A stretch of DNA of 64,000 nt from Acidobacteriota bacterium (lineage in GTDB: Bacteria > Acidobacteriota > Terriglobia > Terriglobales > SCQP01), in NCBI GenBank assembly GCA_027459505.1, contig DAIDIE010000021.1, forward strand, positions 16,803 through 80,802, written 5' to 3'. The translations under genes and the position numbers were made by a program. Positions within the stretch are counted from its first letter, which is position 1, and each line of letters starts with the position of its first letter. The notes under the pieces are model-generated. The model was not told where the DNA came from, did no database searches, and worked only from the letters and a program-made list of their open reading frames with translations. Positions 1-64,000 of the stretch are shown here, one piece after another.

Positions 1-1056
1 GCTCCCGCCGCGGCCAGGGCGGTTGCCGCGCCTGGAAAGCCTGCCCACGGTCCAGCGGTCAACTTCCACAAACGCAGCGTTCTCTATGGAAAGCTGGGTA
101 TCAACCCCATGGGCGTTCGGCAAGGGGCCATTGGGAGTTGTTTCGTCTTCGCCACCATTGCCTCGATCGCCGCGAAGGATCCCAAGCTAGTCGGCGGTAT
201 GTTGCACCCGCAACCGGACGGAACTGTCCAGGTAAGTTTCGCCGACGGCAGCAGCGAAATTGTGCATCCGGACGACGTGCTCTATGCTCGCCAGCTTGGC
301 TTCGACCATTCCGACGGCCTCTGGGTGGGTGTCTTGATGCGCGCCTTTGCGCAGCATGTCTCGCGCTCGGCTCTGGTCGCGGCGATTCAAGCCGAGAACC
401 TGTCGCCGTGGACAACTGCAATGCTGGTACGGGGCGTTGAAAACAGCGACACAATTTTTACCGCCTGGGATCGCGCAGTGCGCACCGCAACCGGAGCTAC
501 TGGAGAGATCGCGCCGGTCACGCTGCAGCGGGCGTTGAAGACACAATTGTCGCAACCCTGGATTCCGGACGCGCTGGCTAACGAAGTCCTTGCAGCCGCT
601 TCCGGCAGCAATTTTCTCCAAACCATAACGGATGCGGTCAACAGCAACCCCGAGGCGTTTGGAGCCTACCGGGCCATTGGCAGCGGCGGTTCGCTGTTGG
701 GTCCGATGCGCGCGTGGCTGCCCCACATCCGGCTGCAGTCAACCAAAGACTGCGCCGCCACCCGGCACTGGCTGGAGCGGGCTCTCGCCTCCGCACAAGC
801 AATGACCGCCGCCAGTCGCCGGCAACTCCCTGCGGCCACAAACAACGGGACCATGGACTGGTGGGTGGCACAACACGCCTACTCGGTTTTGGACTACGAC
901 GCCGGGAGCGACACTGTGACCATTCGTAATCCCTGGGGGGAGAAACCCGGCCCTGATGGCATCAGTCATATCCCGATGGCGAGCTTTTGTGCTGGATTCA
1001 ACGAGGTGGTGGCCGGCTATGCGCGGCCGCAAGCGGAGGAGGCAGGCAAGCAATGA
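1..1056 (+). CDS. calpain-like cysteine peptidase (peptidase C2 family), 5'-partial
   Basis: Frame 1 is open from nt 1, so the gene probably starts upstream of the window. Catalytic-triad motifs match the calpain signature: QGAIGSC (Cys codon 139-141), QHAYSV (His 874-876), IRNPWG (Asn 928-930). Confidence 0.8.
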   Translation, partial: APAAARAVAAPGKPAHGPAVNFHKRSVLYGKLGINPMGVRQGAIGSCFVFATIASIAAKDPKLVGGMLHPQPDGTVQVSFADGSSEIVHPDDVLYARQLGFDHSDGLWVGVLMRAFAQHVSRSALVAAIQAENLSPWTTAMLVRGVENSDTIFTAWDRAVRTATGATGEIAPVTLQRALKTQLSQPWIPDALANEVLAAASGSNFLQTITDAVNSNPEAFGAYRAIGSGGSLLGPMRAWLPHIRLQSTKDCAATRHWLERALASAQAMTAASRRQLPAATNNGTMDWWVAQHAYSVLDYDAGSDTVTIRNPWGEKPGPDGISHIPMASFCAGFNEVVAGYARPQAEEAGKQ

Positions 1057-1958
1057 GTCGAATAGTTCTGGAGCTGGAAGATGGCGGAGGGGCGTGGACG
1101 TTTGAGCAGCCTACTGTTCTGGCGGGCCGCCTGCCCGAATGCGATCTGGCGCTCGACAGCTCCCGTTTCGCGACCGCTTCCCGTCGCCACTTCTGCCTGC
1201 ATTTAGCGCCCAACTTGGTGGAAATTGAAGACTTGGGCAGTTCCAACGGCACTTGGGTCAATCACCGCCGTGTGCAGCGGCAGCGGCTGCAAAACGGGGA
1301 CCGGATCGGACTCAGCGAAGCTGGCGGACCGCTGCTGCTGGTCAAGGAAATCGCCGGGATGCCTTTAGCCGCGACCGTGGTGGCCGCGCCCTCGCCTGCT
1401 TTCGGCGCCGCCTCGGCTGCCACCATTGTTACGCCGGCGCGCCCCGCCCGTACCGTGCCGCCCCCCTCGCCCTTTCCCAACTCCACGCCCACCGTGGTGA
1501 CCCCTGCGCGCGGGGAAGCGCTGTATTCTCCCCAGCCAGCAACGGTCAAAAGCGGCGAGCAACCAGCCGCGGCGCGCGCGGACGCCGACAGCGGAGCAGC
1601 TATGAACCAGAAATTGCGCGGCATTCAGCGCCTCTTGTTTGCCGTGTTGGTGTTGAATGTGGCGTTGACGGTGATCTTACTGACTCAGATTAGCCGTACC
1701 CAGGACATGGTGCAGACCCTGCAAACCCGCGCCGACAACGCCGTCGCCCTCTTTCAACCGCAACTCGACGATCGCATGAACAAACTGGACAAGCGACTCG
1801 ATCAGGCCCAAGTCAGCATGAAGCAATCGCAGGACGCCTTTGCGGCCCGCATGCGTCATGAGCTCCCGCAAGTGATGGATCAATATCTGAACGGAAAAAT
1901 GCGGCAACTGGGAAAGAACGGCAATCTCGAAGTACTAAAACAACACGTTCACCCATAA
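1053..1958 (+). CDS. FHA domain-containing protein with C-terminal TM helix and coiled coil
   Basis: The ATG at 1053 overlaps the upstream stop (ATGA). The N-terminus reads LAGRLPECDLALD..ASRRHF..DLGSSNGTWVN..RIGL, a typical FHA fold signature. A hydrophobic helix (LLFAVLVLNVALTVILL) follows a Pro/Ala-rich linker. Confidence 0.8.
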   Translation: MSRIVLELEDGGGAWTFEQPTVLAGRLPECDLALDSSRFATASRRHFCLHLAPNLVEIEDLGSSNGTWVNHRRVQRQRLQNGDRIGLSEAGGPLLLVKEIAGMPLAATVVAAPSPAFGAASAATIVTPARPARTVPPPSPFPNSTPTVVTPARGEALYSPQPATVKSGEQPAAARADADSGAAMNQKLRGIQRLLFAVLVLNVALTVILLTQISRTQDMVQTLQTRADNAVALFQPQLDDRMNKLDKRLDQAQVSMKQSQDAFAARMRHELPQVMDQYLNGKMRQLGKNGNLEVLKQHVHP

Positions 1959-1962
1959 AGCC

Positions 1963-3477
1963 ATGCCAAGCCGGAAATCACCGCCCCATCAACGTCGTCT
2001 CGCTCAACACAGGCCCTACGCGCGGAGCCTGCGCCATCTTCTCCAGTCCGCGCTGCGCGCCAGCAGCTGTCTGGGACTGCTTCTGGGCATGGTCACACTG
2101 GCCGCTGTGGGACAGTGCTGGGAATCGACGGCGACGCCGGAAGCTCCTCAGGTTCGCTTCACGCCAACCGATCTCTCGCTGCTCAACCTAAGCCGCGACC
2201 ATGTCACCCTCACCCTCGCGGCGCGCGTCGAAGCGCCCGCCTCGGCGGAAGTGGTGGACGTGCGCGGAATTGCACTGACAATTAATCAGTTGCCGGTCTT
2301 CCTCAAGCCTCGGCAACTGCACCTCCAACTTCGTAAGAACCAGGTTGTTCAACTCCCCAAGCCACTGGACCTCGCGATTTACCTGCGCGACTGGGCTTCG
2401 CTCGCGTCTCTGCAGAACGCGCTCAAGACAGGCCAGGTGAAGGTGCACGGAACTCTGCTGCTTCGCGTGCGCCCGGGAGGTCTGGGCAAGCTTTTTGTGG
2501 GGATGGCAAGCGTTCCCGTCAGTCTCGACACAGCCATTCCCGTAGTGCTGCCCGCCTGGAGCAAGTGGCTGGGGCCGGCCAGCGATGTCGCTGACGTTGC
2601 CGGCAATGGCGCGGCCCTGCTCTCTAGTTGGTCGCAAAAGGCCATGCAACTGCTTCCCGGCAGCGCCGCCGCCCCGGCGCCCCCCGCGCCCGTACTTTTT
2701 GCGGCCAGCAGGACGCGCATTCCCAGTGCGCTGGGAACACGGGAATTCTGGTGTACCGGGGTAGCCGTGCGGGTCACGCAAGGCGAGGTGCTGGTGCCCA
2801 AGGATTTGGTCCTGCCCTGGCGCTTTGATCCGAGTCTGGGGCTGGCACTGGGTCCCCACGCCAACCCGGCGACGCTCGATTTCAATGTTTGGCTGTGGCC
2901 GCAACAGGCCAAGGTGAGCGAGTTGGGAAGGCTGGACGGCAAACATGCCTGGCAGCTGCGGCGCGGAGACCTGGTACTGGCCAAGCAGGGCAAAGCCACG
3001 ATGAAGACCGTGTACGTGCCCAAATTGGAGAAGGGCGTCAAGCGTCTGCGGCTGGAACGCCAGATCGAGCCCGGCAATTGGGCACTACTGCGCTTCAGTC
3101 ACCCACCCCCTCTGAGCGTCGTCCCGATAGTGCCGCTGGCGCCGCCTGGAACCCTACCGCCCACTGCCGTCTTGTTTCGCTTCCCGCAAGGGCTGCAGGC
3201 GAGCATGGCGCAAGCGGATCGCCTGGAACTCAGCTTGCAACCGCTCACAACGCAAGCTGGATCGCATTCGCCCTTCCCTGCCCTGCAATTGGCCGCGCCA
3301 CTAGATGCCAGCGCGTGGGGATCGCCAGTGCTCTCCCCAGGCGGGCTGATCGGTGTCCTGATTGGGCAGCGCGCCATTCTCGACGAGGCGGATATCATTC
3401 AGCAGGTGGGATTGCAGCCAGCCGTGCCAGGAAAGACCAGCGCACCGCCCAAAACGCCCGCAACCGGTGGCCGTTAA
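1963..3477 (+). CDS. hypothetical membrane-anchored protein
   Basis: Starts 5 nt after the FHA gene stop on the same strand. It has a basic N-terminus followed by a TM helix (CLGLLLGMVTLAAV). I recognise no confident family. The C-terminal GSPVLSPGGLIGVLIG is only weakly protease-like. Confidence 0.55.
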   Translation: MPSRKSPPHQRRLAQHRPYARSLRHLLQSALRASSCLGLLLGMVTLAAVGQCWESTATPEAPQVRFTPTDLSLLNLSRDHVTLTLAARVEAPASAEVVDVRGIALTINQLPVFLKPRQLHLQLRKNQVVQLPKPLDLAIYLRDWASLASLQNALKTGQVKVHGTLLLRVRPGGLGKLFVGMASVPVSLDTAIPVVLPAWSKWLGPASDVADVAGNGAALLSSWSQKAMQLLPGSAAAPAPPAPVLFAASRTRIPSALGTREFWCTGVAVRVTQGEVLVPKDLVLPWRFDPSLGLALGPHANPATLDFNVWLWPQQAKVSELGRLDGKHAWQLRRGDLVLAKQGKATMKTVYVPKLEKGVKRLRLERQIEPGNWALLRFSHPPPLSVVPIVPLAPPGTLPPTAVLFRFPQGLQASMAQADRLELSLQPLTTQAGSHSPFPALQLAAPLDASAWGSPVLSPGGLIGVLIGQRAILDEADIIQQVGLQPAVPGKTSAPPKTPATGGR

Positions 3478-3528
3478 CAAACCCTGCGGTAACTCCGCCC
3501 GCGATTGCGGAATCGGTGTGCACGCGTC

Positions 3529-5013
3529 TTAGCGCTGGTTATCGGAACGGGGTTCGGGGTGAATCGTGACCCGTGAGAGTTCCGGGAGGGCGCGCTTCAG
3601 CTCGGCTTCAATGGTGGTCAGAATCTCGTGCACGCGGGCAACTTCCATCTGATCCGGCAGACTGCAGTGAAACGAGAGGGCCAAATGGCCAGCGCTGCGC
3701 CGTAACTGGTAATCATGCGCGTCCAGCACCCCCGGCTGATGACGCGTTATGCGCTCGGCGATTTTCTTGAGCCGCTCGGTTTCTACCAGGTCCGCTGCGG
3801 GAATCGCGCCAAACTCCGGCTCAATGTGGGTAATGATGTGGGAGATCTGCGGCAGTTCGCGTTTGATTTCGGCCTCGATGGCGCTCACCCAATCATGGGC
3901 CTGCTTCAGGCTGAGGTGCTCTTCGACCTCAACGTGCAACTCCACGTTGAGTTCCCCCGCGAGATCATAAATCGACAGGTCATGCACGGAAACATTGGAG
4001 CGCTGCGCGATGGCGCGAATGCTCTCAAACAGATTGAGGGTGGGCGGCTGCCCAGGGCGGGTATCCACCACCACGTCCGCTGAGGGCGCTTCCAATTGAA
4101 TCCGGCGCATCACCTCGTCGCGCACCTGGTGGGCGCGCTCCAGGGTCAGCGTGCGCTGCACGGCCAATTGCAAGTCGACGAAGTAGCGGCTTCCGGAGCG
4201 CCGCAGACGCAGGCGCTCGACCTGCAACACGCCGGGAACGGTTGCCGCCAATGAGCGAAGCGTTTCCAATAGCGAAACCGGCGCTTCATCCAGCAAGGCC
4301 CCGGCGGTGCGGCGGGCCAGCCGGACCGCCAACAAGGTCATAAAAACCGCGACTGCGCATGCGGCTATGGCGTCCGCATGGCGCAGTTCCCAAATGTGCA
4401 GGGCGGGCGCGGCGGCCACCAGGGCCAGACCACAGAGCACCGCGACGCTGCTCCACAAATCGCTGGAGAAGTTGAGGGCGTCGGCGGCCAGCGCATCACT
4501 ATCCAACTCGCGCGCGGCACGGCCTAGAAAACGGCTGCGCCAGCCGTCGATGCCGATCGACAGCAACAAAACGGCAAATGCGGCGGCGCTGGGCTCAACC
4601 ACTGCGGCGGCACGGTTCCAGTTCAAAGCCGCTGTCACCACAATCACGGCAGCGGTCAGCAGCAGCAATCCAGTCTGTAAAAAAGCGGAAAAATTCTCGA
4701 ATTTGCCGTGGCCGAAAGGATGGTTTTCGTCCGCAGGTCGCGCCGCCACTTTGACCGAAAACCAGGTCAGCAGCGAAGCAAACAAATCCAGGCCCGAGTG
4801 CGCCGCCTCCGCTAAGAGTCCCAGGCTGTGTGTCGCCAGCGCCACAATCAGCTTGACGCACAACAGCAGGATCGTTAGCAAAAGCGAATAGAGCGCCACC
4901 TGGGACTTGCGCCCGGAGGCCGGAACTACTGCCGTCATCGGGTTGGTGGCTCCCATGGTCAGAAGTGCAGTCCCACGACCATCATACAGAGGCGGGGCTT
5001 GGGGGCTTTTCAT
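3529..5013 (-). CDS. cation diffusion facilitator (CDF) family metal efflux transporter with three tandem C-terminal cytoplasmic domains
   Basis: CDF TM signature HSGLDLFASLL...ADENHPFGHGKFENFSAF. Three successive ZT_dimer-like repeats each end in ...HxEP / DTRP. The start was chosen at the internal Met (MKSPQ); the ORF extends to 5166. Confidence 0.8.
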   Translation of the reverse strand: MKSPQAPPLYDGRGTALLTMGATNPMTAVVPASGRKSQVALYSLLLTILLLCVKLIVALATHSLGLLAEAAHSGLDLFASLLTWFSVKVAARPADENHPFGHGKFENFSAFLQTGLLLLTAAVIVVTAALNWNRAAAVVEPSAAAFAVLLLSIGIDGWRSRFLGRAARELDSDALAADALNFSSDLWSSVAVLCGLALVAAAPALHIWELRHADAIAACAVAVFMTLLAVRLARRTAGALLDEAPVSLLETLRSLAATVPGVLQVERLRLRRSGSRYFVDLQLAVQRTLTLERAHQVRDEVMRRIQLEAPSADVVVDTRPGQPPTLNLFESIRAIAQRSNVSVHDLSIYDLAGELNVELHVEVEEHLSLKQAHDWVSAIEAEIKRELPQISHIITHIEPEFGAIPAADLVETERLKKIAERITRHQPGVLDAHDYQLRRSAGHLALSFHCSLPDQMEVARVHEILTTIEAELKRALPELSRVTIHPEPRSDNQR

Positions 5014-5246
5014 ATAAGCGGCCTCCCGGACGGCAGCCGCCTCGCTGCCATTGTGCTCAAAAAGCAACTCCGGCTGCCACCCTCTCCCCCTGCGCTCCCT
5101 CTCCATGAACTGTAAAGCACTTCCTGACAACAGGTTGTGCAGGGGCCGGCGTATGGCCGTTGACACTCCGGTGGGGCTCAGCGAAAATATACTTTCTTGT
5201 CCAGATTCCCGGAGAAGAGCATTTCACCCCCAAGGGGAAGCCAGGC

Positions 5247-6521
5247 ATGGGCCTACTGGAGCAGTTGGTCATTACGCTGCGAGAGGGCGTCGAAGCGGCG
5301 TTGATTGTCGCTATTGCCCTCACTTATCTGCGCAAGATCCAGCGCACCGACCTGAACCGGGTGGTCTATTACGCCTTGGGCGGCGCCGTGGCGGTTTCAA
5401 TGGCGGCAGCGGTGCTGATGACCCGTCTGAACCTGAGCGACGACCGCTTTGAAGGCTGGGTCATGCTGGTCGCAGGCATCTTTGTCTCCTCCATGGTGTT
5501 CTGGATGGCGCGCGCCGGAAAGACGATGAAGCGGGAGATCGAGGCACGCATGGCTAACGTCTCGGCCACCGGCCTGTTCCTGCTGATTTTCTTTATGGTG
5601 CTGCGCGAAGGCGTCGAAACTGTCCTCATGTTGACCGCCATCGCGTTGAATACCACCGCTGTGCTGGCGTGGTTAGGCTCGGTGATCGGACTGGGGCTGG
5701 CGCTGCTGTTCGCGGTCGCCTTTGTCAAGGGCAGCATCAAGGTCCCGCTCGGAAGCTTTTTCCGAATCACGTCAGCCATCCTGGCTGTCATCGCCGCACA
5801 GCTTTTTATTTCCGGGTTTCATGAGCTGGCCGAAGCTGGTGTGCTGCCTTCATCCCGGGCGGAGATGGCGCTGATTGGCCCGATTGTCCGCAATGATGTC
5901 TTCTTCTTTGTGGTGATTCTGGGGTTGACGGCCTTGTTGCTCCTGCGGGAGCGTTTTGCTTTGCGTCCGGCGAGTGCGATTCCGGCTGACGCCAGCCCGG
6001 CGCAGAAGCGGCGCATTGCCGCCGACAACCGGCGGCAACGGCTGTGGTCCATGGCCGCCTTCGTGGGATCGTTTGCGATACTACTGCTCATTGGGGCGGA
6101 GTTCGCCTACGCACGCTCGGTTCGCGCTGTGACACCAGCCGAGCCGGTGCGGCCCTTGCTGGGCATTGTGCGTATTCCTCTCAGCCAGGTTTCCGATGGC
6201 AAGTTTCATCGCTTTGTCGCGCAGGCCGGCAACCAGCGCATTCATTTTTTTGCCATCCGGCGGCCGAACGGAACCATCGCGGTAGCGCTCGATGCCTGCG
6301 CCATCTGCGGGAGCCTGGGATATTACCAGCAGGGCGGACAGGTGCATTGCCGCAATTGCGATGCCCCGGTCAACACTGGATCGATCGGGATGAAGGGCGG
6401 CTGCAATCCGATTCCGCTGACCTACCAGCAGCAGGATGATGCGCTGGAAGTCACCATTACGGCTTTGGCGCAGGCCAGCCGGACGATAGCGAGCAACGGC
6501 GGGGCCAACCAGGGGCATTAA
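5247..6521 (+). CDS. FTR1-family iron permease fused to a DUF2318-like Cys-rich domain
   Basis: Two REGxE motifs (TLREGVEAALIV, VLREGVETVLML) are typical of FTR1/EfeU. The C-terminal DACAICGSLGYYQQGGQVHCRNCDAPV..GGCNPIPL matches the DUF2318 ('Fe-S-containing protein') pattern. The start was set at ATG 5247; the ORF opens at TTG 5160. Confidence 0.8.
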   Translation: MGLLEQLVITLREGVEAALIVAIALTYLRKIQRTDLNRVVYYALGGAVAVSMAAAVLMTRLNLSDDRFEGWVMLVAGIFVSSMVFWMARAGKTMKREIEARMANVSATGLFLLIFFMVLREGVETVLMLTAIALNTTAVLAWLGSVIGLGLALLFAVAFVKGSIKVPLGSFFRITSAILAVIAAQLFISGFHELAEAGVLPSSRAEMALIGPIVRNDVFFFVVILGLTALLLLRERFALRPASAIPADASPAQKRRIAADNRRQRLWSMAAFVGSFAILLLIGAEFAYARSVRAVTPAEPVRPLLGIVRIPLSQVSDGKFHRFVAQAGNQRIHFFAIRRPNGTIAVALDACAICGSLGYYQQGGQVHCRNCDAPVNTGSIGMKGGCNPIPLTYQQQDDALEVTITALAQASRTIASNGGANQGH

Positions 6522-6579
6522 GGCGCTTCCCGGGCAAATAGGCGCGGGAGAGCTTGCGGCGACGCAGATCGCGTTTTCC

Positions 6580-7893
6580 ATGACGGGGCGGATTCTCAAA
6601 CAGGCGTTCGCACGGCAGCGGGGCCGCAAGGCATTGGCGGCGTTGGCCATTCTCTGCGGTATGGCGGTAGTGAGCACAATGCTCACGATTCGCATGAACA
6701 TCGGCGATGACCTGAACCGCGAATTGCGCAGCTATGGCGCGAACATCTTGGTGCAGCCCGTCGACGACAGCCTCCCCCTCGCCATTGATGGCGTCGATTT
6801 GCGGCCCGCCCGCGAGGGAGCCTCTCTCAGCGAGGCCGATCTGGGGGCCATTAAGAATACCTTCTGGGGCAACAACATTGTCGCCTTTGCTCCCCAGTTG
6901 TTTGCGCCCGCCATCGTGCGCGGGGGCAGCGGCCAACTCGGGGTTGAGGTGGAAGGTACCTACTTCAACCACGCCATTCGCATACCCAACACCAACCGCG
7001 TCATCCGCACCGGAATGGAGCGGCTGGCGTCAAGCTGGAAAATTAATGGGGAATGGCCCCAGGAGCCATCCGCCCCGGACAAAACAGCGGCGGGTGCGAG
7101 CGTTCAGGTGCTGGTGGGCGTGGCAGTGGCGGAACAGCTGCATCTGGCGCCTGGGTCGGCCATTGAACTAAGGCAGTCAAACACCGCAATCGCTGCGCGG
7201 GTAAGCGGAATCGTGACCACGGGCGGCGCGGAAGATCGCGAGGTGATTGCGCCACTAGGGGCCGTGCAGCGTCTCGCCAGTGCCCCTGGCGCGGTGCGGC
7301 AAATACTGGTCTCCGCAGTCACCAAGCCGGAAGACGCCTTCGCACGCCAGGACCCCGCGAAGCTGAGCCCTCAGCAGGCCGAGCGCTGGCTTTGCTCGCC
7401 TTACGCCACTTCAATTGCGCGGGAGATCCAGGACGCCATTCCCGGCTCGGTCGCCCATCCTCTGCGGCCGGTGGAAAAGAGCGAAGGTGCGGTGCTCTCG
7501 AAGATGAACCTGCTGACGTTGTTCATTACTTTGACGGCTCTGTTGGCCAGCTCCCTCGCCTTGGCCAGTGTCATGAGCGCCGCCGTGGTGGAGCGGCGTC
7601 CGGAAATCGCCGTCATGAAGTCATTGGGCGCCGAGGATCATTCGATTGCCCTGCTGTTTCTGATCGAAGCGGCGCTGCTGGGCATCGGCAGCGGGACTGC
7701 CGGCTTTTTCCTCGGTGAATGGCTGGCGGGAGTGGTTTCGCGCAGCGTATTGGGCTATGCCGCGCAGTGGAAGCCAGCCCTGGCGCCGCTCATTATTCTT
7801 CTTTCCGCCGCGGTTGTCATGCTGGGCAGCATGGGCGCCGTGCGCCGCGCCATGCGGACCGATCCGGCTCTCTTATTGCGGAGCGCGTCATGA
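6580..7893 (+). CDS. ABC transporter permease, FtsX/MacB-like
   Basis: N-terminal TM helix, a large periplasmic loop, and a C-terminal FtsX-type 3-TM bundle (EIAVMKSLGAEDHSIALLFLIEAALLG). Confidence 0.8.
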   Translation: MTGRILKQAFARQRGRKALAALAILCGMAVVSTMLTIRMNIGDDLNRELRSYGANILVQPVDDSLPLAIDGVDLRPAREGASLSEADLGAIKNTFWGNNIVAFAPQLFAPAIVRGGSGQLGVEVEGTYFNHAIRIPNTNRVIRTGMERLASSWKINGEWPQEPSAPDKTAAGASVQVLVGVAVAEQLHLAPGSAIELRQSNTAIAARVSGIVTTGGAEDREVIAPLGAVQRLASAPGAVRQILVSAVTKPEDAFARQDPAKLSPQQAERWLCSPYATSIAREIQDAIPGSVAHPLRPVEKSEGAVLSKMNLLTLFITLTALLASSLALASVMSAAVVERRPEIAVMKSLGAEDHSIALLFLIEAALLGIGSGTAGFFLGEWLAGVVSRSVLGYAAQWKPALAPLIILLSAAVVMLGSMGAVRRAMRTDPALLLRSAS

Positions 7894-9035
7894 GCCGGCA
7901 AACGCGGCGCGGTCAGTGGGGATCTGCCAGTCTGGTACTGGCGTCGGTGCGTCGCCGTAAAAGCAAGCTGTTGCTCGCCAGTGTGGCTCTTGCCGTGGGC
8001 GGTATGCTCATGTCAGGCCTATTAACGATCTATCGCGGCGTCTCCACCAACCTCAGCTCGCAGTTCCGGCAATATGGTCCGAACGTCTTCGTTACCCGGA
8101 GCGATGGAGGACTGCTGCCGAGCGCGGAGGCAAGCAGAATTCAACGCCTCATCGGAAACCGGGACCGGAGCGCGGGAGTGCTCTATGCCACGGTGCACGC
8201 CAGTTCACCATCCGAACAGGCCTTGCCAGTTCCTGCGATTCTCGCCGGCGCCAGTCTGACGCAGCTTCGAGACCTGAACCCCGCTTGGCGACTCTTGCCG
8301 GCAAATCCCCGTACGCAAGCGGGACTATGGCTCGGTAATCGCGCCGCGCGGACGCTGCACGTGCGGGTTGGTGACCGCCTCACACTCCGCTTCGGCGCCC
8401 AGCAGCAAACACTGCCAGTGCTGGCTCTGGTTTCCAGCGGAGGATCGGTGGACAGCCAGATTCTTGCCCCAAGCCAGGTCGCGCGGAGCCTCACCGGTCT
8501 GAGCGGCTACACCAACCTGGAGCTTCAGATCGGGGGAGAGCCGGCTGCCATTCAGGCGACGGTGCGGCGCCTGCGGCGGGCGCTGCCCACTTTGCGGATC
8601 AGTCCTCTGCGCCAGATCACCGAGACGGAGGGCCACATTGTTCTGAATACGCGAGGCATGCTGGTTGCCGCAACCGCGCTGATCCTGTTGACCATTGCCT
8701 TATGTGTGTCCGCCGCGCTGACCAGCATGGCGATGGAGCGTCGCAAGGATTTCGCGGTCATGAAGGCGCTGGGCGCCGGCGAAGGACAAATTTTTGCGGC
8801 CTTCGTCAGTGAAGGCGCGCTGCTGGGCCTGGCGGGCGGTCTGGCGGGTTCCGCGGCGGGCGCGCTGATCGCGCTATTCATTGGCGAAGCGGTGTTCGGG
8901 GTGGCGCTGCACCCCAGTGTTGGCCTGCTAGTGGAGACGTCGGCGGCGACTATGATCCTGTCGAGTCTGGCGGCCTTGACGCCATGGCCTCTTTTGCAAC
9001 GCATCAGCCCGGCTACAATCTTAAAAGGTGAATAA
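7890..9035 (+). CDS. ABC transporter permease, FtsX/MacB-like (second copy)
   Basis: The ATG at 7890 overlaps the upstream stop (ATGA). C-terminal FtsX motif DFAVMKALGAGEGQIFAAFVSEGALLG. Confidence 0.8.
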   Translation: MSRQTRRGQWGSASLVLASVRRRKSKLLLASVALAVGGMLMSGLLTIYRGVSTNLSSQFRQYGPNVFVTRSDGGLLPSAEASRIQRLIGNRDRSAGVLYATVHASSPSEQALPVPAILAGASLTQLRDLNPAWRLLPANPRTQAGLWLGNRAARTLHVRVGDRLTLRFGAQQQTLPVLALVSSGGSVDSQILAPSQVARSLTGLSGYTNLELQIGGEPAAIQATVRRLRRALPTLRISPLRQITETEGHIVLNTRGMLVAATALILLTIALCVSAALTSMAMERRKDFAVMKALGAGEGQIFAAFVSEGALLGLAGGLAGSAAGALIALFIGEAVFGVALHPSVGLLVETSAATMILSSLAALTPWPLLQRISPATILKGE

Positions 9036-9047
9036 CGCGACGCGCCC

Positions 9048-10190
9048 ATGCCCCTAATCGATCTGCAGGACGTCCGGCGCGCCTACCCCAGCCAAGGTGG
9101 GGATGTGGCCGCCTTGGACGGCATTTCACTGACCGTGGAAAAAGGCGAGTGGCTGGCCATCATGGGCCCCTCCGGGTCCGGCAAGACCACGCTGGTCAAC
9201 CTGATTGGCTGTCTCGACCGGCCCACCTCGGGCGCGCTGCTGATCGATGGAACCGACCTCGCCACGCTTTCACGGCGTGAGCTGACGCGCTTCCGCGCCG
9301 ACAAGATCGGATTCGTCTTCCAGCAGTTTCACCTGATTCCCTACCTCACCGCGGTGGAGAACGTCATGCTGGCGCAGCACTTCCACAGCATGTCGGACGA
9401 AAACGAGGCGCGGGACGCGCTCATCCGCGTCGGTCTGGAACATCGCCTGCATCATCTCCCGGCCCAACTCTCGGGTGGCGAGCAGCAGCGCGTTTCCATC
9501 GCGCGCGCCCTGATCAATGATCCCGCCATCATCCTTGCTGACGAGCCCACCGGCAACCTGGACGAGGCCAACGAAGGGCGGGTCATGGACTTGCTGCGCC
9601 ATGCGCACGAGGCCGGCAAGACGATTGTCATGGTCACCCACGACCCCACGATCGCCCGGCTGGCGGACCGTTGCATACAGCTTCACCATGGCCGCATCAG
9701 CGAAATCAGCATCTTCAGCAACCTGGAAGACGAAGAGTACGACGAGATCCTGGAGCAGCTCTGGATTATGCGGGAAAACGATGTCCCTCTCACCCAGGAA
9801 CACATCAACGTGCATGGCCCCATCCCGCTGGACCGCGCCTTACCCGGCATGCTGCGGCTGGGACTGTTGACACAAAAGGGGTCGCGTTTCGTTTTCACCG
9901 GCGTTGGCGAGCGGCGGGCCAGCGATATTGTGCGCCGGCACCGGCTTGCGGAGTTGCTGTTTTCCGAAACACTGCAACTGCGCGACGAGGCTGAACTGGA
10001 GGCACAGGCCTGCAAGTTCGAACACATCCTCAGCCCCGAAGCCACCACCCGTATCTGCACGTTCCTGGGCCACCCCGCCGCCTGTCCACACGGCAGCCCT
10101 ATTCCGCGGGGTGAATGCTGCCTGGCGGCCAACGGCGAGCGCGAAAAGAGCAGTTTGCTTTCCGCGCAGGACCTGGGCGCCAGAAGCTGA
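9048..10190 (+). CDS. ABC transporter ATP-binding protein fused to a DtxR-like metal-sensing domain
   Basis: Walker A GPSGSGKTT, signature LSGGEQQR, Walker B ILADEPTGNLD. The C-terminal roughly 150 aa then read EILEQLWIMRE...RRHRLAELLF...FEHILSPE...FLGHPAACPHGSPIP, as in DtxR/IdeR family proteins. Confidence 0.85.
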   Translation: MPLIDLQDVRRAYPSQGGDVAALDGISLTVEKGEWLAIMGPSGSGKTTLVNLIGCLDRPTSGALLIDGTDLATLSRRELTRFRADKIGFVFQQFHLIPYLTAVENVMLAQHFHSMSDENEARDALIRVGLEHRLHHLPAQLSGGEQQRVSIARALINDPAIILADEPTGNLDEANEGRVMDLLRHAHEAGKTIVMVTHDPTIARLADRCIQLHHGRISEISIFSNLEDEEYDEILEQLWIMRENDVPLTQEHINVHGPIPLDRALPGMLRLGLLTQKGSRFVFTGVGERRASDIVRRHRLAELLFSETLQLRDEAELEAQACKFEHILSPEATTRICTFLGHPAACPHGSPIPRGECCLAANGEREKSSLLSAQDLGARS

Positions 10191-10239
10191 GCCCAGGCAC
10201 GTGGATCGCCTCACTCGCAAGGACCTAACGCGTTCGCTT

Positions 10240-10815
10240 CTAACTCGATAAGCCGCCCAGATCTTCGCTGCAGTCCACATCCACAGCCGCGTTTGGCATG
10301 TCCACGGGCGTGACGAGTTCCGGATGGGAACGCAGCAACTGCCGCGCTCCCACATCCCCGCTCAGGCGCAACAGCTGCGCGAAAACCGTGCGGCTAAAGA
10401 TTGCGGGAACCCCCAGAACTCCCTGGTAGCGCGCCGCGGTTATGGGGCGTAGCTGGTGCGCCGTTAGCAGCCCTCTCAAATCCTCGGCCGTAATGCGCCA
10501 CTGATCGCAGGTCAGGATCAGCGCCGCCTCAACATCGCCGTCGAGCGCCGAGATGCCGCAGCGGATCGAACTCGCCATACCTTCTTGCCAGGCAGCATTC
10601 ACCCGAAGCTGAAGGGGAAGGTCGCGCAACTGCGACGCGACCGGATCGCGTTCCGCGGCCGTCACCACGACGACCGGGGCGGCCGCGAGCGCTAACGCGC
10701 GCTCGGCGGCGAGGCGCACCAGCGAGGCTCCGTTTCTCGACAGCAATTGTTTAGAAACGCCCAGGCGCCGCGAGGCGCCCGCCGCCAGCACCACCGTGGC
10801 GAGGCGTATTGGCAT
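10240..10815 (-). CDS. MobA/MocA-like nucleotidyltransferase (molybdenum cofactor cytidylyltransferase-like)
   Basis: N-terminal VVLAAGASRRLG..KQLL motif. Lies directly downstream of xdhC and the Mo-enzyme genes. Confidence 0.75.
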   Translation of the reverse strand: MPIRLATVVLAAGASRRLGVSKQLLSRNGASLVRLAAERALALAAAPVVVVTAAERDPVASQLRDLPLQLRVNAAWQEGMASSIRCGISALDGDVEAALILTCDQWRITAEDLRGLLTAHQLRPITAARYQGVLGVPAIFSRTVFAQLLRLSGDVGARQLLRSHPELVTPVDMPNAAVDVDCSEDLGGLSS

Positions 10816-10816
10816 T

Positions 10817-12028
10817 TCAGCAGCCTCGCTTCATGAATGCGGCAGCGTCTTCCGGCTGTGTTGATTCCGGCAGTTTGTTGCGATGCAGAGGGCCCGAGAG
10901 GTTGCGCAGCGAACGCGCGCTGGCATGAGCCATTGCCGCCTGCACCTCGGCGAGCACGGCGAGCGCAATCTCCTCCGGCGTTTCCGCGCCCAAATCCAAT
11001 CCCATCGGTGTGTGGAGATTGGCTCTGCTTTGCAGGTTGGGATTGAGTTCCGCGATGGTCTCCAGCAACTTGGCTCCGCGGCGCCGTGATCCCAGCACCC
11101 CAAGATATGGCAACGGTAACGCCAGCAAGGCCGGCACGAGATGACAGTCCGCCACGAAATCATGGCTGGTGACGACTGCGGCAGTGCGCTGAAGTGAGGA
11201 CCGCCGGTCCCAAGCCAGTTCCTGCAGAATGTGCTCGACTGGAGCGGCGATCACGCGTTCGGCGGCCGGATACTGTTCTATGGTGATCGGGTGGCGTTGA
11301 TCGGCCATTATTACCTGCCAACCCAATTCCTGGGCCATCCGTGTCAACGGGGGAGCACTTGGCCCGGCGCCAAAGACGACCAGTTGCACTGGAGGCACCG
11401 CCAACTCGAAGGCCATCTGCACGCGCCCGCTGCCGAGCGCAAACCAGAGCGGGTCCACTCCCCCTGGCCGGGCCTGTCCGGTAGGCCAAACATCTCCGGC
11501 ATGATCCAACCAACTCTTCACCAAAGCCCGGAGTTGCGGCAGCAGCGGCTGCAACCCTGGGGCATGGAGTTCTTCCCCACTCTCGGAAATGGCCGCGGAG
11601 TCACCCAAACGCACATCCATGATTCCGTCCCGGCGAATGACAGTGGCTAAAACGCAGCGCTGCCGCCGCTGCCGGAAACGCCACAAGGCGTCGATGGATT
11701 CCGCCTGATCGAGCCGCTGTAGTAGAACATCCACTGTCCCCTGACAGCCCATGCCCATACCCCAGATGCGGTCCCGCTCGGATTCGGTGTTGTAACTCAG
11801 CAGCACTGGCGACGCCGCCGGTCCGGCAAGCAACGGCTCGGCATGCTGCAGCACATCTTTTTCCAGGCAACCGCCGCTGATGTGTCCGGCGAGGCGGCCT
11901 TCGCGGCTGACCAGCATCCGTGCCCCTACATGCCGCGACGCTGAGCCGGTGACGTGGACCACCGTGGCCAGCACTGCCGGCTCAGCCTGTTTCTGTCGCC
12001 AGCGGAAGATCTCAGCCAGCGTCTTCAT
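10817..12028 (-). CDS. XdhC/CoxI family molybdoenzyme maturation protein
   Basis: XdhC-type N-terminal region (ATVVHVTGSASRHVGARMLV) and a Rossmann half (LVVFGAGPSAPPL). Overlaps the iorB-like gene by 4 nt. Confidence 0.8.
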   Translation of the reverse strand: MKTLAEIFRWRQKQAEPAVLATVVHVTGSASRHVGARMLVSREGRLAGHISGGCLEKDVLQHAEPLLAGPAASPVLLSYNTESERDRIWGMGMGCQGTVDVLLQRLDQAESIDALWRFRQRRQRCVLATVIRRDGIMDVRLGDSAAISESGEELHAPGLQPLLPQLRALVKSWLDHAGDVWPTGQARPGGVDPLWFALGSGRVQMAFELAVPPVQLVVFGAGPSAPPLTRMAQELGWQVIMADQRHPITIEQYPAAERVIAAPVEHILQELAWDRRSSLQRTAAVVTSHDFVADCHLVPALLALPLPYLGVLGSRRRGAKLLETIAELNPNLQSRANLHTPMGLDLGAETPEEIALAVLAEVQAAMAHASARSLRNLSGPLHRNKLPESTQPEDAAAFMKRGC

Positions 12029-14217
12029 CCCTGGAAATCCTCGGCAGTGATTGGGAGCCGCCGCAATCGTTTGCCGGTGAGAGCGAACAGGGCATTAAAT
12101 ACCGCGGGAGAAACGCCGGCCACCGGAGGCTCGCCCAGACCTCCGGGCCGATCGCTACCAGGGGCAAAATGAATCTCAATCAGCGGCGCCTGGGGCATAC
12201 GTAGCACCGGGAAGTCATAGAAATTGTGCTGCTGGGGCTCGCCGTTCCTGATCGTAACGGCCTGATCGAACGTCATGGAAAGGCCAAAGATGATCGCGCT
12301 CTCCGCTTGCATGCGCGCCAGCTCCGGATTCACCACAGTTCCACAATCGATGACCGCGACAATGCGATGCACACGGGGCAGCTGGTTTTCCAGAGAAACT
12401 TCGGCAACTTGCGAGACATAGGTGTGCGCCCAATCCAGCACCGTGCAGGAGATACCCCGCGCGCGACCCTTGGGCGGCGGTGTTCCCCAGCCGGCCCTTT
12501 CGGCGGCCAGTTCCAAAACGCGGCGCAGGCGCGCTGGGTAGAGCTTTCCATGGCCGGTATCGATGGGTTCATCGCCGGCCAACAGGCCGCGGCGGAACTC
12601 GAACGGGTCCTGCCCGGCAGCCGCCGCCAATTCGTCCACAAAAACTTCGTTCGCAAAACCGTTCTGATTGGGATAAACGCCGCGCAACCAACCGACGCGC
12701 ACAGGTAAATCCTCGTGTGTGGACTGCTCAATGCGAATCGCGGGAATGCGGTAATGCACATCGCTGGCGCCGTCAACAACCGAACCTTCCAGCTTTCTGG
12801 CGTCAAAATGTTTCTTGTCCTGCGCCGCAGGCGTGGGGCTGGAGACGCGATGGCGCCAGCTCACCACCTGACCGCTGCCGTCGATTCCGGCACGCAAGGC
12901 ATGAACAGTGGGAGGACGGAAAGCGTCATGGCGAACATCATCCTCGCGGGTCCAGATCACCTGCACCGGACGCCCGAGCGCCCGCGCCACCAACGCGGCC
13001 TCCACCCCATAGTCGCTCTCCAGGCGGCGGCCAAACCCGCCTCCCATCAGCGTCACGTTGACCAGCACCTTGTCCGGACTGATATCCAACGCCTTCGCCA
13101 CATCCATCTGCACGCGTGTCGGGTTTTGTGTTGGCGCCCAGAGCGTACAGTGGCCGTTGCTCACTTCCGCCGTGCAGTTCATTGGCTCCATGGCGACGTG
13201 CGCCAGGAAAGGCGTCTCATAAACCGCTTCAACTTTCTTCGACGCGGCCTGGAACGCCCCCTCCTCATTGCCTTCATCGCGCGCGACGTTGCCGGGCTGG
13301 CGCACGCTCTGGTGCATGAGGGCAAAGATGGAGCCGGTACTCTGCAGCGCGCGCGGGCCCGGGTTCCAACGCACTTTCAAGGCGCGCTGACCTTCAAAGG
13401 CGGCCCAGGTGTTGGTCGCAATCACTGCCACCGCGTGCGGCAGCTTCACCGTTTGCAACACGCCAGGAATCCGGCGCGCGGCGCTGTCGTTATAGGAGAG
13501 CAGTTCGGCTTCGACAACCGGCCAGCGTTCCAATGCGGCGAAGACCATATTGGGGCGGCGCACATCGATGCCGTATTGTGCTTTGCCGGCAACGATGGCC
13601 GGGCCATCGACGCGATCCAGCGACTTGCCCACCAGGGTACGCTGCGCGGCGCCTTTCAGCGCGGGCGACTCCTCCAGCGGCTGCCGGGCCGCTTCTTCCG
13701 CCAACTCTCCGTAACTGAGCCGCTTCCCGCTGGCGCTGTGAATGACGTAGCTGTTGAAGGTGGAGCATTCCCCGGGCTTAACGCGCCAGCGCTGAGCCGC
13801 CGCTCCAATCAGGGCCAGCCGCGCCTGCGCGCCCGCTTTGCGCAGTGGATCCCAGCTGCCCATCACGCTCGTGCTGCCACCAGTACCCATGGGGCCGAAC
13901 TTGGGCAAGGTGGGGGCTTGTTCGACGCGAACGCGGCTCCAGTCGGCGTCCATTTCATCCGCCAGGATCTGCGGCAGCGCGGTGCGCACGCCCTGTCCCA
14001 TTTCCGATTTTCCCACCCAGATGTAGATATCGCCATTGGGCGCCACTTGCACCCAGGCATTGGGCGCCCAGGCCTGCGTGGGAGGATCGCCGGCCGCGGG
14101 GGTTGCTGAACCAGGTACCGCGAGCTGGGCCGCCCGCGCCAGAGGCGCGTTGAAGAAGACACCCACCAGAAGGCCAGCGGCACCGCCGGCCAGAAACTCG
14201 CGCCGTGCGATGCTCAT
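12025..14217 (-). CDS. molybdopterin-binding oxidoreductase large subunit (IorB / aldehyde oxidase family), Tat-signal
   Basis: Twin-arginine leader [17 protein letters not shown]. 730 aa with xanthine dehydrogenase family a/b-hammerhead and MoCo-binding regions. Confidence 0.9.
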
Positions 14218-14747
14218 CGCTGCCCTCCGCTACCCGCCGGAATGGCGTGCCGGGGCTTGCCCTCCGCCATCCTGCGCGCCGACTCGTGAATGGCTTTGCG
14301 GATGGTGTTGTAAGTGCCACACCGGCAGATGTTCCCGCTCATGGACGAGTCAATCTCTTCATCGCTGGGATGGGGATTGCTGGCCAGCAGCGCGGTTGCC
14401 GACATGATCTGCCCAACCTGACAGTAGCCGCATTGCGCCACTCCCAGTTCCAGCCAGACCTGCTGCACCGGGTGCGGCGTCCGGGAATCCCCGGTCCCGG
14501 AGCCCGCCGCCAATCCCTCGATCGTGGTGATGTGTTTGCCTTCCAGGTGGCCCACCTGCAACTGACAGGAGCGCATGGCCACGCCATCGACATGCACGGT
14601 GCAGGCGCCGCAGAGGCCGGCGCCGCAACCGAACTTGGTGCCGGTCAGCCCCAGATTGTCGCGCAGCGCCCATAACAGGGGTTGCTCGGCTGGGGCAGCG
14701 ACCATGAATTGACGGCCGTTGATGAGCAGGGCGAAGGCTTTGGGCAT
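14214..14747 (-). CDS. (2Fe-2S)-binding small subunit (IorA-like)
   Basis: [12 protein letters not shown] and CGYC...CRCGTY motifs. Overlaps the large subunit by 4 nt. Confidence 0.9.
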
Positions 14748-14856
14748 AGGGCCTCACGGCGCGGTGAAGTGCGACAAGCAAATTTTATCGCCTCCGCGCC
14801 TGAAAACCGACTGCGCTTGTGGAGCAATTCACTCGTCTTGACTCCGTTAGGAGTTC

Positions 14857-16017
14857 CTAAAGAGCGCGCAGGAGCGCGGCCAGGAGCGCCACGCGCGATT
14901 CAATTTGACCGGCCAGGATGTGTTCATCCGCGGAGTGCGCTCCCGCACCACACATGCCCAGTCCGTCCAGTGTTGGTATCCCCAGCGCGGCGGTGAAGTT
15001 CCCATCCGAGGCGCCGCCGGTCGCCGCCTCGCGCAGCTCAATGCCGAGTCCGCGTCCAACCTCGGCCGCACGGGCGAACAAGGCGCCAATTGCGGCGCTC
15101 CGCTCCATTGGAGGGCGATTCACCCCACCCTGCAGATCGAGCCGGACGCGTTTATCCATAGCGGCCAGAGCGCGCAGCTTGCTGTCGACCTCCCGCAGGT
15201 CGGATGCCCGCCAGGCGCGCACGTCCAATTCCAGACTGGCATGTTGGGCCACAACATTGGCCTTGGTGCCACCCTCAATCACCCCGGGATTGATGGTGAC
15301 GCCTTCCGGCAGCTGCCAGTCATTGATGGTGACAATCTGCCGCGCCAACTCGGCAATGGCGCTGGCGCCCAAGGTGGGATCGACCCCGGCATGAGCGGCG
15401 CGGCCCTCGACGTTCAGACGATAGCCGGCAATCCCCTTGCGCGCCGTCTTCAGCGCACCCTTTAGATCAGCGGCGAATTCCAGCACCAACACTGCATCGG
15501 CGCCGCGCGCCAGCCGCTCGGTCAAGGACCGCGACGATGGACTGCCAATCTCCTCGTCGCTCACCCACAGGAATTTCAGCCCCCGGCGGTGCCCAACGGC
15601 GGCGCTCTCTGATTTGAAAAGGCGCAGCGCATACAATGCGGCTAGAATGCCGCCCTTCATATCCAGCGCCCCGGGGCCATACCAGCGCTGTTCGCTACCC
15701 TGCCCCTCCCGGTGCAGCCGGGGTGCCAGCGTCTGCAGCGGGTAAACCGTATCCAGGTGGCCCAGGATCAACAGGTACCCGTCCGCGGCCTTGACGCCCG
15801 CGTCTCCGTAAGTCAGCTCCCAGTGGTCACCCAGATCGGCATTCGCGTGCCGGCGCCCAGAGCAGCCCTCCGCCACAAACGCCGTGGCTACGCTTTCTCC
15901 AAAGCGGTCGACGGCGCTCTTCACGCGGCTGGGGCTCTGCGTCGCCACCCAGACGTCCAGCTCCCGGCCAAACTCCTCGAGGCTCCACCTGTTGGGCATG
16001 GTTTCTTTCCTGAACAC
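14857..16017 (-). CDS. M20 family metallopeptidase (carboxypeptidase G2-like)
   Basis: LILGHLDTVYP, DMKGG and VSDEEIGSPSS motifs of M20/M25/M40 peptidases. Confidence 0.85.
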   Translation of the reverse strand: MFRKETMPNRWSLEEFGRELDVWVATQSPSRVKSAVDRFGESVATAFVAEGCSGRRHANADLGDHWELTYGDAGVKAADGYLLILGHLDTVYPLQTLAPRLHREGQGSEQRWYGPGALDMKGGILAALYALRLFKSESAAVGHRRGLKFLWVSDEEIGSPSSRSLTERLARGADAVLVLEFAADLKGALKTARKGIAGYRLNVEGRAAHAGVDPTLGASAIAELARQIVTINDWQLPEGVTINPGVIEGGTKANVVAQHASLELDVRAWRASDLREVDSKLRALAAMDKRVRLDLQGGVNRPPMERSAAIGALFARAAEVGRGLGIELREAATGGASDGNFTAALGIPTLDGLGMCGAGAHSADEHILAGQIESRVALLAALLRAL

Positions 16018-16118
16018 GCTTTCAAAACGATGCGCTCACGTCCTTCACTCGGCTGAATTTCCGCCAATTGCGCCACCGCTCGTTATAATGATGAATTGTT
16101 ATTTCCCAGCGAGAACCC

Positions 16119-16640
16119 ATGAACGAAGTCGTTACTCCCCCGCCTCCAACCAGTGGGTCTGCCGAGACCAGCGGCGACAGCGGCGGGAAGCTGGCGGTGC
16201 CGATCGGCATTCAGCGCATTTTGCAGTTGCTGCCGCACCGTTATCCTTTCCTGTTGCTGGACCGTATTATCGCCTTTGAGCCACGCGTCCGCATCGTGGC
16301 GCTGAAGAACGTCACCGTCAACGAACCGTTTTTCCAGGGGCATTTCCCGGGCCAGCCGATCATGCCGGGCGTGCTGCTGCTGGAAGCGCTGGCGCAAGCG
16401 GGCGCCGTGCTCATCATGCACGAATCCGATCGTCCGGAAGAGAAGCTGATCTTCTTTACCGGCGTCGACGAGTGCCGCTTCCGCCGCCCAGTTGTCCCCG
16501 GCGATCAATTGCATCTGCATGTGGACGTGCTGGTGTTCCGCCGCAATGTCGGCCGCATGAAAGGGCAGGTGATGGTGGATGGCAAGCTGGTGGCCGAAGC
16601 CATGCTCAGTTGCCACGTCGTCGACCGCAGCCGCGAATAA
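16119..16640 (+). CDS. fabZ: 3-hydroxyacyl-ACP dehydratase FabZ
   Basis: LLPHRYPFLLLDRI...FFQGHFPGQPIMPGVL hotdog-fold signature. Confidence 0.9.
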   Translation: MNEVVTPPPPTSGSAETSGDSGGKLAVPIGIQRILQLLPHRYPFLLLDRIIAFEPRVRIVALKNVTVNEPFFQGHFPGQPIMPGVLLLEALAQAGAVLIMHESDRPEEKLIFFTGVDECRFRRPVVPGDQLHLHVDVLVFRRNVGRMKGQVMVDGKLVAEAMLSCHVVDRSRE

Positions 16641-16649
16641 AGGCCGAGA

Positions 16650-17417
16650 ATGCCCATCGACCCGACTGCTCAGATCAGCTCCCTGGCCCGCGTGCCCGCT
16701 TCCAGCCATATCGGCCCCTTTTGCGTGATTGGCGCCGAAGTGGAACTGGGGGAGGACTGCCGTCTGGAATCACATGTGGTTATTGACGGTCCCACCGTCA
16801 TTGGCGCCGGCAATCACTTTTTCCCCTTCAGCACGGTCGGCGTGGCGCCCCAGGATCTCTCCTACAAAGGCGAGCCAACGCGGCTGGAGATGGGCGATAA
16901 CAACACTGTGCGCGAGTTCTGCAGCATTCATCGCGGCACAGTCAAAGGCGGCGGCCTCACCCGCATTGGCAGCCGCAACCTGCTGATGGCCTACACCCAC
17001 ATCGCGCACGACTGCATGGTGGGCAATGACTGCATCTTCGCCAATGCCGCCACTCTCGGTGGCCATGTCAGCGTAGGCGACTTTGCCGCGGTGGGCGCTT
17101 TCAGCCCGGTACACCAGTTTGTGCGCGTTGGGCGGCACGCCTACATTGGCGGCGGCACGGTCGTCACGCAGGACGTATTGCCGTTCAGCAAGACCTCGGC
17201 AAGCCGCGAGAATGCCGCCTACGGCCCCAACAAGGTGGGCCTGGAGCGGCGCGGTTTTACCTCCGAACAGATCCGGGCGTTGAGCCGCGCCTTCCGCAGC
17301 CTGCACATGATGAACACCTCGCAGGCGCTGGAACAGATCCAGTCCGAGCCGCTCAGCAACGAGGTACGCGAACTGGTGGAGTTCATCCAGGGCAGCGAGC
17401 GCGGCTTTATCAAGTAG
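16650..17417 (+). CDS. lpxA: acyl-ACP--UDP-N-acetylglucosamine O-acyltransferase LpxA
   Basis: Left-handed beta-helix hexapeptide repeats, a C-terminal helical domain, and position after fabZ. Confidence 0.9.
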   Translation: MPIDPTAQISSLARVPASSHIGPFCVIGAEVELGEDCRLESHVVIDGPTVIGAGNHFFPFSTVGVAPQDLSYKGEPTRLEMGDNNTVREFCSIHRGTVKGGGLTRIGSRNLLMAYTHIAHDCMVGNDCIFANAATLGGHVSVGDFAAVGAFSPVHQFVRVGRHAYIGGGTVVTQDVLPFSKTSASRENAAYGPNKVGLERRGFTSEQIRALSRAFRSLHMMNTSQALEQIQSEPLSNEVRELVEFIQGSERGFIK

Positions 17418-17428
17418 ATGAACCTGTT

Positions 17429-18313
17429 ATGAGCACCAGCCTGCAAACGGACCAGCCGCTTGGCCTCATCGCCGGCAACGGCCGCTTCCCTTTCCTGGTA
17501 CTGGATGCGGCGCGCAGCCAGGGGCTGCACGTGGTAGTGGCCGCGATCCGCGAAGAAACCGACCCGGCGCTGGAAGCGCGGGCGGCACAGATGGGCGGAC
17601 GCACGCAATGGCTCAGCCTCGGGCAACTGGGAAAATTGATCGAGTTCTTTCAGGCCGCCGGCGTCCGGCAGGCGCTGATGGCTGGCCAGGTCAAGCATAA
17701 GCAAATTTTTTCCCGGCTTCGTCCGGACTGGCGCATGGTCAAACTCTTGGCTTCGCTGGCCACCAAAAACACCGACGGCCTGCTCGGGGCGGTGGTGAAT
17801 TGTCTGCAGGCGGAGGGCATTGAACTGATCCATTCCACCGTGCTGCTGCAGCCATTGCTGGCGACCGAAGGCCCGCTGACCGCGCGTGCGCTGAATGAAC
17901 AGGAGCGCGCAAACGCCGACTACGGTCTGCGCGTTGCGCGCCATCTTGCCGCGATGGATATTGGTCAGACTGTGGTCATCTCCGATTCCGCCTGTGTCGC
18001 CGCCGAAGCCATGGAAGGAACCGACGCAACCATTCGCCGCGCCGGAACGCTGGTCGAAGGCCACCCTCTCACCGTTGTCAAGGTGGCCAAGCCGAAGCAG
18101 GACCTGCGTTTCGACGTGCCTGTTATCGGGCCGGCCAGCATCGCCGCCATGCGCGATGCCGGCGCCACCGCCCTGATTGTCGAGGCGGGCATTACCTTAC
18201 TGATTGACCGGGAAGAGCTGGTGCAAAAGGCCACCCAGGCGGATATCGCTATCGAAGGCGTAGCCCGGCTTAGCCCGCAGGCGGCGCCCGCCGCATCAGG
18301 AGCACAACCGTGA
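17429..18313 (+). CDS. lpxI: UDP-2,3-diacylglucosamine pyrophosphatase LpxI (DUF1009)
   Basis: GLIAGNGRFPFLV N-terminus and a DIGQTVV motif. Lies in the conserved position after lpxA. Confidence 0.8.
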   Translation: MSTSLQTDQPLGLIAGNGRFPFLVLDAARSQGLHVVVAAIREETDPALEARAAQMGGRTQWLSLGQLGKLIEFFQAAGVRQALMAGQVKHKQIFSRLRPDWRMVKLLASLATKNTDGLLGAVVNCLQAEGIELIHSTVLLQPLLATEGPLTARALNEQERANADYGLRVARHLAAMDIGQTVVISDSACVAAEAMEGTDATIRRAGTLVEGHPLTVVKVAKPKQDLRFDVPVIGPASIAAMRDAGATALIVEAGITLLIDREELVQKATQADIAIEGVARLSPQAAPAASGAQP

Positions 18314-19293
18314 GTTCTCCAGAGATCAAAGTGGCGGTGGTGGGCTGCGGCGTCTTTGGGCGCCATCATGCGCGTAACTATTGCCAGATCCCCGGCGCCC
18401 GGCTGGTGGGCGTCTACGATCCCGATCCCGCACGCGCACAAGCGCTGGCGGCGGAGTTCGAAACGCAGGTCTTCGCCAGTCTTGACGAATTGAGCGGCGC
18501 CGCGCAAGCGGCGACTATCGCCGCCCCCACCGGCGTGCACGCTGCAGTCGCACTGCCCTTGCTTGAGGCCGGCGTCGACCTGCTGATTGAGAAACCGCTG
18601 GCTGGCAGCCTGGAGCAGGCCGATACGATCATCGCCGCCGCTGCGCGCTACGGCCGCGTCCTGCAGGTCGGTCATTTGGAGCGCTTTAATCCCAGTGTTC
18701 AACTGGTGCGGCCACGCATCACGCGGCCTTTATTTTTCGAGGTGCACCGGCTCAGCGTGTTCTCTCCCCGCAGCCTGGATGTGGATGTGCTGCTGGACCT
18801 CATGATTCATGACCTGGACCTGGTACACAGCTTCGTGAACGACGAGGTTCAGGATATCCAAGCGGTTGGGCTGCCAATCTTGTCATCCAAAGTTGACATT
18901 GCCAACGTACGGGTCACCTTTCAGCGCGGCTGCGTGGCGAACTTTACCGCCAGCCGCGTGAGCACCGAAAAGGTCCGGAAAATGCGCTTTTTCCAGCCCG
19001 GAGAGTACGTTTCTCTGGACTACACGCGCCAGGACGCGCTCATCTTTCAGCTTGGCAAGCCGGAGCGCTCGCCCATGCCGCAAATCAACAAGGTGCACCT
19101 CACCAGTCCCCCGGTCGAGCCCCTGCGCGCGGAGTTGGAAGCGTTTCTCCACTCCGTAAGGACACGCGACGAGCCCGAAGTCAGTGGCGCGCAGGCCCGC
19201 CGTGCCCTGGCCACCGCGTTGCGTGCCGCGACGGCCATTCATCTGCATCTGGCCGGTCTGGGAATTGAAAAAAACTTACGCCCATCTGGGTGA
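18310..19293 (+). CDS. Gfo/Idh/MocA family oxidoreductase
   Basis: N-terminal Rossmann fold KVAVVGCGVFGRHHA and an EKPLA motif. The GTG start overlaps the lpxI stop. Confidence 0.85.
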   Translation: MSSPEIKVAVVGCGVFGRHHARNYCQIPGARLVGVYDPDPARAQALAAEFETQVFASLDELSGAAQAATIAAPTGVHAAVALPLLEAGVDLLIEKPLAGSLEQADTIIAAAARYGRVLQVGHLERFNPSVQLVRPRITRPLFFEVHRLSVFSPRSLDVDVLLDLMIHDLDLVHSFVNDEVQDIQAVGLPILSSKVDIANVRVTFQRGCVANFTASRVSTEKVRKMRFFQPGEYVSLDYTRQDALIFQLGKPERSPMPQINKVHLTSPPVEPLRAELEAFLHSVRTRDEPEVSGAQARRALATALRAATAIHLHLAGLGIEKNLRPSG

Positions 19294-19492
19294 CCGTCCG
19301 GCACCCCCGCACGTCCATAGATTGTCGTAGTGCGCAGCAAGCAAAGACCTTAGCTTCAGGACGCGCCGGGCAGTGTTGCGCCCTGACTGTTATCATGGAT
19401 GTCACGCACCCTCAAGCAAGCCTCCCCGGCCCAGCCGACGAATTCAACGGCGCGGGTCTCAAGAGCGTGCCTCGCGTGGAACTCAGGTGGGA

Positions 19493-20545
19493 ATGCCGGA
19501 TTTGGATGAATTAAAAGAGAACCGTGCGCAGCCCGATGCCACAGCACCGGCGGTGCCGGCCCATGCAGAAGCCGAGTTTCGCGCCGATCAGCTGCTCTTG
19601 CAACTGGCCGACGAACGCGAGCGGGCACGGCGCCGGGAAGCGGTGCTGCTCTCCATCATCGTCCATCTCTGCGTGTTCCTTTTCTTCTTGCTGTTTGGCA
19701 AGTGGCTGTTCCACAAAAAGCCAAACCCGCAGCAATTGCTGGTGGAACAACATCTACGCAATCACCAGCTCACCTATATTGAAGCGCCACCGCTTCCCAA
19801 GCCAAAGATCAAGGTGCACAGTCCGGTGCGCAGCGACCAGGACCGGTTGGTGCGCCATCCCGCCCCTCCCATCTCTGTGCCACAGGGAAATCGCGGTTTC
19901 CGCAATGCGCCCACGCCGCCCGTGCGTCCGCAGCCGGCGCCTCCCGCGCGCGCAGTCGCTCCACAACCACCGCCCGGGCAAACTTCGCCAAAGCCGGGCA
20001 AACAACGAGAGGCCGGACAGAAGCAGCAAGGTTTGCGGCTTGAAAATGTTCCTGCCCGCCGGACTAGCAATATTCCGCTGGGCGGAATGACCATCGCTGA
20101 CCAGCTCCGTGCCGCGGAAAGAGGCGCCGCGGCGGAACGTGAGGGACAGGGGGTTACGGCCGCTACCCCGCGCAGTCATCCCGGTGGGCCCGGTCGCGCC
20201 GGCGTAACCATCCTGACCGACACCCAGGGCGTGGACTTCGATCCCTACCTGCGCCGCATTGTGCACACCGTGCGTTTGAACTGGTACGCGGTCATGCCGG
20301 AGATGGCCTACATGGGGCGCAAAGGGCGAGTGTTCATTGTCTTCCGCATTGAGCGCAACGGCAGCGTACCCAGCATCCAACTGGTCTCTCCCTCCGGCAC
20401 GGAGTCGCTCGATCGCGCCGCGGTCGCCGCAATTAGCGCCTCCAATCCCTTCCCGCCGCTGCCCAGCCAATTTCATGGTCCGGAAATTGAACTGGAGTTT
20501 GGGTTCTTTTACAACATGCTGCCGCCAGGGCAGAGTGGCCCATAA
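19493..20545 (+). CDS. TonB family energy transducer
   Basis: TM helix (LLSIIVHLCVFLFFLLF), a Pro-rich spacer, and a TonB_C-like end (YLRRI...GRVFIVFRIERNGSV...SGTESLDRAAVAAI). ATG 19493 is preceded by AGGTGG. Confidence 0.75.
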   Translation: MPDLDELKENRAQPDATAPAVPAHAEAEFRADQLLLQLADERERARRREAVLLSIIVHLCVFLFFLLFGKWLFHKKPNPQQLLVEQHLRNHQLTYIEAPPLPKPKIKVHSPVRSDQDRLVRHPAPPISVPQGNRGFRNAPTPPVRPQPAPPARAVAPQPPPGQTSPKPGKQREAGQKQQGLRLENVPARRTSNIPLGGMTIADQLRAAERGAAAEREGQGVTAATPRSHPGGPGRAGVTILTDTQGVDFDPYLRRIVHTVRLNWYAVMPEMAYMGRKGRVFIVFRIERNGSVPSIQLVSPSGTESLDRAAVAAISASNPFPPLPSQFHGPEIELEFGFFYNMLPPGQSGP

Positions 20546-20598
20546 CGCAGCCCCCCACCGCTGCCCATTGCACTCCTGGGAATCAACCGTCAACTGCC

Positions 20599-21336
20599 AT
20601 GCAACATGACCTCGCCCGTTTTGACCGCCGATATTTTGAGGATCCCGACTACCCAGCCGGATTGAAGGGGGGAGACGAGGTTCAGGGCTACGGTTACTAC
20701 CCGGAATACTTCCCGATCGTGCAGGCGCAGCTGTCGTCCCTTGTCGAATTGCTGGAGTCTGGCCGGCTGCTCGATGCCGGCTGCGGAAAAGGTGCGTTGG
20801 CCGCCTACGCTCGCCGGGACCTGCACACTCCAACCGTAGGGCTGGACGGCAGTGCCCACGCCCTGGGCTTTGCTCGCCGCCACTTCGGCGGCGCGGACTC
20901 GGTGTTGGGTGATATCAGCCGCCTCCCGTTTCCCTCGGATCTGTTTGACCTGTGCTGGAGCAATGGCGTTCTGCAGTACCTCTCCGCCGATCAGGCGGGG
21001 GCGGCGTTACGCGAGCTGGCGCGCGTGACGCGACGCGCCGCTTTTATCTCCAATATCGCCGCCGCCCACCGCTACGGCGAATGGGGCCAACATGATCACC
21101 TGACGCGCCTTTATCTTCGCCCGGCGCAATGGGAAGGCTTCGCACGCGCACAGGGATTGGACGCGGTGGCCCTTCCCTTTGAAGGCGAGTCGGCCATCCT
21201 GATCCTGAAAGACGCACCGCGCAGCTTGCCTCTGCGTTTTGTCGAGCTCAGCCTGGAGCGCATGAAACGCCTGGGAGCCCTGCAGCGCACGCCACCGCCG
21301 CTCGATGGGTTCTACCGCAAGATGCAGCGGCGATAG
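20599..21336 (+). CDS. class I SAM-dependent methyltransferase
   Basis: Motif I LLDAGCGKGALA and a downstream LFDLCWSNGVLQYL. Confidence 0.8.
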   Translation: MQHDLARFDRRYFEDPDYPAGLKGGDEVQGYGYYPEYFPIVQAQLSSLVELLESGRLLDAGCGKGALAAYARRDLHTPTVGLDGSAHALGFARRHFGGADSVLGDISRLPFPSDLFDLCWSNGVLQYLSADQAGAALRELARVTRRAAFISNIAAAHRYGEWGQHDHLTRLYLRPAQWEGFARAQGLDAVALPFEGESAILILKDAPRSLPLRFVELSLERMKRLGALQRTPPPLDGFYRKMQRR

Positions 21337-21450
21337 GGGCGGCTTATCGGGGTTTTGGCCGCGAGCCAGACTTCGCAGTGGGCGGCGGTCAGATTCGCCG
21401 CAGAAGAAATGCATCGTTCATGAAACCCGCGCAGGCAGTATACTGTTTGC

Positions 21451-21535
21451 AATCTCTACTGCCCGAATTACCCAACGTTTTACAAGGCGGAGGCCACCAA
21501 CGTTTTGCTGAGTTGGCTCCGCCTGTTTCATTTAT
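21451..21535 (+). ncRNA. candidate small RNA (promoter-like TTCATG-16nt-TATACT at 21417-21444; hairpin plus U-rich tail 21486-21535)
   Basis: Sigma70-like boxes with a 16-nt spacer. Imperfect 9-bp GC stem GGCGGAG(G)CC/GGCTCCGCC followed by TGTTTCATTTAT. CCAACGTTTT occurs twice (21472-21481 and 21497-21506, the second inside the hairpin loop). Confidence 0.3.
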
Positions 21536-21673
21536 CGCCGAAAGCACATTGCTCACAGCATCATTTTGCGGCTGACTCGATTGCGGCCATGCACTCCGCT
21601 CAAAAGAATGCGGGCGACCCGCCGGAGTCTTGCGACTCTGGTGTTCGCCCGCACGTTCAGCACTGAATTGGGG

Positions 21674-21960
21674 GCGGCACGGCCGCTTTTATTCCACGCG
21701 CTTCGGTGTCCGGCCGAAGCAGACGGATGGTGGCCGCGCTTTACTAGCCCGAGTTCGTCACACAACGGGACGTCTGCGATCGAGCGGCATGCGGCTTTTC
21801 CTGTTGAGAAAAGCCGCACTCTTCTCCGCTCCAACGACTCGCCTGGTGACGAACCCGGGCGTCGCCAGCGGTGCGTGACCTAAACGGCAACCCCGGACCT
21901 TCGCGACGACTTCGGCCTGCGATTTCGAACTCGAAAGCAGTTCGACTCGGCCCTGGCTCG
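21674..21960 (+). repeat. structured intergenic repeat, copy A (about 174-nt element interrupted by a 113-nt insertion)
   Basis: Shares GCGGCACGGCCGCTTTTATTCCAC...GCTTCGG..CCGAAGC...GGCAACCCCGGACC...CTTCGGCCTGCGATTTCGAACTCGAAAGCAGTTCGACTCGGCCCTGGCTCG with copies B-E. Confidence 0.9.
21748..21860 (+). mobile_element. MITE-like insertion nested in repeat copy A
   Basis: Absent from copies B-E at the same point (…CTTTACTAG|TCGCCAGCGG…). Terminal inverted repeats CCCGAGTTCGTCAC (21748-21761) and GTGACGAACCCGGG (21846-21859) match 13/14. Internal perfect 10-bp hairpin GCGGCTTTTC-ctgttga-GAAAAGCCGC (21791-21817). Confidence 0.6.
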
Positions 21961-22004
21961 TGTGGCAGCCGCTCAGACGCGGCCAAACCAGCAAGTACTG
22001 TTTC

Positions 22005-22724
22005 CTAGAAGGTAAACACGATTCCGGCCGAAGGCTGGGTAACGTGCGCCCAACCGGTAGTCGCCAGACTCGGGAGGTTGAAATTGGGCGGGCGATAGTT
22101 CAACTCCCGTACCTGGAAACGCAGTCCCACGTTGGCAATGCGGAAATCCAGGCCCGCACCGTAGTCCCACATCGCCTTCCATTGCGCACTGGCGCCTGGG
22201 ACGTTGGTGGTGCTGCTGGTGGGGCGGAAGTCGAGGCCGCCACCACCACCCAGAACAAAGGGTTGCAAGCCGAAGAAGCTGGGCGTATTGAAGACCAGGT
22301 TTCCACTGACCTCGTGCATGTTCGCCTGAACCGAAGCTGGTCCCAAATTGGTGACATATCCGTGGGAATTGCGCGTGAACCCATAATTGCCCTCGATCGC
22401 CCACCACTTCGTAAAGTGATAACGATCGTTGACGAGCAGGCCTGCCGAGTTCGTCACAAAGTGACTGGCAAAGCTCCCACTGGGATTGGTATCACCGGTG
22501 AAGATGCCGCTGATTTGAAAAGAGAGATCGTTCTTGGGGGCGTCGGAAGCTCCCGGACTCCCCGCCGAGCCGGGACCGGGGCTGCTGCTGGGCTGATCCT
22601 GAGCAAAGGCCGCGAAGGCGCTAAGAAAGACAACGACCAAAAGAGCAACAAATTTAGGGTATTGACGTCTCACGGGAATGACCCTCCATGTGGTTTCAGG
22701 AAGAGTTCTCTTGCTTGTCTTCAC
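22005..22724 (-). CDS. outer-membrane beta-barrel protein (OmpA/OmpW-like porin family)
   Basis: Signal peptide ...FVALLVVVFLSAFAAFAQD, alternating beta-strand pattern, and a C-terminal ...AGIVFTF with terminal Phe. A GTG at 22673 is an alternative start. Confidence 0.7.
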   Translation of the reverse strand: MKTSKRTLPETTWRVIPVRRQYPKFVALLVVVFLSAFAAFAQDQPSSSPGPGSAGSPGASDAPKNDLSFQISGIFTGDTNPSGSFASHFVTNSAGLLVNDRYHFTKWWAIEGNYGFTRNSHGYVTNLGPASVQANMHEVSGNLVFNTPSFFGLQPFVLGGGGGLDFRPTSSTTNVPGASAQWKAMWDYGAGLDFRIANVGLRFQVRELNYRPPNFNLPSLATTGWAHVTQPSAGIVFTF

Positions 22725-22970
22725 TTGCGATGCTAGGGAAAAACGGTGGGAAGCCCGGCATTACGGGCACCGGGCAGTCTTTTGGCGGGTAAAGCGGGGG
22801 TGGTGCGGGATGACTGCCTGTCCCACTCACACCGGCAACTTAGTGGGGGTGCCCGGCGCAGCGTGATGCAGCGTGGGCGCGGAGACGGGCTTGCGCAACG
22901 GCGGCGATTGCGGGGTGCCTCCTCTACAATTGCGGACTGAAGTATCGAGATTGAGGAGAACCATCCCAAC

Positions 22971-25298
22971 ATGAAATTCGGCCACCGCCAGTTGTGTCTG
23001 CTTCCCTTTCTGCTTGCCGGCGCATTTGCGCAGATGCCGGTGTTTCCGCTGGCGACGGTCAGCACTCAGCCCTCGGCGGTGGTGGTGCACAACGGCGCGG
23101 AGACGCTGCGTATTACGGTGTGCGCTCCGGGGGTCATCCATGTGGTCGCGGGGCCGGGAGAGCCGCAGGGCGCCTCGCCGCAGACGCCCTGGATGCTGCA
23201 GCGGTGTCAGGGGCAAGCGCCGCAGCTGACCAGCAGCGGCAAAGAAGCGGTGATCCACACGGCACAACTGGCGCTGCACATCCGGCTGCAACCGGTGCTG
23301 CTGCGCTTTACCACTGCGGATGGCAAAACGCTGCTGCAGGAGTCAGAGCGCGTGCCGCGGCGCTATGTCTCCGAAAAAGTGAACGGTGAAAGACTCTATC
23401 GCGTGGAGGAGCGCTTTTTCCCTGACGCGCTGGAAGGCTTTTACGGACTCGGACAACATCAGGACGGCGTCTTCGATTACCGGGGTGCGGTGGAGGAACT
23501 GGCGCAGGCCAATACCAACGTCGCCATCCCCATGTTCGTCTCCACGCTGGGATATGGCGTGCTCTGGAACACCGCTTCGCGTTCCTGGTTCGACAACCGG
23601 TTTCCCACCGAATTGAAGCTCTCTACCGATGCCGCCGACGCCATCGATTATTACTTCATTTACGGTCCCCGCATCGACCAGATCATTCACCAGTACCGTG
23701 CGATGACGGGACATGCGCCGCTGTTTGGGCGGTGGGCTTATGGGTTTGTGCAGTCGAAAGACCGCTACACCTCGGCCAAACAACTGCTGGACATCGCCGC
23801 CGAATACCGCAGCCATCACGTGCCGCTGGACTTCATCGTGCAGGATTGGTTCTGGTGGAATCTGCAGGGGGACCCGGAATACAACCCGAAGTATCTGCAA
23901 CCGTGGCCCAACGTTCCGCAGGCGCTGAAGCTGCTGCACCAGGAACACGTGCACGCCATGATTTCGGTGTGGGCCAAAATGGATCCGCGTTCGCACAATT
24001 ATCAGGAGATGAAGCGGCGCCATCTGATTGTCCCCGGCACCGATATTTATGACGCCACTAACCCGGCGGCCCGTGATTACTATTGGAAACACCTGATGGG
24101 GGTGAAATTCGCGGAGGGATGGGATGGCTTCTGGCTGGACAGCAGCGAACCGGAAATCTGGAACGGACAAAGCGACGCCAGCCTGTTTGACCGCCACCTC
24201 TTTATCGGCAATGGAGCGCGCTACACCAACGTGTACCCCTTGCTGCACACCGGCGGGGTGTACCAGCATTGGCGGCAAACCACGGACAAGAAGCGGGTGT
24301 TCATCCTGACGCGTTCGGCCTTTCTGGGCCAGCAGCGCAACGCCACCACGGTGTGGTCTGGAGACGTGATTGGGACGTGGATGACCTTCCGGCGGCAGAT
24401 CAGCGCGGGGCTGAACTTCCAGATGTCGGGTCTGCCCTACTGGACTACCGACATCGCCGGCTATGGCTGGCCCTACGAGCGCGACACACGCGACCCGGAT
24501 TACCAGCAGCTCTATACGCGCTGGTTCGAGTACGGCGTCTTCTGTCCGATTCTGCGCACCCACGGACACCGGGTGAACAACACCAACGAATTATTCAGCT
24601 ATGGCCCGCAGACCCCAACGCTGATCGCCTACGATAAGCTGCGTTATCGCCTGCTGCCCTACATTTATTCGCTGGCCTGGCAAGTCACCCATCACGATTA
24701 CACCATGCAGCGCGCTCTTCCCATGGACTGGCCCAACGACAGGCGGGCCCGCGACATTGGCGACGAATTCATGTTCGGACCCGCCCTGCTGGTGGCCCCG
24801 GTTACCGAAAAAGGCGCAACGAGCCGCGAGGTGTATTTGCCGCCGGCGCCAGCCTGGTTCAACTTCTGGACTGGACAACGCCTGAGTGGCTCGCAGGTGC
24901 GGCAGGCGGCGGCGCCGCTGGACCGCATTCCCGTTTATGTGCGGGCGGGTTCGATTGTGCCGCTCGGCCCGGTCGTCGACAATGCCGATAGCCAGGTGAC
25001 CACACTGGAGGTGCGGGTCTACCCAGGCGCCAATGGCGACTTCCAGTGGTACTCCGATGCCGGCGACAGCTATGCCTACGAAAAAGGCCAGCGCCGGGTA
25101 GTGCACATGCATTGGGACGACGCCACACGCACCCTGCAACTGGACGCGGCCCAGGGCAGCTACCCCGGTATGCCGGCCAAGGTTCATATCCAGCTTCTGG
25201 TCGTCGGTCCGGGACACGGTACCGGAGCCGGCGTCGCTGCGGCCTTCGATGGCGCAGGAGACTACGTTGGTCAGCCTCTTGCAATCAGGGCGCGCTAA
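22971..25298 (+). CDS. glycoside hydrolase family 31 (alpha-xylosidase/alpha-glucosidase-like)
   Basis: Signal peptide. GFWLDSSEPE nucleophile region and VWSGDVIGTW motif, typical of GH31. Confidence 0.9.
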   Translation: MKFGHRQLCLLPFLLAGAFAQMPVFPLATVSTQPSAVVVHNGAETLRITVCAPGVIHVVAGPGEPQGASPQTPWMLQRCQGQAPQLTSSGKEAVIHTAQLALHIRLQPVLLRFTTADGKTLLQESERVPRRYVSEKVNGERLYRVEERFFPDALEGFYGLGQHQDGVFDYRGAVEELAQANTNVAIPMFVSTLGYGVLWNTASRSWFDNRFPTELKLSTDAADAIDYYFIYGPRIDQIIHQYRAMTGHAPLFGRWAYGFVQSKDRYTSAKQLLDIAAEYRSHHVPLDFIVQDWFWWNLQGDPEYNPKYLQPWPNVPQALKLLHQEHVHAMISVWAKMDPRSHNYQEMKRRHLIVPGTDIYDATNPAARDYYWKHLMGVKFAEGWDGFWLDSSEPEIWNGQSDASLFDRHLFIGNGARYTNVYPLLHTGGVYQHWRQTTDKKRVFILTRSAFLGQQRNATTVWSGDVIGTWMTFRRQISAGLNFQMSGLPYWTTDIAGYGWPYERDTRDPDYQQLYTRWFEYGVFCPILRTHGHRVNNTNELFSYGPQTPTLIAYDKLRYRLLPYIYSLAWQVTHHDYTMQRALPMDWPNDRRARDIGDEFMFGPALLVAPVTEKGATSREVYLPPAPAWFNFWTGQRLSGSQVRQAAAPLDRIPVYVRAGSIVPLGPVVDNADSQVTTLEVRVYPGANGDFQWYSDAGDSYAYEKGQRRVVHMHWDDATRTLQLDAAQGSYPGMPAKVHIQLLVVGPGHGTGAGVAAAFDGAGDYVGQPLAIRAR

Positions 25299-25313
25299 AA
25301 CCCTCCACCAAAG

Positions 25314-25350
25314 GAAAGGGCGGCCGGAGTCCCGGCCGCCCTTTCCTTTT
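25314..25350 (+). terminator. intrinsic terminator of the GH31 gene
   Basis: Perfect 14-bp stem GAAAGGGCGGCCGG / CCGGCCGCCCTTTC with a 4-nt loop, followed by CTTTTCCCTT. Confidence 0.7.
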
Positions 25351-25361
25351 CCCTTGAACAA

Positions 25362-25530
25362 GCGGCACGGCCGCTTTTATTTCACTGCTTCGTCGTCCGA
25401 CCGAAGCTGACGGATGGCCACGCATTCCTAGTCGCCAGCGGTGCGGGACCTGAACGGCAACCCCGGACCTTAGCTACGACTTCGGCCTGCGATCTCGAAC
25501 TCGAAATCAGTTCGACTCGGCCCTGGCCCG
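25362..25530 (+). repeat. structured intergenic repeat, copy B
   Basis: Full-length copy. Its 3' end lies 6 nt from the convergent smc stop codon. Confidence 0.9.
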
Positions 25531-25536
25531 CAGTGC

Positions 25537-28500
25537 TTACGCGCTGGCGCGTTCAGACTTGCCTTCCATGTTTACCGATACCAGGCGGCTCACGCCTGCC
25601 TGCTGCATCGTCACGCCATAGAGCAGCGGCGCGATCTCCATGGTGCGTTTGTTGTGGGTGATGATGATGAATTGCGTCTGCTCGCTCATCTTCCGCACCA
25701 TCGCCGAGAAGCGGCTGACGTTGGCCTCGTCAAGCGGAGCATCCACCTCGTCCAGCACGCAGAAAGGACTCGGCTGGTACTGGAACACCGAGAGCAACAG
25801 CGCCATCGCGGTCATGGCCTTTTCTCCGCCCGAGAGCAGCAGAGCGTTCTGCAGCTTCTTGCCGGGCGGCTGGGCCACGATGTCCACGCCACTTTCCGGA
25901 TCGTTCTCCGCGTCGGTGAGTTTCAGGAAGCCCTGCCCGCCCCCGAAGAGCACCTTGAACGACTCCTGGAAGTAGGCGTTGATCTTTTCGAAGGCCTCGT
26001 TGAACTGCTGGCGCGAGATCTGATCGATTTCCTGAATGGCTTTCTGGGTGTCGGCGATGGAGTCGAGCAGATCCTTGCGCTGTGTCTCCAGAAATTGATG
26101 CCGCGTTTGGGTTTCCTGGTATTCCTCCAGCGCCATCATATTGACCGGCCCGAGGTGCTCGATCTTCGTCCGGATGGCGCGCGCCGCCTGTTCAAGATCG
26201 GCCATCTCCTCGGCGGCGGCGCGCACAATGGTCTCGTCCGCCTGTAGTTCCGTAATCTCAATATTGAGCTCGTTCCGGCACGTTTCCGTAACGTGTTCCG
26301 CATCCGCCTGCAGACGAGCCAACGCAACCTCCAGTTCACTGAACCGGTCGCGCAGAGCGTTCACCGCATCCCGCGCGGCCTTGACGCCGGCCTCCAATTC
26401 CGCGGCGCGCGCCCGCGCCTCCACGCGCTCCTGTTCCAGCGCCTGCCGTTGCTGCTCGGCCTCGTCGCGCCGCAGCCGGAGTTGCTGGACTTTTTCACCG
26501 AGTTCGCCCGAAGAGCTCAGCAGCTGTTCGCGCTGCTGGTTCGCCCGCTCCAGATCGCTGTGGATCTGGTTGGAGCGGTTCAGCAAATCGCGCTGCTGAT
26601 GTTCCAGGCGCTGGAAAGCCTCCTGCGCGCCCCGCGACCGTTCCTCCAGCATCGCCAGCCGTGACTGTGCTTCGGCGACCCGCTGGACCGCCTGATCGCG
26701 CCGCAGCCGCACCTCGGCAATATCGGCGTTGATTTGAATCTCTTCCGCTTCCGCCGCCGCCTTATCCTGTTCGGCTTGCTGGCGCTGCGCTTGCAGCGAC
26801 TCCAGACGATTCATACCCTGGGTACGCTCGGCGCGGCCGCGTTCCAGCTCCACGGTGTGCAGACGGAGCCGCTCCTGCAGGCGGCGTACCTCGTTTTCCA
26901 GTTGCTTCAGTCCCTGCCCGCTGGTAAGGATCTGCTTGTCGAGCTCATGCCGGCGCGCGCGCAAGCGGTCCAAGTCATGCTGGGTTACCTGCAGTTCCTG
27001 CGCGATGCCGGAGAGCTGGGTTTCGATCCGCTGAATGGTTTCGCTGACCTCACCCTCCCGGCGGCCCAGTTCGCGCAGTTCCCGCTTCAGGGTGAGCGGT
27101 CCCGCCCCGGAATGGGTGCCGCCACTCACGGTGTGGTTATGGAAGCACTCGCCGCCGGCGGTGAGGAAAAAGGCCTGTGGATTCTGCGTGGCCATCTGCC
27201 GGGCCACTGCCGGGTCGGGAACGATATAGCCGCTGCCCAGCTTGGGCAGCAGATGCTCCAGCGACTTGCCAAAGCCGTTCAGCACGCGCACACAGCTCTT
27301 CAAGGGAATGGGGTTGGGGCTTTCGGGAATGCCCTGACTTTCCAGGTGCTGGGGCAGGTCGAACATCTTATATTGCCCGTCCTGGGGATGCACCAGGAAG
27401 GTGGCACGGCCCTGCACGTCGGTTTGCAGCACGCCCAGTCCGGACTGGGCATCGTTCCAGTCGTGCACCACGACGTAGTTCAATTCGTCCCGCAGAAACT
27501 CTTCCACCACCGCTTCATACGAGCCTTCCACTTCCAGGAAGTCGGCCAGCACACCCATGGCATGGAACTTGTCCTTCGCGGCGCCGGAAGCAAACAGTTT
27601 CTTCACCGCCTCGGTGCTGTAACCATGATGGGCAACGATCTGCTCGATAGAGCGGCGGCGGCCGACGATTTCCGACAGTTCGGCGCGGGCGGCGTCGAGT
27701 TGTTTGCGGCTCACCGCCTCGTTCTGGCGCAGCTCGGAAACGCGGCGCTCGAGCTTACCAATCTCCTGCACGACCTGCTCGAGTTCTTCGCGCTGCCCCT
27801 GAAACTCGAGATCGAGTTGGCCGCGGCGCACGCCCAAAGCGTCCAGCTCCTGATCGGCGGTTTGTTTTTCCTGGTCGAGCCGGGCCAGTTGGCGCTCCAG
27901 GTTGGCAATCACGGTTTCGGCCTGCACCACCTGATTGCCGAACGAAGAAATCTGGCCGAGGAGGCCAAGGACGCGGCGCCGCGCCTGATCGGCTTTCTGT
28001 TCCAGCTCTCGGGCGGCGCGGCTCTCGTTTTCGCCGGCGGCACGCTGTTCCTGATAAGCGGCGCGCGCGGCTTGCGCTTCGGCCAGCACCGCGGTCCGCG
28101 CCTCCTCGGCGCTTTTCAGCTCCTGCTGCGCGGCTGCGCGCTGTTCGGCGAGGCGGCTCAGCTCCTCTTCAAAGCCGCGGGTGCGGTTTTCCAACTCCCG
28201 GGCCTGCTCGCTATTGAACACAATCTGGCGCTCGGCGCGGTCCAGTTCCATCGCCAGCTTGCCGGAATCTTCCGTGAGCTGCCGCAGCTCCTGCTCCACC
28301 TGGCTGGCGCGCTGAAACCACTCCGCACGCGTGGCCTCAGCCTGGTCCAGCCCGGTCTGCGCCGCTTCCAGTGCCGCGCGATCTTGCTCGTGCTCGGCCG
28401 AAACACGCGTGTGCTGTTCCTGCAACGCGTCCGCCTTGCTGGCGAACAACCGGCGCAGATGCTGATCGCTCTCCGCCTTCAACTCCGCGTAGCGCTGGGC

Positions 28501-29379
28501 TTTGGCGGCCTGACGCTTCAACGACGCCACTTGCTTGGTGACTTCTTCGAAGATGTCATTGATCCGGTTCAGATTCTGGCGTGCCGATTCCAACCGCGCC
28601 TCGGCCAGCTTTTTCTTGGCCTTGTACTTGGTGACGCCCGCGGCTTCTTCGATAATCGCGCGGCGGTCGTGCGGCTTGGAGCTGAGAATCTGCCCAATAC
28701 GCCCCTGCTCGATGATCGCGTAAGAGTCGGGGCCGAGACCGGTTCCCATGAACAGGTCCTGGATGTCGCGCAGCCGGCACGGGCGCCCGTTCATCAAATA
28801 TTCGCTCTCGCCGCTGCGGTAAAGACGGCGCGTGACGACAATTTCGCCGGGCCGGTTATTGGCGATGAACTTGCGCCGTTTGCGGATGGTGAGGACGACG
28901 CCGTTGCCGTTCGCGGCGGCTTGTCCCTCGGAGCCCTGCCCGGCTTCCGCGCCTGCGGGGGCGGCCAGCACTTCTTCCATCTCTTCGCTATCGCCTTCCG
29001 CAAGTTCTTCACCCTGGGCGGCGGCCGCCTGCGCGGTCTGGGAGCTGGCCTCGTCCCAGTCGTCATGCACCTGAATCAGGGGCGGCTCGTCTTCCGGTCC
29101 GGAGTAATCTTCCGGATTCACCAGGGTCAGACTGACTTCCGCCAGGCCTGTGGCGGCGCGGTCGCGGCTGCCCGCAAAGATCACATCTTCCATCCGCTGC
29201 CCGCGCAGCGACTTGGCCGATTGCTCGCCCAGAACCCAGCTCACCGCGTCCGCGAGGTTGGATTTGCCGCAGCCATTGGGGCCCACGATGCCGACTATCC
29301 CGCTTCCGGGGAAAACCAGCTCCGTGCGATCACAGAAGGATTTGAAGCCAAGAACCTGCAACTTCTTTATTTTCAGCAT
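25537..29379 (-). CDS. smc: chromosome segregation protein SMC
   Basis: N-terminal FKSF...GPNGCGKSNLADA Walker A, long coiled coils, a hinge, and a C-terminal LSGGEKAMTAMALL...LDEVDAPLD. Confidence 0.95.
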   Translation of the reverse strand: MLKIKKLQVLGFKSFCDRTELVFPGSGIVGIVGPNGCGKSNLADAVSWVLGEQSAKSLRGQRMEDVIFAGSRDRAATGLAEVSLTLVNPEDYSGPEDEPPLIQVHDDWDEASSQTAQAAAAQGEELAEGDSEEMEEVLAAPAGAEAGQGSEGQAAANGNGVVLTIRKRRKFIANNRPGEIVVTRRLYRSGESEYLMNGRPCRLRDIQDLFMGTGLGPDSYAIIEQGRIGQILSSKPHDRRAIIEEAAGVTKYKAKKKLAEARLESARQNLNRINDIFEEVTKQVASLKRQAAKAQRYAELKAESDQHLRRLFASKADALQEQHTRVSAEHEQDRAALEAAQTGLDQAEATRAEWFQRASQVEQELRQLTEDSGKLAMELDRAERQIVFNSEQARELENRTRGFEEELSRLAEQRAAAQQELKSAEEARTAVLAEAQAARAAYQEQRAAGENESRAARELEQKADQARRRVLGLLGQISSFGNQVVQAETVIANLERQLARLDQEKQTADQELDALGVRRGQLDLEFQGQREELEQVVQEIGKLERRVSELRQNEAVSRKQLDAARAELSEIVGRRRSIEQIVAHHGYSTEAVKKLFASGAAKDKFHAMGVLADFLEVEGSYEAVVEEFLRDELNYVVVHDWNDAQSGLGVLQTDVQGRATFLVHPQDGQYKMFDLPQHLESQGIPESPNPIPLKSCVRVLNGFGKSLEHLLPKLGSGYIVPDPAVARQMATQNPQAFFLTAGGECFHNHTVSGGTHSGAGPLTLKRELRELGRREGEVSETIQRIETQLSGIAQELQVTQHDLDRLRARRHELDKQILTSGQGLKQLENEVRRLQERLRLHTVELERGRAERTQGMNRLESLQAQRQQAEQDKAAAEAEEIQINADIAEVRLRRDQAVQRVAEAQSRLAMLEERSRGAQEAFQRLEHQQRDLLNRSNQIHSDLERANQQREQLLSSSGELGEKVQQLRLRRDEAEQQRQALEQERVEARARAAELEAGVKAARDAVNALRDRFSELEVALARLQADAEHVTETCRNELNIEITELQADETIVRAAAEEMADLEQAARAIRTKIEHLGPVNMMALEEYQETQTRHQFLETQRKDLLDSIADTQKAIQEIDQISRQQFNEAFEKINAYFQESFKVLFGGGQGFLKLTDAENDPESGVDIVAQPPGKKLQNALLLSGGEKAMTAMALLLSVFQYQPSPFCVLDEVDAPLDEANVSRFSAMVRKMSEQTQFIIITHNKRTMEIAPLLYGVTMQQAGVSRLVSVNMEGKSERASA

Positions 29380-29774
29380 GATGTCTCCAGCGCCGCGGCT
29401 GACCGCCGCCGCCTCCCGCAGGGAAAGCAGCTACAACTCAGCTAGGAGGGCATAGTAACGAGGAGCACGGGGAGAATCAAGAGGAAAAACACTACTAATT
29501 GTGGCCTGTGGAAAACGCCACAATATGCTGGACACGGGTACTGCTTTGTGTCTACAGGCGCAGGGGGAACCGCCCCAAAGACCATGGCGGACGGTTGAGT
29601 CACTGCAGAAGTTAGATTTTCCCGTAAAAGAAGACCAGAGCTGGGGCGAGTATAGTCCAGCTCCCGCCCGCAAGGAACCCCTTTGTCGAGCGGGCTCTGC
29701 CCTAGCCGGCAGCAGCTTTTTACCTGACTTGCGGCGGCCGCCCCTGGTTGTGTTCCGCCCCGTGACAGTTCAGC

Positions 29775-32051
29775 ATGGTGCCTATGCAAGATGCCGCGGG
29801 CTCGGCCGCAACGACTTCCTCTGAGCAGGGAAAGCCTTCCAGCTCCCGGATTCTGGAAAGATTCTGTCGCGCGCTGATTTTTCTGATCAGCCGAACGGTG
29901 TACCGTCTGCGAGTGATTGGACTGGCGAACCTCCCTCTTCAGGGTGGGGCGTTACTGGCTTCCAATCACTTGTCGTTGGTGGATGCCGTGCTGCTGCAGG
30001 CTGCCGTGCCGCGCCCCATCCGCTTCCTGATTTTTCGCGAGTACTACGATCACTGGCTGTTGCGGCCTCTGGCGCAAGCCATGGGGGCCATTCCCATCTC
30101 ATCGCAAATGGGCGCCCGGGAAATGCTCACGGCTTTGCGTACTGCCAGCAATGCGGTTGCCGCCGGAGATTTAGTGTGCATTTTCGCCGAAGGCGAAATC
30201 ACCCGCATTGGACAAACCCTCAGTTTCCGCCGGGGATTGGAACGCATTATGGCGCGTGCCAGCGAGCCGATCATCCCCGTTCACCTGGATGGTTTGTGGG
30301 GCAGCATTTTTAGTCTGCAGCCCGGACACGCGCTCTGGCGCCGGCCGCAGCGGCTGCCGTTCCCGGTAACGGTGAGCTTTGGCGCGGCACTGCCCCCGCA
30401 GACCAGCGCCGCGGTAGTCCGGCAGAAAGTGCAGGAACTGGCCTCGGATGCTTTTGTTTACCGCAAAGCGGCCATGCTGCCGCTGGGCCGCGCATTTATC
30501 CGCACCGCTCGCCGCGAAGGACGCGCCTTTTTCCTGGCCGATGCGCAGACCGAGAAAGTCAGCTTCGCTGGCGCCCTCATCAAGATGATCTTCCTCGCGC
30601 GGCGCCTGGCGCCGCAGTGGCGCGGGCAGCGGATGGTGGGGATTCTGCTGCCGCCCTCTCCCGCGGGTGCGCTGGTCAATTTGGCTGCCTTAGTCATGGG
30701 AAAAGTCCCCATCAACCTCAATTACACTGCCTCCGCCGGAGCGCTCCGGAGTTGCATCGAGCAATGTGAGTTGCAGACCATCATCAGCTCCCGGGCCTTT
30801 CTGGAGCGGGTGCCGCTGGACTTGCCGCTGGCGCCACTGCCCCTGGAAGATCTGGCGGCCAATCCTCGCCTGCGGGAAAAGCTCACCGCTCTTTTGCTGG
30901 CCCGGTTGGCGCCGGTGCGATTGCTGGAACGCGCCTTGGGCCTGCGCCAGCGAGTGCGAATGGATGATTTGGCAACTGTCATTTTTTCCAGTGGAAGCAC
31001 GGGGGAACCCAAAGGCGTCATGCTGTCGCACTTCAACATTGCCGCCAATGGCGAGCAACTGTTTCAGTCCTTCCGCCTGGAAGAAAACGACCGCTTCATG
31101 GGGATTTTGCCGTTTTTCCATTCCTTCGGCTTCACCGTGACCCTCTGCCTGCCAGCGGTCTACGGCCTGGGAGTGATTTTTTATCCCAACCCGCTGGACG
31201 CGAAGATGATTGGGGAACTCGCCCGCACCCGGCGCGCCACCATTCTGGTGGGCACTCCTACCTTTTTGCAGACCTATGCCCGCCGCTGCGAAGCGGGAGA
31301 TTTCGGCAGCCTGCGCCTGGTCATCGCGGGAGCGGAAAAAATGCCGGAGCGAATCGCTAACCTGTTCGAGGATCGTTTTGGCATACGGCCGCTGGAGGGC
31401 TACGGCTGCACCGAGTGCTCCCCCGTGGTGGCGGCGAACACGCTTCCGTACCGCGCGGCGGGATATGTGCAGACCGGCGCGCGCCGCGGCACCGTTGGCC
31501 GGCCGCTACCAGGCATCAGCGTCAAATTGGTCGATCCGGAAACGCGGCTGCCCTGCCCAGCGGGATCCAGCGGATTGCTGCTGGTACGCGGCCCCAACGT
31601 GATGCAGGGCTACCTCAAAGAACCGGAAAAGACCGCTGCCGTGCTGCAGCAGGGCTGGTACAACACCGGCGATCTGGCCACGATGGATGATGACGGTTTT
31701 CTCACCTTGTCTGACCGGCTCAGCCGTTTTAGCAAGATCGGCGGCGAGATGGTACCCCACCTCAAGGTCGAGGAACTGCTGCACAGTTTAAGTGGGCCGG
31801 AAGGTGGCAGCTTTGTGGTGACCTCGATTGTCGATGAACAAAAAGGCGAGAAGCTGGTCGTGCTGCACACGCTTGGCCTCGGCAAGTTGCGCCAGTTACA
31901 GGAGCAATTGGCGGCCACTGATCTTCCTAACCTGTGGCGTCCGCGGCAGTTCGTCTTTGTTGAATCACTCCCCTATCTGGGCAGCGGCAAAGTCGACCTG
32001 CGGCGCGCCCGCGAGGTGGCGCAACAACACCAGTTGGCTCACAAAAAATGA
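29775..32051 (+). CDS. bifunctional lysophospholipid acyltransferase / acyl-(ACP) synthetase (Aas-like fusion)
   Basis: N-terminal PlsC motif NHLSLVDAVLL...FAEGEITR. C-terminal adenylate-forming domain (FSSGSTGEPKGV, GYGCTE, YNTGD...DRLSRFSKIGGEMV). Confidence 0.85.
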   Translation: MVPMQDAAGSAATTSSEQGKPSSSRILERFCRALIFLISRTVYRLRVIGLANLPLQGGALLASNHLSLVDAVLLQAAVPRPIRFLIFREYYDHWLLRPLAQAMGAIPISSQMGAREMLTALRTASNAVAAGDLVCIFAEGEITRIGQTLSFRRGLERIMARASEPIIPVHLDGLWGSIFSLQPGHALWRRPQRLPFPVTVSFGAALPPQTSAAVVRQKVQELASDAFVYRKAAMLPLGRAFIRTARREGRAFFLADAQTEKVSFAGALIKMIFLARRLAPQWRGQRMVGILLPPSPAGALVNLAALVMGKVPINLNYTASAGALRSCIEQCELQTIISSRAFLERVPLDLPLAPLPLEDLAANPRLREKLTALLLARLAPVRLLERALGLRQRVRMDDLATVIFSSGSTGEPKGVMLSHFNIAANGEQLFQSFRLEENDRFMGILPFFHSFGFTVTLCLPAVYGLGVIFYPNPLDAKMIGELARTRRATILVGTPTFLQTYARRCEAGDFGSLRLVIAGAEKMPERIANLFEDRFGIRPLEGYGCTECSPVVAANTLPYRAAGYVQTGARRGTVGRPLPGISVKLVDPETRLPCPAGSSGLLLVRGPNVMQGYLKEPEKTAAVLQQGWYNTGDLATMDDDGFLTLSDRLSRFSKIGGEMVPHLKVEELLHSLSGPEGGSFVVTSIVDEQKGEKLVVLHTLGLGKLRQLQEQLAATDLPNLWRPRQFVFVESLPYLGSGKVDLRRAREVAQQHQLAHKK

Positions 32052-32171
32052 AGGAATGCGGCAGCGACGTTAATGAAGCAATGGCGGCCTTTAAGGGAGA
32101 CCACACCAAAAGCTCCTCACAACGGCTATTATATTGCTGCAGTAAATCTCAGACAGTCGACAGGACATTCC

Positions 32172-34379
32172 ATGAGTCGAATTCGCTCGGCTGGCGCGGC
32201 TGCGCTTGCCTCTATGTCGTTGCTGGTGCTGCCCGCGTTAGCGCAGCATCGTCCCCACAAAAGCAAGCCGCAAGCCATCTCAGAGCCGTGGATGAACCGC
32301 CAGCTCAGCCCCGATCAGCGCGCCGAACTGGTGCTGAAGCAACTCACGCTGGACGAAAAAATCGCCTTGGTACATGGCAATGGGATGCCGGGCTGGGGAC
32401 CGCAGCGGCCCAATGCTTATCTCGGCAATGGCGGAGCCGGTTTTGTCCTGGGCGTCGCGCGCCTGGGCATTCCCATGATTCAGATGAGCGACGCCGCTTA
32501 TGGCGTGCGCAGCAGCGCGGCGAATGGACGCTACTCGACGGCGCTGCCCTCCAATCTGGGTTCGGCTGCGAGTTGGGATCCGCAGGCGGCCTGCGCCTAC
32601 GGCGCCCTGATTGGGCGCGAACTGCGCGCGCAGGGCTACAACATGACGCTGGGCGGCGGCGTGAACCTCACCCGTGAGCCCCGCGATGGCCGCACCTTCG
32701 AATACATGGGTGAGGATCCGGTCCTGGCTGGCACCATGGTGGGCAATCGCATCCGCTGTGAACAGGCACAACACGTCATCGGCGACATCAAGCATTACGC
32801 CATCAACGACCAGGAAAGTGGCCGTAACGAGGTCAATGCCATCATCAGCAGGAGGGCGATGCGCGAAACCGATCTGCTCGCCTTCCAGATCGGTATTTCC
32901 ATTGGCCATCCCGGCGCGGTGATGTGTTCCTACAACGCCGTCAACGGCGACTTCGCCTGCCAGAACAAATACCTGCTCACCGACGTGCTCAAGCGCGATT
33001 GGAAGTTTCCCGGATTCGTTGTTTCCGACTGGGGAGGAACGCACAGCACGATTCGCGCCTCCAACGCCGGCCTGGATAATGAAGAGCCGCTGGACGACTA
33101 CTATGGCGCGCGGCTCAAGCGGGATGTGCTCGCCGGCAAGGTCCCGATGGCGCAGCTCAACGACCATGTGCGCCGCATTCTGCGCTCGGAATTTGCCAGC
33201 GGCATTGTCGATCACCCCACGCAAAAAAGCGTTGTGGACGTCTTCGGCGATCTGGCCATTGCACGCCATATTGAAGAAAACAGCATTGTGCTGCTGAAAA
33301 ATCAGGGGGCGATTCTGCCCCTGAACGCAAGCAGTCTGCGCAGCATTGCCGTGATTGGCGAGCACGCCGACACCGGCATGATCTCCGGCGGTGGCTCCGC
33401 CCAGGTCGATCCGCCGGGCGCCACCTCTCCGCCCTGGCTATCCCATGTGTGGTTCCCCACCTCGCCATTGAAGGCGATCCGGGAACAAGCGCCGCGGGCA
33501 ACTGTGCAGTTCAACTCGGGAAGCGATCCGGCGGCCGCAGCCGCCCTGGCCGCCAAATCGCAGGTGGCGATTGTTTTTGCCCACCAGTGGTCGAGCGAAG
33601 GCATGGACCTGAAGAGTCTTGAGCTGCCCGGCAATCAGGACACGCTCATTGAACAGGTGGCCAAAGCCAACCCCAACACCATTGTGGTCGTCGAGAGCGC
33701 AACCGCGGTGACCATGCCGTGGGTCAACAAGGTAAAGGGCATTGTCGAGGTCTGGTTCGCCGGCAGCGACGGACACCACGCGATGGCGAACGTCCTCTTC
33801 GGCAAGGTCAACCCCAGCGCCAAGCTCCCTATCACCTTCCCGCTGAGCGTGGCCGATCTGCCACACCCGCACATCGTACAACCGCCGCCCCACGCCCAGG
33901 GCGCCGCGCCGGTCATGAAGAAGGGGACCGACAAGCCCACCTTCAACGTTCATTACAACGAGGGATTGCTGGTCGGCTACAAATGGTACGACGCCAAGCA
34001 CAAACCGGTGTTGTTCCCCTTTGGTTATGGCCTCTCCTACACCACCTACGCTTATTCCAACCTGAGCGCCGATCCTCAAGTCCGCAGCGTCAGCTTCACG
34101 GTTAAAAACACCGGCGCCCGTGCCGGAGTGGAAATCGCCGAGGTCTACGCTTCGCTGCCGGCAACCGCCAACGAGCCGCCTAAACGGCTGGTAGGCTGGA
34201 GCCGGGTCAGCCTGGCCCCCGGACAAAGCAAGACAGTCACGGTGGCCATCAAGCCGCTCTACCTTTCCGTCTATAATTCGGCCACTGATCAGTGGAAAGA
34301 AGTGCCCGGAACCTACACCTTGCGCGTCGGTGGCTCCTCGGCGAGTTTGCCGCTGACCGCCTCCTTCAACCTGCAGTAA
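32172..34379 (+). CDS. glycoside hydrolase family 3 (beta-glucosidase-like)
   Basis: Signal peptide MSRIRSAGAAALASMSLLVLPALA from ATG 32172. GFVVSDWGG nucleophile motif and a C-terminal Fn3-like domain. Confidence 0.9.
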   Translation: MSRIRSAGAAALASMSLLVLPALAQHRPHKSKPQAISEPWMNRQLSPDQRAELVLKQLTLDEKIALVHGNGMPGWGPQRPNAYLGNGGAGFVLGVARLGIPMIQMSDAAYGVRSSAANGRYSTALPSNLGSAASWDPQAACAYGALIGRELRAQGYNMTLGGGVNLTREPRDGRTFEYMGEDPVLAGTMVGNRIRCEQAQHVIGDIKHYAINDQESGRNEVNAIISRRAMRETDLLAFQIGISIGHPGAVMCSYNAVNGDFACQNKYLLTDVLKRDWKFPGFVVSDWGGTHSTIRASNAGLDNEEPLDDYYGARLKRDVLAGKVPMAQLNDHVRRILRSEFASGIVDHPTQKSVVDVFGDLAIARHIEENSIVLLKNQGAILPLNASSLRSIAVIGEHADTGMISGGGSAQVDPPGATSPPWLSHVWFPTSPLKAIREQAPRATVQFNSGSDPAAAAALAAKSQVAIVFAHQWSSEGMDLKSLELPGNQDTLIEQVAKANPNTIVVVESATAVTMPWVNKVKGIVEVWFAGSDGHHAMANVLFGKVNPSAKLPITFPLSVADLPHPHIVQPPPHAQGAAPVMKKGTDKPTFNVHYNEGLLVGYKWYDAKHKPVLFPFGYGLSYTTYAYSNLSADPQVRSVSFTVKNTGARAGVEIAEVYASLPATANEPPKRLVGWSRVSLAPGQSKTVTVAIKPLYLSVYNSATDQWKEVPGTYTLRVGGSSASLPLTASFNLQ

Positions 34380-34400
34380 CACTTCCGCCATGCGGAAGCA

Positions 34401-34455
34401 CAACATGCCCAGTCCCCCTTCTGCACGCAGACGGGGGCTGGGCATGTTGCTTTTC
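34401..34455 (+). terminator. intrinsic terminator of the GH3 gene
   Basis: Stem CAACATGCCCAG(T)CCCCC / GGGGGCTGGGCATGTTG followed by CTTTTC. Confidence 0.7.
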
Positions 34456-34611
34456 GCGCACGTCCCAAGTTCAGGATCTTCCGATAATTGCTGACTGCCA
34501 CTGCTGGGGTGCTTGGTGTTCCGCGCTTCTCGTGGCGAACTGGGCTATGCTGTAGCTAACGAAGTTGGAGTGCTCGCAAAATCGGACTCCAGCCGGCCGG
34601 GAATTGCAGCC

Positions 34612-35319
34612 ATGCCCCGTCCCGAACTCCTTCCCCTATTCCCGCTTCAACTGGTGCTGCTACCCGCGGCAGTTCTGCCTCTGCACATCTTTGAAGAGCG
34701 CTACAAGGCAATGATTACCGTCTGTCTCCGTGAGGAGCGGTCTTTCGGCGTCGTCTGGGCGCAGGACGACGGCATCGCGCGTGTCGGCTGCAGCGCGGTG
34801 GTGGACCGGGTGCTCAAGCGCTACGAAGACGGACGAATGGATATTCTGGTACACGGCTCGGAACGGTTCGCCATCCTCTCCGTCGATAGCGCCTCGGAGG
34901 CCTTTCTCCAGGGCCGGGTTGAGTTCTTTCATGACGAAGGTGAAGCTGAAACTTTTTCCGCAGAGCTGCGCGGCAAGGTGGCGGAACTGCATGGCAAGAT
35001 TCTGCAACTTTTGCAAGCAGAGCCACCCAGTGAACCTTCTGACGCCGAAGCCTCTGGCACTCCCGAAAACGAGGAGGCAACAATCGAAACCGTCTACATC
35101 GATCCCGAGACGCTGGGCGAAATGGATGCCGCCTTCATCATGGCCGACCAGCTTCCTGGCGAATGGGAACTAAAGCAGCGGCTTTTGTTGGCGCGCAGTC
35201 CGCAGGATCGCCTGCGTCTGCTGCTGCAACACTACAACGCTTTGTTGCCGCGGCTGCTCGGCAAAGAGCACATCGAGAAAGTGGCTGGCTTGAATGGCCA
35301 CGGCCGGTTGGCGCCCTGA
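34612..35319 (+). CDS. LON N-terminal (substrate-binding) domain protein
   Basis: LPLFPLQLVLLPAAVLPLHIFEERYKAMI is the classic Lon N-domain start. No AAA or protease domain follows. Confidence 0.75.
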   Translation: MPRPELLPLFPLQLVLLPAAVLPLHIFEERYKAMITVCLREERSFGVVWAQDDGIARVGCSAVVDRVLKRYEDGRMDILVHGSERFAILSVDSASEAFLQGRVEFFHDEGEAETFSAELRGKVAELHGKILQLLQAEPPSEPSDAEASGTPENEEATIETVYIDPETLGEMDAAFIMADQLPGEWELKQRLLLARSPQDRLRLLLQHYNALLPRLLGKEHIEKVAGLNGHGRLAP

Positions 35320-35546
35320 CCAGGGACGGAGAATCCATGGTGTCCCGTAGCTAAACCGGCTGATTCTCGCGCGCCATTGGCACCTCCCAAGCGGATCCCG
35401 TGGATGGTCGGGGTCCGCAGACCGCCTGTGTGGAAACGCGCTGACCAGTCAAGTCGGCGGCACGCGTTTTGACAGCCTGATCCCCCAAAACCGGCCAGAT
35501 TCTCGTCACGGCTTCCAAGCCGCCAATCCTTTTTTGAGGTGAGCCC

Positions 35547-37217
35547 GTGCCCAGTCCCGATAACAACGGAAACAACCTTCGCGGCAAAAGCGTGAACGGC
35601 GCCACTCCGGTGCCTCAGGAGCGTGCCCTCCGCTTCACTACCTGGGGAGAACTGCGCCAGACGCCCGGCTTTGACCTGCAGCGGCTCAAGCAACGGCGGG
35701 TGAAAGACGAGATGCGCGAGAACCTCCTGCGCCTGCTGCGCAGCGGCGAAACTATTTTTCCTGGTATTGTGGGCTACGACGACACGGTCCTTCCGCAGGT
35801 CATCAACGCCATTCTTTCGCGGCATAACTTCATCCTGCTGGGATTGCGCGGACAGGCTAAGACCCGCCTGCTACGTAGCCTGACGCGCCTGCTTGATGCG
35901 GAAATGCCAGCGGTGGCCGGTTGCGAGATCCGCGACAACCCCGCCGCTCCCCTCTGCGCCCGCTGCCGGGCGTTGCTTGCCAAGCAGGGCGATGACACGC
36001 CCATCGTCATGATTCCCGCCCCGCAGCGCTACATCGAGAAACTTGCCACTCCAGACGTGACCATCGCCGATCTCATTGGCGACATCGACCCCATCAAAGC
36101 GGCCCGCGGCGGCCACGACCTGGCCAGCGAACTCACCATTCATTACGGGTTACTGCCCCGCGCCCATCGCGGCATCTTCGCCGTTAACGAACTGCCCGAC
36201 CTGGCCGGAAAAATCCAGGTGGGCTTATTCAATATCATGCAGGAGGGAGACGTACAGATTAAAGGCTATCCGGTGCGCCTGCCTCTCGATCTGGCACTGG
36301 TTTTCAGCGCCAACCCGGAGGACTACACCGCCCGCGGCAAAATCGTGACTCCACTGAAGGACCGCATTGGCAGCGAGATCCGTACCCACTACCCGGCCAG
36401 CATCGAAGAGGGCATGGCGATCACACTGCAGGAGTCGGAACTGGAACGCGGTGGCGCTCCGGTTGTATTACCTGATTTTGTCCGGGAGGTTATTGAAGCG
36501 GTTGCTTTCTGTGCCCGCGAGGACAAACGCGTTGACCAGCGCTCTGGCGTAAGCCAACGGCTGGCCATTAGCTGCCTGGAGAACACCGTCTCCAACGCCG
36601 AACGGCGCGCCTTGCTGAGTGGCGACGATCCGGCGGTGCCGCGCCTGCTGGATGTGCACAGTTCCCTGCCCGCTCTCACCGGCAAGATTGAGCTGGAGTA
36701 TGAGGGCGAAATGAAAGGGGCGGAAGTGATTGCCCGCGACCTCATCCGCGCCGCCACCGCGAGGGTTTTCAACCGCATATTCACGCTGCAGCCCGCCGAG
36801 CCCACGACAACTCCGGTTGAAGAGTGGGAGAGTTACAGCGGCATGCGGCGCGCCGCCTCCGCCAACACGCGCGATAGCCGCTCGCGCATTCCTCTGCCCG
36901 AGGGCCTTGAACAGGTAGTGCAGTGGTTTGACCTGGGCGGCACGTTGGATCTGGCGGAAGCGGTGCCCGCCCACAAGCTACTGCCGGCCCTGCAACAGAT
37001 CAATGGGCTGGAGCGGCAACTCAAAGTCCTCGGGGTGAAGAACTCCGACCCCGCCGGGGTCAAAGTTGCCGCGGCGGAGTTCATCCTGGAAGGATTGTGG
37101 GCGCATAAGCGCATCAGCCGCAAGGTCGGCGTCGGCTACCACTCCGAACCAACGCGCCGGGAGGCGGCAACCGCACGCAACGAGAACCCCGGCCGCAATC
37201 GCCGGCCGCTGAACTAG
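35547..37217 (+). CDS. ChlI/MoxR-like AAA+ ATPase with variant Walker A
   Basis: GIVGYDD..., P-loop GLRGQAKT (Ala where the canonical second Gly sits), Walker B-like IFAVNELPDL. Paired with the downstream VWA gene. Confidence 0.8.
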   Translation: MPSPDNNGNNLRGKSVNGATPVPQERALRFTTWGELRQTPGFDLQRLKQRRVKDEMRENLLRLLRSGETIFPGIVGYDDTVLPQVINAILSRHNFILLGLRGQAKTRLLRSLTRLLDAEMPAVAGCEIRDNPAAPLCARCRALLAKQGDDTPIVMIPAPQRYIEKLATPDVTIADLIGDIDPIKAARGGHDLASELTIHYGLLPRAHRGIFAVNELPDLAGKIQVGLFNIMQEGDVQIKGYPVRLPLDLALVFSANPEDYTARGKIVTPLKDRIGSEIRTHYPASIEEGMAITLQESELERGGAPVVLPDFVREVIEAVAFCAREDKRVDQRSGVSQRLAISCLENTVSNAERRALLSGDDPAVPRLLDVHSSLPALTGKIELEYEGEMKGAEVIARDLIRAATARVFNRIFTLQPAEPTTTPVEEWESYSGMRRAASANTRDSRSRIPLPEGLEQVVQWFDLGGTLDLAEAVPAHKLLPALQQINGLERQLKVLGVKNSDPAGVKVAAAEFILEGLWAHKRISRKVGVGYHSEPTRREAATARNENPGRNRRPLN

Positions 37218-37387
37218 CGGCACGGCCGCTTTTATTCCACTGCTTCGTCGTCCGGCCGAAGCCGACGGGTGGTGGCCGCGCTTTACAAGTGGCCAGCGGT
37301 GCGGGACCTAACGGCAACCCCGGACGTTGGCTATTACTTCGGCCTGCGATCTCGAACTCGAAAACAGTTCGAGTCGGCCCTGGCTCG
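37217..37387 (+). repeat. structured intergenic repeat, copy C
   Basis: Fills the whole AAA+/VWA spacer. Its first G is the G of the AAA+ gene's TAG stop, and its 3' end lies 10 nt before the VWA ATG. Confidence 0.9.
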
Positions 37388-37397
37388 CTGAGGCGAC

Positions 37398-38666
37398 ATG
37401 AAAAAGATTCACTACGGCAAATGGAGCGGTGACGATGCGGAGGCATTTGCGGATGAGCTCTCCCTGGAGCAGCTCATGCAGGCCCTCTCCGGCATGCTGC
37501 TGATGAGCGAGATGGGAGACGCCTCGCTGCGGGACCTGCTCGATGCGCTCGAACAGCTGCTCATGGAGGCGGCCACCGCCCCGGAGGACGATTCCGGCCC
37601 GCTGGATGAGAGGCAACGGGAGTGGCTGCGCCAGGCCAGCGAGGAGCAAGTACACGCCGCCCTGCAACGGCTGCTGCAGCGCCTGCAGGAAGAAGGTTAT
37701 ATTGTGCCGGCGGAGACGGCTGTTGCCGGACAGGAGCCCTTCGAGGCGCAAAGCCAGACATCGCACGCACAACACCCTGGACACTTCGGCGGACAGGAGC
37801 GCGTCCGCTTTGAAATCACCGACAAGGCTCTCGATTTTCTGGGCTTCAAAGCCCTCAAACAGCTCCTGGGCAGCCTCGGCAAGGCGAGCTTCGGCCGCCA
37901 CGACACGCGTGAACTGGCCACCGGCATCGACGTTTCCGGCTCCTCGCGCCAGTACGAGTTTGGCGACACTCTCAATCTTGATATCAGCGCCACTATTGGC
38001 AACGCGCTGCGCCGGGAAGGTCTGAACCTTCCCATTGGCTTGGATTACTCCGACCTGATGGTGCACCAGGCGGAGTACCAGTCGAGCTGCGCAACAGTGG
38101 TCATGCTCGACTGCAGCCACTCCATGGTGCTCTACGGTGAAGACCGCTTCACTCCAGCCAAGCGCGTGGCCATGGCGCTCGCCCACTTGATCCGGACGCA
38201 GTACCCCGGCGACTCGCTGCAACTGGTGTTGTTTCATGACAGCGCCGAGGAGGTCTCGCTTTCGCAACTGGCTCGTGTGCAGGTCGGTCCGCATTACACC
38301 AATACCCGTGAAGGGCTCCGCCTGGCGCAGCGGCTGCTGGCGCGGCAGCGGAAAGACATGAAGCAGATCGTCATGATCACCGACGGCAAGCCCTCGGCGC
38401 TAACCATGGAGGACGGACGCATCTATAAGAACGCCTTCGGACTCGATCCGCTGGTGATCGAGAAGACACTGGAAGAAGTCGCCCAATGCCGCCGCAGCGG
38501 CATTATGATCAACACCTTTATGCTGGCCAGCGACCACGGCCTGGTGCAGTTCGTGCAGAAGGTGACCGCTATGTGCCGCGGCAAAGCCTATTTCACTACG
38601 CCCTACACGCTGGGCCAGTATCTGTTGCAGGACTACCTGGGCAAGAAGACGCAGCGGATACACTAG
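37398..38666 (+). CDS. VWA domain-containing protein (CoxE/ChlD-like)
   Basis: MIDAS motif [10 protein letters not shown], and [10 protein letters not shown] further on. Confidence 0.8.
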
Positions 38667-38836
38667 GCGGCGCGTCGGTGCAGCGTGGGGCCGCCATTCC
38701 AACAGACAGCGCAATGTTTGTGAACCCGGGAGAATTCGTGGCCCTGCAGCGGCTTAAAGGAGCAGCAGCAGCAGCGTCGTTTGCCGTTGCTGGGTGGGAT
38801 CCCCTCCCGAATCGATGGAGTCGATGGCTTACCGCG

Positions 38837-39220
38837 CTAGTAGAGCTGCAGGGTGGTTAACCGCGCGATCCGTTCGAAATCCCGATCCAAAGACAATTGC
38901 GTCGCGCCCGCGTCGATAGCGACTTCCGCAATAAGGGCATCCGTCGTGGAAAGGGTCACTCCCCTGACGCGAGCTCAGCAGTAAACTTCCGCGGCGTGAC
39001 GGTAGGCCTCAAAGCCGCCAGGCTCCAAAAGCGGCCAGGACCGAAGCTGTGCCTCGACCTCCTCAACGCCGCCACGGAGTCCTTGCACAATTTCGGCAAC
39101 AACGATTCCGGTGATTGCCAGAGGGGCACGCTGAGAGAGCAAACGTTCCAGTTCGCGACACGTTGCGGAACTGAACGAGCCAAAGAAGTCAATCCAAACG
39201 GACGTATCCACCAGAATCAA
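38837..39220 (-). pseudogene. vapC: PIN-domain toxin vapC interrupted by an in-frame TGA (38975-38977)
   Basis: N-terminal MILVDTSVWIDFF. After the TGA the same frame continues ARVRGVTLSTTDALIAEVAIDAGATQLSLDRDFERI, the conserved PIN C-terminal half with two acidic catalytic residues. Confidence 0.7.
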
Positions 39221-39417
39221 AAGCGGTTCCCGCGCATTTTCTTGAGATCGCCTTTCCAGATGCGGCTTCCACGAAATCGCAATATCCCCTTGCGTTCTTC
39301 AGCTTGGATGAGTTGTTGAAGCGTCTGCTCGACGATCTCGCGCTTGGCCTGCAAGCCGGTCAGCTCTCGTGCACGTGCGATGAGCTCATCACGTAAAAAT
39401 ATGTTAGTGCGGCCCAT
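39217..39417 (-). CDS. vapB: VapB-type antitoxin (DUF2191 / RHH-like)
   Basis: MGRTNIFLRDELIARARELTG..KREIVEQTL. Overlaps the vapC start by 4 nt. Confidence 0.75.
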   Translation of the reverse strand: MGRTNIFLRDELIARARELTGLQAKREIVEQTLQQLIQAEERKGILRFRGSRIWKGDLKKMRGNRF

Positions 39418-39796
39418 AGGCCCACGATACACCATTTCTACAGAGCTCTGGTGTATTCAGGGTTCAACCGTCCGAGCAGCGGGGCGCGAAAGGCGGAAGC
39501 GCCGCTTGGCGTGCTTCCGCTGTGGAGTGCGGCCCACGCCCGTCCCAACTAAGCAGACGGCTTTGATGAGCGACCCGGGAGACTTCCGCGGCCCTTCAAC
39601 TGCGATGCGCCCCAGCAGCAGACTATGCCTCCTGGGATTAAGCTTGAGTGGCTCCTTCGAGCTGCGTGCCCGAACCCTTATTTTTGAAGGGTGTTACGGC
39701 GAGACGACCTGAGCGGAAAGATTTCAACCGCCACGGTGGCGATCGCGCCGTTGAGCGTGAACTAGGAAGAAGCCAGAGGCTGCTATAGTTGTGGGC

Positions 39797-40240
39797 ATGA
39801 AAGCCAGCGCTCTTGGTCAGGATCTGCCGGGCACGATGAGCTTGTTGCGGGTGCTGCAGATCGCGTTGCTGGGCGCCTCCGGGGTGGTCATACTGTTTAC
39901 GCCGCGGGTTCACGCAAATGCCAGCGCTCAGTTCCGACCCGAGCTCCTGTATCTATTTCTGGCCTTGGCCATCGTGGACGTGCTGCTTATAGCCTGGGCA
40001 CAATTGAAGGTGGCCGGAGGGGCGCGCGCCAGACTGCAAAAAGACGGTAGCGACCCCCAGGCGCTCAACGAGTTGCGCCGCGGCCACCTCATCTCAGCTG
40101 TCATTGCCGAATCGGTGGTCCTTTACGGGCTGGTGGTGCACGCGTTGGGTGGACCCATTGGGGCCTCGTGGATCTTTTTCTGCCTGGGACTGCTGCTGTT
40201 TGCCATCTCTTGGCCGAGAGCGATCACGCGAACAGTATGA
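39797..40240 (+). CDS. hypothetical membrane protein (about 4 TM helices)
   Basis: ORF with four hydrophobic helices. No family recognised. A GTG at 39791 is an alternative start. Confidence 0.5.
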   Translation: MKASALGQDLPGTMSLLRVLQIALLGASGVVILFTPRVHANASAQFRPELLYLFLALAIVDVLLIAWAQLKVAGGARARLQKDGSDPQALNELRRGHLISAVIAESVVLYGLVVHALGGPIGASWIFFCLGLLLFAISWPRAITRTV

Positions 40241-40284
40241 AGGCGTGTGAGGCGGAATCCCCATGGGAAATGGCGAACCGGGGT

Positions 40285-40776
40285 TTACCCGGCGCGGCGC
40301 CGTTCAGGATGCAGAGCTTCCGCATGCCAACCGGGGTTCAGCCAGTGGTGGTTTTCCCACACGAATACTTCCGACACACGGCCCGAACTGTTCGTCACCT
40401 TTGTTCCCTGTTGAATTGCCAGCCGGTACTCACTCCACACAACTGCCACGGTCCCAAGCCACTGGATCCTGGTGTGCAGAAAGCGCAACTTCAACAGCCG
40501 CGCACGCGAGGCGCGGAACTGCGCCGACGAGGCCAGCATCTGTGCACGAGTGCTCCAGCCCGGCTCTCCGGAACTCATCACCACCGCATCCGCAGGAACC
40601 AGGCGACGTAGCGCTGCCACATCTCCAGCAAACCAGGCCCGCCATACCTGCTCACGGACCTGCAGAAGCTCTTGCCGCCGCGCCTCTCTTTCCTGTCCCA
40701 GCGCCGCAATGGGCCGCAAAGCACAAAGCAGCAGTGCCAACCCTGCTACAAGCGCATTTATCCGTGTCGCTCGCAT
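40285..40776 (-). CDS. DUF4440 / SnoaL-like (NTF2 fold) secreted protein
   Basis: Signal peptide. W..W..GDVAALRRLV....S..G......Q pattern and a C-terminal ...VWENHHWL, typical of DUF4440. Confidence 0.65.
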   Translation of the reverse strand: MRATRINALVAGLALLLCALRPIAALGQEREARRQELLQVREQVWRAWFAGDVAALRRLVPADAVVMSSGEPGWSTRAQMLASSAQFRASRARLLKLRFLHTRIQWLGTVAVVWSEYRLAIQQGTKVTNSSGRVSEVFVWENHHWLNPGWHAEALHPERRRAG

Positions 40777-40822
40777 TCGGTGTTCCTTTCTTCAAACAAT
40801 AGCAGCATGCTATTGTCTTTGC

Positions 40823-41365
40823 GTGCCCCTCTTCCTGGCAGAACGCTTGGCGCCGTTACAACTTCCCGACTCGGACGGGACTCTGTTCCGGCTCGGGTCA
40901 CTGTGGGAGCGCACGCCGGCGGTGCTGGTTTTTCTGCGGCATTACGGTTGAATCTTTTGCCGCGAGCACGCCGCGCAGTTGCGCGAGCATCAGAGTGAAT
41001 TCGACGCGCTGGGAACCCGCCTGGCGGCCATCGGCCTAGGCGATGCCAACTACGCCCGCATGTTCCGCGAAAGCAGCGGCATCTCCTTCCCGCTTCTCAT
41101 CGACGAAGAACGCGCCGCCTATCGTGCCATCGGGCTGCGAAGCGGCAACCTGCTGCACCTGTTCAAGAAAGAGAACGCGGCGGCGCGGGCGCGAGCCCGA
41201 GAAGCGGGCTTTAAACAGGAACGCATGGGACGCCACCCCTTCCAACTCGGCGGCAGCCTGGTATTCGCCTCCGGCGGTAAGGAGCTGTTCCTGCACCGCA
41301 GCCACAGCTTTGGCGACAACGCCAGCATCGCCGAACTACTTGGCGCGCTGAGCAAAGCGAAATAG
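40823..41365 (+). CDS. peroxiredoxin-like (AhpC-TSA_2 / PRXL2-SelU family) protein with in-frame UGA, candidate selenoprotein
   Basis: Two ORF-track pieces (ending 40951 and starting 40979) are in the same frame. Joined, they read ...PAVLVFLRHYG-[TGA]-IFCREHAAQLREH..., so the TGA occupies the first Cys of the family's GCxxC redox motif. GTG 40823 is the only plausible start, so the start is uncertain. Confidence 0.6.
40949..40951 (+). other. in-frame TGA, candidate selenocysteine codon
   Basis: Sits at the CxxC first-Cys position. A small GC hairpin CGCGC-AGTT-GCGCG starts 20 nt downstream, with G and U in the loop. It is weak as a bacterial SECIS. Confidence 0.5.
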
Positions 41366-41681
41366 GTAGCGATAATACCCGGAGCAGCCTCATGAAGGCT
41401 GCGTCTCCCGTTAGAGACAGGGGAGCAGGCGGCCTGCTGTTCCGGCTGGTCCTCCGAAGCATGGAAGGGGCTGCTGCCTATTACCGTGCACATCGCCGGC
41501 AACAAAACGTTGTTGATTAAACTCCGGATCAGGAAGCCCACTAAGAGCCTGACGGTGCCGATCCCATCAGCTGCGAAGAAGGCGGTCGCGAACGAGTACG
41601 AGGAGATGCTGGTACACGTTCGACAGGCAAAGCATTAGCGGGAGCAGCGCTCAAACCGCGGTATCAGTTGGCCTGCAACAG

Positions 41682-42170
41682 CTAGTGCGGGATGGGGCCA
41701 ACGTTTGGCCAGTTGGCGCCGGCGGCGCCGGCCAATTGCGCCGCCAACAGCGAATCAATGACGAGACTGCCAAGCTCCGGATCTCCAAATTGAACTCTGA
41801 CTCCCGGAAACATTGACAGTTCTTCCATAACGGAGAGTTGACTCCATGGAACCAAAAAGCTCTTAGCAAATGGCCCAAAAACACGTAAAACGCCCAAACG
41901 CAAACCGGACGGACACACACTCACAGTGAGCACACCGTTCATGTTTGCGGCGGGACCCATGCGCCCACAAATAAATCGCAGGTGCAGAATGGGTGGCTCC
42001 GCTCGATCTGGAAAGGCCGCCATTAGCCGAAACCAGCCACAGGAGAGCAAAATCAGGGAGGTAACCAGAAGCCATATGGCCACGATTCCCAGCACAGCGA
42101 TGGAGACAACATCGAGCTTTGCCACGCTAAGGCCCTCCCGAGGCATATTAATACAAATAGCGGGGCACAT
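41682..42170 (-). CDS. hypothetical membrane protein
   Basis: ORF in an AT-richer patch with a TM hairpin (VVSIAVLGIVAIWLLVTSLILLSCGWF). No recognised family. Confidence 0.4.
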   Translation of the reverse strand: MCPAICINMPREGLSVAKLDVVSIAVLGIVAIWLLVTSLILLSCGWFRLMAAFPDRAEPPILHLRFICGRMGPAANMNGVLTVSVCPSGLRLGVLRVFGPFAKSFLVPWSQLSVMEELSMFPGVRVQFGDPELGSLVIDSLLAAQLAGAAGANWPNVGPIPH

Positions 42171-42500
42171 CGCAGCTCAGAGCGAGCCATTCAAAAGACG
42201 TAGGGCTCTCTGCCGCTTTCCACGTGCGCGAGGCAAGGCCTCGTCTCCTGAGCCGCCCGCTGGCATTGCTTTCCGTTGGGTCGCTGGCGCTCCTGCTGAC
42301 GGGCTCTTGTGTGACGGTCACACTTCCCCAGTCACTCCCTTAAGGGTATAGGGGGCCGCCCTTCCCACCCCAACAAAGCAAACTGCGCTTTGTTGGGGGC
42401 GCTTTCGCGGCCTTCCACTGGCGATCTCCTCCGGCGATCTCTCCCAAAGCGAGGACTCGGTGGCTCGCTCCTCAGGAGAGGCACCGCTTCCGCGATCATC

Positions 42501-44810
42501 CTATTCCGCGCCACCTTTGCGGAAGTCCACCGAGACCGACAGGCGGTCGCCCTGCACGTCGAGAACGTTGCAAAAGGTGCGGGTTTCACGGCGGCTGAAT
42601 TCCAAGGTGACGCGGGAACGGCCGACACGCAGGTTGCGAATCCGCAGCCAGCTCAGCCACTCCGGCAGCACCGGGTCGACAATGCGCAGCTCACGGCGCG
42701 GGGCGCTTGGGCGGATGCCCAGCATAGCGGTAAGCATTAAAAACAGCGACCCGGAAGCCCAGGCCTGCGGCGAGCAAGAGACCGGATAATGCACCGGCTC
42801 GTCGAATTGCCGGCGCTGGGCGCCGACAAACAGTTCGGGCAGACGCAGGTTGCGGAAATGGGTGGCGGCCTGAAACAGGCCAGTAAAAATGCGCAGCAAA
42901 GGCTGCTTCATTTCAAAGAAGGCCAGCCCCATCGCGGTCAGCGAATTGTCGTGCGGCCAGACCGAACCGCGGTGATAGCTGAGCGGATTGAAGGTCGACT
43001 CGTCGGCTGAAAGAGTGCGCAGCCCCCATCCGGAAAACATGTCGGAACGCATGAGACGTGCCGCCACAAGGCGTGCGCGGTCTTTAGGAATGATCCGGCT
43101 CCACAGCAGATGGCCGGCATTGGACGCGATCACCTGCTGCTGGCGTTTGTTGCGGTCGAGCGACATGGCATAAAAGTTTTCATCGGGCATCCAGAAGCTG
43201 TGCTCAAAGCGATGCGCCAGATCCGCGGCGGCGCGGCGGGCCTTTTCGGCCTCCGCCGTCTCGCCATGACCGCGCAGCAGGCGAGCCATGCGGTAAAGCG
43301 CGTCAAAACAGTAACCCTGCACCTCGCAGAGGGCAATGGGGGGTTCGGCGAGGGTGCCGTCGCGGAGCAGGTTGGCGTCCCAGGAATCTTTCCAGCCCTG
43401 GTTTGCGAGACCGCGAGGCGCGCGGCGGAGAAACTCCACAAATCCATCGCCGTCGAGGTCGCCGTAGTGGTGTATCCAGTCGAGGGCGCGGCGCGCGTTG
43501 GGCAGCAGATCGTGCAAGAGCACCTCGTCGCCGGTCCAGTTATAGGCTTCATTGAGCAGAATCAGGAACAGCGGGGTGCTATCGACGGAGCCGTAGTATG
43601 GCGAGTGCGGCATCTCCCCGGCGCGGGTCATCTCGCCTTCGCGCAATTCATGCAAAATCTTGCCCGGCTGCTCGTCGCGCCAGTCGTTGATTTCGGTGCC
43701 CTGATAATGAGCGAGAAAACGCAGCGTTTGCGTGGCTAAATTGGGCTGCAGCAACAAAGACTGATAGCCGGCAATGAGGGAGTCGCGCCCGAATATCGTG
43801 GCAAACCAGGGAATGCCGGCCGCAATGATTTCGCCGGAGTAAGAGCGCTGTTGCAGTTCCGCTCCCGCCTCCACTTTTTGAATGTGCTCTTCTCCGCCGC
43901 GCTCGCGCAGTTCAAAAGGAACGCGCAGGGCATAAAAGTCGCTGACAGCGCTGGCCATACACTGATCAAAGGTTTCGTTGGAGGATTCAAAGCTGGTCGC
44001 CTCGCGCACCCAATCGTGAAAGGCCTCCCGGCGCGCATCCAGACAACGGTTGAATTCGGGACTGACCAACACCGGTGAGCGCCCCTCGACCCAAGGGCGG
44101 ACGGTCAGCAGGAGCTGGCGCTTCTCCTGCGGTTGCAACGTCAGCTTATAGCAGGCGCAACTCGGGGTCAGATCGTCGGGCGCGGGATCAAAATGCAACG
44201 TCGTCTGACGGAAGGCGTCGTCCAGCCCACGATAAGCGAAGTGCACGGTGGAACCACGCAGGATGGGTTTGAAGTATTGCCCGGTATGGTTGCGCAACAT
44301 GCCGCGCACCTGAAATACGTCAGCGAAGTCGGCGTCAAAGAGCCACTCCAGTTGAATGTCGACCGGCTGCAGGTTGAAGTTCTCCAGGCTAAGCCGGTCC
44401 AGAAAACAGCCACTCAACAACTGCTCGCGGCGTACGTGGACGGTGTTATCCGGGGAGTCGAAGTTTTCCCGAACTACCACGTTTGTGGCGGTGAGCTCGA
44501 TTTGAGAGATCAAGTTGGCATGTGTGCTGGATGACAGCACCACCGTACGGTGGCCATTAACACGAAGTTCCAAATAGCTGAGGAAGCGCGTGTCCTGGTG
44601 GAAAAGGCCGACATCGGTCGAGGCGGCCGGGGCTATGTCGCCGGAAAGTGTGGTGGAGAGAAACGTCTTCCCTTCCAGCAGCGTCAAGGCATTGACCCTG
44701 CGCGGCTCGCAGCCTTGATTCACCAGGCGCGGCTCGACATGCGGCGAGGGGATGGGAACCAGCTCTTGCGGGGAAATCTGTTCCGCCGTTTCCAGGGTGT
44801 CGCGTTCCAT
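42501..44810 (-). CDS. amylo-alpha-1,6-glucosidase / glycogen debranching enzyme family protein
   Basis: GDE_N_bis-like N-terminus and a GDE_C (alpha/alpha)6 barrel (…GIPWFATIFGRDSLI…GKILHE…QGWKDSWD…). Confidence 0.9.
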   Translation of the reverse strand: MERDTLETAEQISPQELVPIPSPHVEPRLVNQGCEPRRVNALTLLEGKTFLSTTLSGDIAPAASTDVGLFHQDTRFLSYLELRVNGHRTVVLSSSTHANLISQIELTATNVVVRENFDSPDNTVHVRREQLLSGCFLDRLSLENFNLQPVDIQLEWLFDADFADVFQVRGMLRNHTGQYFKPILRGSTVHFAYRGLDDAFRQTTLHFDPAPDDLTPSCACYKLTLQPQEKRQLLLTVRPWVEGRSPVLVSPEFNRCLDARREAFHDWVREATSFESSNETFDQCMASAVSDFYALRVPFELRERGGEEHIQKVEAGAELQQRSYSGEIIAAGIPWFATIFGRDSLIAGYQSLLLQPNLATQTLRFLAHYQGTEINDWRDEQPGKILHELREGEMTRAGEMPHSPYYGSVDSTPLFLILLNEAYNWTGDEVLLHDLLPNARRALDWIHHYGDLDGDGFVEFLRRAPRGLANQGWKDSWDANLLRDGTLAEPPIALCEVQGYCFDALYRMARLLRGHGETAEAEKARRAAADLAHRFEHSFWMPDENFYAMSLDRNKRQQQVIASNAGHLLWSRIIPKDRARLVAARLMRSDMFSGWGLRTLSADESTFNPLSYHRGSVWPHDNSLTAMGLAFFEMKQPLLRIFTGLFQAATHFRNLRLPELFVGAQRRQFDEPVHYPVSCSPQAWASGSLFLMLTAMLGIRPSAPRRELRIVDPVLPEWLSWLRIRNLRVGRSRVTLEFSRRETRTFCNVLDVQGDRLSVSVDFRKGGAE

Positions 44811-44931
44811 AGGCCGTTAGATGTGAAGCAGACGCTTGGGGACGGTGAAAAACACACGGCGAGGGCATGCCTCCGCGACGGCAAACCTCGCTTTGGCATC
44901 CGGCAATTTCCGGCCGCTCTCCGCTGCCTTT

Positions 44932-45104
44932 GCGGCACGGCCGCTTTTATTCCACCCGCTTCGGTGTCCGGCCGGAGCTCACGGATGGTGGCCGCGCTTT
45001 ACTGGTCGCCAGCGGCGCGGGACCTAAACGGCAACCCCGAACCTTTGGTATCACTTCGGCCTGCGATTTCGAACTCGAAAGCAGTTCGACTCGGCTCTGG
45101 CTCG
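44932..45104 (+). repeat. structured intergenic repeat, copy D
   Basis: Full-length copy between two minus-strand genes. Its 3' end lies 6 nt from the GT4 stop. Confidence 0.9.
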
Positions 45105-45110
45105 TTACGC

Positions 45111-46166
45111 CTAGCTGGCTCGCTTTAGATTGGCCGATAGGGTCTTGCCCTGCTCTTCCAGCGCTGCGTTGTAGACCTGCAGATACGCGGCGGTCATGCG
45201 CTCGATGCTGAAGTTTCGTTCCACATAATCTCGGCAGGACTGTGGGGAGATGCTGATCGAGATCGCCTTGGCTGCCATATCGTCCACGCCCGCGCAGATT
45301 TCTCCCGAAACTCCAGAGCAGACTATTTCAGGCACCGAACCGCGGGGGAAGCCAAGGACAGGGGCGCCACAGGCCATGGCCTCCACCATGACCAAGCCGA
45401 ACGGTTCGTCCCATTCAATGGGCACCAGCAAGGCCCGGGCGCCGGCAAGCAACTCCACCTTAGTTGTATGGTCCGCCTCACCAACGTATTGGATATGGCT
45501 GCCGTCCACCTGAGGGCGGATCTGCTCCTCCCAGTACTTTTGATAGAGTGGCTGGATTTCGCCGGCGATCTTGAGTGGTATGCCGGTGCGGCGCGCCACT
45601 TCGATCGCGTGGTGGACGCCCTTCATTGGCGCGATCCGGCCGAGAAACAGCAGGTAATCACGAGGTCCTTCGCCCATCCTATACTCGCCGGCATCGATGC
45701 CATGATGCGCCACGCTGATGCGGGCCATGCGCTCACGGCTGGCCTGGTCTTTGCTGATCGCCACAAACCAAACCCCAGGAAAGGAGTTGTAGTAGCCACT
45801 CAAGTCCTTCAGGTAGGGGTGATGGAGGGTATAGACCACCGGCAGGGGCACGAGACGGCTGAGGGATAGGCCGGGCGCGTTGTTGAGATGAAGAATATCG
45901 CAGTCGCGCAGCGCGTCTTTGCAGGCCCAACTGGCGTGGTTGAGATCAGAGAGGTTGCCGTGCACCTCGCCTGGGAGTGGCCATTGCATGTGCGGATAGA
46001 GCCACCGCTTTTCGCACTGTTGCGTGGAATCTCCGTTGGTGTAAAGCACCGGCTCGTGACCAGCGCGCTGCAATCCGCGCGCCAGGTGAGCCAGGAACAG
46101 TTCCGTTCCTCCATAGCGGCGCGGAGGCACGGGGATGAAAGGGGGCGCAACCAGGGCAACTCGCAA
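45111..46166 (-). CDS. glycosyltransferase family 4 (GT-B)
   Basis: YGGTE N-terminus and an EX7E region EPFGLVMVEAMACGAPV. Confidence 0.85.
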   Translation of the reverse strand: MRVALVAPPFIPVPPRRYGGTELFLAHLARGLQRAGHEPVLYTNGDSTQQCEKRWLYPHMQWPLPGEVHGNLSDLNHASWACKDALRDCDILHLNNAPGLSLSRLVPLPVVYTLHHPYLKDLSGYYNSFPGVWFVAISKDQASRERMARISVAHHGIDAGEYRMGEGPRDYLLFLGRIAPMKGVHHAIEVARRTGIPLKIAGEIQPLYQKYWEEQIRPQVDGSHIQYVGEADHTTKVELLAGARALLVPIEWDEPFGLVMVEAMACGAPVLGFPRGSVPEIVCSGVSGEICAGVDDMAAKAISISISPQSCRDYVERNFSIERMTAAYLQVYNAALEEQGKTLSANLKRAS

Positions 46167-46364
46167 ATGACCTCCACGAAGGGCTTATAAACGTTTAGAA
46201 GCCAAAAGTTGGCTTCTACGCTGCTTGAGCTGCTGGTAATCAGGTTGAGCGTTCAGCCATCCCGCAAACCACGGGAGAAATGCGAGGGCGAACCTAAACG
46301 AGGATCGGAAAGGACGAATGGGGGTTGGAAAAGAAATTGCGCCCGATTCAGCGCCGTCGATGAA

Positions 46365-46829
46365 CTACCAACTGCTATACGGTCTGCCGTCGCTGGAGGT
46401 CTTATCGCTGCCGCTATGCACGTCAACAATGCCGGGCTGCTGCTGGTCGGCGTCCATCAGGCTGTCATCCTGCGTGGTGGTCCAGGTGGTACTAGAACCG
46501 GTCATCGGGTCGACGGGAAGACTACGCAGGTAGCCGGCGGTGACCAGGTCCTGCAGCGACTGGGGGGCCTGCTGCTTGTCAAGCGTGTACTGGTCGATAA
46601 GCTGGCGCATCTGGAAAAGGTCGTCACGCAATACGGTTTCATGCGCATGCTGCACGGTGGCCTGATAGGCGGGCACCGCCATAGAGAGCAGGATGGAGAT
46701 CACCGCGATCACGATCATCAGCTCGATCAGGGTAAAGCCCAGACGGCGCAGAGGGCTGCCCCGGCGCCGGTGCTGGTGGGCGCGGATAGCGCGTGGGAAG
46801 CGGAGTTTGGAAAAAGAGTACTGCGGCAT
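46365..46829 (-). CDS. prepilin-type (pseudopilin/GspG-like) protein
   Basis: N-methylation motif LGFTLIELMIVIAVISIL after an Arg-rich leader. Confidence 0.75.
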   Translation of the reverse strand: MPQYSFSKLRFPRAIRAHQHRRRGSPLRRLGFTLIELMIVIAVISILLSMAVPAYQATVQHAHETVLRDDLFQMRQLIDQYTLDKQQAPQSLQDLVTAGYLRSLPVDPMTGSSTTWTTTQDDSLMDADQQQPGIVDVHSGSDKTSSDGRPYSSW

Positions 46830-46836
46830 GAGGCGT

Positions 46837-47403
46837 TTACCAATCACTATACTTGCTGCCATCCAAAGCCGTTCCCTGGCTCTTGGTATAGACATCGAAC
46901 ACGTTCTGCCCACCCCAGTCGGTGGAGTCGGGATCGTCCTGGTCGGAGCGCAGCCCCCAATCCTTGGAGTGCGTCATGGGGTCGGTAGGGATACGGCGTA
47001 AAAAGCGGTAATGCTTGCCGTTGGCGTCAACGCCCTTGACCAGGGTTTCGAGATCAGGCGGATAGCCGTCGGAATCCACCTTGGTGCGGATGGCGCCGCG
47101 GTCGGCCAAATCCTTGTAGCGGTCGATGGCATCGCGCATTTCCCGCAGGTCACGCCGCAAAGCGGTCTCCTGCTCGCGTTTCACCGTAATCTTCGCCAGC
47201 GGCAAGGCCATGGTGGTAATGACCAGCAGGATGGCCATGGCCACAATCAACTCGACCAGGGTGAGGCCCACGCTTTGGCATCGCCCTGCTCCCAGCCCGT
47301 CTGACCACCTCCCGGGCAGGCGACCGGGGCGACGCCCTCTGGCTGCACGCGCTTGGGATGGAGAGAAATTGAAAGCGGATGGCTTTCGGCGGGAGGGCGT
47401 CAT
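46837..47403 (-). CDS. type II secretion GspG-like pseudopilin
   Basis: VGLTLVELIVAMAILLV prepilin motif, and LRRDLREMRDAIDRY...RIPTDPM, typical of the T2SS_G family. Start uncertain (the ORF extends to 47487). Confidence 0.75.
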   Translation of the reverse strand: MTPSRRKPSAFNFSPSQARAARGRRPGRLPGRWSDGLGAGRCQSVGLTLVELIVAMAILLVITTMALPLAKITVKREQETALRRDLREMRDAIDRYKDLADRGAIRTKVDSDGYPPDLETLVKGVDANGKHYRFLRRIPTDPMTHSKDWGLRSDQDDPDSTDWGGQNVFDVYTKSQGTALDGSKYSDW

Positions 47404-47507
47404 ACAACAACCTGGAGGCGCGCCAGACACTACTCCGCTGACGGCGCAAACACAGTTTACCAGCACTCGAAGCGAAGGTTTGCGCAATATTAACCTCCCG
47501 CCCTTGA

Positions 47508-50195
47508 TCAGCGAATGTTGATGATTGCTTTCCCGGTAGTCAGGGGAATGATGCCTCCACTGGGGTTGCGGGCAATGGCACGCGTGATTGCCAACTCCGT
47601 GGGACCGGCAGCCTTGGCCCGCAGCGTAATCGTGGCAACGCTGCCGGAGCCGCTGATGCCGGCCACGTTCGGTGGACGGCTGATGGTGATCTGCGCCGTG
47701 CCGGTGGTGGAATCCTCCCGGTGGACGACCACGGCTGGCTGCCCGTCGCGTGACAACATGCCCCCGTTGAGCACGTTTTCAATCGAGATCATGCGGGGAT
47801 CGTAGTTGAGCTGCAGTGACAGCGAGTAGGCTTGGTTGACATTGGCGAGCTGCAGGCTGACCCCCACCGGATTGCCGACAATGGCATTGACGGTTGCAGG
47901 TTGAATCTGCAGCGCCGCTGCTCCGGGCTGCCCGGCGGAGTTGTTGACCGGCGCCGTCGCTGCAGGGGCCGGCGGCGCACCCGAAACGGCCGGCTGACCG
48001 GCCGGCACTTGCGCCGGCGGCACCGAGGCTGCCCCACCCGGCCCTGCCATGTTGGTATTGCCCTGCGCGGGGGGCACGGCAGAGGGCGGCGGTCCGTTGG
48101 TCACGCCGTTCTGCGGCGCGATATTGATACCGGCGGCGGTGGCCGGCGGCATCTCGTGCAGCTCAATATTCATCTGCGTGCCGGTATCGAGCGCCTCACG
48201 ATTGATGGGCGTGATGTTGAGCTTGCGCACGATGTGCGGGGTCATGATGATGAGCGTCTCGTCGTACTTACGCTCAGTGTGAGTTGTCGTAAACAAATTC
48301 TTCAGCAAAGGGATGGCGCTGAGAAATGGGATGCCGCTCACGTTGTGAACGTCATTATGGTCAAAAATACCGCCCAGAATATTGCTTTGCCCGGCCCGGA
48401 GTTGAATTGTGTGATCCACCGAACGTTGGCCTATAACCGGCTGCAGGATGCCCCCAATGGTTTGGTAGTTATCGACGGCTGAGATCACCACCTTGTTCTT
48501 CAAGCTGACCTCGTCACCATGCACGAACGGGGTAAGCTCGATGGTGACACCCACGTCCTGATATTGAAATTGGGTATTGACCAGGGAACCAAATCCCGCA
48601 TTCGCCCCAGCGGTAACGCCACCGAAAGCCGCACCGCCAAAGCTCCCCGTGGCTATCGGGATCTTCTCACCAATTTTCAGCGTTGCCTTTTGTCCGCTGG
48701 TGGCCCGCAACTCCGGATTCTGAATAGTGCGCGACTGGTTGTCGTTCATCAGAAAGTTGAGCTGAGCCGGAGAGATCGTTACCGAGAAGTCATTACGATC
48801 CAGATGCGAGAGCTGCTGGAAGCTGAAGGTAGAAGCGATTGGCGCTGAACCGCTGCCGGTGCTGCCTCCGTTGTTGCCGCTGCCGTTCGTACTATTATTA
48901 CTATTGTTATTGTTATTGTTATTGTTGTTCTGGCTAAGGTTGCTGTTCAACCCCACCGTGACGTTGGTTGGGGGCAGGATACCCAAATCCCGCAGCCGAT
49001 CCCGCGAAACCTGCAGAACCTGCACGTCTACAACAACTTCCGGGGGCGCCTTGTCCAGATCTTCAATAATCTTCTGGGCCACCGCCACTTTGTCGGGGGT
49101 ATCGCGCATCACCAGGGCCATCTGCGAGGCCACCGGCTGGAAATGCTGCAGGTTGAGCACGGTGCGAACGGCGATAGCAATATCGTTCAACTGCGCCGGC
49201 GTGGTGGCGTTGTGGACGTAGAAGGTTTTCACCACTTGCGATTCGAGGTCAATGCGCTTCTGCAGGGTGTCGTTGGCGACGAAGATCGTATTCGGCGTGA
49301 CCACCGTGTAGAAGCTCTTCGATTCCAGGCCGAGGATGCGTAACGCCTCCAGCAGCGAAACCTGTTTGAGATCCAGCGTGACGTGCTTGGGCTGGTAATC
49401 GGGATCGTAGATCACATTGATGTTGGCGAGGCGGCCAATGGTGTCGTAAGCGACGCGCGCATCGCTGGCCAAATGCAAGGTGATGGGGGTGGCGGAGACA
49501 GCGCCGAGTTCCACCGGGCCTTCCGCCTCCTCGAGCCGCCGCTGCATGTCTCCTACGGGCTGGGTCGTGCTCGCCTGGGGGGCCGGCGTCTGCGCGGCCG
49601 GCGACATCAGTTTGCGCAGGTGTGCGAGCTCCTGCGCTGCGATAAAGTTGCTCCCGTCCAGGCTGCGGGCCTTCTCGAATTCCGCCAGAGCTTCGGCGTT
49701 GAGGTGGCGCGCTTCCAACTGTTTGCCACGCTGCACGTGGGCCAGGGAGGCCTCGAAGCGGGCGCGGCGGGCGGCAATAATGTAGCGGGCGTCGTTGGGC
49801 TTAAGGCGCAGGGCGACGCTGTAATCAGCGTAGGCGGTATCGTAGTTGTGCGCCTGTTCCTGTTTCAGCCCGGCGTTATAAAACGAATGAGCGCGATCAG
49901 CCAAGGCCGGGGTGGCAGCCAGCAAGAGGGCCGCGGTGGCGGTCAGCAGGCGACGGCAAGCCGGGGGCGATTTTGGGGCCGAAAGCGGCGAAGCCGCGGA
50001 AAACCAAAGTCGGGATTTCAACAAAACTCGTGCCTCACCATGAACCCCGCCCGGCTGCGAGCAGGAAAATTGATAGCGGAAGCAGTGCTCGGCAAGCCAA
50101 CTGCCTGGGCAAACACTGCGTCCGGCCCTGCGCGGCACGGCAGCGCACCTGCAGTTCCCGGCTAGAGGCCTAAGGAAAGGTACGTTTCCGCGCAA
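47508..50195 (-). CDS. secretin (GspD/PilQ family) with TPR-like N-terminus, poly-Asn linker and cohesin-like C-terminal domain
   Basis: Secretin C-domain ...GIPFLSAIPLLKNLF....ETLIIMTPHIV. N-terminal TPR-like helices. An N9SNNSTN tract. The C-terminal 150 aa (VGVSLQLANVNQAYSLSLQLNYDPRMISIENV...) are cohesin-like. The true start is probably internal. Confidence 0.85.
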   Translation of the reverse strand: MRGNVPFLRPLAGNCRCAAVPRRAGRSVCPGSWLAEHCFRYQFSCSQPGGVHGEARVLLKSRLWFSAASPLSAPKSPPACRRLLTATAALLLAATPALADRAHSFYNAGLKQEQAHNYDTAYADYSVALRLKPNDARYIIAARRARFEASLAHVQRGKQLEARHLNAEALAEFEKARSLDGSNFIAAQELAHLRKLMSPAAQTPAPQASTTQPVGDMQRRLEEAEGPVELGAVSATPITLHLASDARVAYDTIGRLANINVIYDPDYQPKHVTLDLKQVSLLEALRILGLESKSFYTVVTPNTIFVANDTLQKRIDLESQVVKTFYVHNATTPAQLNDIAIAVRTVLNLQHFQPVASQMALVMRDTPDKVAVAQKIIEDLDKAPPEVVVDVQVLQVSRDRLRDLGILPPTNVTVGLNSNLSQNNNNNNNNNSNNSTNGSGNNGGSTGSGSAPIASTFSFQQLSHLDRNDFSVTISPAQLNFLMNDNQSRTIQNPELRATSGQKATLKIGEKIPIATGSFGGAAFGGVTAGANAGFGSLVNTQFQYQDVGVTIELTPFVHGDEVSLKNKVVISAVDNYQTIGGILQPVIGQRSVDHTIQLRAGQSNILGGIFDHNDVHNVSGIPFLSAIPLLKNLFTTTHTERKYDETLIIMTPHIVRKLNITPINREALDTGTQMNIELHEMPPATAAGINIAPQNGVTNGPPPSAVPPAQGNTNMAGPGGAASVPPAQVPAGQPAVSGAPPAPAATAPVNNSAGQPGAAALQIQPATVNAIVGNPVGVSLQLANVNQAYSLSLQLNYDPRMISIENVLNGGMLSRDGQPAVVVHREDSTTGTAQITISRPPNVAGISGSGSVATITLRAKAAGPTELAITRAIARNPSGGIIPLTTGKAIINIR

Positions 50196-50366
50196 AGGCT
50201 CTTTTGGCCGAGTCTAACACACTGGCCCAAGAGACAGCGCTTACGCGCTGCCCCGGAAGGGCACGCTGCGATTGCGGAATAGCAGCGGCGGCTCAAGCCA
50301 GCTCAGGAATCTTCCCCGACCTGCGGTAGCATCGCTATGCGGGCATTCGCGCCGCCGCCCCTCGCC

Positions 50367-50828
50367 ATGAGCCAGGAATTCAAGATCATTGCCGAAAATC
50401 GTCAGGCCGCGCACAACTACCACCTGCTGGAAAAGTATGAAGCCGGGGTGGTGTTGAGCGGCACCGAGGTGAAATCGTTGCGGGCCGGACAAGCGCAGCT
50501 CAAGGACAGCTACGCCATTGTGCGCAACAACGAGATCTTCCTGCTCAACTGCCATATCAGTCCCTACCACAACGCCGGCTACGCCACCCATGAGCCGGAC
50601 CGCACGCGCAAGTTGCTCATGCACGCGCAGGAGATTCACCGCCTGGACGGCAAGACGCGCGAGAAGGGCCTCACGCTGATACCCACGCGGCTCTACTTTA
50701 AAGATGGGCGGGTGAAGTGCGAGATCGCGCTGGCCAAGGGCAAGCAGCTTTACGACAAGCGGGAAACGGAGCGGAGGCGCGAGGCCGACCGGGAAGCGCG
50801 CCAGGCGCTGAAGCAGCGTAGCCGGTAG
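50367..50828 (+). CDS. smpB: SsrA-binding protein SmpB
   Basis: IAENRQA.HNY...E.YEAG.VL.GTEVKSLR...L.DSYA; the full SmpB signature. Confidence 0.9.
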   Translation: MSQEFKIIAENRQAAHNYHLLEKYEAGVVLSGTEVKSLRAGQAQLKDSYAIVRNNEIFLLNCHISPYHNAGYATHEPDRTRKLLMHAQEIHRLDGKTREKGLTLIPTRLYFKDGRVKCEIALAKGKQLYDKRETERRREADREARQALKQRSR

Positions 50829-51240
50829 CGCAATCGTCCTTCCGCGGCTTGCCGTACATCCCCCTGCAGCCATCCGCGCCACCAGGCAATGCCGGGCGAT
50901 CCCGCTCCGGCGCACTCTCTTCGTTCTTTCGATCGGCCAACACAAGTGACCAGGACAGGTTTCAGGAACTCTCTGCTGGAGGAGCGGCACCGGACTGAGC
51001 GGCCGTGGAGCGCTCTTGTTTGGGGCCAGCAGCCGGGGGCGGACCGGGTGAGTCAAAACCCGCATTTTTGAAGCACTTCCACGTCTTTAGTGGAGCCCAT
51101 TTGGACTGATTGGATCACTGACTGAGTTTTTTTTCGCAGACGGGTGCAACCGGCGTCACCAACGGGGCCATCTTTGTCGCAAACACCACAGCGAGAGAGG
51201 CCTCCGCCTCGTGTCGCGCCTCCCCCGCCGAGATCCTGCC

Positions 51241-51275
51241 CTGACAGCTCCTGCCCGGGCAGGGTTAGGAGTCAG
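51241..51275 (+). promoter_or_regulatory. hairpin able to sequester the SD of the first operon gene
   Basis: CTGAC..CTCCTGCCC/GGGCAGG..AGGAGTCAG. CTCCT (51248-51252) can pair with the SD AGGAG (51267-51271). The 14-nt perfect palindrome CCTGCCCGGGCAGG lies at 51250-51263. The ATG is at 51281. Confidence 0.35.
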
Positions 51276-51280
51276 GTCGT

Positions 51281-53161
51281 ATGCCAGTAGTCGACATCTC
51301 CCTGCAGCAACTCGATTCCACCAGTCACATCCATGAAGACATCCAGCGCCGCCTGGCGGCGGAGCGGGAACGCCTGTTGGCGGAGCTCAAAACGCAGTCT
51401 CCGCCGCAACATTTTGCCCGCCCGGCGGAGCGCCCCTTTACCGCCGCGGAACGATCGCGAGTGACCATCCTGTTTGGCGGCCTGACCTGGAAGCACGAAA
51501 GTGTTATCCGCGCCGCCTTTGAGGGGAGCGGCTATCGCTGCCAAATCCTTCCCGTGCCCAACGTAGCGGCCTTCCAGATCGGTAAGGAGTACGGCAACAA
51601 CGGCCAGTGCAACCCCACCTATTTCACGGTGGGAAACCTGGTGCAGTTTCTCAAGTCATTGCAAGCGCAGGGACTTTCGCGACAGCAGATTATTGATGAC
51701 TACGTTTTCTTTACGGCTGGATCCTGCGGACCGTGCCGTTTTGGCATGTACGAGGCGGAGTACCGGCTGGCCTTGCGCAATGCAGGCTTTGAAGGCTTCC
51801 GGGTACTGCTGTTCCAGCAGAACGAAGGGATTAAGGCCGCCTCTGGCGAGCCCGGGCTGAAGTTCACTGTGGACTTCGGTATGTCCATGTTCCACGCGCT
51901 CAACCTGGGCGACATTCTTAACGAAATGATTTACCGCATCCGCCCTTACGAGGCGGAGCCCGGAAAAACCGATCGCGTCTTCCGCGAGTTCATCGCGGAA
52001 CTCTGTCAGGAGATGCGCGAGCGGACTCCCTATGAAATCCTGCAACGCACGCCTCCCTGGATATCGCAGCGGCTGGCGCGCAACAAGAAGCTCAAAGACG
52101 TTCTCAACTCTTTTGCCAAGGTCGGTGATCACCTTTATGGCCGCCAGACAGAAGCCGCCTTGGCCCACTGCGCCGAGCGGCTGAGCACAATCGAAGTCGA
52201 TCGGCTCAAGGTGAAGCCGGTGGTGAAGATCATTGGCGAGTTCTGGGCGCAGATCACCGAAGGGGACGGCAATTTCAATATGTTCGCCTTCCTGGAGCGT
52301 GAGGGGGCGCAGGTTCTGGTTGAGCCGATTGCGACCTGGGTGCTTTACATGATGTATCAGGCGCGTATTCGCGCCATTGGACGTAAGGGGCTGGAGCAGG
52401 GTCTAGCCCAGTGGTGGGAGGTGGGCAAGAAGCTCCGGCAGGAGCTTGGCGTCGCCAGGACTTGCGCACTGTTGTCTCTTGGCGAACGCATTTATGCCAA
52501 CCAGTATCACCGCACGGTACGAGCGTTGGGCAATGTCGCGCATGAATTGATTTCGCAAAAGGAACTGGCGCGTTTGGCCCAACCCTACTACCACCGTCTG
52601 GCGCGTGGCGGTGAAGGGCATCTCGAAGTCGGCAAAAACATTTATTACACCGTGCATCATCTCTGCCACATGGTGCTGGCGCTGAAACCGTTTGGCTGCA
52701 TGCCGTCCTCGCAGTCGGACGGGGTGCAGTCGGCGGTGGCGAACCATTTCAAGGAAATGATCTTTTTGCCCATCGAGACTTCCGGAGAAGGCGAGATCAA
52801 TGCCCACAGCCGTGTGCAGATGGCTTTAGGCGAGGCCAAAGTGCGAGCCAAAGCCGAGTTCGAGCAATGCCTTTCGGGCACCGGGCGCACGCTGCCGCAA
52901 ATTCGCGATTACGTGGCGGCTCATCCGGAGTTGCGCCATCCGTTCTATCAGGTTCCGCACGTGGAAGGGGTGACGGGCGTGGCGGCACAGTTTGTGCTGC
53001 ACGTCGACCGGCTGATGAAGCGCGACGAGCGCGCCTGGCGGCGGACCAGAATCTTCCGGGAGGAGGGGGTGAGGCCCCTAGCTCTCTCTGCGCGTGTCCA
53101 GGTTCCAATGGCATCCGCCAAGGCGGATACAGCAAACGTTGTCGAGAAGAACTATGCCTGA
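51281..53161 (+). CDS. acyl-CoA dehydratase activase-related protein (DUF2229-type half, no ATPase domain)
   Basis: TILFGGLTWKHESVIRAAFEGSGY...NNGQCNPTYF...GSCGPCRFGMYEAEY...LKPFGCMPSSQSDG. Paralogous to the C-terminal part of the 1207-aa protein. Confidence 0.8.
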   Translation: MPVVDISLQQLDSTSHIHEDIQRRLAAERERLLAELKTQSPPQHFARPAERPFTAAERSRVTILFGGLTWKHESVIRAAFEGSGYRCQILPVPNVAAFQIGKEYGNNGQCNPTYFTVGNLVQFLKSLQAQGLSRQQIIDDYVFFTAGSCGPCRFGMYEAEYRLALRNAGFEGFRVLLFQQNEGIKAASGEPGLKFTVDFGMSMFHALNLGDILNEMIYRIRPYEAEPGKTDRVFREFIAELCQEMRERTPYEILQRTPPWISQRLARNKKLKDVLNSFAKVGDHLYGRQTEAALAHCAERLSTIEVDRLKVKPVVKIIGEFWAQITEGDGNFNMFAFLEREGAQVLVEPIATWVLYMMYQARIRAIGRKGLEQGLAQWWEVGKKLRQELGVARTCALLSLGERIYANQYHRTVRALGNVAHELISQKELARLAQPYYHRLARGGEGHLEVGKNIYYTVHHLCHMVLALKPFGCMPSSQSDGVQSAVANHFKEMIFLPIETSGEGEINAHSRVQMALGEAKVRAKAEFEQCLSGTGRTLPQIRDYVAAHPELRHPFYQVPHVEGVTGVAAQFVLHVDRLMKRDERAWRRTRIFREEGVRPLALSARVQVPMASAKADTANVVEKNYA

Positions 53162-54485
53162 ACCACAACTGCTGCCCAGCGCCCCGCCGGAGGGGTACAC
53201 CGCACCGGCTTACAAGCTGGACGTGCCGCTGCACGCCGTCCTCATGGGGAGCCAACCCGGTCAACGCTCGCTGCCGCCCATCCCGCCGCCCGGAGCGCCA
53301 CTGCAATCGCTGCCCGAGCCGGTGTTTCCGCAACGTCCCGAACTGCTGGGTGAGGATAACCCGCGCGACCCGGACTGGAGCTTGCCGGCGCATCAGCGGC
53401 GTCACTGGACGCCACACCAGATCGTGCACACCTTGCAGGGCTGGCTGGTTCCCTATATGAAGTCGCGGGTCAAGCCGGGCGACTTCCATCCCCTGATCGC
53501 TTACCTGTTCACCGAGTGGAAATGTAATCTCGACTGCAATTACTGCTGGGCGTTTGACAATCGCGTCAAAGGAATGAACGAGGATGTCGCGCGGCGGTCG
53601 ATCGACTGGCTTTTTGATCACGATTGCCGTGTGCTGGCGCTGATGGGGGGCGAGCCGCTGCTGCGGCCGGATTTCGCGCACAAGGTGATTTACTACGCGG
53701 CCAAGCGCGGCATGTGGGTTTACCTGCCCACCAATGGGCGCCTGATGCGCGAAGACGTGATTGACAAGCTGGCCGATGCGGGGCTGGCGACGTTAAACCT
53801 CGCCGTCGACGCGGTAGACATCAAGCCCGGATTGCCCAAGGCGCTGGCGCCCATCCGCAACTACTTCGATTACCTGGTGAAGCGGCAGTATCGCTACGGT
53901 TATTCCGTCTTTTTCAACGTCAATATCTGCCGCAACAACCTCGATGACGTCCGCCAGCTCACTGAGATCGCGAGGGACAACGGCATTGCGACGGACTACC
54001 ACGTCTGCGAAACGCCATTGACGGAACAGTCGCACTTCCGCCATTTAAACGACAACCCCACCTACATCCGTCCGGAGGACTGGCCGCTGGTGGATGAGGT
54101 GCTGGACTGGCTGATTGAGAAGCAGAAGGGCGGTTACCGCATGCTGAACTCGACCAGCCGACTGGCGCAGATGAAGACCTTCATGCGCAGCGGCATGAAT
54201 GAACCCTGGAACTGCCGGGCCGGCCAGAACTCGCTGATCATTCGCACCGATGGCAGTCTGGCGCCCTGCTTTCCCATGTATTCGGCCACCTACGATTGGG
54301 GGCACATCGAGAAGCAGAAGTTTGAAACGGCCCAGCTCAACCAGATGAAAGAGTCGTGCCAGCAGCACTGCTTCTCTACTCTGAATCACATTCTGGGTTA
54401 CTGCTATGACGATGGGCGCGTAATTCGCACCTTCTTCCGGCAAGCGCTGCGCGGTTTCCAGGGCATCGAGGGCAACCTCGAATAG
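53154..54485 (+). CDS. radical SAM protein with SPASM/twitch-like C-terminal Cys cluster
   Basis: CNLDCNYC (53523-53546), GGEPLL, and CRAGQNSLIIRTDGSLAPC...CQQHC...C. ATG 53154 overlaps the upstream stop by 8 nt. About 115 aa of Pro-rich sequence precede the core. Confidence 0.85.
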   Translation: MPEPQLLPSAPPEGYTAPAYKLDVPLHAVLMGSQPGQRSLPPIPPPGAPLQSLPEPVFPQRPELLGEDNPRDPDWSLPAHQRRHWTPHQIVHTLQGWLVPYMKSRVKPGDFHPLIAYLFTEWKCNLDCNYCWAFDNRVKGMNEDVARRSIDWLFDHDCRVLALMGGEPLLRPDFAHKVIYYAAKRGMWVYLPTNGRLMREDVIDKLADAGLATLNLAVDAVDIKPGLPKALAPIRNYFDYLVKRQYRYGYSVFFNVNICRNNLDDVRQLTEIARDNGIATDYHVCETPLTEQSHFRHLNDNPTYIRPEDWPLVDEVLDWLIEKQKGGYRMLNSTSRLAQMKTFMRSGMNEPWNCRAGQNSLIIRTDGSLAPCFPMYSATYDWGHIEKQKFETAQLNQMKESCQQHCFSTLNHILGYCYDDGRVIRTFFRQALRGFQGIEGNLE

Positions 54486-54504
54486 AAACTTTGGGAGAAG
54501 ATGC

Positions 54505-57500
54505 ATGCCTTGTGGCAGCGGCTGCGGACAGCGTGACCATGGGACGAGCGCGGGGCGGGAGAGCGCTATCGACGTCGGTATTGGCGCGCTGGTGAAACCC
54601 GCCAGCATGAAGCAGAAGGTAGCGGTGCGCCCAGCGGGTCGGTTTGAAGGCCGCTACCTGATGGGCATGGATGTGGGCTCGACCACCGTGAAGGCGGTGC
54701 TGGTGGAGGCGGGCAGCGATCAGGTCGTCTGGCAGGACTACCAGCGCCACGAAACCAAGCAGCCGGAAAAGGTTCTTGAGTTCCTGGAGAGGATGGAGCA
54801 GGATGCCGGGGTTGACATCAGCAACACCCGCGTCTTTGTCACCGGCTCGGGCGGCGGCTCATTGGCGGCGCTGCTGGGCGCCAAGTTCGTCCAGGAGGTC
54901 ACCGCCGTCTCGCTAGCCGTGGAGAAGCTGCATCCCGAGGTGAACTCGGTCATCGAACTGGGCGGTCAGGACGCCAAGATTATCGTCTTCCAAAAGGACG
55001 AAAGCACGGGGCGCAAGAAAAAGATTCCATCGATGAACGACAAATGCGCCGGCGGCACGGGCGCGGTCATCGATAAGATCAACGCGAAGCTGAAAATTCC
55101 GGTCGAGCAGCTCAGTGATCAAGGTTATTACGGACTCAAGCTGCATCCGGTGGCGGGCAAGTGCGGCGTGTTCGCCGAGACTGACATCAACGGACTGCAG
55201 AAACAGGGCATTCCTCCCGATCAACTCATGGCATCGCTGTTTGACGCGATTGTGATGCAGAACCTTTCGGTGCTGACCCGGGGACATACGCTGCGCCCAC
55301 ACGTTTTGCTGCTGGGCGGGCCCAATACGTTTATCCGCGGCATGCAGGAAGCCTGGCGGGCAAACATTCCCAAAACCTGGCAGGAGCGCAAGGTGCAGGT
55401 TCCGGAGGGACTGAGCGCCGAGGAACTGATCAAGGTTCCCGAAAACGCGCAATACTATGCGGCGCTGGGAGCAGTGGAATTCGGGCGAGCGGAAGAGGAG
55501 CCGGTGGGGCGCTACGCCGGGCGGGAGGCGCTGCAGGACTACATTGTGTTTGGCCGTCAGAAGGAAAAAGAAGAGTCGGGGGGCTCCGGGCTGAGCGGGT
55601 CGCCGGAGGAGTTGGCAGCGTTCAAGGAGCGTTACAGCATTCCCGCGTTCCGGCCGGCCGCGATCAGCGGAATGACGGAGCTGGAAGGTTTCATCGGCGT
55701 CGATGGTGGCTCGACCTCGACCAAAGCCGTGGTGCTCAATGCGGAGGGCGAGGTCCTGTTCAAGGCTTACCAGCTCTCTAACGGCAACCCCATTCAAGAC
55801 ACCATGGACATGTTTGCCTCGCTCCGCCAGCAGGTGGAGGAGCGTGGCGCGCGGTTGAAGGTGCTCGGCGTGGGGACCACCGGCTATGCCAAAGACATCC
55901 TGCGGGACATCCTGCACGCGGATGTGGCGCTGGTGGAGACGGTGGCGCATACCGAATCGGCACGGCGCTTTTACGAGGACCCGCATGTGATTGTCGACGT
56001 GGGCGGGCAGGACATTAAGCTGATCGTGCTGAAGGACGGGCGGGTGAAAGACTTCCGTCTGAACACGCAATGCTCGGCGGGCAACGGCTACTTTCTGCAA
56101 TCGACGGCGGAGGGCTTTGGCCTGGACGTGAACCAATACGCTGATCTTGCCTTCCAGGCGCAGAGCATGCCGCTCTTCGGTTATGGCTGCGCGGTGTTCA
56201 TGCAGTCCGACATTGTGAATTTCCAGCGCCAGGGCTGGAAGCCGGAGGAGATTCTGGCGGGACTGGCGGCGGTGCTGCCGAAAAACATTTTTCTGTATGT
56301 CGCCAGCATCCCCAACCTGGCCAAGCTCGGCTCCCGGTTTGTGCTGCAGGGCGGGACCCAGAAGAACATTGCCGCCGTCAAGGCCGAGGTGGACTTCATC
56401 CACTCCCACTTTCATGGCAGCGAGCGGCAGCCGGAAGTCATCGTTCACCAGCATTGTGGCGAATCCGGCGCCATTGGGGCGGCCGTGGAGGCGATCCGCT
56501 TGTGGCGTCATGGACGTGCGACCAGCTTCATCGGACTCGATGCCGTGCAATCGATTCGCTACCGCACCACCCGCAATGAGAATACGCGCTGCTATTTCTG
56601 CAAGAACAACTGTCTGCGGACGTTCATTGACGTCAGCACAGTGCCGCTGGAACAGTGGCAGCAGCCAACGTTTAAATCGAAGGTGCCGTTGGAGGCGGGA
56701 CAGCAGCGGCTGATCATCTCGACTTGCGAAAAAGGACAGGTCGAGGATGTGGGCGCCATGCGCAACATCAAGGCGGGTCTGGATGCGCTCAAGAACGCAC
56801 ACCCCAACTTTGTGGACATCGCGGCGCGCGAAGTCTGGCGGCCCCGCAATCCGGCGAAAGTCGCCGATCCGATCCCCAGCCGGGTCTGGACGCGCGCGGC
56901 GCGCGAGCGGGCGCAACTCATGAGAAAACGTTCCAGCATGCGCATCGGGATGCCGCGCGTGCTCAACATGTACGTCTACGCGCCACTGTTCAGCGCCTAC
57001 TTCGAGAGCCTCGGAATTGAACCGGAGAACCTGGTCTACTCCGATTTCACCAACCACGACATGTACAAGGCGGGAGCGGGCCGCGGCGCGATCGACCCCT
57101 GCTTCCCTTCCAAGATCGGCATTCCACATGTTTACGACCTGCTCTTTGTGAAGCACGCGAAAAAGCCGCTCAATGCCATCTTCTTTCCTATGATCGACGT
57201 GCTGCACACCTGCCTGGTCAACGCGGTGGGCAGCAACGCCTGCCCGACCGTGACCGCGACGCCAGAAACGGTGAAAGCGGCTTTCGTCAAAGAGGGTGAC
57301 ATCTTCGCCGAGCGCGGCGTTTTGTACGTCGATCCCATCGTCGATCTGAAAGACCGCAAACTGTTCGCGCGGCAGATGCTGGAGGCCTGGGGGCCGGTGC
57401 TGGGATTGTCGCCGGAGGAAAATGAACGCGCGGTGGCGGCCGGTTACCGGGGGCTGAGCGACTATGAAAGCGATATCCGCCGCCGCGCCCGCGCCGTCCT

Positions 57501-58128
57501 GGACCAACTGGAGGCGGAGAACCGTGTCGGCATTGTCATGCTCGGGCGCCCGTATCACCATGATCCCGGGTTGAACCACGAAATCATGGACGAGTTCCAG
57601 AAGCTTGGCTACCCGATGTTTTCGCAAAGCACACTGCCGCTGGATGAGGACCTGCTGGAACGGCTATTCGGCGAGGATGTCCGCGCGGGACGCATCAGCC
57701 ATCCCATGGACATCACCGATGTCTGGAAAAACGCCTACTCGGCCAGTACCAACCATAAAATATGGGCGGCGAAGTTCACCGCGCGCCATCCCAATCTGGT
57801 GGCATTGGAGGTCTCGAACTTCAAGTGCGGCCATGACGCGCCCATCTACTCCACCATTGAAGACATTATTGAGAGTTCCGGAACGCCGTATTTCGCGTTC
57901 AAGGATCTCGACGAAAACAAACCAACCGGTTCGATTCGCATACGCGTGGAAACGATTGATTACTTCCTCAAGCGTTACCGCGAGGACTTGGCACAGCGCG
58001 CCCAGCGCGGCAGTTTGACCATGGAAGACATTGAACGGCAACTGGCGGAAATGGAACGCGAGCTGCTGCGCGAGGCGGGCCTGGCGCCTGGCGCGGTATC
58101 AGCCGGAAGCGCCATGAGCGCCGCCTGA
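54505..58128 (+). CDS. double BcrAD/BadFG-type activase ATPase fused to a DUF2229 domain (PlsA/HgdC-activase-like)
   Basis: Two actin-fold phosphate-1 motifs, GMDVGSTTVKAV (from 54664) and GVDGGSTSTKAV (from 55696). C-terminal IGMPRVLNMYVYAPLFSAYFESLG...DPCFPSK...SNFKCGHDAP. RBS GGGAGAAG lies before the ATG. Confidence 0.9.
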   Translation: MPCGSGCGQRDHGTSAGRESAIDVGIGALVKPASMKQKVAVRPAGRFEGRYLMGMDVGSTTVKAVLVEAGSDQVVWQDYQRHETKQPEKVLEFLERMEQDAGVDISNTRVFVTGSGGGSLAALLGAKFVQEVTAVSLAVEKLHPEVNSVIELGGQDAKIIVFQKDESTGRKKKIPSMNDKCAGGTGAVIDKINAKLKIPVEQLSDQGYYGLKLHPVAGKCGVFAETDINGLQKQGIPPDQLMASLFDAIVMQNLSVLTRGHTLRPHVLLLGGPNTFIRGMQEAWRANIPKTWQERKVQVPEGLSAEELIKVPENAQYYAALGAVEFGRAEEEPVGRYAGREALQDYIVFGRQKEKEESGGSGLSGSPEELAAFKERYSIPAFRPAAISGMTELEGFIGVDGGSTSTKAVVLNAEGEVLFKAYQLSNGNPIQDTMDMFASLRQQVEERGARLKVLGVGTTGYAKDILRDILHADVALVETVAHTESARRFYEDPHVIVDVGGQDIKLIVLKDGRVKDFRLNTQCSAGNGYFLQSTAEGFGLDVNQYADLAFQAQSMPLFGYGCAVFMQSDIVNFQRQGWKPEEILAGLAAVLPKNIFLYVASIPNLAKLGSRFVLQGGTQKNIAAVKAEVDFIHSHFHGSERQPEVIVHQHCGESGAIGAAVEAIRLWRHGRATSFIGLDAVQSIRYRTTRNENTRCYFCKNNCLRTFIDVSTVPLEQWQQPTFKSKVPLEAGQQRLIISTCEKGQVEDVGAMRNIKAGLDALKNAHPNFVDIAAREVWRPRNPAKVADPIPSRVWTRAARERAQLMRKRSSMRIGMPRVLNMYVYAPLFSAYFESLGIEPENLVYSDFTNHDMYKAGAGRGAIDPCFPSKIGIPHVYDLLFVKHAKKPLNAIFFPMIDVLHTCLVNAVGSNACPTVTATPETVKAAFVKEGDIFAERGVLYVDPIVDLKDRKLFARQMLEAWGPVLGLSPEENERAVAAGYRGLSDYESDIRRRARAVLDQLEAENRVGIVMLGRPYHHDPGLNHEIMDEFQKLGYPMFSQSTLPLDEDLLERLFGEDVRAGRISHPMDITDVWKNAYSASTNHKIWAAKFTARHPNLVALEVSNFKCGHDAPIYSTIEDIIESSGTPYFAFKDLDENKPTGSIRIRVETIDYFLKRYREDLAQRAQRGSLTMEDIERQLAEMERELLREAGLAPGAVSAGSAMSAA

Positions 58129-58165
58129 GCGCACGCGTGCCGGGCGGACTAGAAGGAGATCCATC

Positions 58166-58441
58166 ATGCCAGCCGCGATCATGTTTGAAATCTATCGCGA
58201 CAGCCGCGTACACAACTATCGCGTGGTCTATTTCACCGAATTGGGCGAGTACGACAAGGATCGCGAGATCACCCGGGCGCTGGAGGGCGAGCACGTCTAT
58301 GACGGCTACATTGCCACATCCCGCACGGAGGCGCGGCAGGTCATCAACGAGATCGTGGCGCGGCTCAACGCCGGCGAGGCGCTGGCGGCGGAGGCAATTG
58401 CAGCGCGCCTGCTGCCGTTCGCAGAGCCCGGAAGCGCGTGA
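58166..58441 (+). CDS. small hypothetical protein (91 aa), last gene of the operon
   Basis: Strong SD (GAAGGAG) 8 nt upstream of the ATG. Same strand, 37 nt after the activase gene. No family recognised. Confidence 0.6.
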   Translation: MPAAIMFEIYRDSRVHNYRVVYFTELGEYDKDREITRALEGEHVYDGYIATSRTEARQVINEIVARLNAGEALAAEAIAARLLPFAEPGSA

Positions 58442-58553
58442 GCGGCACGGCCGCTTTTATTCCACCGCGGACCTAAACGGCAACCCCGGACCTTCGCTAC
58501 GGCTTCGGCCTGCGATTTCAAACTCGAAAGCAGTTCGACTCGGCCCTGGCTCG
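58442..58553 (+). repeat. structured intergenic repeat, copy E (central module deleted)
   Basis: Starts right after the TGA of the 91-aa ORF. Has the 5' hairpin module and the 3' module but lacks the roughly 60-nt GCTTCGG...CCGAAGC...TCGCCAGCGG module. Confidence 0.9.
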
Positions 58554-58750
58554 CTGGGAATCACCCCTTCGCTCAGGCGCATTGGATAGAGTCCGGCTTG
58601 CAGGCGAAGAGCGGCTTTGGCCGCGCGCGGCGCGGTTGAGGCGAGACATCGTGTTTTTGCAGGTGCGTTGTCGAGCACTCTCCAAATTATTGAGGTGGCG
58701 TGGGTTATCGGGCGCTACCCACGCGAATGCGCGGCCCGCTCGTGTCTCAT

Positions 58751-60070
58751 TCAGGCGCCAGAGGCGCGGGCAGCGACGGGGCTTTCCGCAGCTTGCGAAA
58801 GCGCCGCAGCGACGCCATCGCGGGCCGAGGATACAGCCTCGCCTGCTTCCGCGGGCGCGCCGGGGATGTCCAGCGAGCCGGTATTCGCCTCGCTGACACA
58901 GGCGGAAGCGCCTTCAGCGGAGATGGATTCCCCGGACGTTGCCTGCGCCTGGACCGGGCCCTTTTCTCCTGCCTCCGGGACTGGCTGGGGAGGCACGGCC
59001 TCGTCTCCTTCAGGCCGCCCGCTCCCGTTGGTCGCTGGCACGTTCTCCAGTGAGACCGTGAAGCCGCCGAGGCTGGGCTCCTCCCCCGCGCGAGGGGACC
59101 GCCCTGCGGAATTTCGCGGCCCTCCACCTGCGATCTCCTCCCGCAGGGAGGACTCGGTGGCTCGCTCCTCTGGAGCTTCCTCAGACTCTGCCGGCCGCTG
59201 CCCGGCATCTTGTTGGGCTTGCAGGTTGGCGTGAAGCCTTGTCACTTCCTCGGCAAGCTCCTCTGCTTCCAAACGCAACTCTTCCTCCGTGCTGGGCGGA
59301 GGCGTGGCGTTGGGGGAGCAAGCGGCCCGGGCGGCGGCGCGACGGGCCTGCATGGCCGGATGGGAAGGCATGGCCGCGCCACAGATAAAGCGGAGCAGGC
59401 TCTGCTCGTTGCGCTCGAAAGCCAGTCCATTCAGGATGAGCATGGCGTAGGGCTGCATGGAGACCAGGTGATCCAATGCCTTGCGCGACAGCCAATAGCG
59501 AAAAGCCTCGCATTGGAGCCAGCGGTAGAAGGTTGAGCGAGGGATGCCGGCCTGCGCAAGAATCTGGCGCAGGTTGGGGAAGTTGCCGTTCACCAGTTCG
59601 GGGTCGCGCAAGGCCGCGAAGAAGCGCAGTTGCGCGGCGCTGGGAGTGAAGGGTCCGGCAGTGGCGGCGGGCTCGGGTTCGGGCCCGCCGGCGTCGGAAG
59701 CTGAACGCTTCGATTTATCACTGGAGCCGTTGGCTGAGGATGAAGGGCGGGCGGGCCCGTTGGCTTGCGCCTTGGAGTCAGGGGCGGCTTCAGCACCCGC
59801 CGCAGCAGCGATGGCGGCCATGGCGGGATTGCACATGGCCGACAAGGTGGCAGCCTGGGCGGCAGTCTTCTCCAGCCTTTCCGCGGCTTCCATAAACTCC
59901 GCCTTGGCGCGGCCTTCGGCGGTTTCGGCACGCTGCGCACAGGTGGCAGCGAGAAACTTGGTGTACTGCAGCAGCCCAGCGCCGGGGCGCATCTGTTGTG
60001 CGGGCTTGTTGCTGGGTGGGTTGGGTTTGTTTGGCTGATAGTGCTTCTTGCGCTTACGAGACTTTGGCAT
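58751..60070 (-). CDS. hypothetical low-complexity protein with central HTH-like segment
   Basis: Basic N-terminus (MPKSRKRKKHYQPNKPNPP), Ala/Pro/Glu-rich regions, and QAGIPRSTFYRWLQ, which resembles HTH motifs of transposase/terminase-small-subunit-like proteins. Confidence 0.6.
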   Translation of the reverse strand: MPKSRKRKKHYQPNKPNPPSNKPAQQMRPGAGLLQYTKFLAATCAQRAETAEGRAKAEFMEAAERLEKTAAQAATLSAMCNPAMAAIAAAAGAEAAPDSKAQANGPARPSSSANGSSDKSKRSASDAGGPEPEPAATAGPFTPSAAQLRFFAALRDPELVNGNFPNLRQILAQAGIPRSTFYRWLQCEAFRYWLSRKALDHLVSMQPYAMLILNGLAFERNEQSLLRFICGAAMPSHPAMQARRAAARAACSPNATPPPSTEEELRLEAEELAEEVTRLHANLQAQQDAGQRPAESEEAPEERATESSLREEIAGGGPRNSAGRSPRAGEEPSLGGFTVSLENVPATNGSGRPEGDEAVPPQPVPEAGEKGPVQAQATSGESISAEGASACVSEANTGSLDIPGAPAEAGEAVSSARDGVAAALSQAAESPVAARASGA

Positions 60071-60071
60071 A

Positions 60072-60092
60072 TAAGTGAGTCCTCCTCACTTA
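60072..60092 (-). promoter_or_regulatory. hairpin presenting the SD in its loop, abutting the start codon of the 58751-60070 gene
   Basis: The mRNA sense reads UAAGUGAG-GAGGA-CUCACUUA-U-AUG, an 8-bp perfect stem with the GAGGA SD in the 5-nt loop. Confidence 0.4.
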
Positions 60093-60156
60093 CTTAGATG
60101 CCCTGAATTATGACGAAATTATGACTTTTCGACCCACCCTGATGGGGGGGAGGAAG

Positions 60157-60198
60157 ACAGTTGGCAGTTGGCAGTTGTCGGTGGGGCGTTGCGGTGGG
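60157..60198. repeat. heptanucleotide tandem array 1 (RCAGTTG units)
   Basis: ACAGTTG GCAGTTG GCAGTTG, then degenerate units TCGGTGG GCGTTGC GGTGGGA. Confidence 0.8.
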
Positions 60199-60212
60199 AT
60201 GGACTACAGAAG

Positions 60213-60240
60213 ACAGTGCACAGTTCACAGTGCACGATGC
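60213..60240. repeat. heptanucleotide tandem array 2 (ACAGTKC units)
   Basis: ACAGTGC ACAGTTC ACAGTGC ACGATGC. Confidence 0.7.
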
Positions 60241-60507
60241 GTTGCGGGTGAGAGTCAGATGGCGCACGGGCTTGGACGGCAACGAATGCACTCGACAGGC
60301 GAGCTGCCTCTCGCCCCGCCAAGCGGGAGACAACTCGCCCGGAGTTGGCTCGCACGATCGAGCCGCAACACCAGGCTGTTGCCGGGTCCCAACCGGCAAG
60401 AGCCAAGTGTGCACTGTCTGATTGGATGGCGACCTCAGATTTGAGGAGGCCCGGGGAGCGACTCACTTTTTTGTTACAAGATTGTTGCGGAATTGTTACT
60501 TGAAGGT

Positions 60508-60556
60508 TCAGTTGTCAGTTGTCAGTTGCCGGTTGTCAGTTGTCAGTGGTCAGTTG
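60508..60556. repeat. heptanucleotide tandem array 3 (TCAGTTG x7)
   Basis: TCAGTTG x3, CCGGTTG, TCAGTTG, TCAGTGG, TCAGTTG. Same orientation and CAGTTG core as array 1. Confidence 0.85.
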
Positions 60557-60600
60557 AAATCCGTTCAGCTCGGGCCTGTCCCTTAACGCCTCGCTTCTGA

Positions 60601-62148
60601 CTATCCGTAGTAGCGGAAGTTCCGCCAGAAGGCTGGCCAGCCGGCGCGAGGCGGTCCGCAGAGAAAAATGTCTGGGTGATGGCGCGCCTCCTCGTTGTTC
60701 ACGCCATAGCGGTTACTCACATGGCCGGCCAGTTCGCAGCCGGAGAAGGTCTTTTCGGCATCGGTCTGGCTAAAACCCAGCACAACCAGGCGAAGCGGGG
60801 CGGGATGAGGATATCCGCGATACCAGAAGGAGTTCACGCCGCTGATTGCCGGAGGCAGATCATAGCGAGCGCCATAGAGATCCAGGGCGCCCGCCTCGCC
60901 GTAGTTGGCCCCCAGCACGGCGGCGCGGGCGCGTTGCGGGGCGGGAATACGACCCCACACGGCCGCGGCAGAACTTACCAGTTCACGCCATCCCACCTCT
61001 TCCTTTAAATCCCCATCAACGTGGGAAGCAAGCTGGAACCAATGGGAACCGGGTGGGGCCAGCGGCATGGTGAAGGCGATAAACAGGCCCGCATCCAATG
61101 CCAGCGCCGCCCATAGTGTGGGAACTAACCAGATCGCGAGGCGACGGCGCCGGTTTGTTTTTTGCCGCAGCCATACCGCGCCCGCCGCGTACAGCATGGG
61201 ATAGGCCGCCATCATGTAATACCACCTGCCCTGCGCCCCCCAGAACAGCAGCAGCGGCGTCAGATACATCACAGCAATGGCGCGGAACTGTTTACCGAGC
61301 GCGCCGGAGGCGGCGGCCCATAATCCCGCCAGCCAAAGGGGAGCTGCCAACAGCGTAAAAATGAACTGTTTGAGGAGAAACCCGCGGGCGCGCCCCCAAG
61401 CCACATCCCGGGTGTGAATGGCATGGATGAAATCGAGGTAGACAAAGTGGTGCCGCACCTGCCAGAGAAAATTCGGCAGTGCGATGAAGGCCGCCAGAGC
61501 AATGCCCATCCAGAACCAACGGCTGCGAAAGATGCGGGGCATGCAGAGCAGCAGCCCAAGCAGCACGCCCGCCAGCAGAAACGGCATAGCGTACTTGGCC
61601 AGCAGTCCGCCGCCGGCCGCCGCGCCCACCGCCAGGCACCAGCGCGGATCCCCGCTTTTGAGCAGGCGAATCGTGCTGTAGGCGGTAAGAACCCAGAAGA
61701 GGTTGTCAAAGGAGACGTACTGCATCATGGCGCCGGCGGCCAGGCTGAAGGGCAGCGCCGCCGCCGCGGCCAGCAGAGGCGCCCAGCGCTTGCCGCCGAG
61801 CTCGCGGGCCATCATGCCGGTCAGCACGAGGCAGGCCGCCTGGGCCAGATTGGCAAACAGCCGGAAACCGCGCAATGAGGTCCCGAACAGGTGCAGTGAA
61901 ACCCAAGCCAGAAATGGCGTCAGCGGCGGGTAGACGACATAGCCCCAACGCAGGCGCCGCGCATCGGCGAGCAATTGCAACTCGTCACGATGAAAGCCGT
62001 AGCGGTTGCCCACCGCCAGGTGCAGGAGAACCGTGGCCAGCGCCAGCAGGTAGACCGGGAGCAGTCCATCCGCGGTTCGCTCCGCCGGAGCAGGGACGAA
62101 ATTGGGGGTGCAAGCCAAGTTGGTTTCGTTCACAGGCGCCGGCTCCAC
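60601..62148 (-). CDS. glycosyltransferase family 39 (ArnT/PMT-like, GT-C)
   Basis: Multi-TM protein with the N-terminal loop motif YGFHRDELQLLADA and a YPPLTPFL motif, typical of PMT_2/ArnT-like enzymes. Confidence 0.85.
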   Translation of the reverse strand: MEPAPVNETNLACTPNFVPAPAERTADGLLPVYLLALATVLLHLAVGNRYGFHRDELQLLADARRLRWGYVVYPPLTPFLAWVSLHLFGTSLRGFRLFANLAQAACLVLTGMMARELGGKRWAPLLAAAAALPFSLAAGAMMQYVSFDNLFWVLTAYSTIRLLKSGDPRWCLAVGAAAGGGLLAKYAMPFLLAGVLLGLLLCMPRIFRSRWFWMGIALAAFIALPNFLWQVRHHFVYLDFIHAIHTRDVAWGRARGFLLKQFIFTLLAAPLWLAGLWAAASGALGKQFRAIAVMYLTPLLLFWGAQGRWYYMMAAYPMLYAAGAVWLRQKTNRRRRLAIWLVPTLWAALALDAGLFIAFTMPLAPPGSHWFQLASHVDGDLKEEVGWRELVSSAAAVWGRIPAPQRARAAVLGANYGEAGALDLYGARYDLPPAISGVNSFWYRGYPHPAPLRLVVLGFSQTDAEKTFSGCELAGHVSNRYGVNNEEARHHPDIFLCGPPRAGWPAFWRNFRYYG

Positions 62149-62437
62149 TGTGGATATTGTCGTCGAAGTGTGGCAACGCGTTTGGTCACCAAGTGCAGGT
62201 TAACAGTTATCTCGCGGGAGGCTGCTGATCGTTCCGCTTCGCCGTCCACTGGGCACGGCTACACTAGACTACAGACCGCGAGCGCCCGAATGCGGCACAG
62301 CCGCCTTTTTCCCACTTGCGCCAGTGTCCCGATCCTACGGTAGCGGGAGCCGACGCCCAGGAAGCTGCCGGAGATGGTTGCAACGGCGCCTGCGGAGCTC
62401 GAAAGCAGTTGGGTTCGCCCCTTGAGGAGAATGCCTT

Positions 62438-64000
62438 TTGCCGCTCTTCCTGTCGCTGATTCTGCATGCGCACCAGCCGGTGGGCAATTTTGACCACGTC
62501 ATTGAAGAGGCCTACCAGACCTCCTACCTGCCGTTTGTGGAGGAAGCGGAGCGGCGCCCGTGGCTGCACTTCACCCTGCACTTCAGCGGTTCGCTGCTGG
62601 CCTGGATCGCCGAACGCCATGCGGGCTATATCGAGCGGCTCCGGGTGCTGGTTCAGCAAGGGCGGCTGGAGGTGCTGGGTGGCGGCTATTACGAGCCCAT
62701 TCTGGTCTCGATTCCCGACCGCGACAAGATCGAGCAGATTCAGCGGCTGAGCCAATTGCTCGAGAAGCTGTTCCAGACACGGCCGCGCGGCATCTGGCTC
62801 ACCGAGCGGGTTTGGGAACCGGAGCTGCCGGCGCCACTGCACCGCGCCGGAGTGGATTTTGCCATCATCGATGACACCCACTTCATCCTGGCCGGCCTGG
62901 AGCCGGAGCAGACCTATGGCTATCTGATCACCGAACACGGTGGCAGTCCGCTGCGCGTGGTCCCTTCGAACAAGTTTCTGCGTTGCACCATGCCCTTCCG
63001 GCCGGAGCAGGAGTCACTGGCGTTCCTGCGCGAACAGGCGCAACGCCATCCCGGGGCGCTGCTGACCATGGGTGACGACATGGAAAAGTTTGGAACATGG
63101 CCGCACACCTTTCAGCACGTTTACAAGGATGGGTGGCTGCGCCGCTTCTTCGATCAACTGGAGCAGGAGCAGGAAGTCATTGAGACCACCACGCTGGCGC
63201 AATATCTTGACCAGCATGCGCCGCTAGGGCTGGTTTATTTGCCAACCGCCTCCTACGCCGAGATGATGCAATGGGCGCTGCCGGCGCCGGCGGCGGCGCA
63301 GTTTCACCGGGCGTTGCATGACCCGGCGTCGGAACCCTACCGCCGTTTTCTGAGTGGGGCGCCGTGGCGCAGCTTTCTGGCCAAGTATGGCGAAGCCAAC
63401 CTGATGCACAAGACGGCGCTGGACGTGAGCGCGCGGCTGCATCAGCTTCAACCCGGCGCCGGGTGGGAGCGGGACTTCGCCGCCGCCTACGACGATCTGA
63501 TGGCGGCACAATGCAACGACGCCTATTGGCACGGCCTATTTGGCGGACTGTACGCGCCGCACCTGCGGGACACGGTCTACACGCGCCTGATCGCCGCCGA
63601 CCGGAAGCTGGACGAACTGGCGGGTAATGGGCGGCATATACGCCGTCTGGACCTCAACCTGGATGGGGTAGAGGAGGTGGAGCTGCGGACGCCGGGGGCG
63701 CGCGTTCTGGTGGTACCGGCGGATGGGGGCACGGCGGCGGCCATTGATGACCGGCGGCATGCGGCAGCTCTGGTGAATTCGCTGCAACGGCGGCCGGAGG
63801 TGTACCACGAAGATATCCGGCAAAAGGTGGCCTCCAACCCGGCCAACCTGCCGGGCACGCAACTGCACGATCACGAAAACCTGCAAAAAGCGTTGTGCTA
63901 TGACCGCTATGCACGCGTTTGCGGGCGGCTGTACCTCATGCCCGCGGAAGCGGCCTGGGAACAGTTTGAAAAAAACGAACTGGGTGAAAACGCGGAAGCG
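62438..64000 (+). CDS. glycoside hydrolase family 57 (alpha-amylase/4-alpha-glucanotransferase-like), 3'-partial
   Basis: Not in the ORF track because no stop falls in the window. TTG 62438 follows GAGGAG and an in-frame TGA at 62423. Translation reads LFLSLILHAHQPVGNF...FTLHFSGSLLAWI...YYEPIL...WLTERVWEP...MGDDMEKFG, as in GH57. Confidence 0.85.
   Translation, partial: MPLFLSLILHAHQPVGNFDHVIEEAYQTSYLPFVEEAERRPWLHFTLHFSGSLLAWIAERHAGYIERLRVLVQQGRLEVLGGGYYEPILVSIPDRDKIEQIQRLSQLLEKLFQTRPRGIWLTERVWEPELPAPLHRAGVDFAIIDDTHFILAGLEPEQTYGYLITEHGGSPLRVVPSNKFLRCTMPFRPEQESLAFLREQAQRHPGALLTMGDDMEKFGTWPHTFQHVYKDGWLRRFFDQLEQEQEVIETTTLAQYLDQHAPLGLVYLPTASYAEMMQWALPAPAAAQFHRALHDPASEPYRRFLSGAPWRSFLAKYGEANLMHKTALDVSARLHQLQPGAGWERDFAAAYDDLMAAQCNDAYWHGLFGGLYAPHLRDTVYTRLIAADRKLDELAGNGRHIRRLDLNLDGVEEVELRTPGARVLVVPADGGTAAAIDDRRHAAALVNSLQRRPEVYHEDIRQKVASNPANLPGTQLHDHENLQKALCYDRYARVCGRLYLMPAEAAWEQFEKNELGENAEA

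Follow-up and report, generated by a model that had tools for sequence, protein, structure and literature searches.

A family of short interspersed repeats near gene ends in an uncultured acidobacterium

Introduction

Why does nearly the same sequence of about 170 nt recur, always on the same strand, in the gaps between genes of an acidobacterium? Small interspersed repeats are routine in bacterial genomes but have been catalogued poorly, and for uncultured Terriglobia there is almost no record of them. The repeats described here lie in a 64-kb stretch of DNA, which we refer to as the window and which was analyzed at its full length. An earlier sequence-only reading of the window had proposed either a REP/MITE-like mobile or recombinogenic element or a family of cis-acting RNAs that terminate or stabilize transcripts, and had preferred a decaying mobile element over a constrained noncoding RNA.

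Six copies of one repeat in the window

Five well-preserved copies, all on the + strand, were located in the window (Table 1, copies A to E). The five highly similar copies listed in the sequence-only reading were thus borne out, with pairwise identities of 87.0-96.4% and nhmmer E-values of 1.8e-57 to 3.6e-27 against a profile of the family; a shuffled sequence gave no matches to this profile. That count of five missed a sixth, diverged copy (copy F), which is also on the + strand. In the alignment of the five copies, 33 of 173 columns are variable. The boundaries of the unit are fixed, with (A)GCGGCACGGCCGC on the left and GGCCCTGGCTCG on the right, and the flanks differ between copies.

Table 1. 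Positions of the repeat copies in the window and of the segment nested in copy A
Feature	Length	Position	Strand	Description
Copy A, long form	287 nt	21674-21960	+	modules 1-2 at 21674-21746, nested segment at 21747-21860, module 3 at 21861-21960
Nested segment of copy A	114 nt	21747-21860		between modules 2 and 3
Copy B	169 nt	25362-25530	+	between native GH31 terminator and smc stop codon
Copy C	171 nt	37217-37387	+	between two + strand genes
Copy D, module-coordinate reference	173 nt	44932-45104	+	module 1 at 44932-44951, module 2 hairpin at 44958-44978, module 3 at 45020-45104
Copy E	112 nt	58442-58553	+	directly adjoins the TGA stop codon of a 91-aa + strand ORF
Copy F, decayed		62292-62422	+	nhmmer E = 0.004

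The length of about 170 nt given earlier describes the typical unit, but not every copy, as lengths range from 112 to 287 nt. Copy A is longer because a palindromic segment is nested between modules 2 and 3; this segment has 15-bp terminal inverted repeats (GCCCGAGTTCGTCAC / GTGACGAACCCGGGC, one mismatch) and is predicted to fold into a single long hairpin (-58.5 kcal/mol). Copy E is shorter because 60 nt, including all of module 2, have been deleted. Copy F retains a module 1 that reads GCGGC-ACA-GCCGC followed by CTTTTT and a remnant of module 3, GCCTGCG..GAGCTCGAAAGCAGTT. The 3′ tail of a - strand ORF (62264-62938) overlaps this copy, and in that tail the GC content by codon position (0.60/0.73/0.62) is non-coding-like.

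The copies fall into subfamilies, with B and C in one, A, D, and E in another, and a long form represented by at least three copies. Derivatives are also present: one carries a deletion, one is 5′-truncated or diverged, and one is decayed. None of the reading frames stays open in every copy; since stop codons and frame-shifting indels vary among the copies, we ruled out a protein-coding element.

Copies on other contigs and within a coding sequence

To find further copies, we used peptide searches, which detect only copies embedded in ORFs. One chimeric peptide query from six-frame translation matched the proteins P0121 (E = 1.6e-23) and P0122 (E = 1.7e-6), and a second such query matched P0272 (E = 9.8e-6). 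Each of these proteins forms an NCBI-only cluster with a single member; the contigs that encode them, of 183,785, 37,287, and 222,987 nt, presumably belong to the same genome as the window. The family therefore numbers at least nine copies on at least four contigs, six in the window and at least three elsewhere. Restriction to the window, which the sequence-only reading had said would indicate a local duplication, is contradicted by the element peptides on three further contigs. The composite of element and nested 114-nt segment also occurs in P0122 and P0272, placing the long form in three locations including copy A.

P0121 is the product of a CapD-like gene in which the element forms an in-frame insertion of 57 codons. 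Homologues that are 35-48% identical have no counterpart of the 57 element-encoded residues, and the insertion is missing from the 149 homologues in a profile. With the element removed, P0121 scored 382.2 bits against the profile of these 149 homologues, and the alignment ran through the C-terminal tail; without the tail the score was 372.6 bits, and with 20 shuffled tails it was 373.3-376.0 bits. The earlier suggestion to look for empty sites in related strains was thus answered in part: no genome of a close relative was available, and the empty-site evidence consists of these distant homologues and one reconstructed junction, that of copy C.

The family was not found in plasmid or phage collections, and an exact pattern for module 3 had no matches in 185,579 species genomes or in JGI metagenomes. 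A 20-mer from module 1 matched only recA coding sequence (GGTAAFID) in the metagenomes, a chance match. The nearest SMC protein is 53% identical, the closest SMC loci are about 47-53% identical, and nhmmer detected the element in none of the 88 loci scanned. The nearest GH31 relatives are 77% identical and not syntenic. We conclude that these repeats are a family of approximately 170-bp interspersed, non-coding DNA that has not been described previously and is confined to one lineage. The repeat has consequences for annotation, as three ORFs in the public protein set are spurious or extended products of repeat sequence. It also marks insertion events, having split one operon junction and lengthened one CapD-like protein.

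Modules and folding

The three modules were as the sequence-only reading had described them. Module 1, GCGGC-ACG-GCCGC followed by TTTTATT, is identical in five copies. Module 2 is the hairpin GCTTCGG/CCGAAGC, which contains one G-U pair in copy D and has lost one pair in copy B and one in copy C. Module 3 consists of a TTTCGA/TCGAAA plus CTGC/GCAG palindrome with CGACT(T)CGGCC direct repeats and ends in GGCCCTGGCTCG; in copy D, an alternative hairpin, TCGAACT/AGTTCGA, lies at 45069-45089. Whichever hairpin is taken for module 3, those of the three modules are mutually unrelated.

The element had also been called structured. This holds for the hairpins of modules 1 and 2, the only ones to fold better than shuffled sequences (z-scores of -2.6 and -3.4), but not for whole copies, whose minimum free energies gave z-scores of +0.1 to -1.7. 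A match to a described RNA family, which the sequence-only reading had named as evidence against its proposal, did not emerge: the whole window had no matches in Rfam 15 at gathering thresholds, and E-value scans of copy D and the copy A region gave no score above 18.5 bits, whereas the thresholds are 49-168. The noise matches in these scans included Six3os1, Pseudomon-groES, isrG, and MIR1437. We detected no compensatory base changes in any helix of the five sequences, a comparison of low power, and no pair had changed on both sides. The TTTCGA/TCGAAA plus CTGC/GCAG helix has five non-standard cells, all uncompensated, in agreement with the earlier remark that substitutions in module 3 are not compensatory. 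Judged from sequence, the lack of an Rfam match and of compensatory changes, together with the ordinary folding of whole copies, argues against a conserved structured RNA.

Since the copies are about 170 nt long, intergenic, hairpin-bearing, and in one orientation, we considered whether they are a multicopy family of sRNA genes, each independently transcribed and acting in trans. This is highly improbable, as no sigma-70-like promoter was found inside or ahead of the copies scanned, the terminator-like hairpin is at the 5′ rather than the 3′ end, the reverse strand has no terminator, and one copy lies within a coding sequence; the Rfam, covariation, and folding results also count against it. 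We also rejected a terminator/antiterminator switch. RNAalifold predicted GGTGGCCGC as the pairing partner of the 3′ arm of module 1, but this partner is mutated in copy B and deleted in copy E.

Gene context

The six window copies occupy three convergent and three co-directional gaps, and no divergent gap. Five of the six have a stop codon within about 6 nt of one end. The 6-nt distances reported earlier between the 3′ ends of copies and the stop codons of smc and the GT4 gene are exact for copies B and D (smc stop codon, 25537-25539; GT4 stop, 45111). Similarly, 5′ ends at or inside upstream stop codons were found for copy C, whose first G is shared with the TAG of the upstream gene, and copy E, which abuts a TGA. 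The claim that all copies abut gene ends was overstated. Copy A is 337 nt and 44 nt from its neighbors, a methyltransferase gene (+, ending at 21336) that is convergent with an OMP beta-barrel gene (-, stop at 22005). Copy B is preceded by a native bidirectional terminator 3′ of GH31 (25313-25346, -34.8 kcal/mol), and copy D, which is antisense between two - strand genes (the second, GDE, starting at 44810), has 121 nt of the upstream region of a - strand gene on its left. In copy C, the ATG of the downstream VWA gene is 10 nt past the end of the element; removing the element in silico yields CTG AAC TAC TGA GGC GAC ATG, a tight stop/SD/ATG operon junction.

The genes flanking the copies are ordinary chromosomal genes. 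A hairpin-like stretch that includes CCGGCCGC is common to the left flanks of copies B, C, and D, and TTACGC..GCTGGC.CG to the right flanks of copies B and D; uncorrected for the 20 comparisons made, p is about 0.02-0.05 in each case. We rejected an extension of the element into the right flank and took the B/D match as chance, since the SMC tail next to copy B is of normal length relative to homologues. As the window copies are all direct repeats in one orientation, they could be recombination (att-type) sites or remnants of local segmental duplications rather than transposed copies. We regard this as exceedingly unlikely: the flanks are no more similar to one another than expected by chance, the segments between copies hold core genes (including smc, the lpx cluster, and smpB) and no integrase, the copies are 4-13% different and grouped in subfamilies, and others are present on different contigs and within a gene.

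The positions near stop codons, and the three copies between convergent genes, would also suit a selected cis-acting RNA module, in which module 1 terminates upstream + strand transcripts and hairpins on either strand stabilize flanking mRNA 3′ ends, as E. coli REP sequences do. Module 1 fits a simple intrinsic-terminator pattern in every copy, and a pattern scan calls (A)GCGGC-ACG-GCCGC(T) plus TTTTATT in copies B, C, and D. Its invariance in five copies (p about 0.02 for the segment, which was picked afterwards) could reflect selection, and co-option as terminators has been proposed for the pneumococcal SPRITE repeats (PMC3049150). We nonetheless consider this explanation unlikely. The scan is near its background (26 sites versus 20.2 ± 5.3 in shuffled sequences), and the module 1 stem is weak (-8.8 kcal/mol) and redundant at copy B, which follows the far stronger native terminator. 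Copies D and F are antisense to both neighbors, and no T-run follows the hairpin on the reverse strand. Copy C is sense-oriented and occupies an operon junction of 10 nt, a place where termination would do harm; as the gene that follows is probably co-transcribed, module 1 is unlikely to be an efficient terminator. Moreover, transcripts stopped at the 5′ end would not include modules 2 and 3, stem substitutions are uncompensated, and one copy has lost module 2. The terminator/stabilizer alternative offered by the sequence-only reading is weakened as an account of the family but possible as a side effect of individual copies: the 5′ hairpin and T-run could, as a by-product, stop some read-through from upstream + strand genes.

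Search for hallmarks of mobility

The small size (112-287 nt, within the 300-500 bp limit for such elements), absence of a common open frame, and copy number of the repeat are those of a miniature inverted-repeat element. However, an inverted-repeat search of copies C and D with their flanks found no terminal pair for the main element. Compared by eye, the two ends match at 9 of 14 positions, which is unremarkable in 62% GC DNA. The target-site duplications that the sequence-only reading had suggested looking for were not found, as in no copy did the two 20-nt flanks have a k-mer of at least 5 nt in common; 4-mers common to both flanks were at chance level (71% of random flank pairs have one). 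Neither end of the element carries a GTAG or CGTC tag, and the unit is a sequence of about 170 nt with three different hairpins. The sequence TGAA(Y) or GAAY occurs 0-5 nt 5′ of module 1 in copies A, B, C, and F, and TGA in copy E, but neither is present in copy D or the P0121 copy, in a set of seven flanks only.

The six window copies all have the same strand (two-sided p about 0.03), and there are no inverted pairs. Across the window, GC skew is weak, with a sign change near 44 kb. No transposase, including Y1 enzymes, is encoded within the 64-kb window; a sub-threshold match to DEDD_Tnp_IS110 (19 bits) in a BcrAD/BadFG ATPase gene was a fold-level false positive.

The description REP/MITE-like therefore stands only loosely. 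A classical MITE, derived by deletion from an insertion sequence with a DDE transposase, or a REP/REPIN palindrome mobilized by a RAYT would account for the size, copy number, non-coding nature, and intergenic position, and RAYT-like TIRYT transposases and TIR repeat families are known from cultured Acidobacteria (PMC3733652). The nested 114-nt segment of copy A also resembles a TIR-type palindromic element. Since the main element has neither terminal inverted repeats nor a target-site duplication, and is not a tagged palindrome of 20-40 nt found in inverted pairs, either origin is very unlikely.

We think it probable that these lineage-specific small non-coding repeats are what remains of a mobile element, itself non-autonomous, that spread by copying within the chromosome of a single uncultured, Terriglobales-like soil acidobacterium. 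The preference of the sequence-only reading for a decaying mobile element is supported by the Rfam and covariation results, the copies on further contigs, the in-frame insertion, and the proliferation of the long form. At three sites the element lies in pre-existing, well-formed sequence: between a native terminator and the smc stop codon (copy B), in a 10-nt operon junction (copy C), and within the CapD-like gene. Similarly distributed SPRITE, BOX, and RUP repeats have been read as a sign of mobile parasitic DNA (PMC3049150). The element may have been mobilized in trans by an enzyme encoded elsewhere, and copies may persist chiefly at gene 3′ ends because insertion there is tolerated. As there are no terminal inverted repeats or target duplications and all six copies are in the + orientation, a strand-specific mechanism fits better than a cut-and-paste DDE transposase. 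Speculative candidates would be a single-strand HUH-type mechanism, rolling-circle transposition, or a site-specific recombinase.

A more specific form of this idea, to which we assign only a small chance, is that the repeat is the non-autonomous form of a type of strand-specific transposon new to Acidobacteriota. Such an element would lack inverted ends, would leave the target unduplicated, and would enter the very 3′ ends of genes in one orientation with respect to replication. It would carry a portable terminator-like hairpin at its leading end and would be moved by an HUH-type or other unconventional recombinase encoded elsewhere. The family is a compact test case for how repeats move without inverted ends or target duplications. 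Should the uniform orientation extend genome-wide and follow the replichores, it would suggest that this phylum has a single-strand transposition system; failing that, this is one more lineage-specific repeat. Three further candidates were dropped, namely a fragment of a group IIC intron inserted behind a terminator, the bridge-RNA end of an IS110 element, and integron attC sites, as there is no Rfam intron match, strong structure, or adjacent recombinase, and core genes lie between copies.

Relation to known repeat families

The repeats are genuine but rather commonplace, and belong broadly with the small interspersed repeats that have long been known from other bacteria. By functional analogy, not as a sequence family, the closest system in concept is the pneumococcal SPRITE, which is also an interspersed repeat of less than 200 bp with a terminator-like hairpin and T-rich tract, is found in one lineage only, is concentrated between convergent genes and near the 3′ ends of coding sequences, and has no convincing terminal inverted repeats, demonstrable target duplication, or identified transposase (PMC3049150). 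Pneumococcal repeats also insert into one another (PMC3049150), as in copy A. The two have no sequence similarity. Whereas SPRITE is AT-rich and dominated by an 18-bp hairpin duplex, the acidobacterial hairpin, of 5-6 bp, lies at the 5′ end, with about 150 nt of further conserved sequence after it. SPRITE copies are oriented in keeping with gene strand bias, about 63% of them on the leading strand; the six window copies all have one strand in common.

REP/BIME and REPIN sequences, which are linked to RAYTs (IS200/IS605-related Y1 enzymes), are likewise intergenic, 3′ of genes in convergent or co-directional gaps, hairpin-bearing, without target duplication, and presumed to be mobilized in trans (PMC3733652). 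They differ in being palindromes of 20-40 nt with a GTAG/CGTC tag and common inverted pairs (PMC3733652); the acidobacterial unit is 170 nt, untagged, and in one orientation. The BOX element of S. pneumoniae (boxA-boxB-boxC) is similarly modular; in our repeat, an internal module can be dropped (copy E) or the unit expanded (the long form) without loss of the terminal modules. Unlike the acidobacterial repeat, BOX ends in terminal inverted repeats and generates target duplications (PMC3049150), and there is no sequence similarity. Rickettsia palindromic elements, at about 150 bp, are found in frame within genes, where they add a peptide and leave the ORF intact (PMC10969869), much like the P0121 copy. 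Their gene insertions are frequent and the elements palindromic, whereas our single intragenic case was found by an ORF-biased method and the whole acidobacterial element is not palindromic.

Other likenesses are to elements derived from insertion sequences. The IS200/IS605-derived PATEs have no terminal inverted repeats, make no target duplication, and carry hairpins near their ends, and the left-end hairpin of IS200 doubles as a terminator. Insertion into the single-stranded lagging-strand template is expected to give PATEs a strand-biased orientation. The acidobacterial repeat also lacks terminal inverted repeats and target duplications and has hairpins near its ends, and its six window copies are on one strand, but its left and right hairpins are unrelated, no conservation extends into the 10-20 nt beyond the left hairpin, and the seven left flanks show no clear constant target of 4-5 nt. 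The Correia/NEMIS elements of Neisseria carry terminal inverted repeats of 26 bp together with a TA duplication, and the acidobacterial repeat has neither; Correia elements are about 100-160 bp long, lie near gene ends, and can alter transcription and mRNA processing. In size and in position near gene ends, the two are similar.

A modular repeat with deletion, long, and decayed forms

A direct-repeat search of the window recovered five + strand copies of the ~170-nt repeat (copies A to E), at the positions that an earlier, sequence-only reading had reported. Multiple alignment revealed a common unit whose flanks diverge sharply, and three sub-patterns each matched exactly these five sites in the window and none in shuffled sequence. 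A profile built on the trimmed copies (alignment A3) detected the five copies with E values of 1.8e-57 to 3.6e-27, as well as a sixth, decayed copy (F; E = 0.004). Copy F was identified independently by a repeat finder as a sixth 28-nt match with 82% identity.

The five good copies share 87.0-96.4% pairwise identity, with 33 variable columns out of 173, and contain the three modules originally described. Module 1, a hairpin GCGGC-ACG-GCCGC followed by TTTTATT, does not vary among the five copies. Module 2, the hairpin GCTTCGG/CCGAAGC, contains one G-U pair in D and has lost one pair in B and one in C. Module 3 holds a palindrome rich in TTCGAA, flanked by the direct repeats CGACTTCGGCC and CGACTCGGCC, and has the terminus GGCCCTGGCTCG. 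Copies B and C have TGCTTCGTCG and a C in the palindrome, while A, D, and E have the alternatives. Copy E is only 112 nt, having lost 60 nt with module 2 among them, and copy A reaches 287 nt through a 114-nt segment between modules 2 and 3. Judged from the alignment, these subfamilies and derivatives form the pattern that would arise by proliferation of a master copy, rather than by conservation in place.

The nested segment of copy A is bounded by 15-bp terminal inverted repeats and forms a hairpin (-58.5 kcal/mol) with an inner 10-bp hairpin, GCGGCTTTTC/GAAAAGCCGC; no duplication flanks it in copy A. It was met only joined to the main element, in copy A and in two proteins from other contigs (P0122 and P0272), and never alone. 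This long form has multiplied to at least three copies. The segment could be a nested MITE that spread along with its host element; alternatively, the long form could have come first, with the 170-nt form derived from it by precise deletion.

Positions of the repeat copies and of other features in the window
Feature	Position	Strand	Description
CDF cation-efflux protein gene	3529-5166		ZT_dimer domain matched three times
Fusion gene	9048-10190		ABC-transporter ATPase domain fused to Fe_dep_repr_C
Stretch before copy A	21337-21673		337 nt, no convincing ORF
Copy A	21674-21960	+	Between convergent genes
Nested segment	21747-21860		Within copy A
GH31 terminator	25313-25346		GGAAAGGGCGGCCGG-AGTC-CCGGCCGCCCTTTCC, A-rich stretch and T-run on its flanks
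Copy B	25362-25530	+	Between convergent genes; right end 6 nt from smc stop
Copy C	37217-37387	+	Between two + strand genes; left end overlaps TAG stop
ORF-poor stretch	38667-39790		Short ORFs only
ORF-poor stretch	41366-42500		Short ORFs only
Second repeat, first copy	42230-42478	+	Just downstream of the stop of GDE (- strand gene)
Copy D	44932-45104	+	Between two - strand genes; right end 6 nt from GT4 stop
smpB	50337-50828		
Copy E	58442-58553	+	Between convergent genes; left end adjoins TGA stop
ORF	58751-60070	-	439 aa, doubtful as a gene
Second repeat, second copy	58990-59175	+	Within ORF 58751-60070
ORF	62264-62938	-	Tail (62264-62428) overlapped by copy F
Copy F	62292-62422	+	Between two - strand genes

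Gene context of the copies

The window is ordinary acidobacterial chromosome (smc, lpxA/lpxI/fabZ-type genes, smpB, glycoside hydrolases, a secretin, transporters) of ~62% GC, with no transposase or integrase genes in its 64 kb. None of the six copies lies between divergent genes. Since D and F are flanked by - strand genes, they are antisense to both neighbors. The initial description of all copies as abutting gene ends holds for one end in five of the six; copy A lies 337 nt and 44 nt from its neighboring genes. Upstream of copy B is a strong hairpin terminator belonging to the GH31 gene (-34.8 kcal/mol, z = -6.6). As a terminator this hairpin is probably bidirectional, serving both GH31 and smc; with copy B between it and the smc stop, it is now separated from smc. 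Copy F runs antisense through the last ~55 codons of a - strand ORF, whose tail has non-coding-like codon-position GC (0.60/0.73/0.62, versus 0.81/0.36/0.70 upstream). Either this ORF is wrongly annotated at its end or its tail was replaced by the insertion.

Conserved RNA and terminator function

A conserved RNA was unsupported: there was no Rfam match, whole copies had ordinary folding energy, and compensatory changes were absent. An Rfam 15 scan of the whole window, a check proposed with the sequence-only reading, gave no match at gathering thresholds, and E-value scans returned only noise far below threshold. Folding energies of whole copies, on both strands, were +0.1 to -1.7 SD relative to dinucleotide shuffles. 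Among individual hairpins, modules 1 and 2 were more stable than shuffles (z = -2.6 and -3.4), while module 3 was unremarkable (z = -1.2). No predicted or hand-drawn helix contained a compensatory change, in agreement with the original observation, although five sequences give low power. In the module 3 helix first proposed, CTGC..TTTCGA/TCGAAA..GCAG, three pairs are disrupted, in five cells altogether, with no compensation. The variation is better accommodated by another hairpin, TCGAACT/AGTTCGA, in which one cell is broken; this better fit may reflect chance placement of substitutions. No single reading frame stays open across all copies, and scans detected no sigma-70-type promoter in or beside the copies scanned.

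Module 1 fits a simple terminator pattern. However, its hairpin is weak (-8.8 kcal/mol), it is redundant in B and antisense in D and F, and in C it is sense-oriented before a probably co-transcribed gene. Efficient termination is therefore unlikely to be the family's raison d'etre. Termination by module 1 may be a by-product, or may insulate against read-through as proposed for other elements.

Spread beyond the window

The source lineage is poorly represented in the collections and has no close relative there. The closest SMC among 185,579 species genomes had 53% identity, with the best matches all from Terriglobales or Acidobacteriaceae MAGs, and the GH31 protein was 100% identical to one NCBI entry only (on a 160,876-nt contig; next best, 77%). 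Exact-pattern scans for the element gave no hits in genomes or metagenomes, 88 fetched loci contained no copies, and plasmid and phage collections contained no match. Matches to a module 1 20-mer were to recA only and are put down to chance.

Translations of the element in every open frame were searched against a collection of 5.8 billion proteins to find ORFs called across copies. Main-element peptides identified two proteins, P0121 and P0122, and a similar search with the nested segment identified a third, P0272. Each forms an NCBI-only cluster with a single member, and their contigs measure 183,785, 37,287, and 222,987 nt. The window's own proteins are likewise known only from single NCBI entries, and the three proteins very probably derive from the same genome as the window. 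P0121 carries a complete canonical copy (RHGRFYST...SSSTRPWL). P0122 carries the long form, its MRLFLLKKAALFSVPATRLVTNSGVASGAGPKRQPRT... matching copy A through the nested segment. P0272, in which module 1 is not recognizable, has the nested segment and module 3 preceded by the last part of module 2, with a frame shift. The family thus occupies at least four contigs, rather than being limited to the window, the outcome that would have spoken for local duplication.

Insertion into a gene and an apparent operon junction

P0121 is a CapD-like protein with Polysacc_synt_2 at residues 49-328. Homologues (35-48% identity) have nothing at the place of its 57 element-encoded residues, and the 31 residues that follow align with the conserved C-terminal tail of the family (L..L..a..GD......LL...vP). 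Once the element was taken out, P0121 aligned through the tail to a profile of 149 homologues at 382.2 bits, compared to 372.6 bits without the tail and 373.3-376.0 bits with 20 shuffled tails. Because the element-free protein aligns through the homologues' tail, the element is an in-frame insertion of ~171-174 nt in the linker before the tail. As a predicted-protein search sees only ORF-embedded copies, no preference for in-frame insertion can be concluded from it.

Deleting copy C joins ...CTG AAC TA to C TGA GGC GAC ATG. At this junction an in-frame TGA overlaps a GAGG Shine-Dalgarno sequence, and the ATG of the VWA gene follows 10 nt on. From this reconstruction, copy C has the look of having split a tight operon junction. 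The position of copy B, between the GH31 terminator and the smc stop, is further evidence of insertion.

Mode of spread and relation to known repeats

The main element has no terminal inverted repeats. We also found no target-site duplication: no pair of flanks has a stretch of 5 nt or longer in common, and 4-mers are shared no more often than by chance. For these two reasons the family is not a classical MITE. As defined in PMC3733652, REP/REPIN elements are also ruled out, given the 170-nt unit, the lack of a GTAG or CGTC tag, and the absence of inverted pairs. The left and right hairpins of the repeat are unrelated, at odds with an IS200/IS605-type element, and the copies show no conservation over the 10-20 nt outside the left hairpin. 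Of seven flanks, those of A, B, C, and F have TGAA(Y) or GAAY at 0-5 nt before module 1, that of E has TGA, and those of D and the P0121 copy lack the motif. The motif could mark a ragged end of the element or a preferred target.

The reading that best fits these data, and that we consider probable, is a lineage-specific, non-autonomous interspersed DNA repeat, spread by a mechanism acting in trans, whose copies now survive mostly at gene 3' ends. The unit, its ends, its derivatives, its insertion contexts, and its occurrence on several contigs are established; mobilization in trans and purifying selection on location are inferred. The lack of RNA evidence, the insertions, and the spread across contigs favor a mobile DNA element over a constrained ncRNA, the interpretation preferred from the outset. 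All six window copies have one orientation despite differing neighbors (two-sided p ~0.03). This uniformity, taken with the lack of inverted repeats and target duplications, may point to a strand-specific mechanism, whether single-strand HUH, rolling-circle, or site-specific, to which we assign a low probability. The uniform orientation and the lack of inverted ends and duplications are the only features that might lift the family above the routine. GC skew across the window is weak and changes sign near 44 kb.

The closest described analogue is the pneumococcal SPRITE, a lineage-restricted repeat of <200 bp with a terminator-like hairpin, strongly enriched near CDS 3' ends and between convergent genes, with no demonstrable target duplication or matching IS, and belonging to a community of repeats that insert into each other (PMC3049150, PMC10969869). 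Similar to our family, BOX elements are modular and gain and lose internal parts, and Rickettsia RPEs, like the P0121 copy, insert in frame within genes. None of the three is related to our family in sequence. We file the family under small bacterial interspersed repeats, outside every named family.

Other features of the window

A second, unrelated repeat pair consists of collinear 30-54-nt patches with 87-90% identity, one of them hairpin-like (CTCC..GCGAGGACTCGGTGGCTCGC..GGAG). The doubtful ORF that contains one copy is separated from copy E by 197 nt. It is Ala/Pro/Glu-rich, and its codon-position GC (0.69/0.59/0.73) is unusual. It had no significant Pfam match; sub-threshold matches were to transposase-type HTH domains only, around 'GIPRSTFYRWL' (HTH_Tnp_1_2, E = 0.028). 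The stretch between the methyltransferase gene and copy A contains several hairpins, one of which is GGCGGAGGCCACCAACGTTTTGCTGAGTTGGCTCCGCC followed by a T-rich run, and gave nothing above noise against Rfam. ARAGORN detected no tmRNA or tRNA genes in the 64 kb, which includes smpB. The two ORF-poor stretches are ~1.1 kb each and lack Pfam matches. Cumulative GC skew is lowest near 40-44 kb, a possible replication landmark. The gene joining an ABC-transporter ATPase to the C-terminal metal-binding domain of an iron-dependent repressor comes after two FtsX/MacB-type permease genes and one for an FTR1/FtrD-like iron permease. In the CDF protein, the cytoplasmic dimerization domain is unusually repeated.

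Follow-up and report, generated by a model that had tools for sequence, protein, structure and literature searches.

The gene and its reading frame

The window analysed in our study, a 64-kb stretch of a contig of an Acidobacteriota bacterium, carries on its forward strand a reading frame of 180 codons closed by TAG (40823-41365) and interrupted only once, by a TGA at 40949-40951. The translation around this sole internal stop reads ...TPAVLVFLRHYG*IFCREHAAQLREHQSEFDALG..., and the codon itself stands in the context ...AVLVFLRHYG-TGA-IFCREHAAQLREH.... In the list of open reading frames the locus appears as two separate entries, the first closed by the TGA and the next opening with TTG at 40979, in the same frame and 30 nt on. 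The initial annotation had placed the frames ending at 40951 and starting at 40979 in one register and had read them as one continuous 180-codon AhpC-TSA_2/PRXL2-like protein; our coordinates and retranslation agree with this, as does the Pfam match described below. The features of the locus are as follows:

40823..41365, + strand: complete predicted selenoprotein gene, with GTG start, 180 codons, predicted Sec at codon 43 and TAG stop (41363-41365)
40949..40951, + strand: in-frame TGA, read as the putative Sec43, first residue of U-I-F-C
40952..40985, + strand: codons 44-54, in which synonymous variation is suppressed by a constraint at the RNA level
40958..40960, + strand: TGC, Cys46, the predicted resolving Cys of UxxC
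40958..40968, + strand: possible 3-bp mini-hairpin UGC-CGCGA-GCA
40972..40985, + strand: candidate bSECIS apical hairpin CGCGC-AGUU-GCGCG (CGCGC 40972-40976, AGTT 40977-40980, GCGCG 40981-40985)
40979..41365, + strand: annotated 128-aa fragment (P0001), starting at the TTG within the hairpin

In regard to the start of the gene, the conserved LPD motif lies equally far from an initial M or V in 80 relatives, and GTG 40823 is therefore taken as the homologous start. Upstream of this codon the frame overlaps a divergent DUF4440/SnoaL gene located at 40285-40776. A sigma-70 consensus scan of positions 40600-41700 found no promoter, and a scan of the window for another gene with an in-frame TGA gave no credible candidate.

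Protein family and fold

When Sec was replaced by Cys, the Pfam search matched the protein to AhpC-TSA_2 (PF13911; E 1.2e-18, 68 bits against a gathering score of 27), AhpC-TSA (2.6e-12) and Redoxin (9e-8), all of them above the gathering score. The NCBIfam model NF040769 (SelL-related redox protein) was also passed, with 128.9 bits against a curated cut-off of 120, protein residues 10-175 being aligned to positions 4-172 of the 173 in the model. Among solved structures, the best sequence match is human PRXL2B (9us9; E 3e-11, residues 19-166), whose G-C-V-V-C aligns onto G-U-I-F-C of the window protein, and the TGA column falls on Cys44 of PRXL2B as well as on the Cys of the Cys-containing homologues. 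The family had already been named in the initial annotation as AhpC-TSA_2/PRXL2, that is, SelU-like, and this assignment is borne out by PRXL2B being the best solved relative, its CxxC matching UxxC in the alignment.

The fold was modelled on a Cys-form homologue (P0006), 62% identical to the window protein, using an alignment of 28 sequences. The resulting AlphaFold model has a pLDDT of 93 and a pTM of 0.89, and presents a strand at residues 33-37, the first motif Cys at residue 43 and a helix at residues 44-55, a placement which, in the model, is the classical active-site geometry of the thioredoxin fold. Foldseek searches with this model gave PRXL2B (PGFS) as the top match (TM 0.79/0.88), followed by BCP/AhpE peroxiredoxins and ResA. 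The active-site surroundings, FLRHYG-U-IFC, are devoid of PxxxT/S and thus do not conform to the classical peroxidatic PxxxT/SxxC(U) pattern, while the PrxQ/BCP equivalog models reach only 17-20 bits against cut-offs of 140-260. For these reasons the protein is regarded as an oxidoreductase of the CxxC type, here UxxC, and not as a classical peroxiredoxin.

Gene-neighbour clustering of 81 loci revealed no universally conserved partner, with a FabI-like reductase adjoining the gene in 31 loci. Since neighbours are conserved only within subclades, the genomic context yields no hint about the substrate. Other recurrent "neighbours" across the 81 loci proved to be antisense artefacts.

Conservation of the in-frame TGA among relatives

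The protein search returned 773 relatives. Among the 120 best, approximately 29 have the full length of 167-205 aa, G-C-I-F-C being present in most of the aligned ones. The remainder are 122-143 aa long and start either at the LREH position or immediately behind the TGA column, which is the signature of gene callers halted by an in-frame TGA. When one genome per species was scanned, 358 loci were found to encode a relative, and the best 80 of these 358 were compared. They belong mostly to Terriglobia, Bryobacteraceae, Ca. Angelobacter and Acidoferrum, with a few labelled as Binatus, Thermoanaerobaculia, Vicinamibacteraceae, "delta proteobacterium" or Verrucomicrobiia. All 80 loci, each from a different species, have TGA at the codon at which it occurs in the window, the 42 codons upstream of it are kept in frame in every one of them, and the related genes have no further stops or frameshifts. 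Recurrence of the same TGA on this scale in the aligned genes is far beyond chance.

Codon-position diversity is alike on either side of the TGA. Mean pairwise differences at codon positions 1, 2 and 3 amount to 0.29, 0.20 and 0.62 for codons 3-42, to 0.25, 0.19 and 0.57 for codons 55-100, and to 0.25, 0.21 and 0.59 for codons 101-175, indicating that both halves are translated and held under equal purifying selection. Two comparisons proposed in the initial annotation are thereby answered, as homologues have either Cys or TGA at the column in question, and conservation continues downstream of it under selection comparable to that upstream.

These results bear directly on the simplest alternative, namely that the locus is a pseudogene or contains a sequencing error, so that a nonsense mutation interrupts a CxxC peroxiredoxin-like gene whose two halves are decaying. 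Such a view would account for gene callers splitting the gene and annotating a fragment only, and for Sec machinery not being seen within the window. However, neither decay nor an error would be expected to place TGA at the identical codon in 80 of 80 other species, nor to leave the genes free of frameshifts and extra stops, with a codon pattern of purifying selection in both halves. These alignments rule out that the locus is a decaying pseudogene, that it was misread in sequencing or that its nonsense mutation is peculiar to one strain, and we consider the chance that any such explanation holds to be vanishingly small. The proposal made in the initial annotation, that the TGA probably encodes Sec and does not mark a pseudogene, is favoured by the conserved TGA, by the alternation of Cys and Sec at its column and by selection on both halves. 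A genome-wide reassignment of TGA was also considered and rejected, because 16 of the 39 long stop-to-stop ORFs of the window end in TGA.

A conserved hairpin downstream of the TGA

Immediately past the TGA, synonymous change is suppressed over codons 44-54, where third-position diversity falls to 0.166 versus 0.57-0.62 elsewhere in the gene. Cys46 is encoded by TGC in 80/80 genes, Glu48 by GAG in 76/77, Ala51 by GCG and Gln52 by CAG in 80/80 each, Leu53 by the rare Leu codon TTG in 79/80, and Arg54 by CGC in 79/80. Other conserved amino-acid columns of the same 80 genes exhibit ordinary synonymous scatter, with codon entropy of about 0.6-2.3 bits, and between four and six different codons occur at the other invariant Leu columns, with CTG/CTC preferred. 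Of 81 genes with the in-frame TGA, 79 have the 13-mer GCGCAGTTGCGCG unchanged. In one of the two exceptions, L013 (CGC to CGT), stem pairing is retained as G-U, while in the other, L007 (TTG to TTA), the closing pair is opened.

The frozen TTG at codon 53 could alternatively be explained by internal initiation, in which a short protein would start at this codon or just past the TGA and the 42 upstream codons would form a separate small ORF, TTG being conserved as a start. In line with this, TTG is also the annotated start for the window gene, and some homologues have ATG or GTG immediately past the TGA. Codon 44, however, is ATC, ATT or ATA in 73/80 genes, none of which is a start, and codons 44-52 (IFCREHVAQ) are conserved as protein and homologous to the CxxC helix of the full-length relatives and of PRXL2B. 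In terms of the modelled fold, a product initiated at codon 53 would be left without strands beta1-beta3 and without the whole active site. A purine-rich ribosome-binding site is likewise absent, the conserved flank being GCGCAG, and the role of a start codon would leave the conservation of GCG, CAG and CGC unexplained. Internal initiation is thus considered very unlikely, and the constraint on these codons is better explained by the hairpin that they form.

This hairpin, CGCGC-AGUU-GCGCG, starts 20 nt after the TGA, with 25 nt separating the UGA from the loop. The initial annotation had noted the same structure, and its position is reproduced here at 40972-40985. The hairpin of the window gene can be extended to 40970-40988 with a bulged A and the additional pairs G22-C40 and C23-G39, and the free energies of its 18-nt core and of the extended form of 24 nt are -9.0 and -11.9 kcal/mol, respectively. 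RNA folding past the TGA, another of the proposed checks, recovers it as the RNAalifold consensus, and 64 of the 75 sequences folded singly have it in their MFE structure. Seventy genes have C-G at pair 24-37 and eight have U-G, and pair 23-38 is U-A or U-G in 67/80 genes, in which the stem has 6 bp, the others having 5 bp. Codon 50 is GCC in five genes, that of the window included, and four of the five have GAG at codon 55, which permits the C23-G39 pair; this association is a weak hint of covariation (p=0.019).

As the sequence of the hairpin is invariant, compensatory covariation is almost absent, and the support for the structure comes from conservation at synonymous sites and from the contrast with the Cys forms presented below. 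Thermodynamic stability alone was not counted as evidence, because 81 nt of the single sequence fold no more stably than shuffled versions do (z = +0.99). The Rfam search of the whole window at gathering score gave no match, and that of positions 40900-41060 with E up to 10 gave nothing relevant, with one chance CRISPR-DR match on the opposite strand.

The published bSECIS model allows an apical loop of 3-9 nt, an upper stem of 4-16 bp and a distance of 16-37 nt from the UGA to the loop (PMC13188914); it further requires a G at loop position 1 or 2, as a rule with G or U next, and an MFE that does not exceed -7.5 kcal/mol (PMC13188914). All of these limits accommodate the hairpin of the window, which has an AGUU loop with G at its second position, a stem of 5-6 bp, a spacing of 25 nt and an energy of -9 kcal/mol or below. 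Owing to this fit in loop, stem, spacing and energy, it could be regarded as a legitimate minimal bSECIS. The hairpin had previously been called short for a bacterial SECIS, a reservation that does not hold, as the published model accommodates it and it occupies the most synonymously constrained stretch of the gene.

Frozen alongside the hairpin is a second stretch under constraint, UGCCGCGAG, at +10 to +18. The RNAalifold consensus places there a possible mini-hairpin, UGC-CGCGA-GCA, which would pair C12 with G18 (numbered from the U of UGA), the otherwise free third positions of TGC46 and GAG48, found in combination in 78/80 genes. C12 and G18 are both invariant, so that this putative structure shows no covariation.

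Comparison with Cys-containing homologues

A control for the constraint described above is provided by the DNA of eight independent Cys-containing homologues. The 13-mer is lost in six of them, which have GCC-CGG-CTC-CGC (L086), GCT-CAG-CTA-CGT (L084) or CTG-CGG (L082) in its place, or changes to CGG (L085), GCT (L089) or GAG (L081 and L083). The intact form thus occurs in 78/80 genes with the in-frame TGA versus 2/8 Cys forms (Fisher p=1.4e-6), the count of 79/81 given above being the same set with L075 added. As the 13-mer is relaxed in the Cys forms, the RNA constraint is tied to the TGA and not to the protein sequence. The two Cys forms which keep the 13-mer, L087 and L088, suggest recent conversions of Sec to Cys in which the SECIS would persist as a "fossil".

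Sec machinery and the identity of the inserted residue

None of selA, selB, selC and selD was found in the 64-kb window, in line with what the initial annotation had stated and with the results of tRNA, Pfam and motif scans. ARAGORN detected no tRNA in the window, and no tRNA-Sec in the window and all 89 loci, while motif scans of about 1 Mb of related loci found no SelD (G[C/U]GCK), no SelA (SGDKLLGGPQ-like) and no EF-Tu-type GTPases. The lack of Sec genes in the related loci is what would be expected if such genes are unlinked. Two ORFs of the window were inspected on account of their size and rejected: the SelA-sized ORF at 53094-54485 (463 aa) encodes a radical SAM/SPASM protein, and the SelB-sized ORF at 51281-53161 (626 aa) has no Pfam match. 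In regard to the lineage as a whole, as early as 2006 three selenoprotein families were attributed to Acidobacteria (PMC1794560), and Occallatibacter riparius, an isolate of Acidobacteriaceae, figures among the Sec users, its selenoproteins being AhpD-like, deiodinase-like and FdhA (PMC12013277), from which it follows that the Acidobacteriota lineage uses Sec. Sec-type hydrogenases have also been reported from Acidobacteriota MAGs (PMC13582414).

A selenium-free readthrough has to be weighed at this point. In such a scenario the residue placed at the UGA would be Trp, Gly or Cys, the last delivered, for example, by a selC*-type tRNA-Cys, and the hairpin would be a generic stimulator or a SelB site for a non-Sec tRNA. 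Precedents exist in the form of Cys-charged tRNA-Sec-like tRNAs in other bacterial phyla and of unusual allo-tRNAs in Acidobacteria (PMC7609411; PMC13582414). On the other hand, the selC* tRNA-Cys has been reported from Firmicutes, Thermodesulfobacteria, Nitrospirae and Proteobacteria, and not from Acidobacteria (PMC7609411). The codon is moreover located exactly at the catalytic Cys/Sec column, the hairpin agrees with the SelB-type bSECIS model, and other ORFs of the window use TGA as a normal stop. We consider selenium-free readthrough unlikely, yet less so than internal initiation.

Proposed mechanism

The best explanation of the locus is that 40823-41365 encodes a 180-residue oxidoreductase of the thioredoxin fold, related to AhpC-TSA_2, PRXL2 and SelL, with Sec43-Ile-Phe-Cys46 as its predicted active site. 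That UGA 43 encodes selenocysteine by means of the conserved hairpin is, on the strength of the comparative sequence evidence, highly probable, and we put the probability at roughly 0.88.

According to this reading, UGA 43 would be recoded as Sec through the bacterial route of SelB and tRNA-Sec. The directing signal would be CGCGC-AGUU-GCGCG, a compact SECIS within the coding region whose loop lies 25 nt past the UGA and to which SelB is expected to bind. In the protein, Sec43 would lie at the N-terminus of helix alpha1 and could act as the attacking selenolate on an oxidised substrate, such as a disulfide, a peroxide or similar. With Cys46 resolving the intermediate, a selenenylsulfide would form, and the protein could finally be re-reduced by a reductant of the thioredoxin or glutathione type, as knowledge of the family would suggest.

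Relation to known selenoproteins

Bacterial "Prx-like" UxxC selenoproteins were reportedly described by Kryukov & Gladyshev in 2004. Recognition of Prx-like UxxC selenoproteins as a bacterial class dates from 2004-2005 (PMC1088965, Sargasso Sea; PMC1794560), and the statement of the initial annotation that bacterial selenoproteins resembling UxxC thiol oxidoreductases are documented is correct in regard to this class (PMC1088965, PMC1794560, PMC2398784). Like the predicted protein of the window, its members have a thioredoxin/peroxiredoxin-like fold, Sec-x-x-Cys in place of CxxC, a SECIS in the coding sequence just past the UGA, and Cys homologues. One of the GOS reads, JCVI_READ_1095515484943 (...VFHRHLGULPCRRH...), is 32% identical to the window protein over its full length (E 5e-29), has U at the same column and reaches 163 bits with the NF040769 model. 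Several reads of the type ...VFHRHLG-U-LPCR.H..QL... appear in GOS Dataset S1 within the "Prx-like 1" block, as judged by the positions of the headings (PMC2398784). As a GOS read containing U passes the same model, Sec-containing members of NF040769 were already published in the GOS selenoproteome of 2008. However, GOS Prx-like 1 is marine and only 32% identical, while the clade of the window consists of Acidobacteriota from soil, peat and groundwater, with RHYG-U-IFC-REH and an invariant candidate SECIS of its own. A catalogue published in 2026, covering 119 families of prokaryotic selenoproteins, does not list PF13911 or NF040769 by identifier (PMC13188914), and its entries include PF00578 with UxxC/UxxU, PF08534 with UxxC and cd02970 with UxxS (PMC13188914).

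SelL is a peroxiredoxin-like selenoprotein known also from marine bacteria (PMC2397514; PMC2398784). The window protein resembles SELENOL in passing the "SelL-related" cut-off over nearly the whole of the model, but SelL proper has U-x-x-U, with a diselenide possible, whereas the second motif position is Cys here. As this Cys is encoded by TGC in 80/80 genes, SelL proper, with its two Sec residues (UxxU), is ruled out, and a selenenylsulfide would be the expected bond.

The best match in both sequence and structure is SELENOU/PRXL2 (PRXL2A/B/C), in which PRXL2B is the prostamide/prostaglandin F synthase (PDB 9us9, 9usa). Eukaryotic SELENOU/PRXL2 alternates Sec and Cys at the motif position (PMC13134290), as the family of the window does, and SELENOL is likewise a family with both Sec and Cys forms. 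However, PRXL2B and the window protein are only 21-24% identical, and nothing points to a prostaglandin substrate in bacteria. The SECIS of eukaryotic SELENOU is located in the 3'-UTR, whereas the candidate SECIS of the window gene lies inside the coding sequence. In this last respect the hairpin is similar to canonical bSECIS elements, such as that of E. coli fdhF, and to the bSECISearch consensus model, which are also stem-loops within the coding sequence downstream of the UGA, with a small apical loop holding G and then U. Unlike them, it is very compact, with an all-GC stem of 5-6 bp, a tetraloop and no conserved lower stem, and its sequence is essentially invariant across 81 genes from several phylum-level labels.

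The gene belongs to a class of UxxC selenoproteins that is already known and whose genes are routinely split in two by gene callers; within this class it is ordinary, would not surprise specialists and introduces no new mechanism. It could tentatively be proposed that the Acidobacteriota clade with RHYG-U-IFC-REH is a distinct, uncatalogued selenoprotein subfamily, characterised by an unusually minimal and invariant SECIS together with the second element at +10 to +18, although we regard this as rather doubtful. If a distinct subfamily does exist, it would be among the most widespread selenoproteins of largely aerobic soil bacteria, and the minimal SECIS with its second element would point to lineage-specific recognition by SelB.

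Occurrence in soil bacteria and annotation of the gene

According to a recent review, aerobic bacteria rarely retain selenoproteins (PMC13188914). The present family, conserved widely among soil Acidobacteria, offers a clean case of a UxxC thiol oxidoreductase kept with a predicted Sec in at least 80 species, mostly aerobic soil bacteria, and its use lies in correcting annotation and in documenting the use of selenium in soil Acidobacteriota. Public records, that of the window included, give the gene as a fragment of 125-137 residues without the active site, and through such fragment annotation hundreds of soil-bacterial proteins are probably mis-described and the use of selenium in Acidobacteriota under-counted. 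Since the homologue entries at NCBI are truncated in this way, the putative Sec codon is unrecognised in current annotation. The deposited homologues, of 125-137 aa, are named "AhpC/TSA family protein" or "hypothetical protein", and the records MGA9041965.1, HEV8385897.1 and HLJ27373.1 each describe an "AhpC/TSA family protein" of 134 aa.

Residues at the Sec column and a second frozen stretch after the UGA

Not all homologues carry the putative selenocysteine at the Sec column, the alignment position of the in-frame TGA and the first residue of the U-I-F-C redox motif. Two of the loci with a cysteine codon there retain the hairpin:

L087, 583-1125: Cys-form homologue, TGC at the Sec column, GCGCAGTTGCGCG hairpin intact
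L088, 1322-1870: Cys-form homologue, TGC at the Sec column, GCGCAGTTGCGCG hairpin intact

The intact hairpin in both loci looks like a fossil SECIS, left after a recent conversion of Sec to Cys. Alternatively, the two loci could possibly reflect a TGA/TGC polymorphism at the assembly level. Two further full-length homologues from the protein search hold other residues at this column, Gly in P0014 (RHYG-G-IFC) and Arg in P0017 (QHDG-R-IFC), and, as read from the protein sequences, these could have arisen by single-base changes of TGA (to GGA and CGA, respectively).

Outside the main hairpin, another stretch is frozen at synonymous positions:

Window 40958-40966: UGCCGCGAG, +10 to +18 after the UGA

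There, Cys46 is encoded by TGC in 80/80 sequences and Glu48 by GAG in 76/77. A candidate 3-bp mini-hairpin would pair exactly the synonymous positions of these two codons.

Upstream region of the selenoprotein gene

In many homologues, TTGACA lies ~50 nt 5′ of the start codon and is followed by a spacer of ~17 nt and a -10 box of the GAGAAT/AAAAT type, while others have TACAAT or TAGATT at the -10 place (promoter-like boxes in L023, L024, L027, L029, L033, L041-L045, L052, L056, L062, L066-L068, L070, L071, L073, L075 and L078). The GAGAAT/AAAAT-type boxes end ~6-8 nt 5′ of the ATG/GTG, and this arrangement suggests that leaderless transcripts are frequent in the family. In the window, the 46-bp gap between the selenoprotein gene and the divergent DUF4440 gene contains an inverted repeat:

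Window 40796-40816: ACAATAGCA-gca-TGCTATTGT, perfect 9-bp arms, 3-nt spacer

It overlaps a -10-like TATTGT, which ends 6 nt 5′ of the GTG start. The repeat is absent upstream of the selenoprotein gene in 80 homologues, and may represent an operator particular to the window's genome.

Gene neighbourhood and other features of the window

A gene for a FabI-like enoyl-ACP reductase adjoins the selenoprotein gene in 31 of the 81 loci whose flanks were compared (L001-L080 and the window), on either side and on either strand; this adjacency probably comes from synteny within subclades, not from a functional link. Further upstream in the window, a region of ~1.1 kb (38667-39790) holds solely short overlapping ORFs, 5′ of a small membrane-protein ORF (39791-40240), and gave no match in an Rfam search. 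Elsewhere, the segment 51281-58128 may be a radical-enzyme cluster, composed of:

Starting at 51281: 626-aa ORF without any Pfam match
53094-54485: radical SAM/SPASM protein, next after the 626-aa ORF
54505-58128: 1207-aa protein of the BcrAD_BadFG / DUF2229 'CoA enzyme activase' type

At 5160-6521, an FTR1 iron permease domain and an FtrD-like membrane iron-sulfur domain are fused in one ORF.

Follow-up and report, generated by a model that had tools for sequence, protein, structure and literature searches.

A radical SAM gene between the two genes of a PlsA/PlsR-like candidate ether-lipid enzyme in an acidobacterium

Organization of the locus

The window analyzed, a 64,000-nt stretch of DNA from an Acidobacteriota bacterium (GCA_027459505.1, DAIDIE010000021.1:16803-80802), contains four co-directional ORFs (Table 1). 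Their coordinates and translations agree with a first-pass annotation made from the sequence, as do the gaps of 19 nt and 37 nt ahead of ORF3 and ORF4, and the 8-nt overlap of ORF1 and ORF2 that it described is present in the sequence. The ATG of ORF2 coincides with the position at which the N-termini of its homologs begin in the alignment, and an AGGAGA motif occurs 7 nt 5′ of the ATG of ORF4. GC3 of the three large ORFs, which were the ones scored, is 0.73–0.79, and each of the four ORFs has hundreds to thousands of homologs; all four are genuine genes. The hairpin that follows ORF4 (fold −15.1 kcal/mol) is no better than shuffled sequences (z −0.96) and was not called in the terminator scan; it is a possible, weak terminator candidate. 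The host is a soil acidobacterium.

Table 1. Genes and sequence features of the locus, with positions counted from the first letter of the window.
Feature	Position	Strand	Description or basis
ORF1, 626 aa	51281..53161	+	Predicted PlsR-type catalytic partner, without ATPase module
ORF2, 443 aa	53154..54485	+	Radical SAM enzyme, Terriglobia family
ORF3, 1207 aa	54505..58128	+	PlsA/Ger-type by sequence: double HgdC-type activase, Cys-rich linker, DUF2229 half
ORF4, 91 aa	58166..58441	+	Small conserved protein
8-nt overlap ATGCCTGA (ORF2 start/ORF1 stop)	53154..53161	+	Read from sequence
CX3CX2C radical SAM cluster motif CNLDCNYC (C124, C128, C131) of ORF2	53523..53546	+	Translation
ORF2 auxiliary-cluster cysteines C354-X12-G-X4-C372, C402-X3-C406-X10-C417	54213..54404	+	Alignment, SPASM profile match
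ORF3 ATPase module 1, ~residues 53–330	54661..55494	+	BcrAD_BadFG, two matched stretches
ORF3 ATPase module 2, residues 397–663	55693..56493	+	BcrAD_BadFG
ORF3 linker cysteines C696-X2-C699-X3-C703 ... C741	56590..56727	+	Cys alignment of ORF3 homologs
ORF3 DUF2229 domain, residues 813–1041	56941..57627	+	Pfam PF09989
Short GC hairpin GCGGC-ACG-GCCGC, then TTTTATT	58442..58461	+	Straight after ORF4 stop

The ORF1/ORF3 Pair

The domain order proposed for ORF3 was confirmed by Pfam, with two BcrAD_BadFG modules (1.9e-69) followed by a DUF2229 domain (2.3e-45), and the two activase motifs GMDVGSTTVKAV and GVDGGSTSTKAV were both found. Module 1 also matches the NCBIfam models benz_CoA_bzdQ (residues 53–259) and benz_CoA_red_D (residues 53–288), and the best PDB sequence matches of the protein are MbdQ, the activator of 2-hydroxyisocaproyl-CoA dehydratase and HgdC. 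A pair of cysteines is kept in each module in 24/24 sequences (Cys181 and Cys220 in module 1, Listeria included; Cys523 and Cys562 in module 2). The four linker cysteines are likewise found in 24/24, with Brevibacillus, Phycisphaerae and Listeria among them, and probably bind an Fe-S cluster. Further conserved cysteines lie within DUF2229 (Cys866, Cys913) and shortly after it (Cys1108). ORF3 is 59–61% identical to its homologs in a Phycisphaerae metagenome-assembled genome (MAG; locus L167) and in locus L173, and its architecture, as judged from these matches, is that of PlsA and Ger.

ORF1 had been described as a paralogous DUF2229-type half with no ATPase. The lack of an ATPase stands; the paralogy does not, as ORF1 returned nothing from Pfam or NCBIfam even at E ≤ 10 and its BLASTP comparison with ORF3 was not significant (best E 0.41). 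A sequence search of the PDB was also without a match. Its AF2 model (pLDDT 76) has as top Foldseek matches in the PDB BzdNO, the double-cubane cluster protein (6eno/7yyl_A) and MbdO/N, with probabilities of 0.57–1.0, though both the E-values (from 2e-3) and the TM-scores (~0.3) are weak. By tblastn, ORF1 matches the C-terminal part of a fused 1475-aa Listeria protein (E 5e-21), and in fused PlsA-type proteins generally the match is to the C-terminal third; fusions of an ORF1-like region to a double activase and DUF2229 occur in both orders (P0298, P0308). ORF3 aligns with residues 5–973 of the same Listeria protein (29% identity over ~1100 residues, E 5e-131), and by these alignments ORF3 and ORF1 together appear colinear with it. 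Cys110, Cys152 and Cys473 of ORF1 are kept in 24/24 homologs compared, and Cys149 in every one except that of Listeria. At all loci long enough to judge, the ORF1 homolog adjoins an ORF3 homolog. The kinship of ORF1 to the catalytic halves of this class, visible only by fold, with weak scores, and through fused homologs, suggests a PlsR-type partner with a modeled benzoyl-CoA-reductase/double-cubane catalytic fold.

By published descriptions, the pair was likened to PlsAR of Clostridium perfringens, Ger of Thermotoga maritima and Acid_0921/Acid_0922 of Ca. Solibacter usitatus. The characterized anaerobic plasmalogen synthase of C. perfringens (CPE1195/CPE1194) has one gene for PlsA (1004 aa) and another for PlsR (420 aa) (PMC10087280). 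As here, the small partner comes first and the large second, the large protein combining HgdC-type ATPase module(s) with DUF2229 and the smaller being without ATPase. It differs in that ORF1 (626 vs. 420 aa) and ORF3 are each ~200 aa longer than their counterparts, in the two genes that the window adds, one for a radical SAM enzyme and one for a 91-aa protein, and in the host, acidobacteria being known for saturated alkyl ethers and not for plasmalogens. Acid_0921 (589 aa) and Acid_0922 (1188 aa) have been proposed as PlsR and PlsA homologs making the ether bonds of brGDGTs, with PlsA 30% and PlsR 21% identical to these S. usitatus counterparts of ORF3 and ORF1 (Halamka et al., 2022; PMC10087280, Table S6). 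Since they match ORF1 and ORF3 in size, gene order and phylum, they are probably orthologous, the difference being that the paper mentions neither an adjacent radical SAM gene nor a small ORF. The split scaffold, taken as unusual in the first-pass annotation, therefore represents the archetype of an enzyme already known as two proteins and holds no novelty; the new element is the radical SAM gene between. The pair is also carried by two Bryobacterales MAGs (L072, L078).

Ger (Tmari_0479 in T. maritima; also Desulfatibacillum alkenivorans) has two activase domains and DUF2229 and gave alkyl ethers upon anaerobic expression in E. coli; this "BBD" core is, according to its authors, present in all alkyl-ether producers (PMC13159169). 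The likeness to the pair lies in this core and in the expected product, a saturated alkyl ether, which suits acidobacterial lipids. Ger differs in being one chain, whose C-terminus has short HGD-D and DUF2229 Pfam matches, whereas the equivalent part here is a separate ORF1 with no Pfam match, HGD-D included. A radical SAM partner was not needed by either PlsAR or Ger in E. coli (PMC13159169), whereas the window has ORF2.

The best sequence matches of ORF3 and the best fold matches of ORF1 come from the dehydratase and benzoyl-CoA-reductase class (HgdC/HgdAB, HadI/HadBC, Bzd, Mbd and the double-cubane protein with its reductase). Common to its members and the pair is the ATP-driven "archerase" principle, by which an electron is delivered to a catalytic Fe-S heterodimer from an actin-fold ATPase carrying a bridging cluster. 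They differ in that ORF3 fuses both ATPase modules to one catalytic half, and in their CoA thioester substrates, a membrane lipid ester being expected here. We know of none of these systems with a radical SAM enzyme.

The Radical SAM Protein ORF2

The assignment of ORF2 to the radical SAM enzymes, with a SPASM/twitch-like Cys tail, was upheld (Radical_SAM 2.6e-17), the SPASM match (residues 354–392) falling marginally below threshold at 20.8 bits against a cut-off of 21.5 bits. The CX3CX2C motif is unchanged in 20 homologs. C354, C372, C402 and C406 are invariant in the alignment and C417 nearly so, a pattern that looks like a twitch or partial SPASM and falls short of the full 7-Cys SPASM motif. 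A conserved Pro-rich extension of ~110 aa precedes the radical SAM core. Among 8000 candidates scored, 3104 homologs were found at E ≤ 1e-5, the best 120 with 64–72% identity; the family is highly conserved, belongs to the Terriglobia and spans 430–443 aa.

No curated NCBIfam family was reached, the best scores being ~60 bits where cut-offs are 340–650; nearest were NirJ2, AhbD and a tungsten-cofactor maturase (haem/cofactor). Against PDB chains the core alone matches, that of GDGT-MAS at E 6e-6 to 2e-7, and GDGT-MAS was not among the best 50 fold matches of the structural model, which is poor (pLDDT 57). Like ORF2, Tes/GDGT-MAS and Mss belong to the radical SAM enzymes and bear auxiliary Fe-S cluster(s), but they are longer (510–713 vs. 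443 aa), and ORF2 failed the NCBIfam Tes model. An identity with Tes/GDGT-MAS was rejected on these grounds, and the suggested kinship comes down to the generic core, with no specific relationship. A specific similarity to Mss is, by the literature, improbable as well, Mss homologs being reported absent from Acidobacteria (PMC13159169). ORF2 is best placed in an uncharacterized radical SAM family with, to judge from its cysteines, at least one auxiliary cluster.

Linkage of the Radical SAM Gene to the Pair

Of 67 species genomes that could be evaluated, 30 have the radical SAM gene next to the pair, on the same strand and no more than a few hundred nt away, either between the two genes (16), upstream (9) or downstream (5); in the other 37 it is missing within ~8 kb. 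Among metagenome loci centered on the radical SAM gene the pair was linked in 37/80, and among these loci is a second "between" group, in which the pair shares just ~50% identity with that of the window and ORF2 is more conserved than its partners. The tight coupling of ORF1, ORF2 and ORF3 holds in the window but is confined to its lineage, as in most other "between" loci ~50–420 nt separate the radical SAM gene from each of its two neighbors. No further conserved neighbor genes were found around the pair or ORF2 loci. Homologs of ORF2 also occur solitary, away from the pair, some of them near a URO-D-like gene (Pfam) or a HemY-like gene (judged by eye), and the pair or module occurs in other lineages with no radical SAM gene.

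Since ORF2 accompanies the pair in 30/67 genomes, in three gene orders, and is also solitary, it is more readily seen as a pathway partner than as an obligate subunit. This weakens the earlier suggestion of one integrated radical machine, in which ORF1, ORF2 and ORF3 would form an obligate complex and the ORF3 activase with ATP would also reduce the radical SAM cluster of ORF2. The overlap and the 19-nt gap in the window, the "between" order in two divergent clades of the pair and the N-terminal extension of ORF2 as a possible docking region all fit such a complex. However, the 37 loci lacking the gene, modules that in other lineages stand next to Tes or lack a radical SAM gene altogether, the activity of PlsAR and Ger without such a partner, and the absence of ORF2 fusions to ORF1 or ORF3 among the homologs listed make it quite improbable.

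Since the linkage between the radical SAM gene and the pair is not random, a lipid role (ether or membrane-spanning) is the most plausible, as had been proposed, and the arrangement upstream of Tes in Phycisphaerae described below points the same way. We give a low probability to a soluble substrate, with the pair acting as a reductase or dehydratase of the benzoyl-CoA-reductase/hydroxyacyl-CoA-dehydratase/double-cubane class and ORF2 tailoring that substrate or maturing a cofactor. The fold and sequence neighbors of the pair, the cofactor enzymes closest to ORF2 and the URO-D-like or HemY-like neighbors of certain solitary copies are in keeping with this, and the lipid activity of acidobacterial members is a prediction. 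Against it, ORF3 and ORF1 follow PlsA-type fused proteins at full length, the module adjoins Tes in L167 and lies 2.5–4 kb from DAG kinase and MGDG synthase genes in Brevibacillus, CoA-ligase, thiolase or aromatic-degradation genes are not conserved near the module, and ORF2 scores far under the cut-off of every curated family.

ORF4 and the Phycisphaerae Locus

ORF4, earlier called an orphan, has a family with 367 members or more, ~91–94 aa long and with no Pfam domain, and its homologs follow a PlsA-like gene in other lineages. They lie downstream of the ORF3 homolog in the clade of the window, in Phycisphaerae L167 and in L173, next to decayed ORF3 fragments in L175, and solitary in L169; L167, L173 and L175 all lack ORF2. 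In 83 ORF1-centered loci searched, ORF4 was missing from all those with an "upstream" or "downstream" radical SAM gene. It is regarded, from this distribution, as a probable accessory partner of the PlsA-like gene. The first-pass annotation had allowed that the ORF4 product might be modified. ORF2 would then act on ORF4 as in RiPP-like peptide maturation, and a small ORF sharing an operon with a radical SAM enzyme whose tail is SPASM/twitch-like would suit this. We consider it highly improbable, as ORF4 tracks the PlsA-like gene and not the radical SAM gene, contains no cysteine and is conserved over its full length (45–56% identity) like a folded protein, and as ORF2 has no PqqD/RRE-type match in Pfam.

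Locus L167 has the order ORF1-like (52%), ORF3-like (59%), ORF4-like (54%) and, directly downstream, a radical SAM protein that scores 502.9 bits with NF045702 (cut-off 450), matches 7tol at E 6.8e-115 and can be taken as a bona fide Tes. This linkage comes from a single Phycisphaerae genome, recovered from two samples.

Proposed Function

To our knowledge, PlsAR and Ger are known from genetics only, and the chemistry set out here is what we infer from sequence comparison. We hold with moderate confidence that the locus encodes the Terriglobia form of an ATP-driven ester-to-ether lipid reductase of the PlsA/PlsR (Ger) type, and two additional partners; the assignment of ORF3 and ORF1 to such a machine is supported by their homology. 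In the two HgdC-like modules of ORF3, Cys181/220 and Cys523/562 would ligate a bridging [4Fe-4S] cluster, and ATP hydrolysis would drive a low-potential electron by way of the Cys-rich linker to the catalytic half. In the latter, the DUF2229 region (Cys866/913/1108) would pair with ORF1 (Cys110/152/473) as a heterodimer, much as the alpha and beta subunits do in 2-hydroxyacyl-CoA dehydratases and benzoyl-CoA reductases. Judging from the homologous PlsAR and Ger, the enzyme would work at low oxygen and reduce glycerolipid ester bonds to alk(en)yl ethers, with ORF4 as a small accessory protein of this reductase subfamily.

The best reading of the operon is an ether-lipid module together with a lipid-tailoring radical SAM enzyme. 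ORF2 would then be a separate enzyme of the same lipid pathway, not an obligate subunit, its 5′-deoxyadenosyl radical activating an unreactive C-H bond of an alkyl chain. Our leading guess for its reaction, a tentative one, is that it joins chain ends by a C-C bond, or modifies the chains in a related way, in ether or membrane-spanning lipids.

More specifically, ORF2 may be a third membrane-spanning-lipid synthase, neither Tes nor Mss, joining iso-C15 ends to give iso-diabolic acid or brGDGT cores, which we consider doubtful. On this reading the pair would turn the esters to ethers and the operon would be a brGDGT cassette that functions like Mss + Ger or Tes + Ger. In L167, Tes ends the module that carries ORF2 in Terriglobia. 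With no Mss homolog found in Acidobacteria and Tes homologs found, by stringent criteria, in only 3/14 iso-diabolic-acid producers, "an alternative pathway" has been proposed (PMC13159169). The strong conservation of ORF2 agrees with this role, as do its auxiliary-cluster cysteines, such a cluster being required in the mechanism of Tes, Gms and Mss (PMC13459092), and its frequent solitary copies, which are expected if many strains make ester-bound spanning lipids only. However, the match of ORF2 to GDGT-MAS is limited to the generic core, and the Tes model is reached by the L167 protein and not by ORF2. True Tes homologs are present in K. versatilis, S. usitatus and E. aggregans (PMC8941075), and work cited in PMC13023045 as Chen et al. 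(2025) credits a Tes homolog with the tetraesters formed by K. versatilis, and Tes + Ger with the brGDGTs of S. usitatus. What is new here is ORF2 as a candidate for the unsolved synthesis of bacterial tetraethers (brGDGTs). A distant ORF2 relative of 369 aa adjoins the pair in a Bryobacteraceae MAG.

Operon structure

The genes of the operon (see the table) are tightly packed: the start of ORF2 overlaps the stop of ORF1 (ATGCCTGA), and gaps of 19 nt and 37 nt follow ORF2 and ORF3, respectively. Coordinates and sequence thus agree with the first-pass annotation, which had described four same-strand ORFs with this overlap and these gaps. GC3 ranges from 0.73 to 0.79 in ORF1, ORF2 and ORF3, and the GC content of the window is approximately 61%. 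A promoter scan gave no match, a terminator scan gave a count no higher than chance, no credible Rfam match was obtained in and around the operon, and a hairpin 3' of ORF4 was found to fold no better than shuffled sequences.

Coordinates of the operon genes in the window and of the related cassette at locus L167
Feature	Position	Strand	Description
ORF1	51281-53161	+	626 aa
ORF2	53154-54485	+	443 aa
ORF3	54505-58128	+	1207 aa
ORF4	58166-58441	+	91 aa; AGGAGA 7 nt 5' of ATG
L167 cassette	2567-11519		Phycisphaerae MAG GCA_023150615.1, JAKLKO010000003.1; same sequence in L168

ORF1 and ORF3 as a probable PlsAR/Ger-type pair

HMM searches with Pfam models bore out the domain content that had been read from the sequence for two of the proteins, with ORF2 identified as a Radical_SAM protein and ORF3 as two BcrAD_BadFG modules plus DUF2229. 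The two ATPase modules of ORF3 are in tandem and of the HgdC type (PF01869, 1.9e-69, two matched stretches), with DUF2229 located C-terminally to them (PF09989, 2.3e-45, residues 813-1041). ORF3 also scored 207 bits against TIGR00241 of NCBIfam, the cut-off of which is 125, and the PDB matches of its ATPase modules were MbdQ, the activator of 2-hydroxyisocaproyl-CoA dehydratase and HgdC.

ORF1 proved less tractable. No Pfam domain was detected in it even at E<=10, and thus the HGD-D (PF06050) signature reported for Ger was not found; BLASTP against ORF3 gave no significant match, and searches of the PDB by phmmer and by profile found none. Given these results, paralogy of ORF1 with DUF2229 is not demonstrable by sequence, and the first-pass description of ORF1 as a DUF2229-type half finds no backing in the BLASTP and Pfam searches. 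Homologs of ORF1 number in the thousands at 63-70% identity, and when 1.84 billion cluster representatives were searched with a profile, 2341 related clusters were retrieved. Some homologs carry the database label "predicted nucleotide-binding protein" (JGI) or "activator of 2-hydroxyglutaryl-CoA dehydratase" (NCBI), yet ORF1 has no ATPase domain. The best PDB fold matches of its AF2 model (pLDDT 76) were the catalytic subunits BzdN/O, a double-cubane cluster protein and MbdO/N, with probabilities of 0.57 to 1.0 but weak E-values (from ~2e-3) and weak TM-scores (~0.3).

The relationship of the two proteins is clearer from fused homologs. In protein P0298 (1623 aa) an ORF1-like region is fused N-terminally to a double activase plus DUF2229, and in P0308 (1579 aa) such a region is fused C-terminally to the same domains. 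A 1475-aa protein of Listeria monocytogenes from a plasmid collection aligns with ORF3 over residues 5-973 (29% identity, E 5e-131) and with ORF1 over ~982-1354, its C-terminal third (E 5e-21). As both alignments fall on one protein, ORF3 and ORF1 are colinear with a fused PlsA-type protein. Listeria reportedly makes plasmalogens.

Published comparisons place a similar pair in Acidobacteria. Clostridium perfringens PlsA (1004 aa) and PlsR (420 aa) match Acid_0922 (1188 aa; 30.2% identity, 1.5e-126) and Acid_0921 (589 aa; 20.9%, 2e-14) of S. usitatus, respectively (Halamka et al., PMC10087280, Table S6), and Acid_0921/Acid_0922 were proposed to function in ether-bond formation of brGDGTs (Halamka et al., PMC10087280). 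These agree with ORF1/ORF3 in size, gene order and phylum. The published definition of Ger comprises two activase domains and DUF2229, with a C-terminal part beyond them that varies (PMC13159169). Taken together, the colinear Listeria fusion and the published S. usitatus pair indicate that the "split" scaffold, considered unusual in the first-pass annotation, is the archetypal PlsAR arrangement, PlsAR itself being encoded by two genes, with ORF1 as the PlsR-type half. It is highly probable that ORF1 and ORF3 form a PlsAR/Ger-type pair, and it is reasonably likely that the pair makes ether lipids. The pair is of a known enzyme kind, already flagged in Acidobacteria.

Conserved cysteines were compared from Terriglobia to Brevibacillus, Phycisphaerae and Listeria. 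Those of ORF3 comprise C181/C220 and C523/C562, two per ATPase module in an arrangement like that of the bridging cluster of the HgdC dimer, as well as C696/C699/C703/C741 in the linker and C866/C913/C1108 in DUF2229 or just after it. In ORF1, C110/C152/C473 are conserved. These residues appear to trace the expected electron path, with their conservation pointing to cluster binding.

The ORF4 family

ORF4, which had been termed an orphan, was found to belong to a family of 367 detected members of ~91-94 aa, for which Pfam gives no domain, either in ORF4 or in the family. Among Terriglobia loci the family occurs only in the clade of the window, where its gene follows ORF3 in most cases and in one is divergent and upstream. 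It also lies directly after the PlsA-like gene in the Phycisphaerae MAG of L167. At a further locus, L173, which has ORF1-like, ORF3-like and ORF4-like proteins (53, 61 and 55% identical), it again comes immediately behind the PlsA-like gene, with no radical SAM gene nearby. At L175 (7188-9282) and L176 (802-2896) an intact ORF4-family gene follows decayed PlsA-like fragments corresponding to ORF3 residues ~644-984 and 1072-1190, without the ATPase modules, and in one Planctomycetota MAG the gene stands alone.

The possibility that ORF4 is a substrate of the radical SAM enzyme, as a RiPP precursor, was rejected, since ORF4 has no cysteine and its family co-occurs with the PlsA-like gene rather than with ORF2. 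In our view ORF4 serves this PlsAR subfamily as an accessory protein.

A Tes-linked cassette in Phycisphaerae

The L167 cassette encodes, in order, an ORF1-like protein (613 aa, 52%), an ORF3-like protein (1264 aa, 59%), an ORF4-like protein (109 aa, 54%) and Tes (713 aa), with a spacer of ~750 nt holding a dubious 145-aa gene call between the PlsR-like and PlsA-like genes. The 713-aa protein scores 502.9 bits with the Tes model NF045702, above its cut-off of 450, matches GDGT-MAS (7tol) at 6.8e-115 and possesses an N-terminal Zn-ribbon domain. This linkage is independent genomic evidence for the module (the pair plus the ORF4-family protein) working on membrane-spanning ether lipids. Tes was not found within ~8 kb of the pair in the other ~166 loci, and the link thus rests on one genome, seen in two samples. 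A resolvase gene just downstream of the cassette hints at mobility.

In the Firmicute Brevibacillus laterosporus the pair (ORF1-like 39%, ORF3-like 47%) lies 2.5-4 kb from genes for diacylglycerol kinase and MGDG synthase, with no radical SAM gene. On the megaplasmid of strain B9 (NZ_CP011076.1; L171, 548-15147) the PlsA-like gene precedes the ORF1-like gene, and the pair is situated after a split lanthipeptide-dehydratase cluster with a PqqD/M50 gene and before the diacylglycerol kinase and MGDG synthase genes; the PLSDB table lists no genes here.

The radical SAM protein ORF2

ORF2 matches Radical_SAM with the core motif CX3CX2C and scored 20.8 bits against SPASM (PF13186), just short of the cut-off of 21.5. 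Its C-terminus contains CX12GX4C, with CX3CX10C in place of the CX2CX5CX3C block, which points to a twitch-like or partial SPASM domain; the same set of cysteines suggests at least one auxiliary cluster. This C-terminal set is among the invariant features of ORF2, as are the CX3CX2C motif, C259 and an N-terminal extension of ~110 aa that is rich in Pro and contains conserved motifs. The NCBIfam scores of ORF2 were ~60 bits against cut-offs of 340-650 (NirJ2, AhbD, PapB, tungsten-cofactor maturase and others), placing it outside every curated family. Its PDB matches were limited to the radical SAM core, where CteB, viperins, GDGT-MAS, AbmM and MoaA were about equal, and a profile of ORF2 likewise matched the core and nothing else. 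The AF2 model was poor (pLDDT 57), and its fold matches, which are generic and do not include GDGT-MAS among the top 50, carry little weight.

Several known functions were considered for ORF2. True Tes homologs are present in K. versatilis, S. usitatus and E. aggregans (PMC8941075). ORF2 was rejected as Tes, as NF045702 was absent from the 25 families shown, the best of which scored 61.7 bits, and the 7tol match was confined to residues 115-235 (E 6.4e-6) with no full-length likeness; the L167 Tes protein served as the positive control in both comparisons. A haem enzyme was suggested by NirJ/AhbD-like matches and by URO-D-like and HemY-like neighbors, and was discarded because the scores are ~60 bits against cut-offs of 500 and the neighbors occur in single clades. 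A RiPP maturase was likewise set aside, there being no PqqD match and only ~45-59 bits to the peptide-maturase NCBIfam models, with cut-offs of 340-725. As for Mss, a published screen, for which the criterion is E<=1e-50 and >=30% identity to Mss of T. maritima/T. ethanolicus, reports no homologs in the acidobacterial genomes that it covered (PMC13159169). Nothing ORF2-like is listed in a review from 2026 that covers lipid radical SAM enzymes (PMC13459092), and Chen et al. 2025 (Geochim Cosmochim Acta), as relayed in PMC13023045, ascribe tetraester formation to Tes, and that of brGDGTs to Tes together with Ger.

A distant relative of ORF2 (369 aa, 27% identity, hhalign probability 98.9) without the N-terminal extension was observed in a Bryobacteraceae MAG (L078, 5467-7352), where it and a LolA-like gene are convergent, directly after the ORF3 homolog.

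Linkage of the radical SAM gene to the pair

A scan by ORF1 alignment of one genome per GTDB species yielded at least 594 relatives. The best 80 of these, which were examined, all belong to Terriglobia MAGs (Korobacteraceae, Sulfotelmatobacter, Acidoferrum, Acidiferrales, Bryobacterales and some mislabelled bins), with identities to the window of no more than 68%, which suggests that the window, too, derives from a Terriglobia lineage. Homologs of ORF1 and ORF3 adjoin in every locus long enough to judge. Among 67 evaluable loci, the radical SAM gene lies between the two genes of the pair in 16 (the clade of the window), upstream in nine and downstream in five, always co-directional with the pair and at most a few hundred nt away. 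Conservation of the gene neighborhood, proposed as a check in the first-pass annotation, was thus found in part: the radical SAM gene is recurrently linked to the pair, but is missing within ~8 kb of it in the remaining 37 of the 67 loci. Of 80 metagenome loci centered on the radical SAM gene, 37 showed linkage to the pair (20 between, 15 upstream and 2 downstream) and 12 had an unaccompanied gene flanked on each side by 3 kb or more, the rest being too short to judge. Close orthologs of ORF2 (65-67% identity) were also solitary on contigs of 0.4-0.55 Mb. In a second group with the gene between, the pair is 47-55% identical to that of the window and the radical SAM gene still 62-64%. No other gene family was found to be conserved around the pair or the radical SAM gene at the loci examined.

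This linkage, in three gene orders and at about half of the loci, is far beyond chance. We read the pattern as a pathway partnership rather than an obligate complex, on account of the three orders and of the linkage at only about half of the loci, and there is an even chance that ORF2 acts in the ether-lipid pathway. The first-pass annotation knew of no characterized system with this architecture; that does not hold for the pair itself, whose type is known, but it does for the radical SAM linkage, as searches of the literature (PlsA/PlsR plus radical SAM in Acidobacteria; Acid_0920 to Acid_0923) found the linkage undescribed in the papers that were searchable.

At L021 (~7485-7625) and L082 (~7419-7655), short stretches that match the last 50-80 residues of the radical SAM protein occur just upstream of the ORF1 homologs and look like remnants of a lost upstream gene. 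One Terriglobales MAG (DATMQI01; L025 and L044) carries two ORF1-ORF3 pairs, with the radical SAM gene downstream of one and none near the other; a single genome can thus hold paralogous pairs. A clade of solitary orthologs of the radical SAM gene (59-61% identity; L147, L148, L150, L155, L161, L162, L163 and L166) occurs in a syntenic block, e.g., L162 2959-9296, in which an 846-aa AMP-ligase/carrier domain/acyltransferase-like fusion, a DedA-like membrane protein and a HemY-like FAD oxidase were assigned by eye.

Proposed pathway and significance

We infer that ATP hydrolysis by the fused double activase would deliver a low-potential electron, via the linker cluster, to a catalytic heterodimer of the ORF3 DUF2229 domain and ORF1, which would form an alk(en)yl ether by reducing the ester of a glycerolipid, with ORF4 assisting this ester reductase in some manner. 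ORF2 would independently apply a 5'-deoxyadenosyl radical to the same lipids. Our leading guess for its reaction is chain-end coupling or another C-H functionalization, the alternative being desaturation or oxidation next to the ether carbon; chain coupling specifically is unlikely. That the 443-aa radical SAM family is an unrecognized lipid enzyme of Terriglobia, completing brGDGT/iso-diabolic-acid ether synthesis with a PlsAR/Ger-type reductase, appears doubtful. Under that proposal ORF2 may be a third, independently evolved chain-coupling synthase that replaces or complements Tes, or it may carry out a new radical step at the ether-forming carbon, and acidobacterial tetraether producers would then be recognizable by the ORF1-ORF2-ORF3-ORF4 cassette as a compact genetic marker.

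A putative variation in electron supply was seen in P0300 (1271 aa), retrieved in the representative search, which has an ORF1-like N-terminal region fused to Fer4_20, Pyr_redox_2 (GltD-like NAD(P)H oxidoreductase) and ferredoxin domains; here, judging from the domains, an NAD(P)H-linked supply may take the place of the ATP-driven activase.

Branched GDGTs are among the most used terrestrial proxies of palaeotemperature and pH. Their producers and biosynthetic genes are only partly known, and papers from 2022 to 2026 term the acidobacterial steps hypothetical. The locus defines an acidobacterial PlsAR/Ger-type module consisting of ORF1, ORF3 and a small ORF4-family protein, with the planctomycete tie to Tes as independent genomic support for its tetraether-lipid role, and brings to light a radical SAM family, abundant and highly conserved but unstudied, that is linked to the module in Terriglobia. 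Within the searchable literature, two elements are new, the recurrent operon linkage of the pair to this uncharacterized, abundant family and its linkage to a small conserved protein; the planctomycete cassette with Tes adds a third. The module genes could mark ether-lipid producers in soils and peat.

Other features of the window

The neighbors of the operon are unrelated to it and encode a secretin, glycosyltransferases, a PMT_2-family protein and a glycogen-debranching-type enzyme. The secretin (47508-50195, minus strand; 895 aa) lies just upstream on the opposite strand and has a C-terminal cohesin domain. At 29775-32051 and 16650-18313 (both plus strand) there are an Aas-like acyltransferase/AMP-binding fusion, ~20 kb upstream of the operon, and lipid A genes of the LpxA and LpxI types; no conserved link of the Aas-like and LpxA-/LpxI-type genes to the operon was seen. 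The largest ORF in the window (25537-29379, minus strand) encodes 1280 aa with a GC3 of 0.79. The gene at 9048-10190 (plus strand) encodes a fusion of an ABC-transporter ATPase domain with the metal-binding/dimerization domain found at the C-terminus of iron-dependent repressors (Fe_dep_repr_C); this gene adjoins one for an FtsX/MacB-type permease, with an FTR1-FtrD iron permease encoded upstream.
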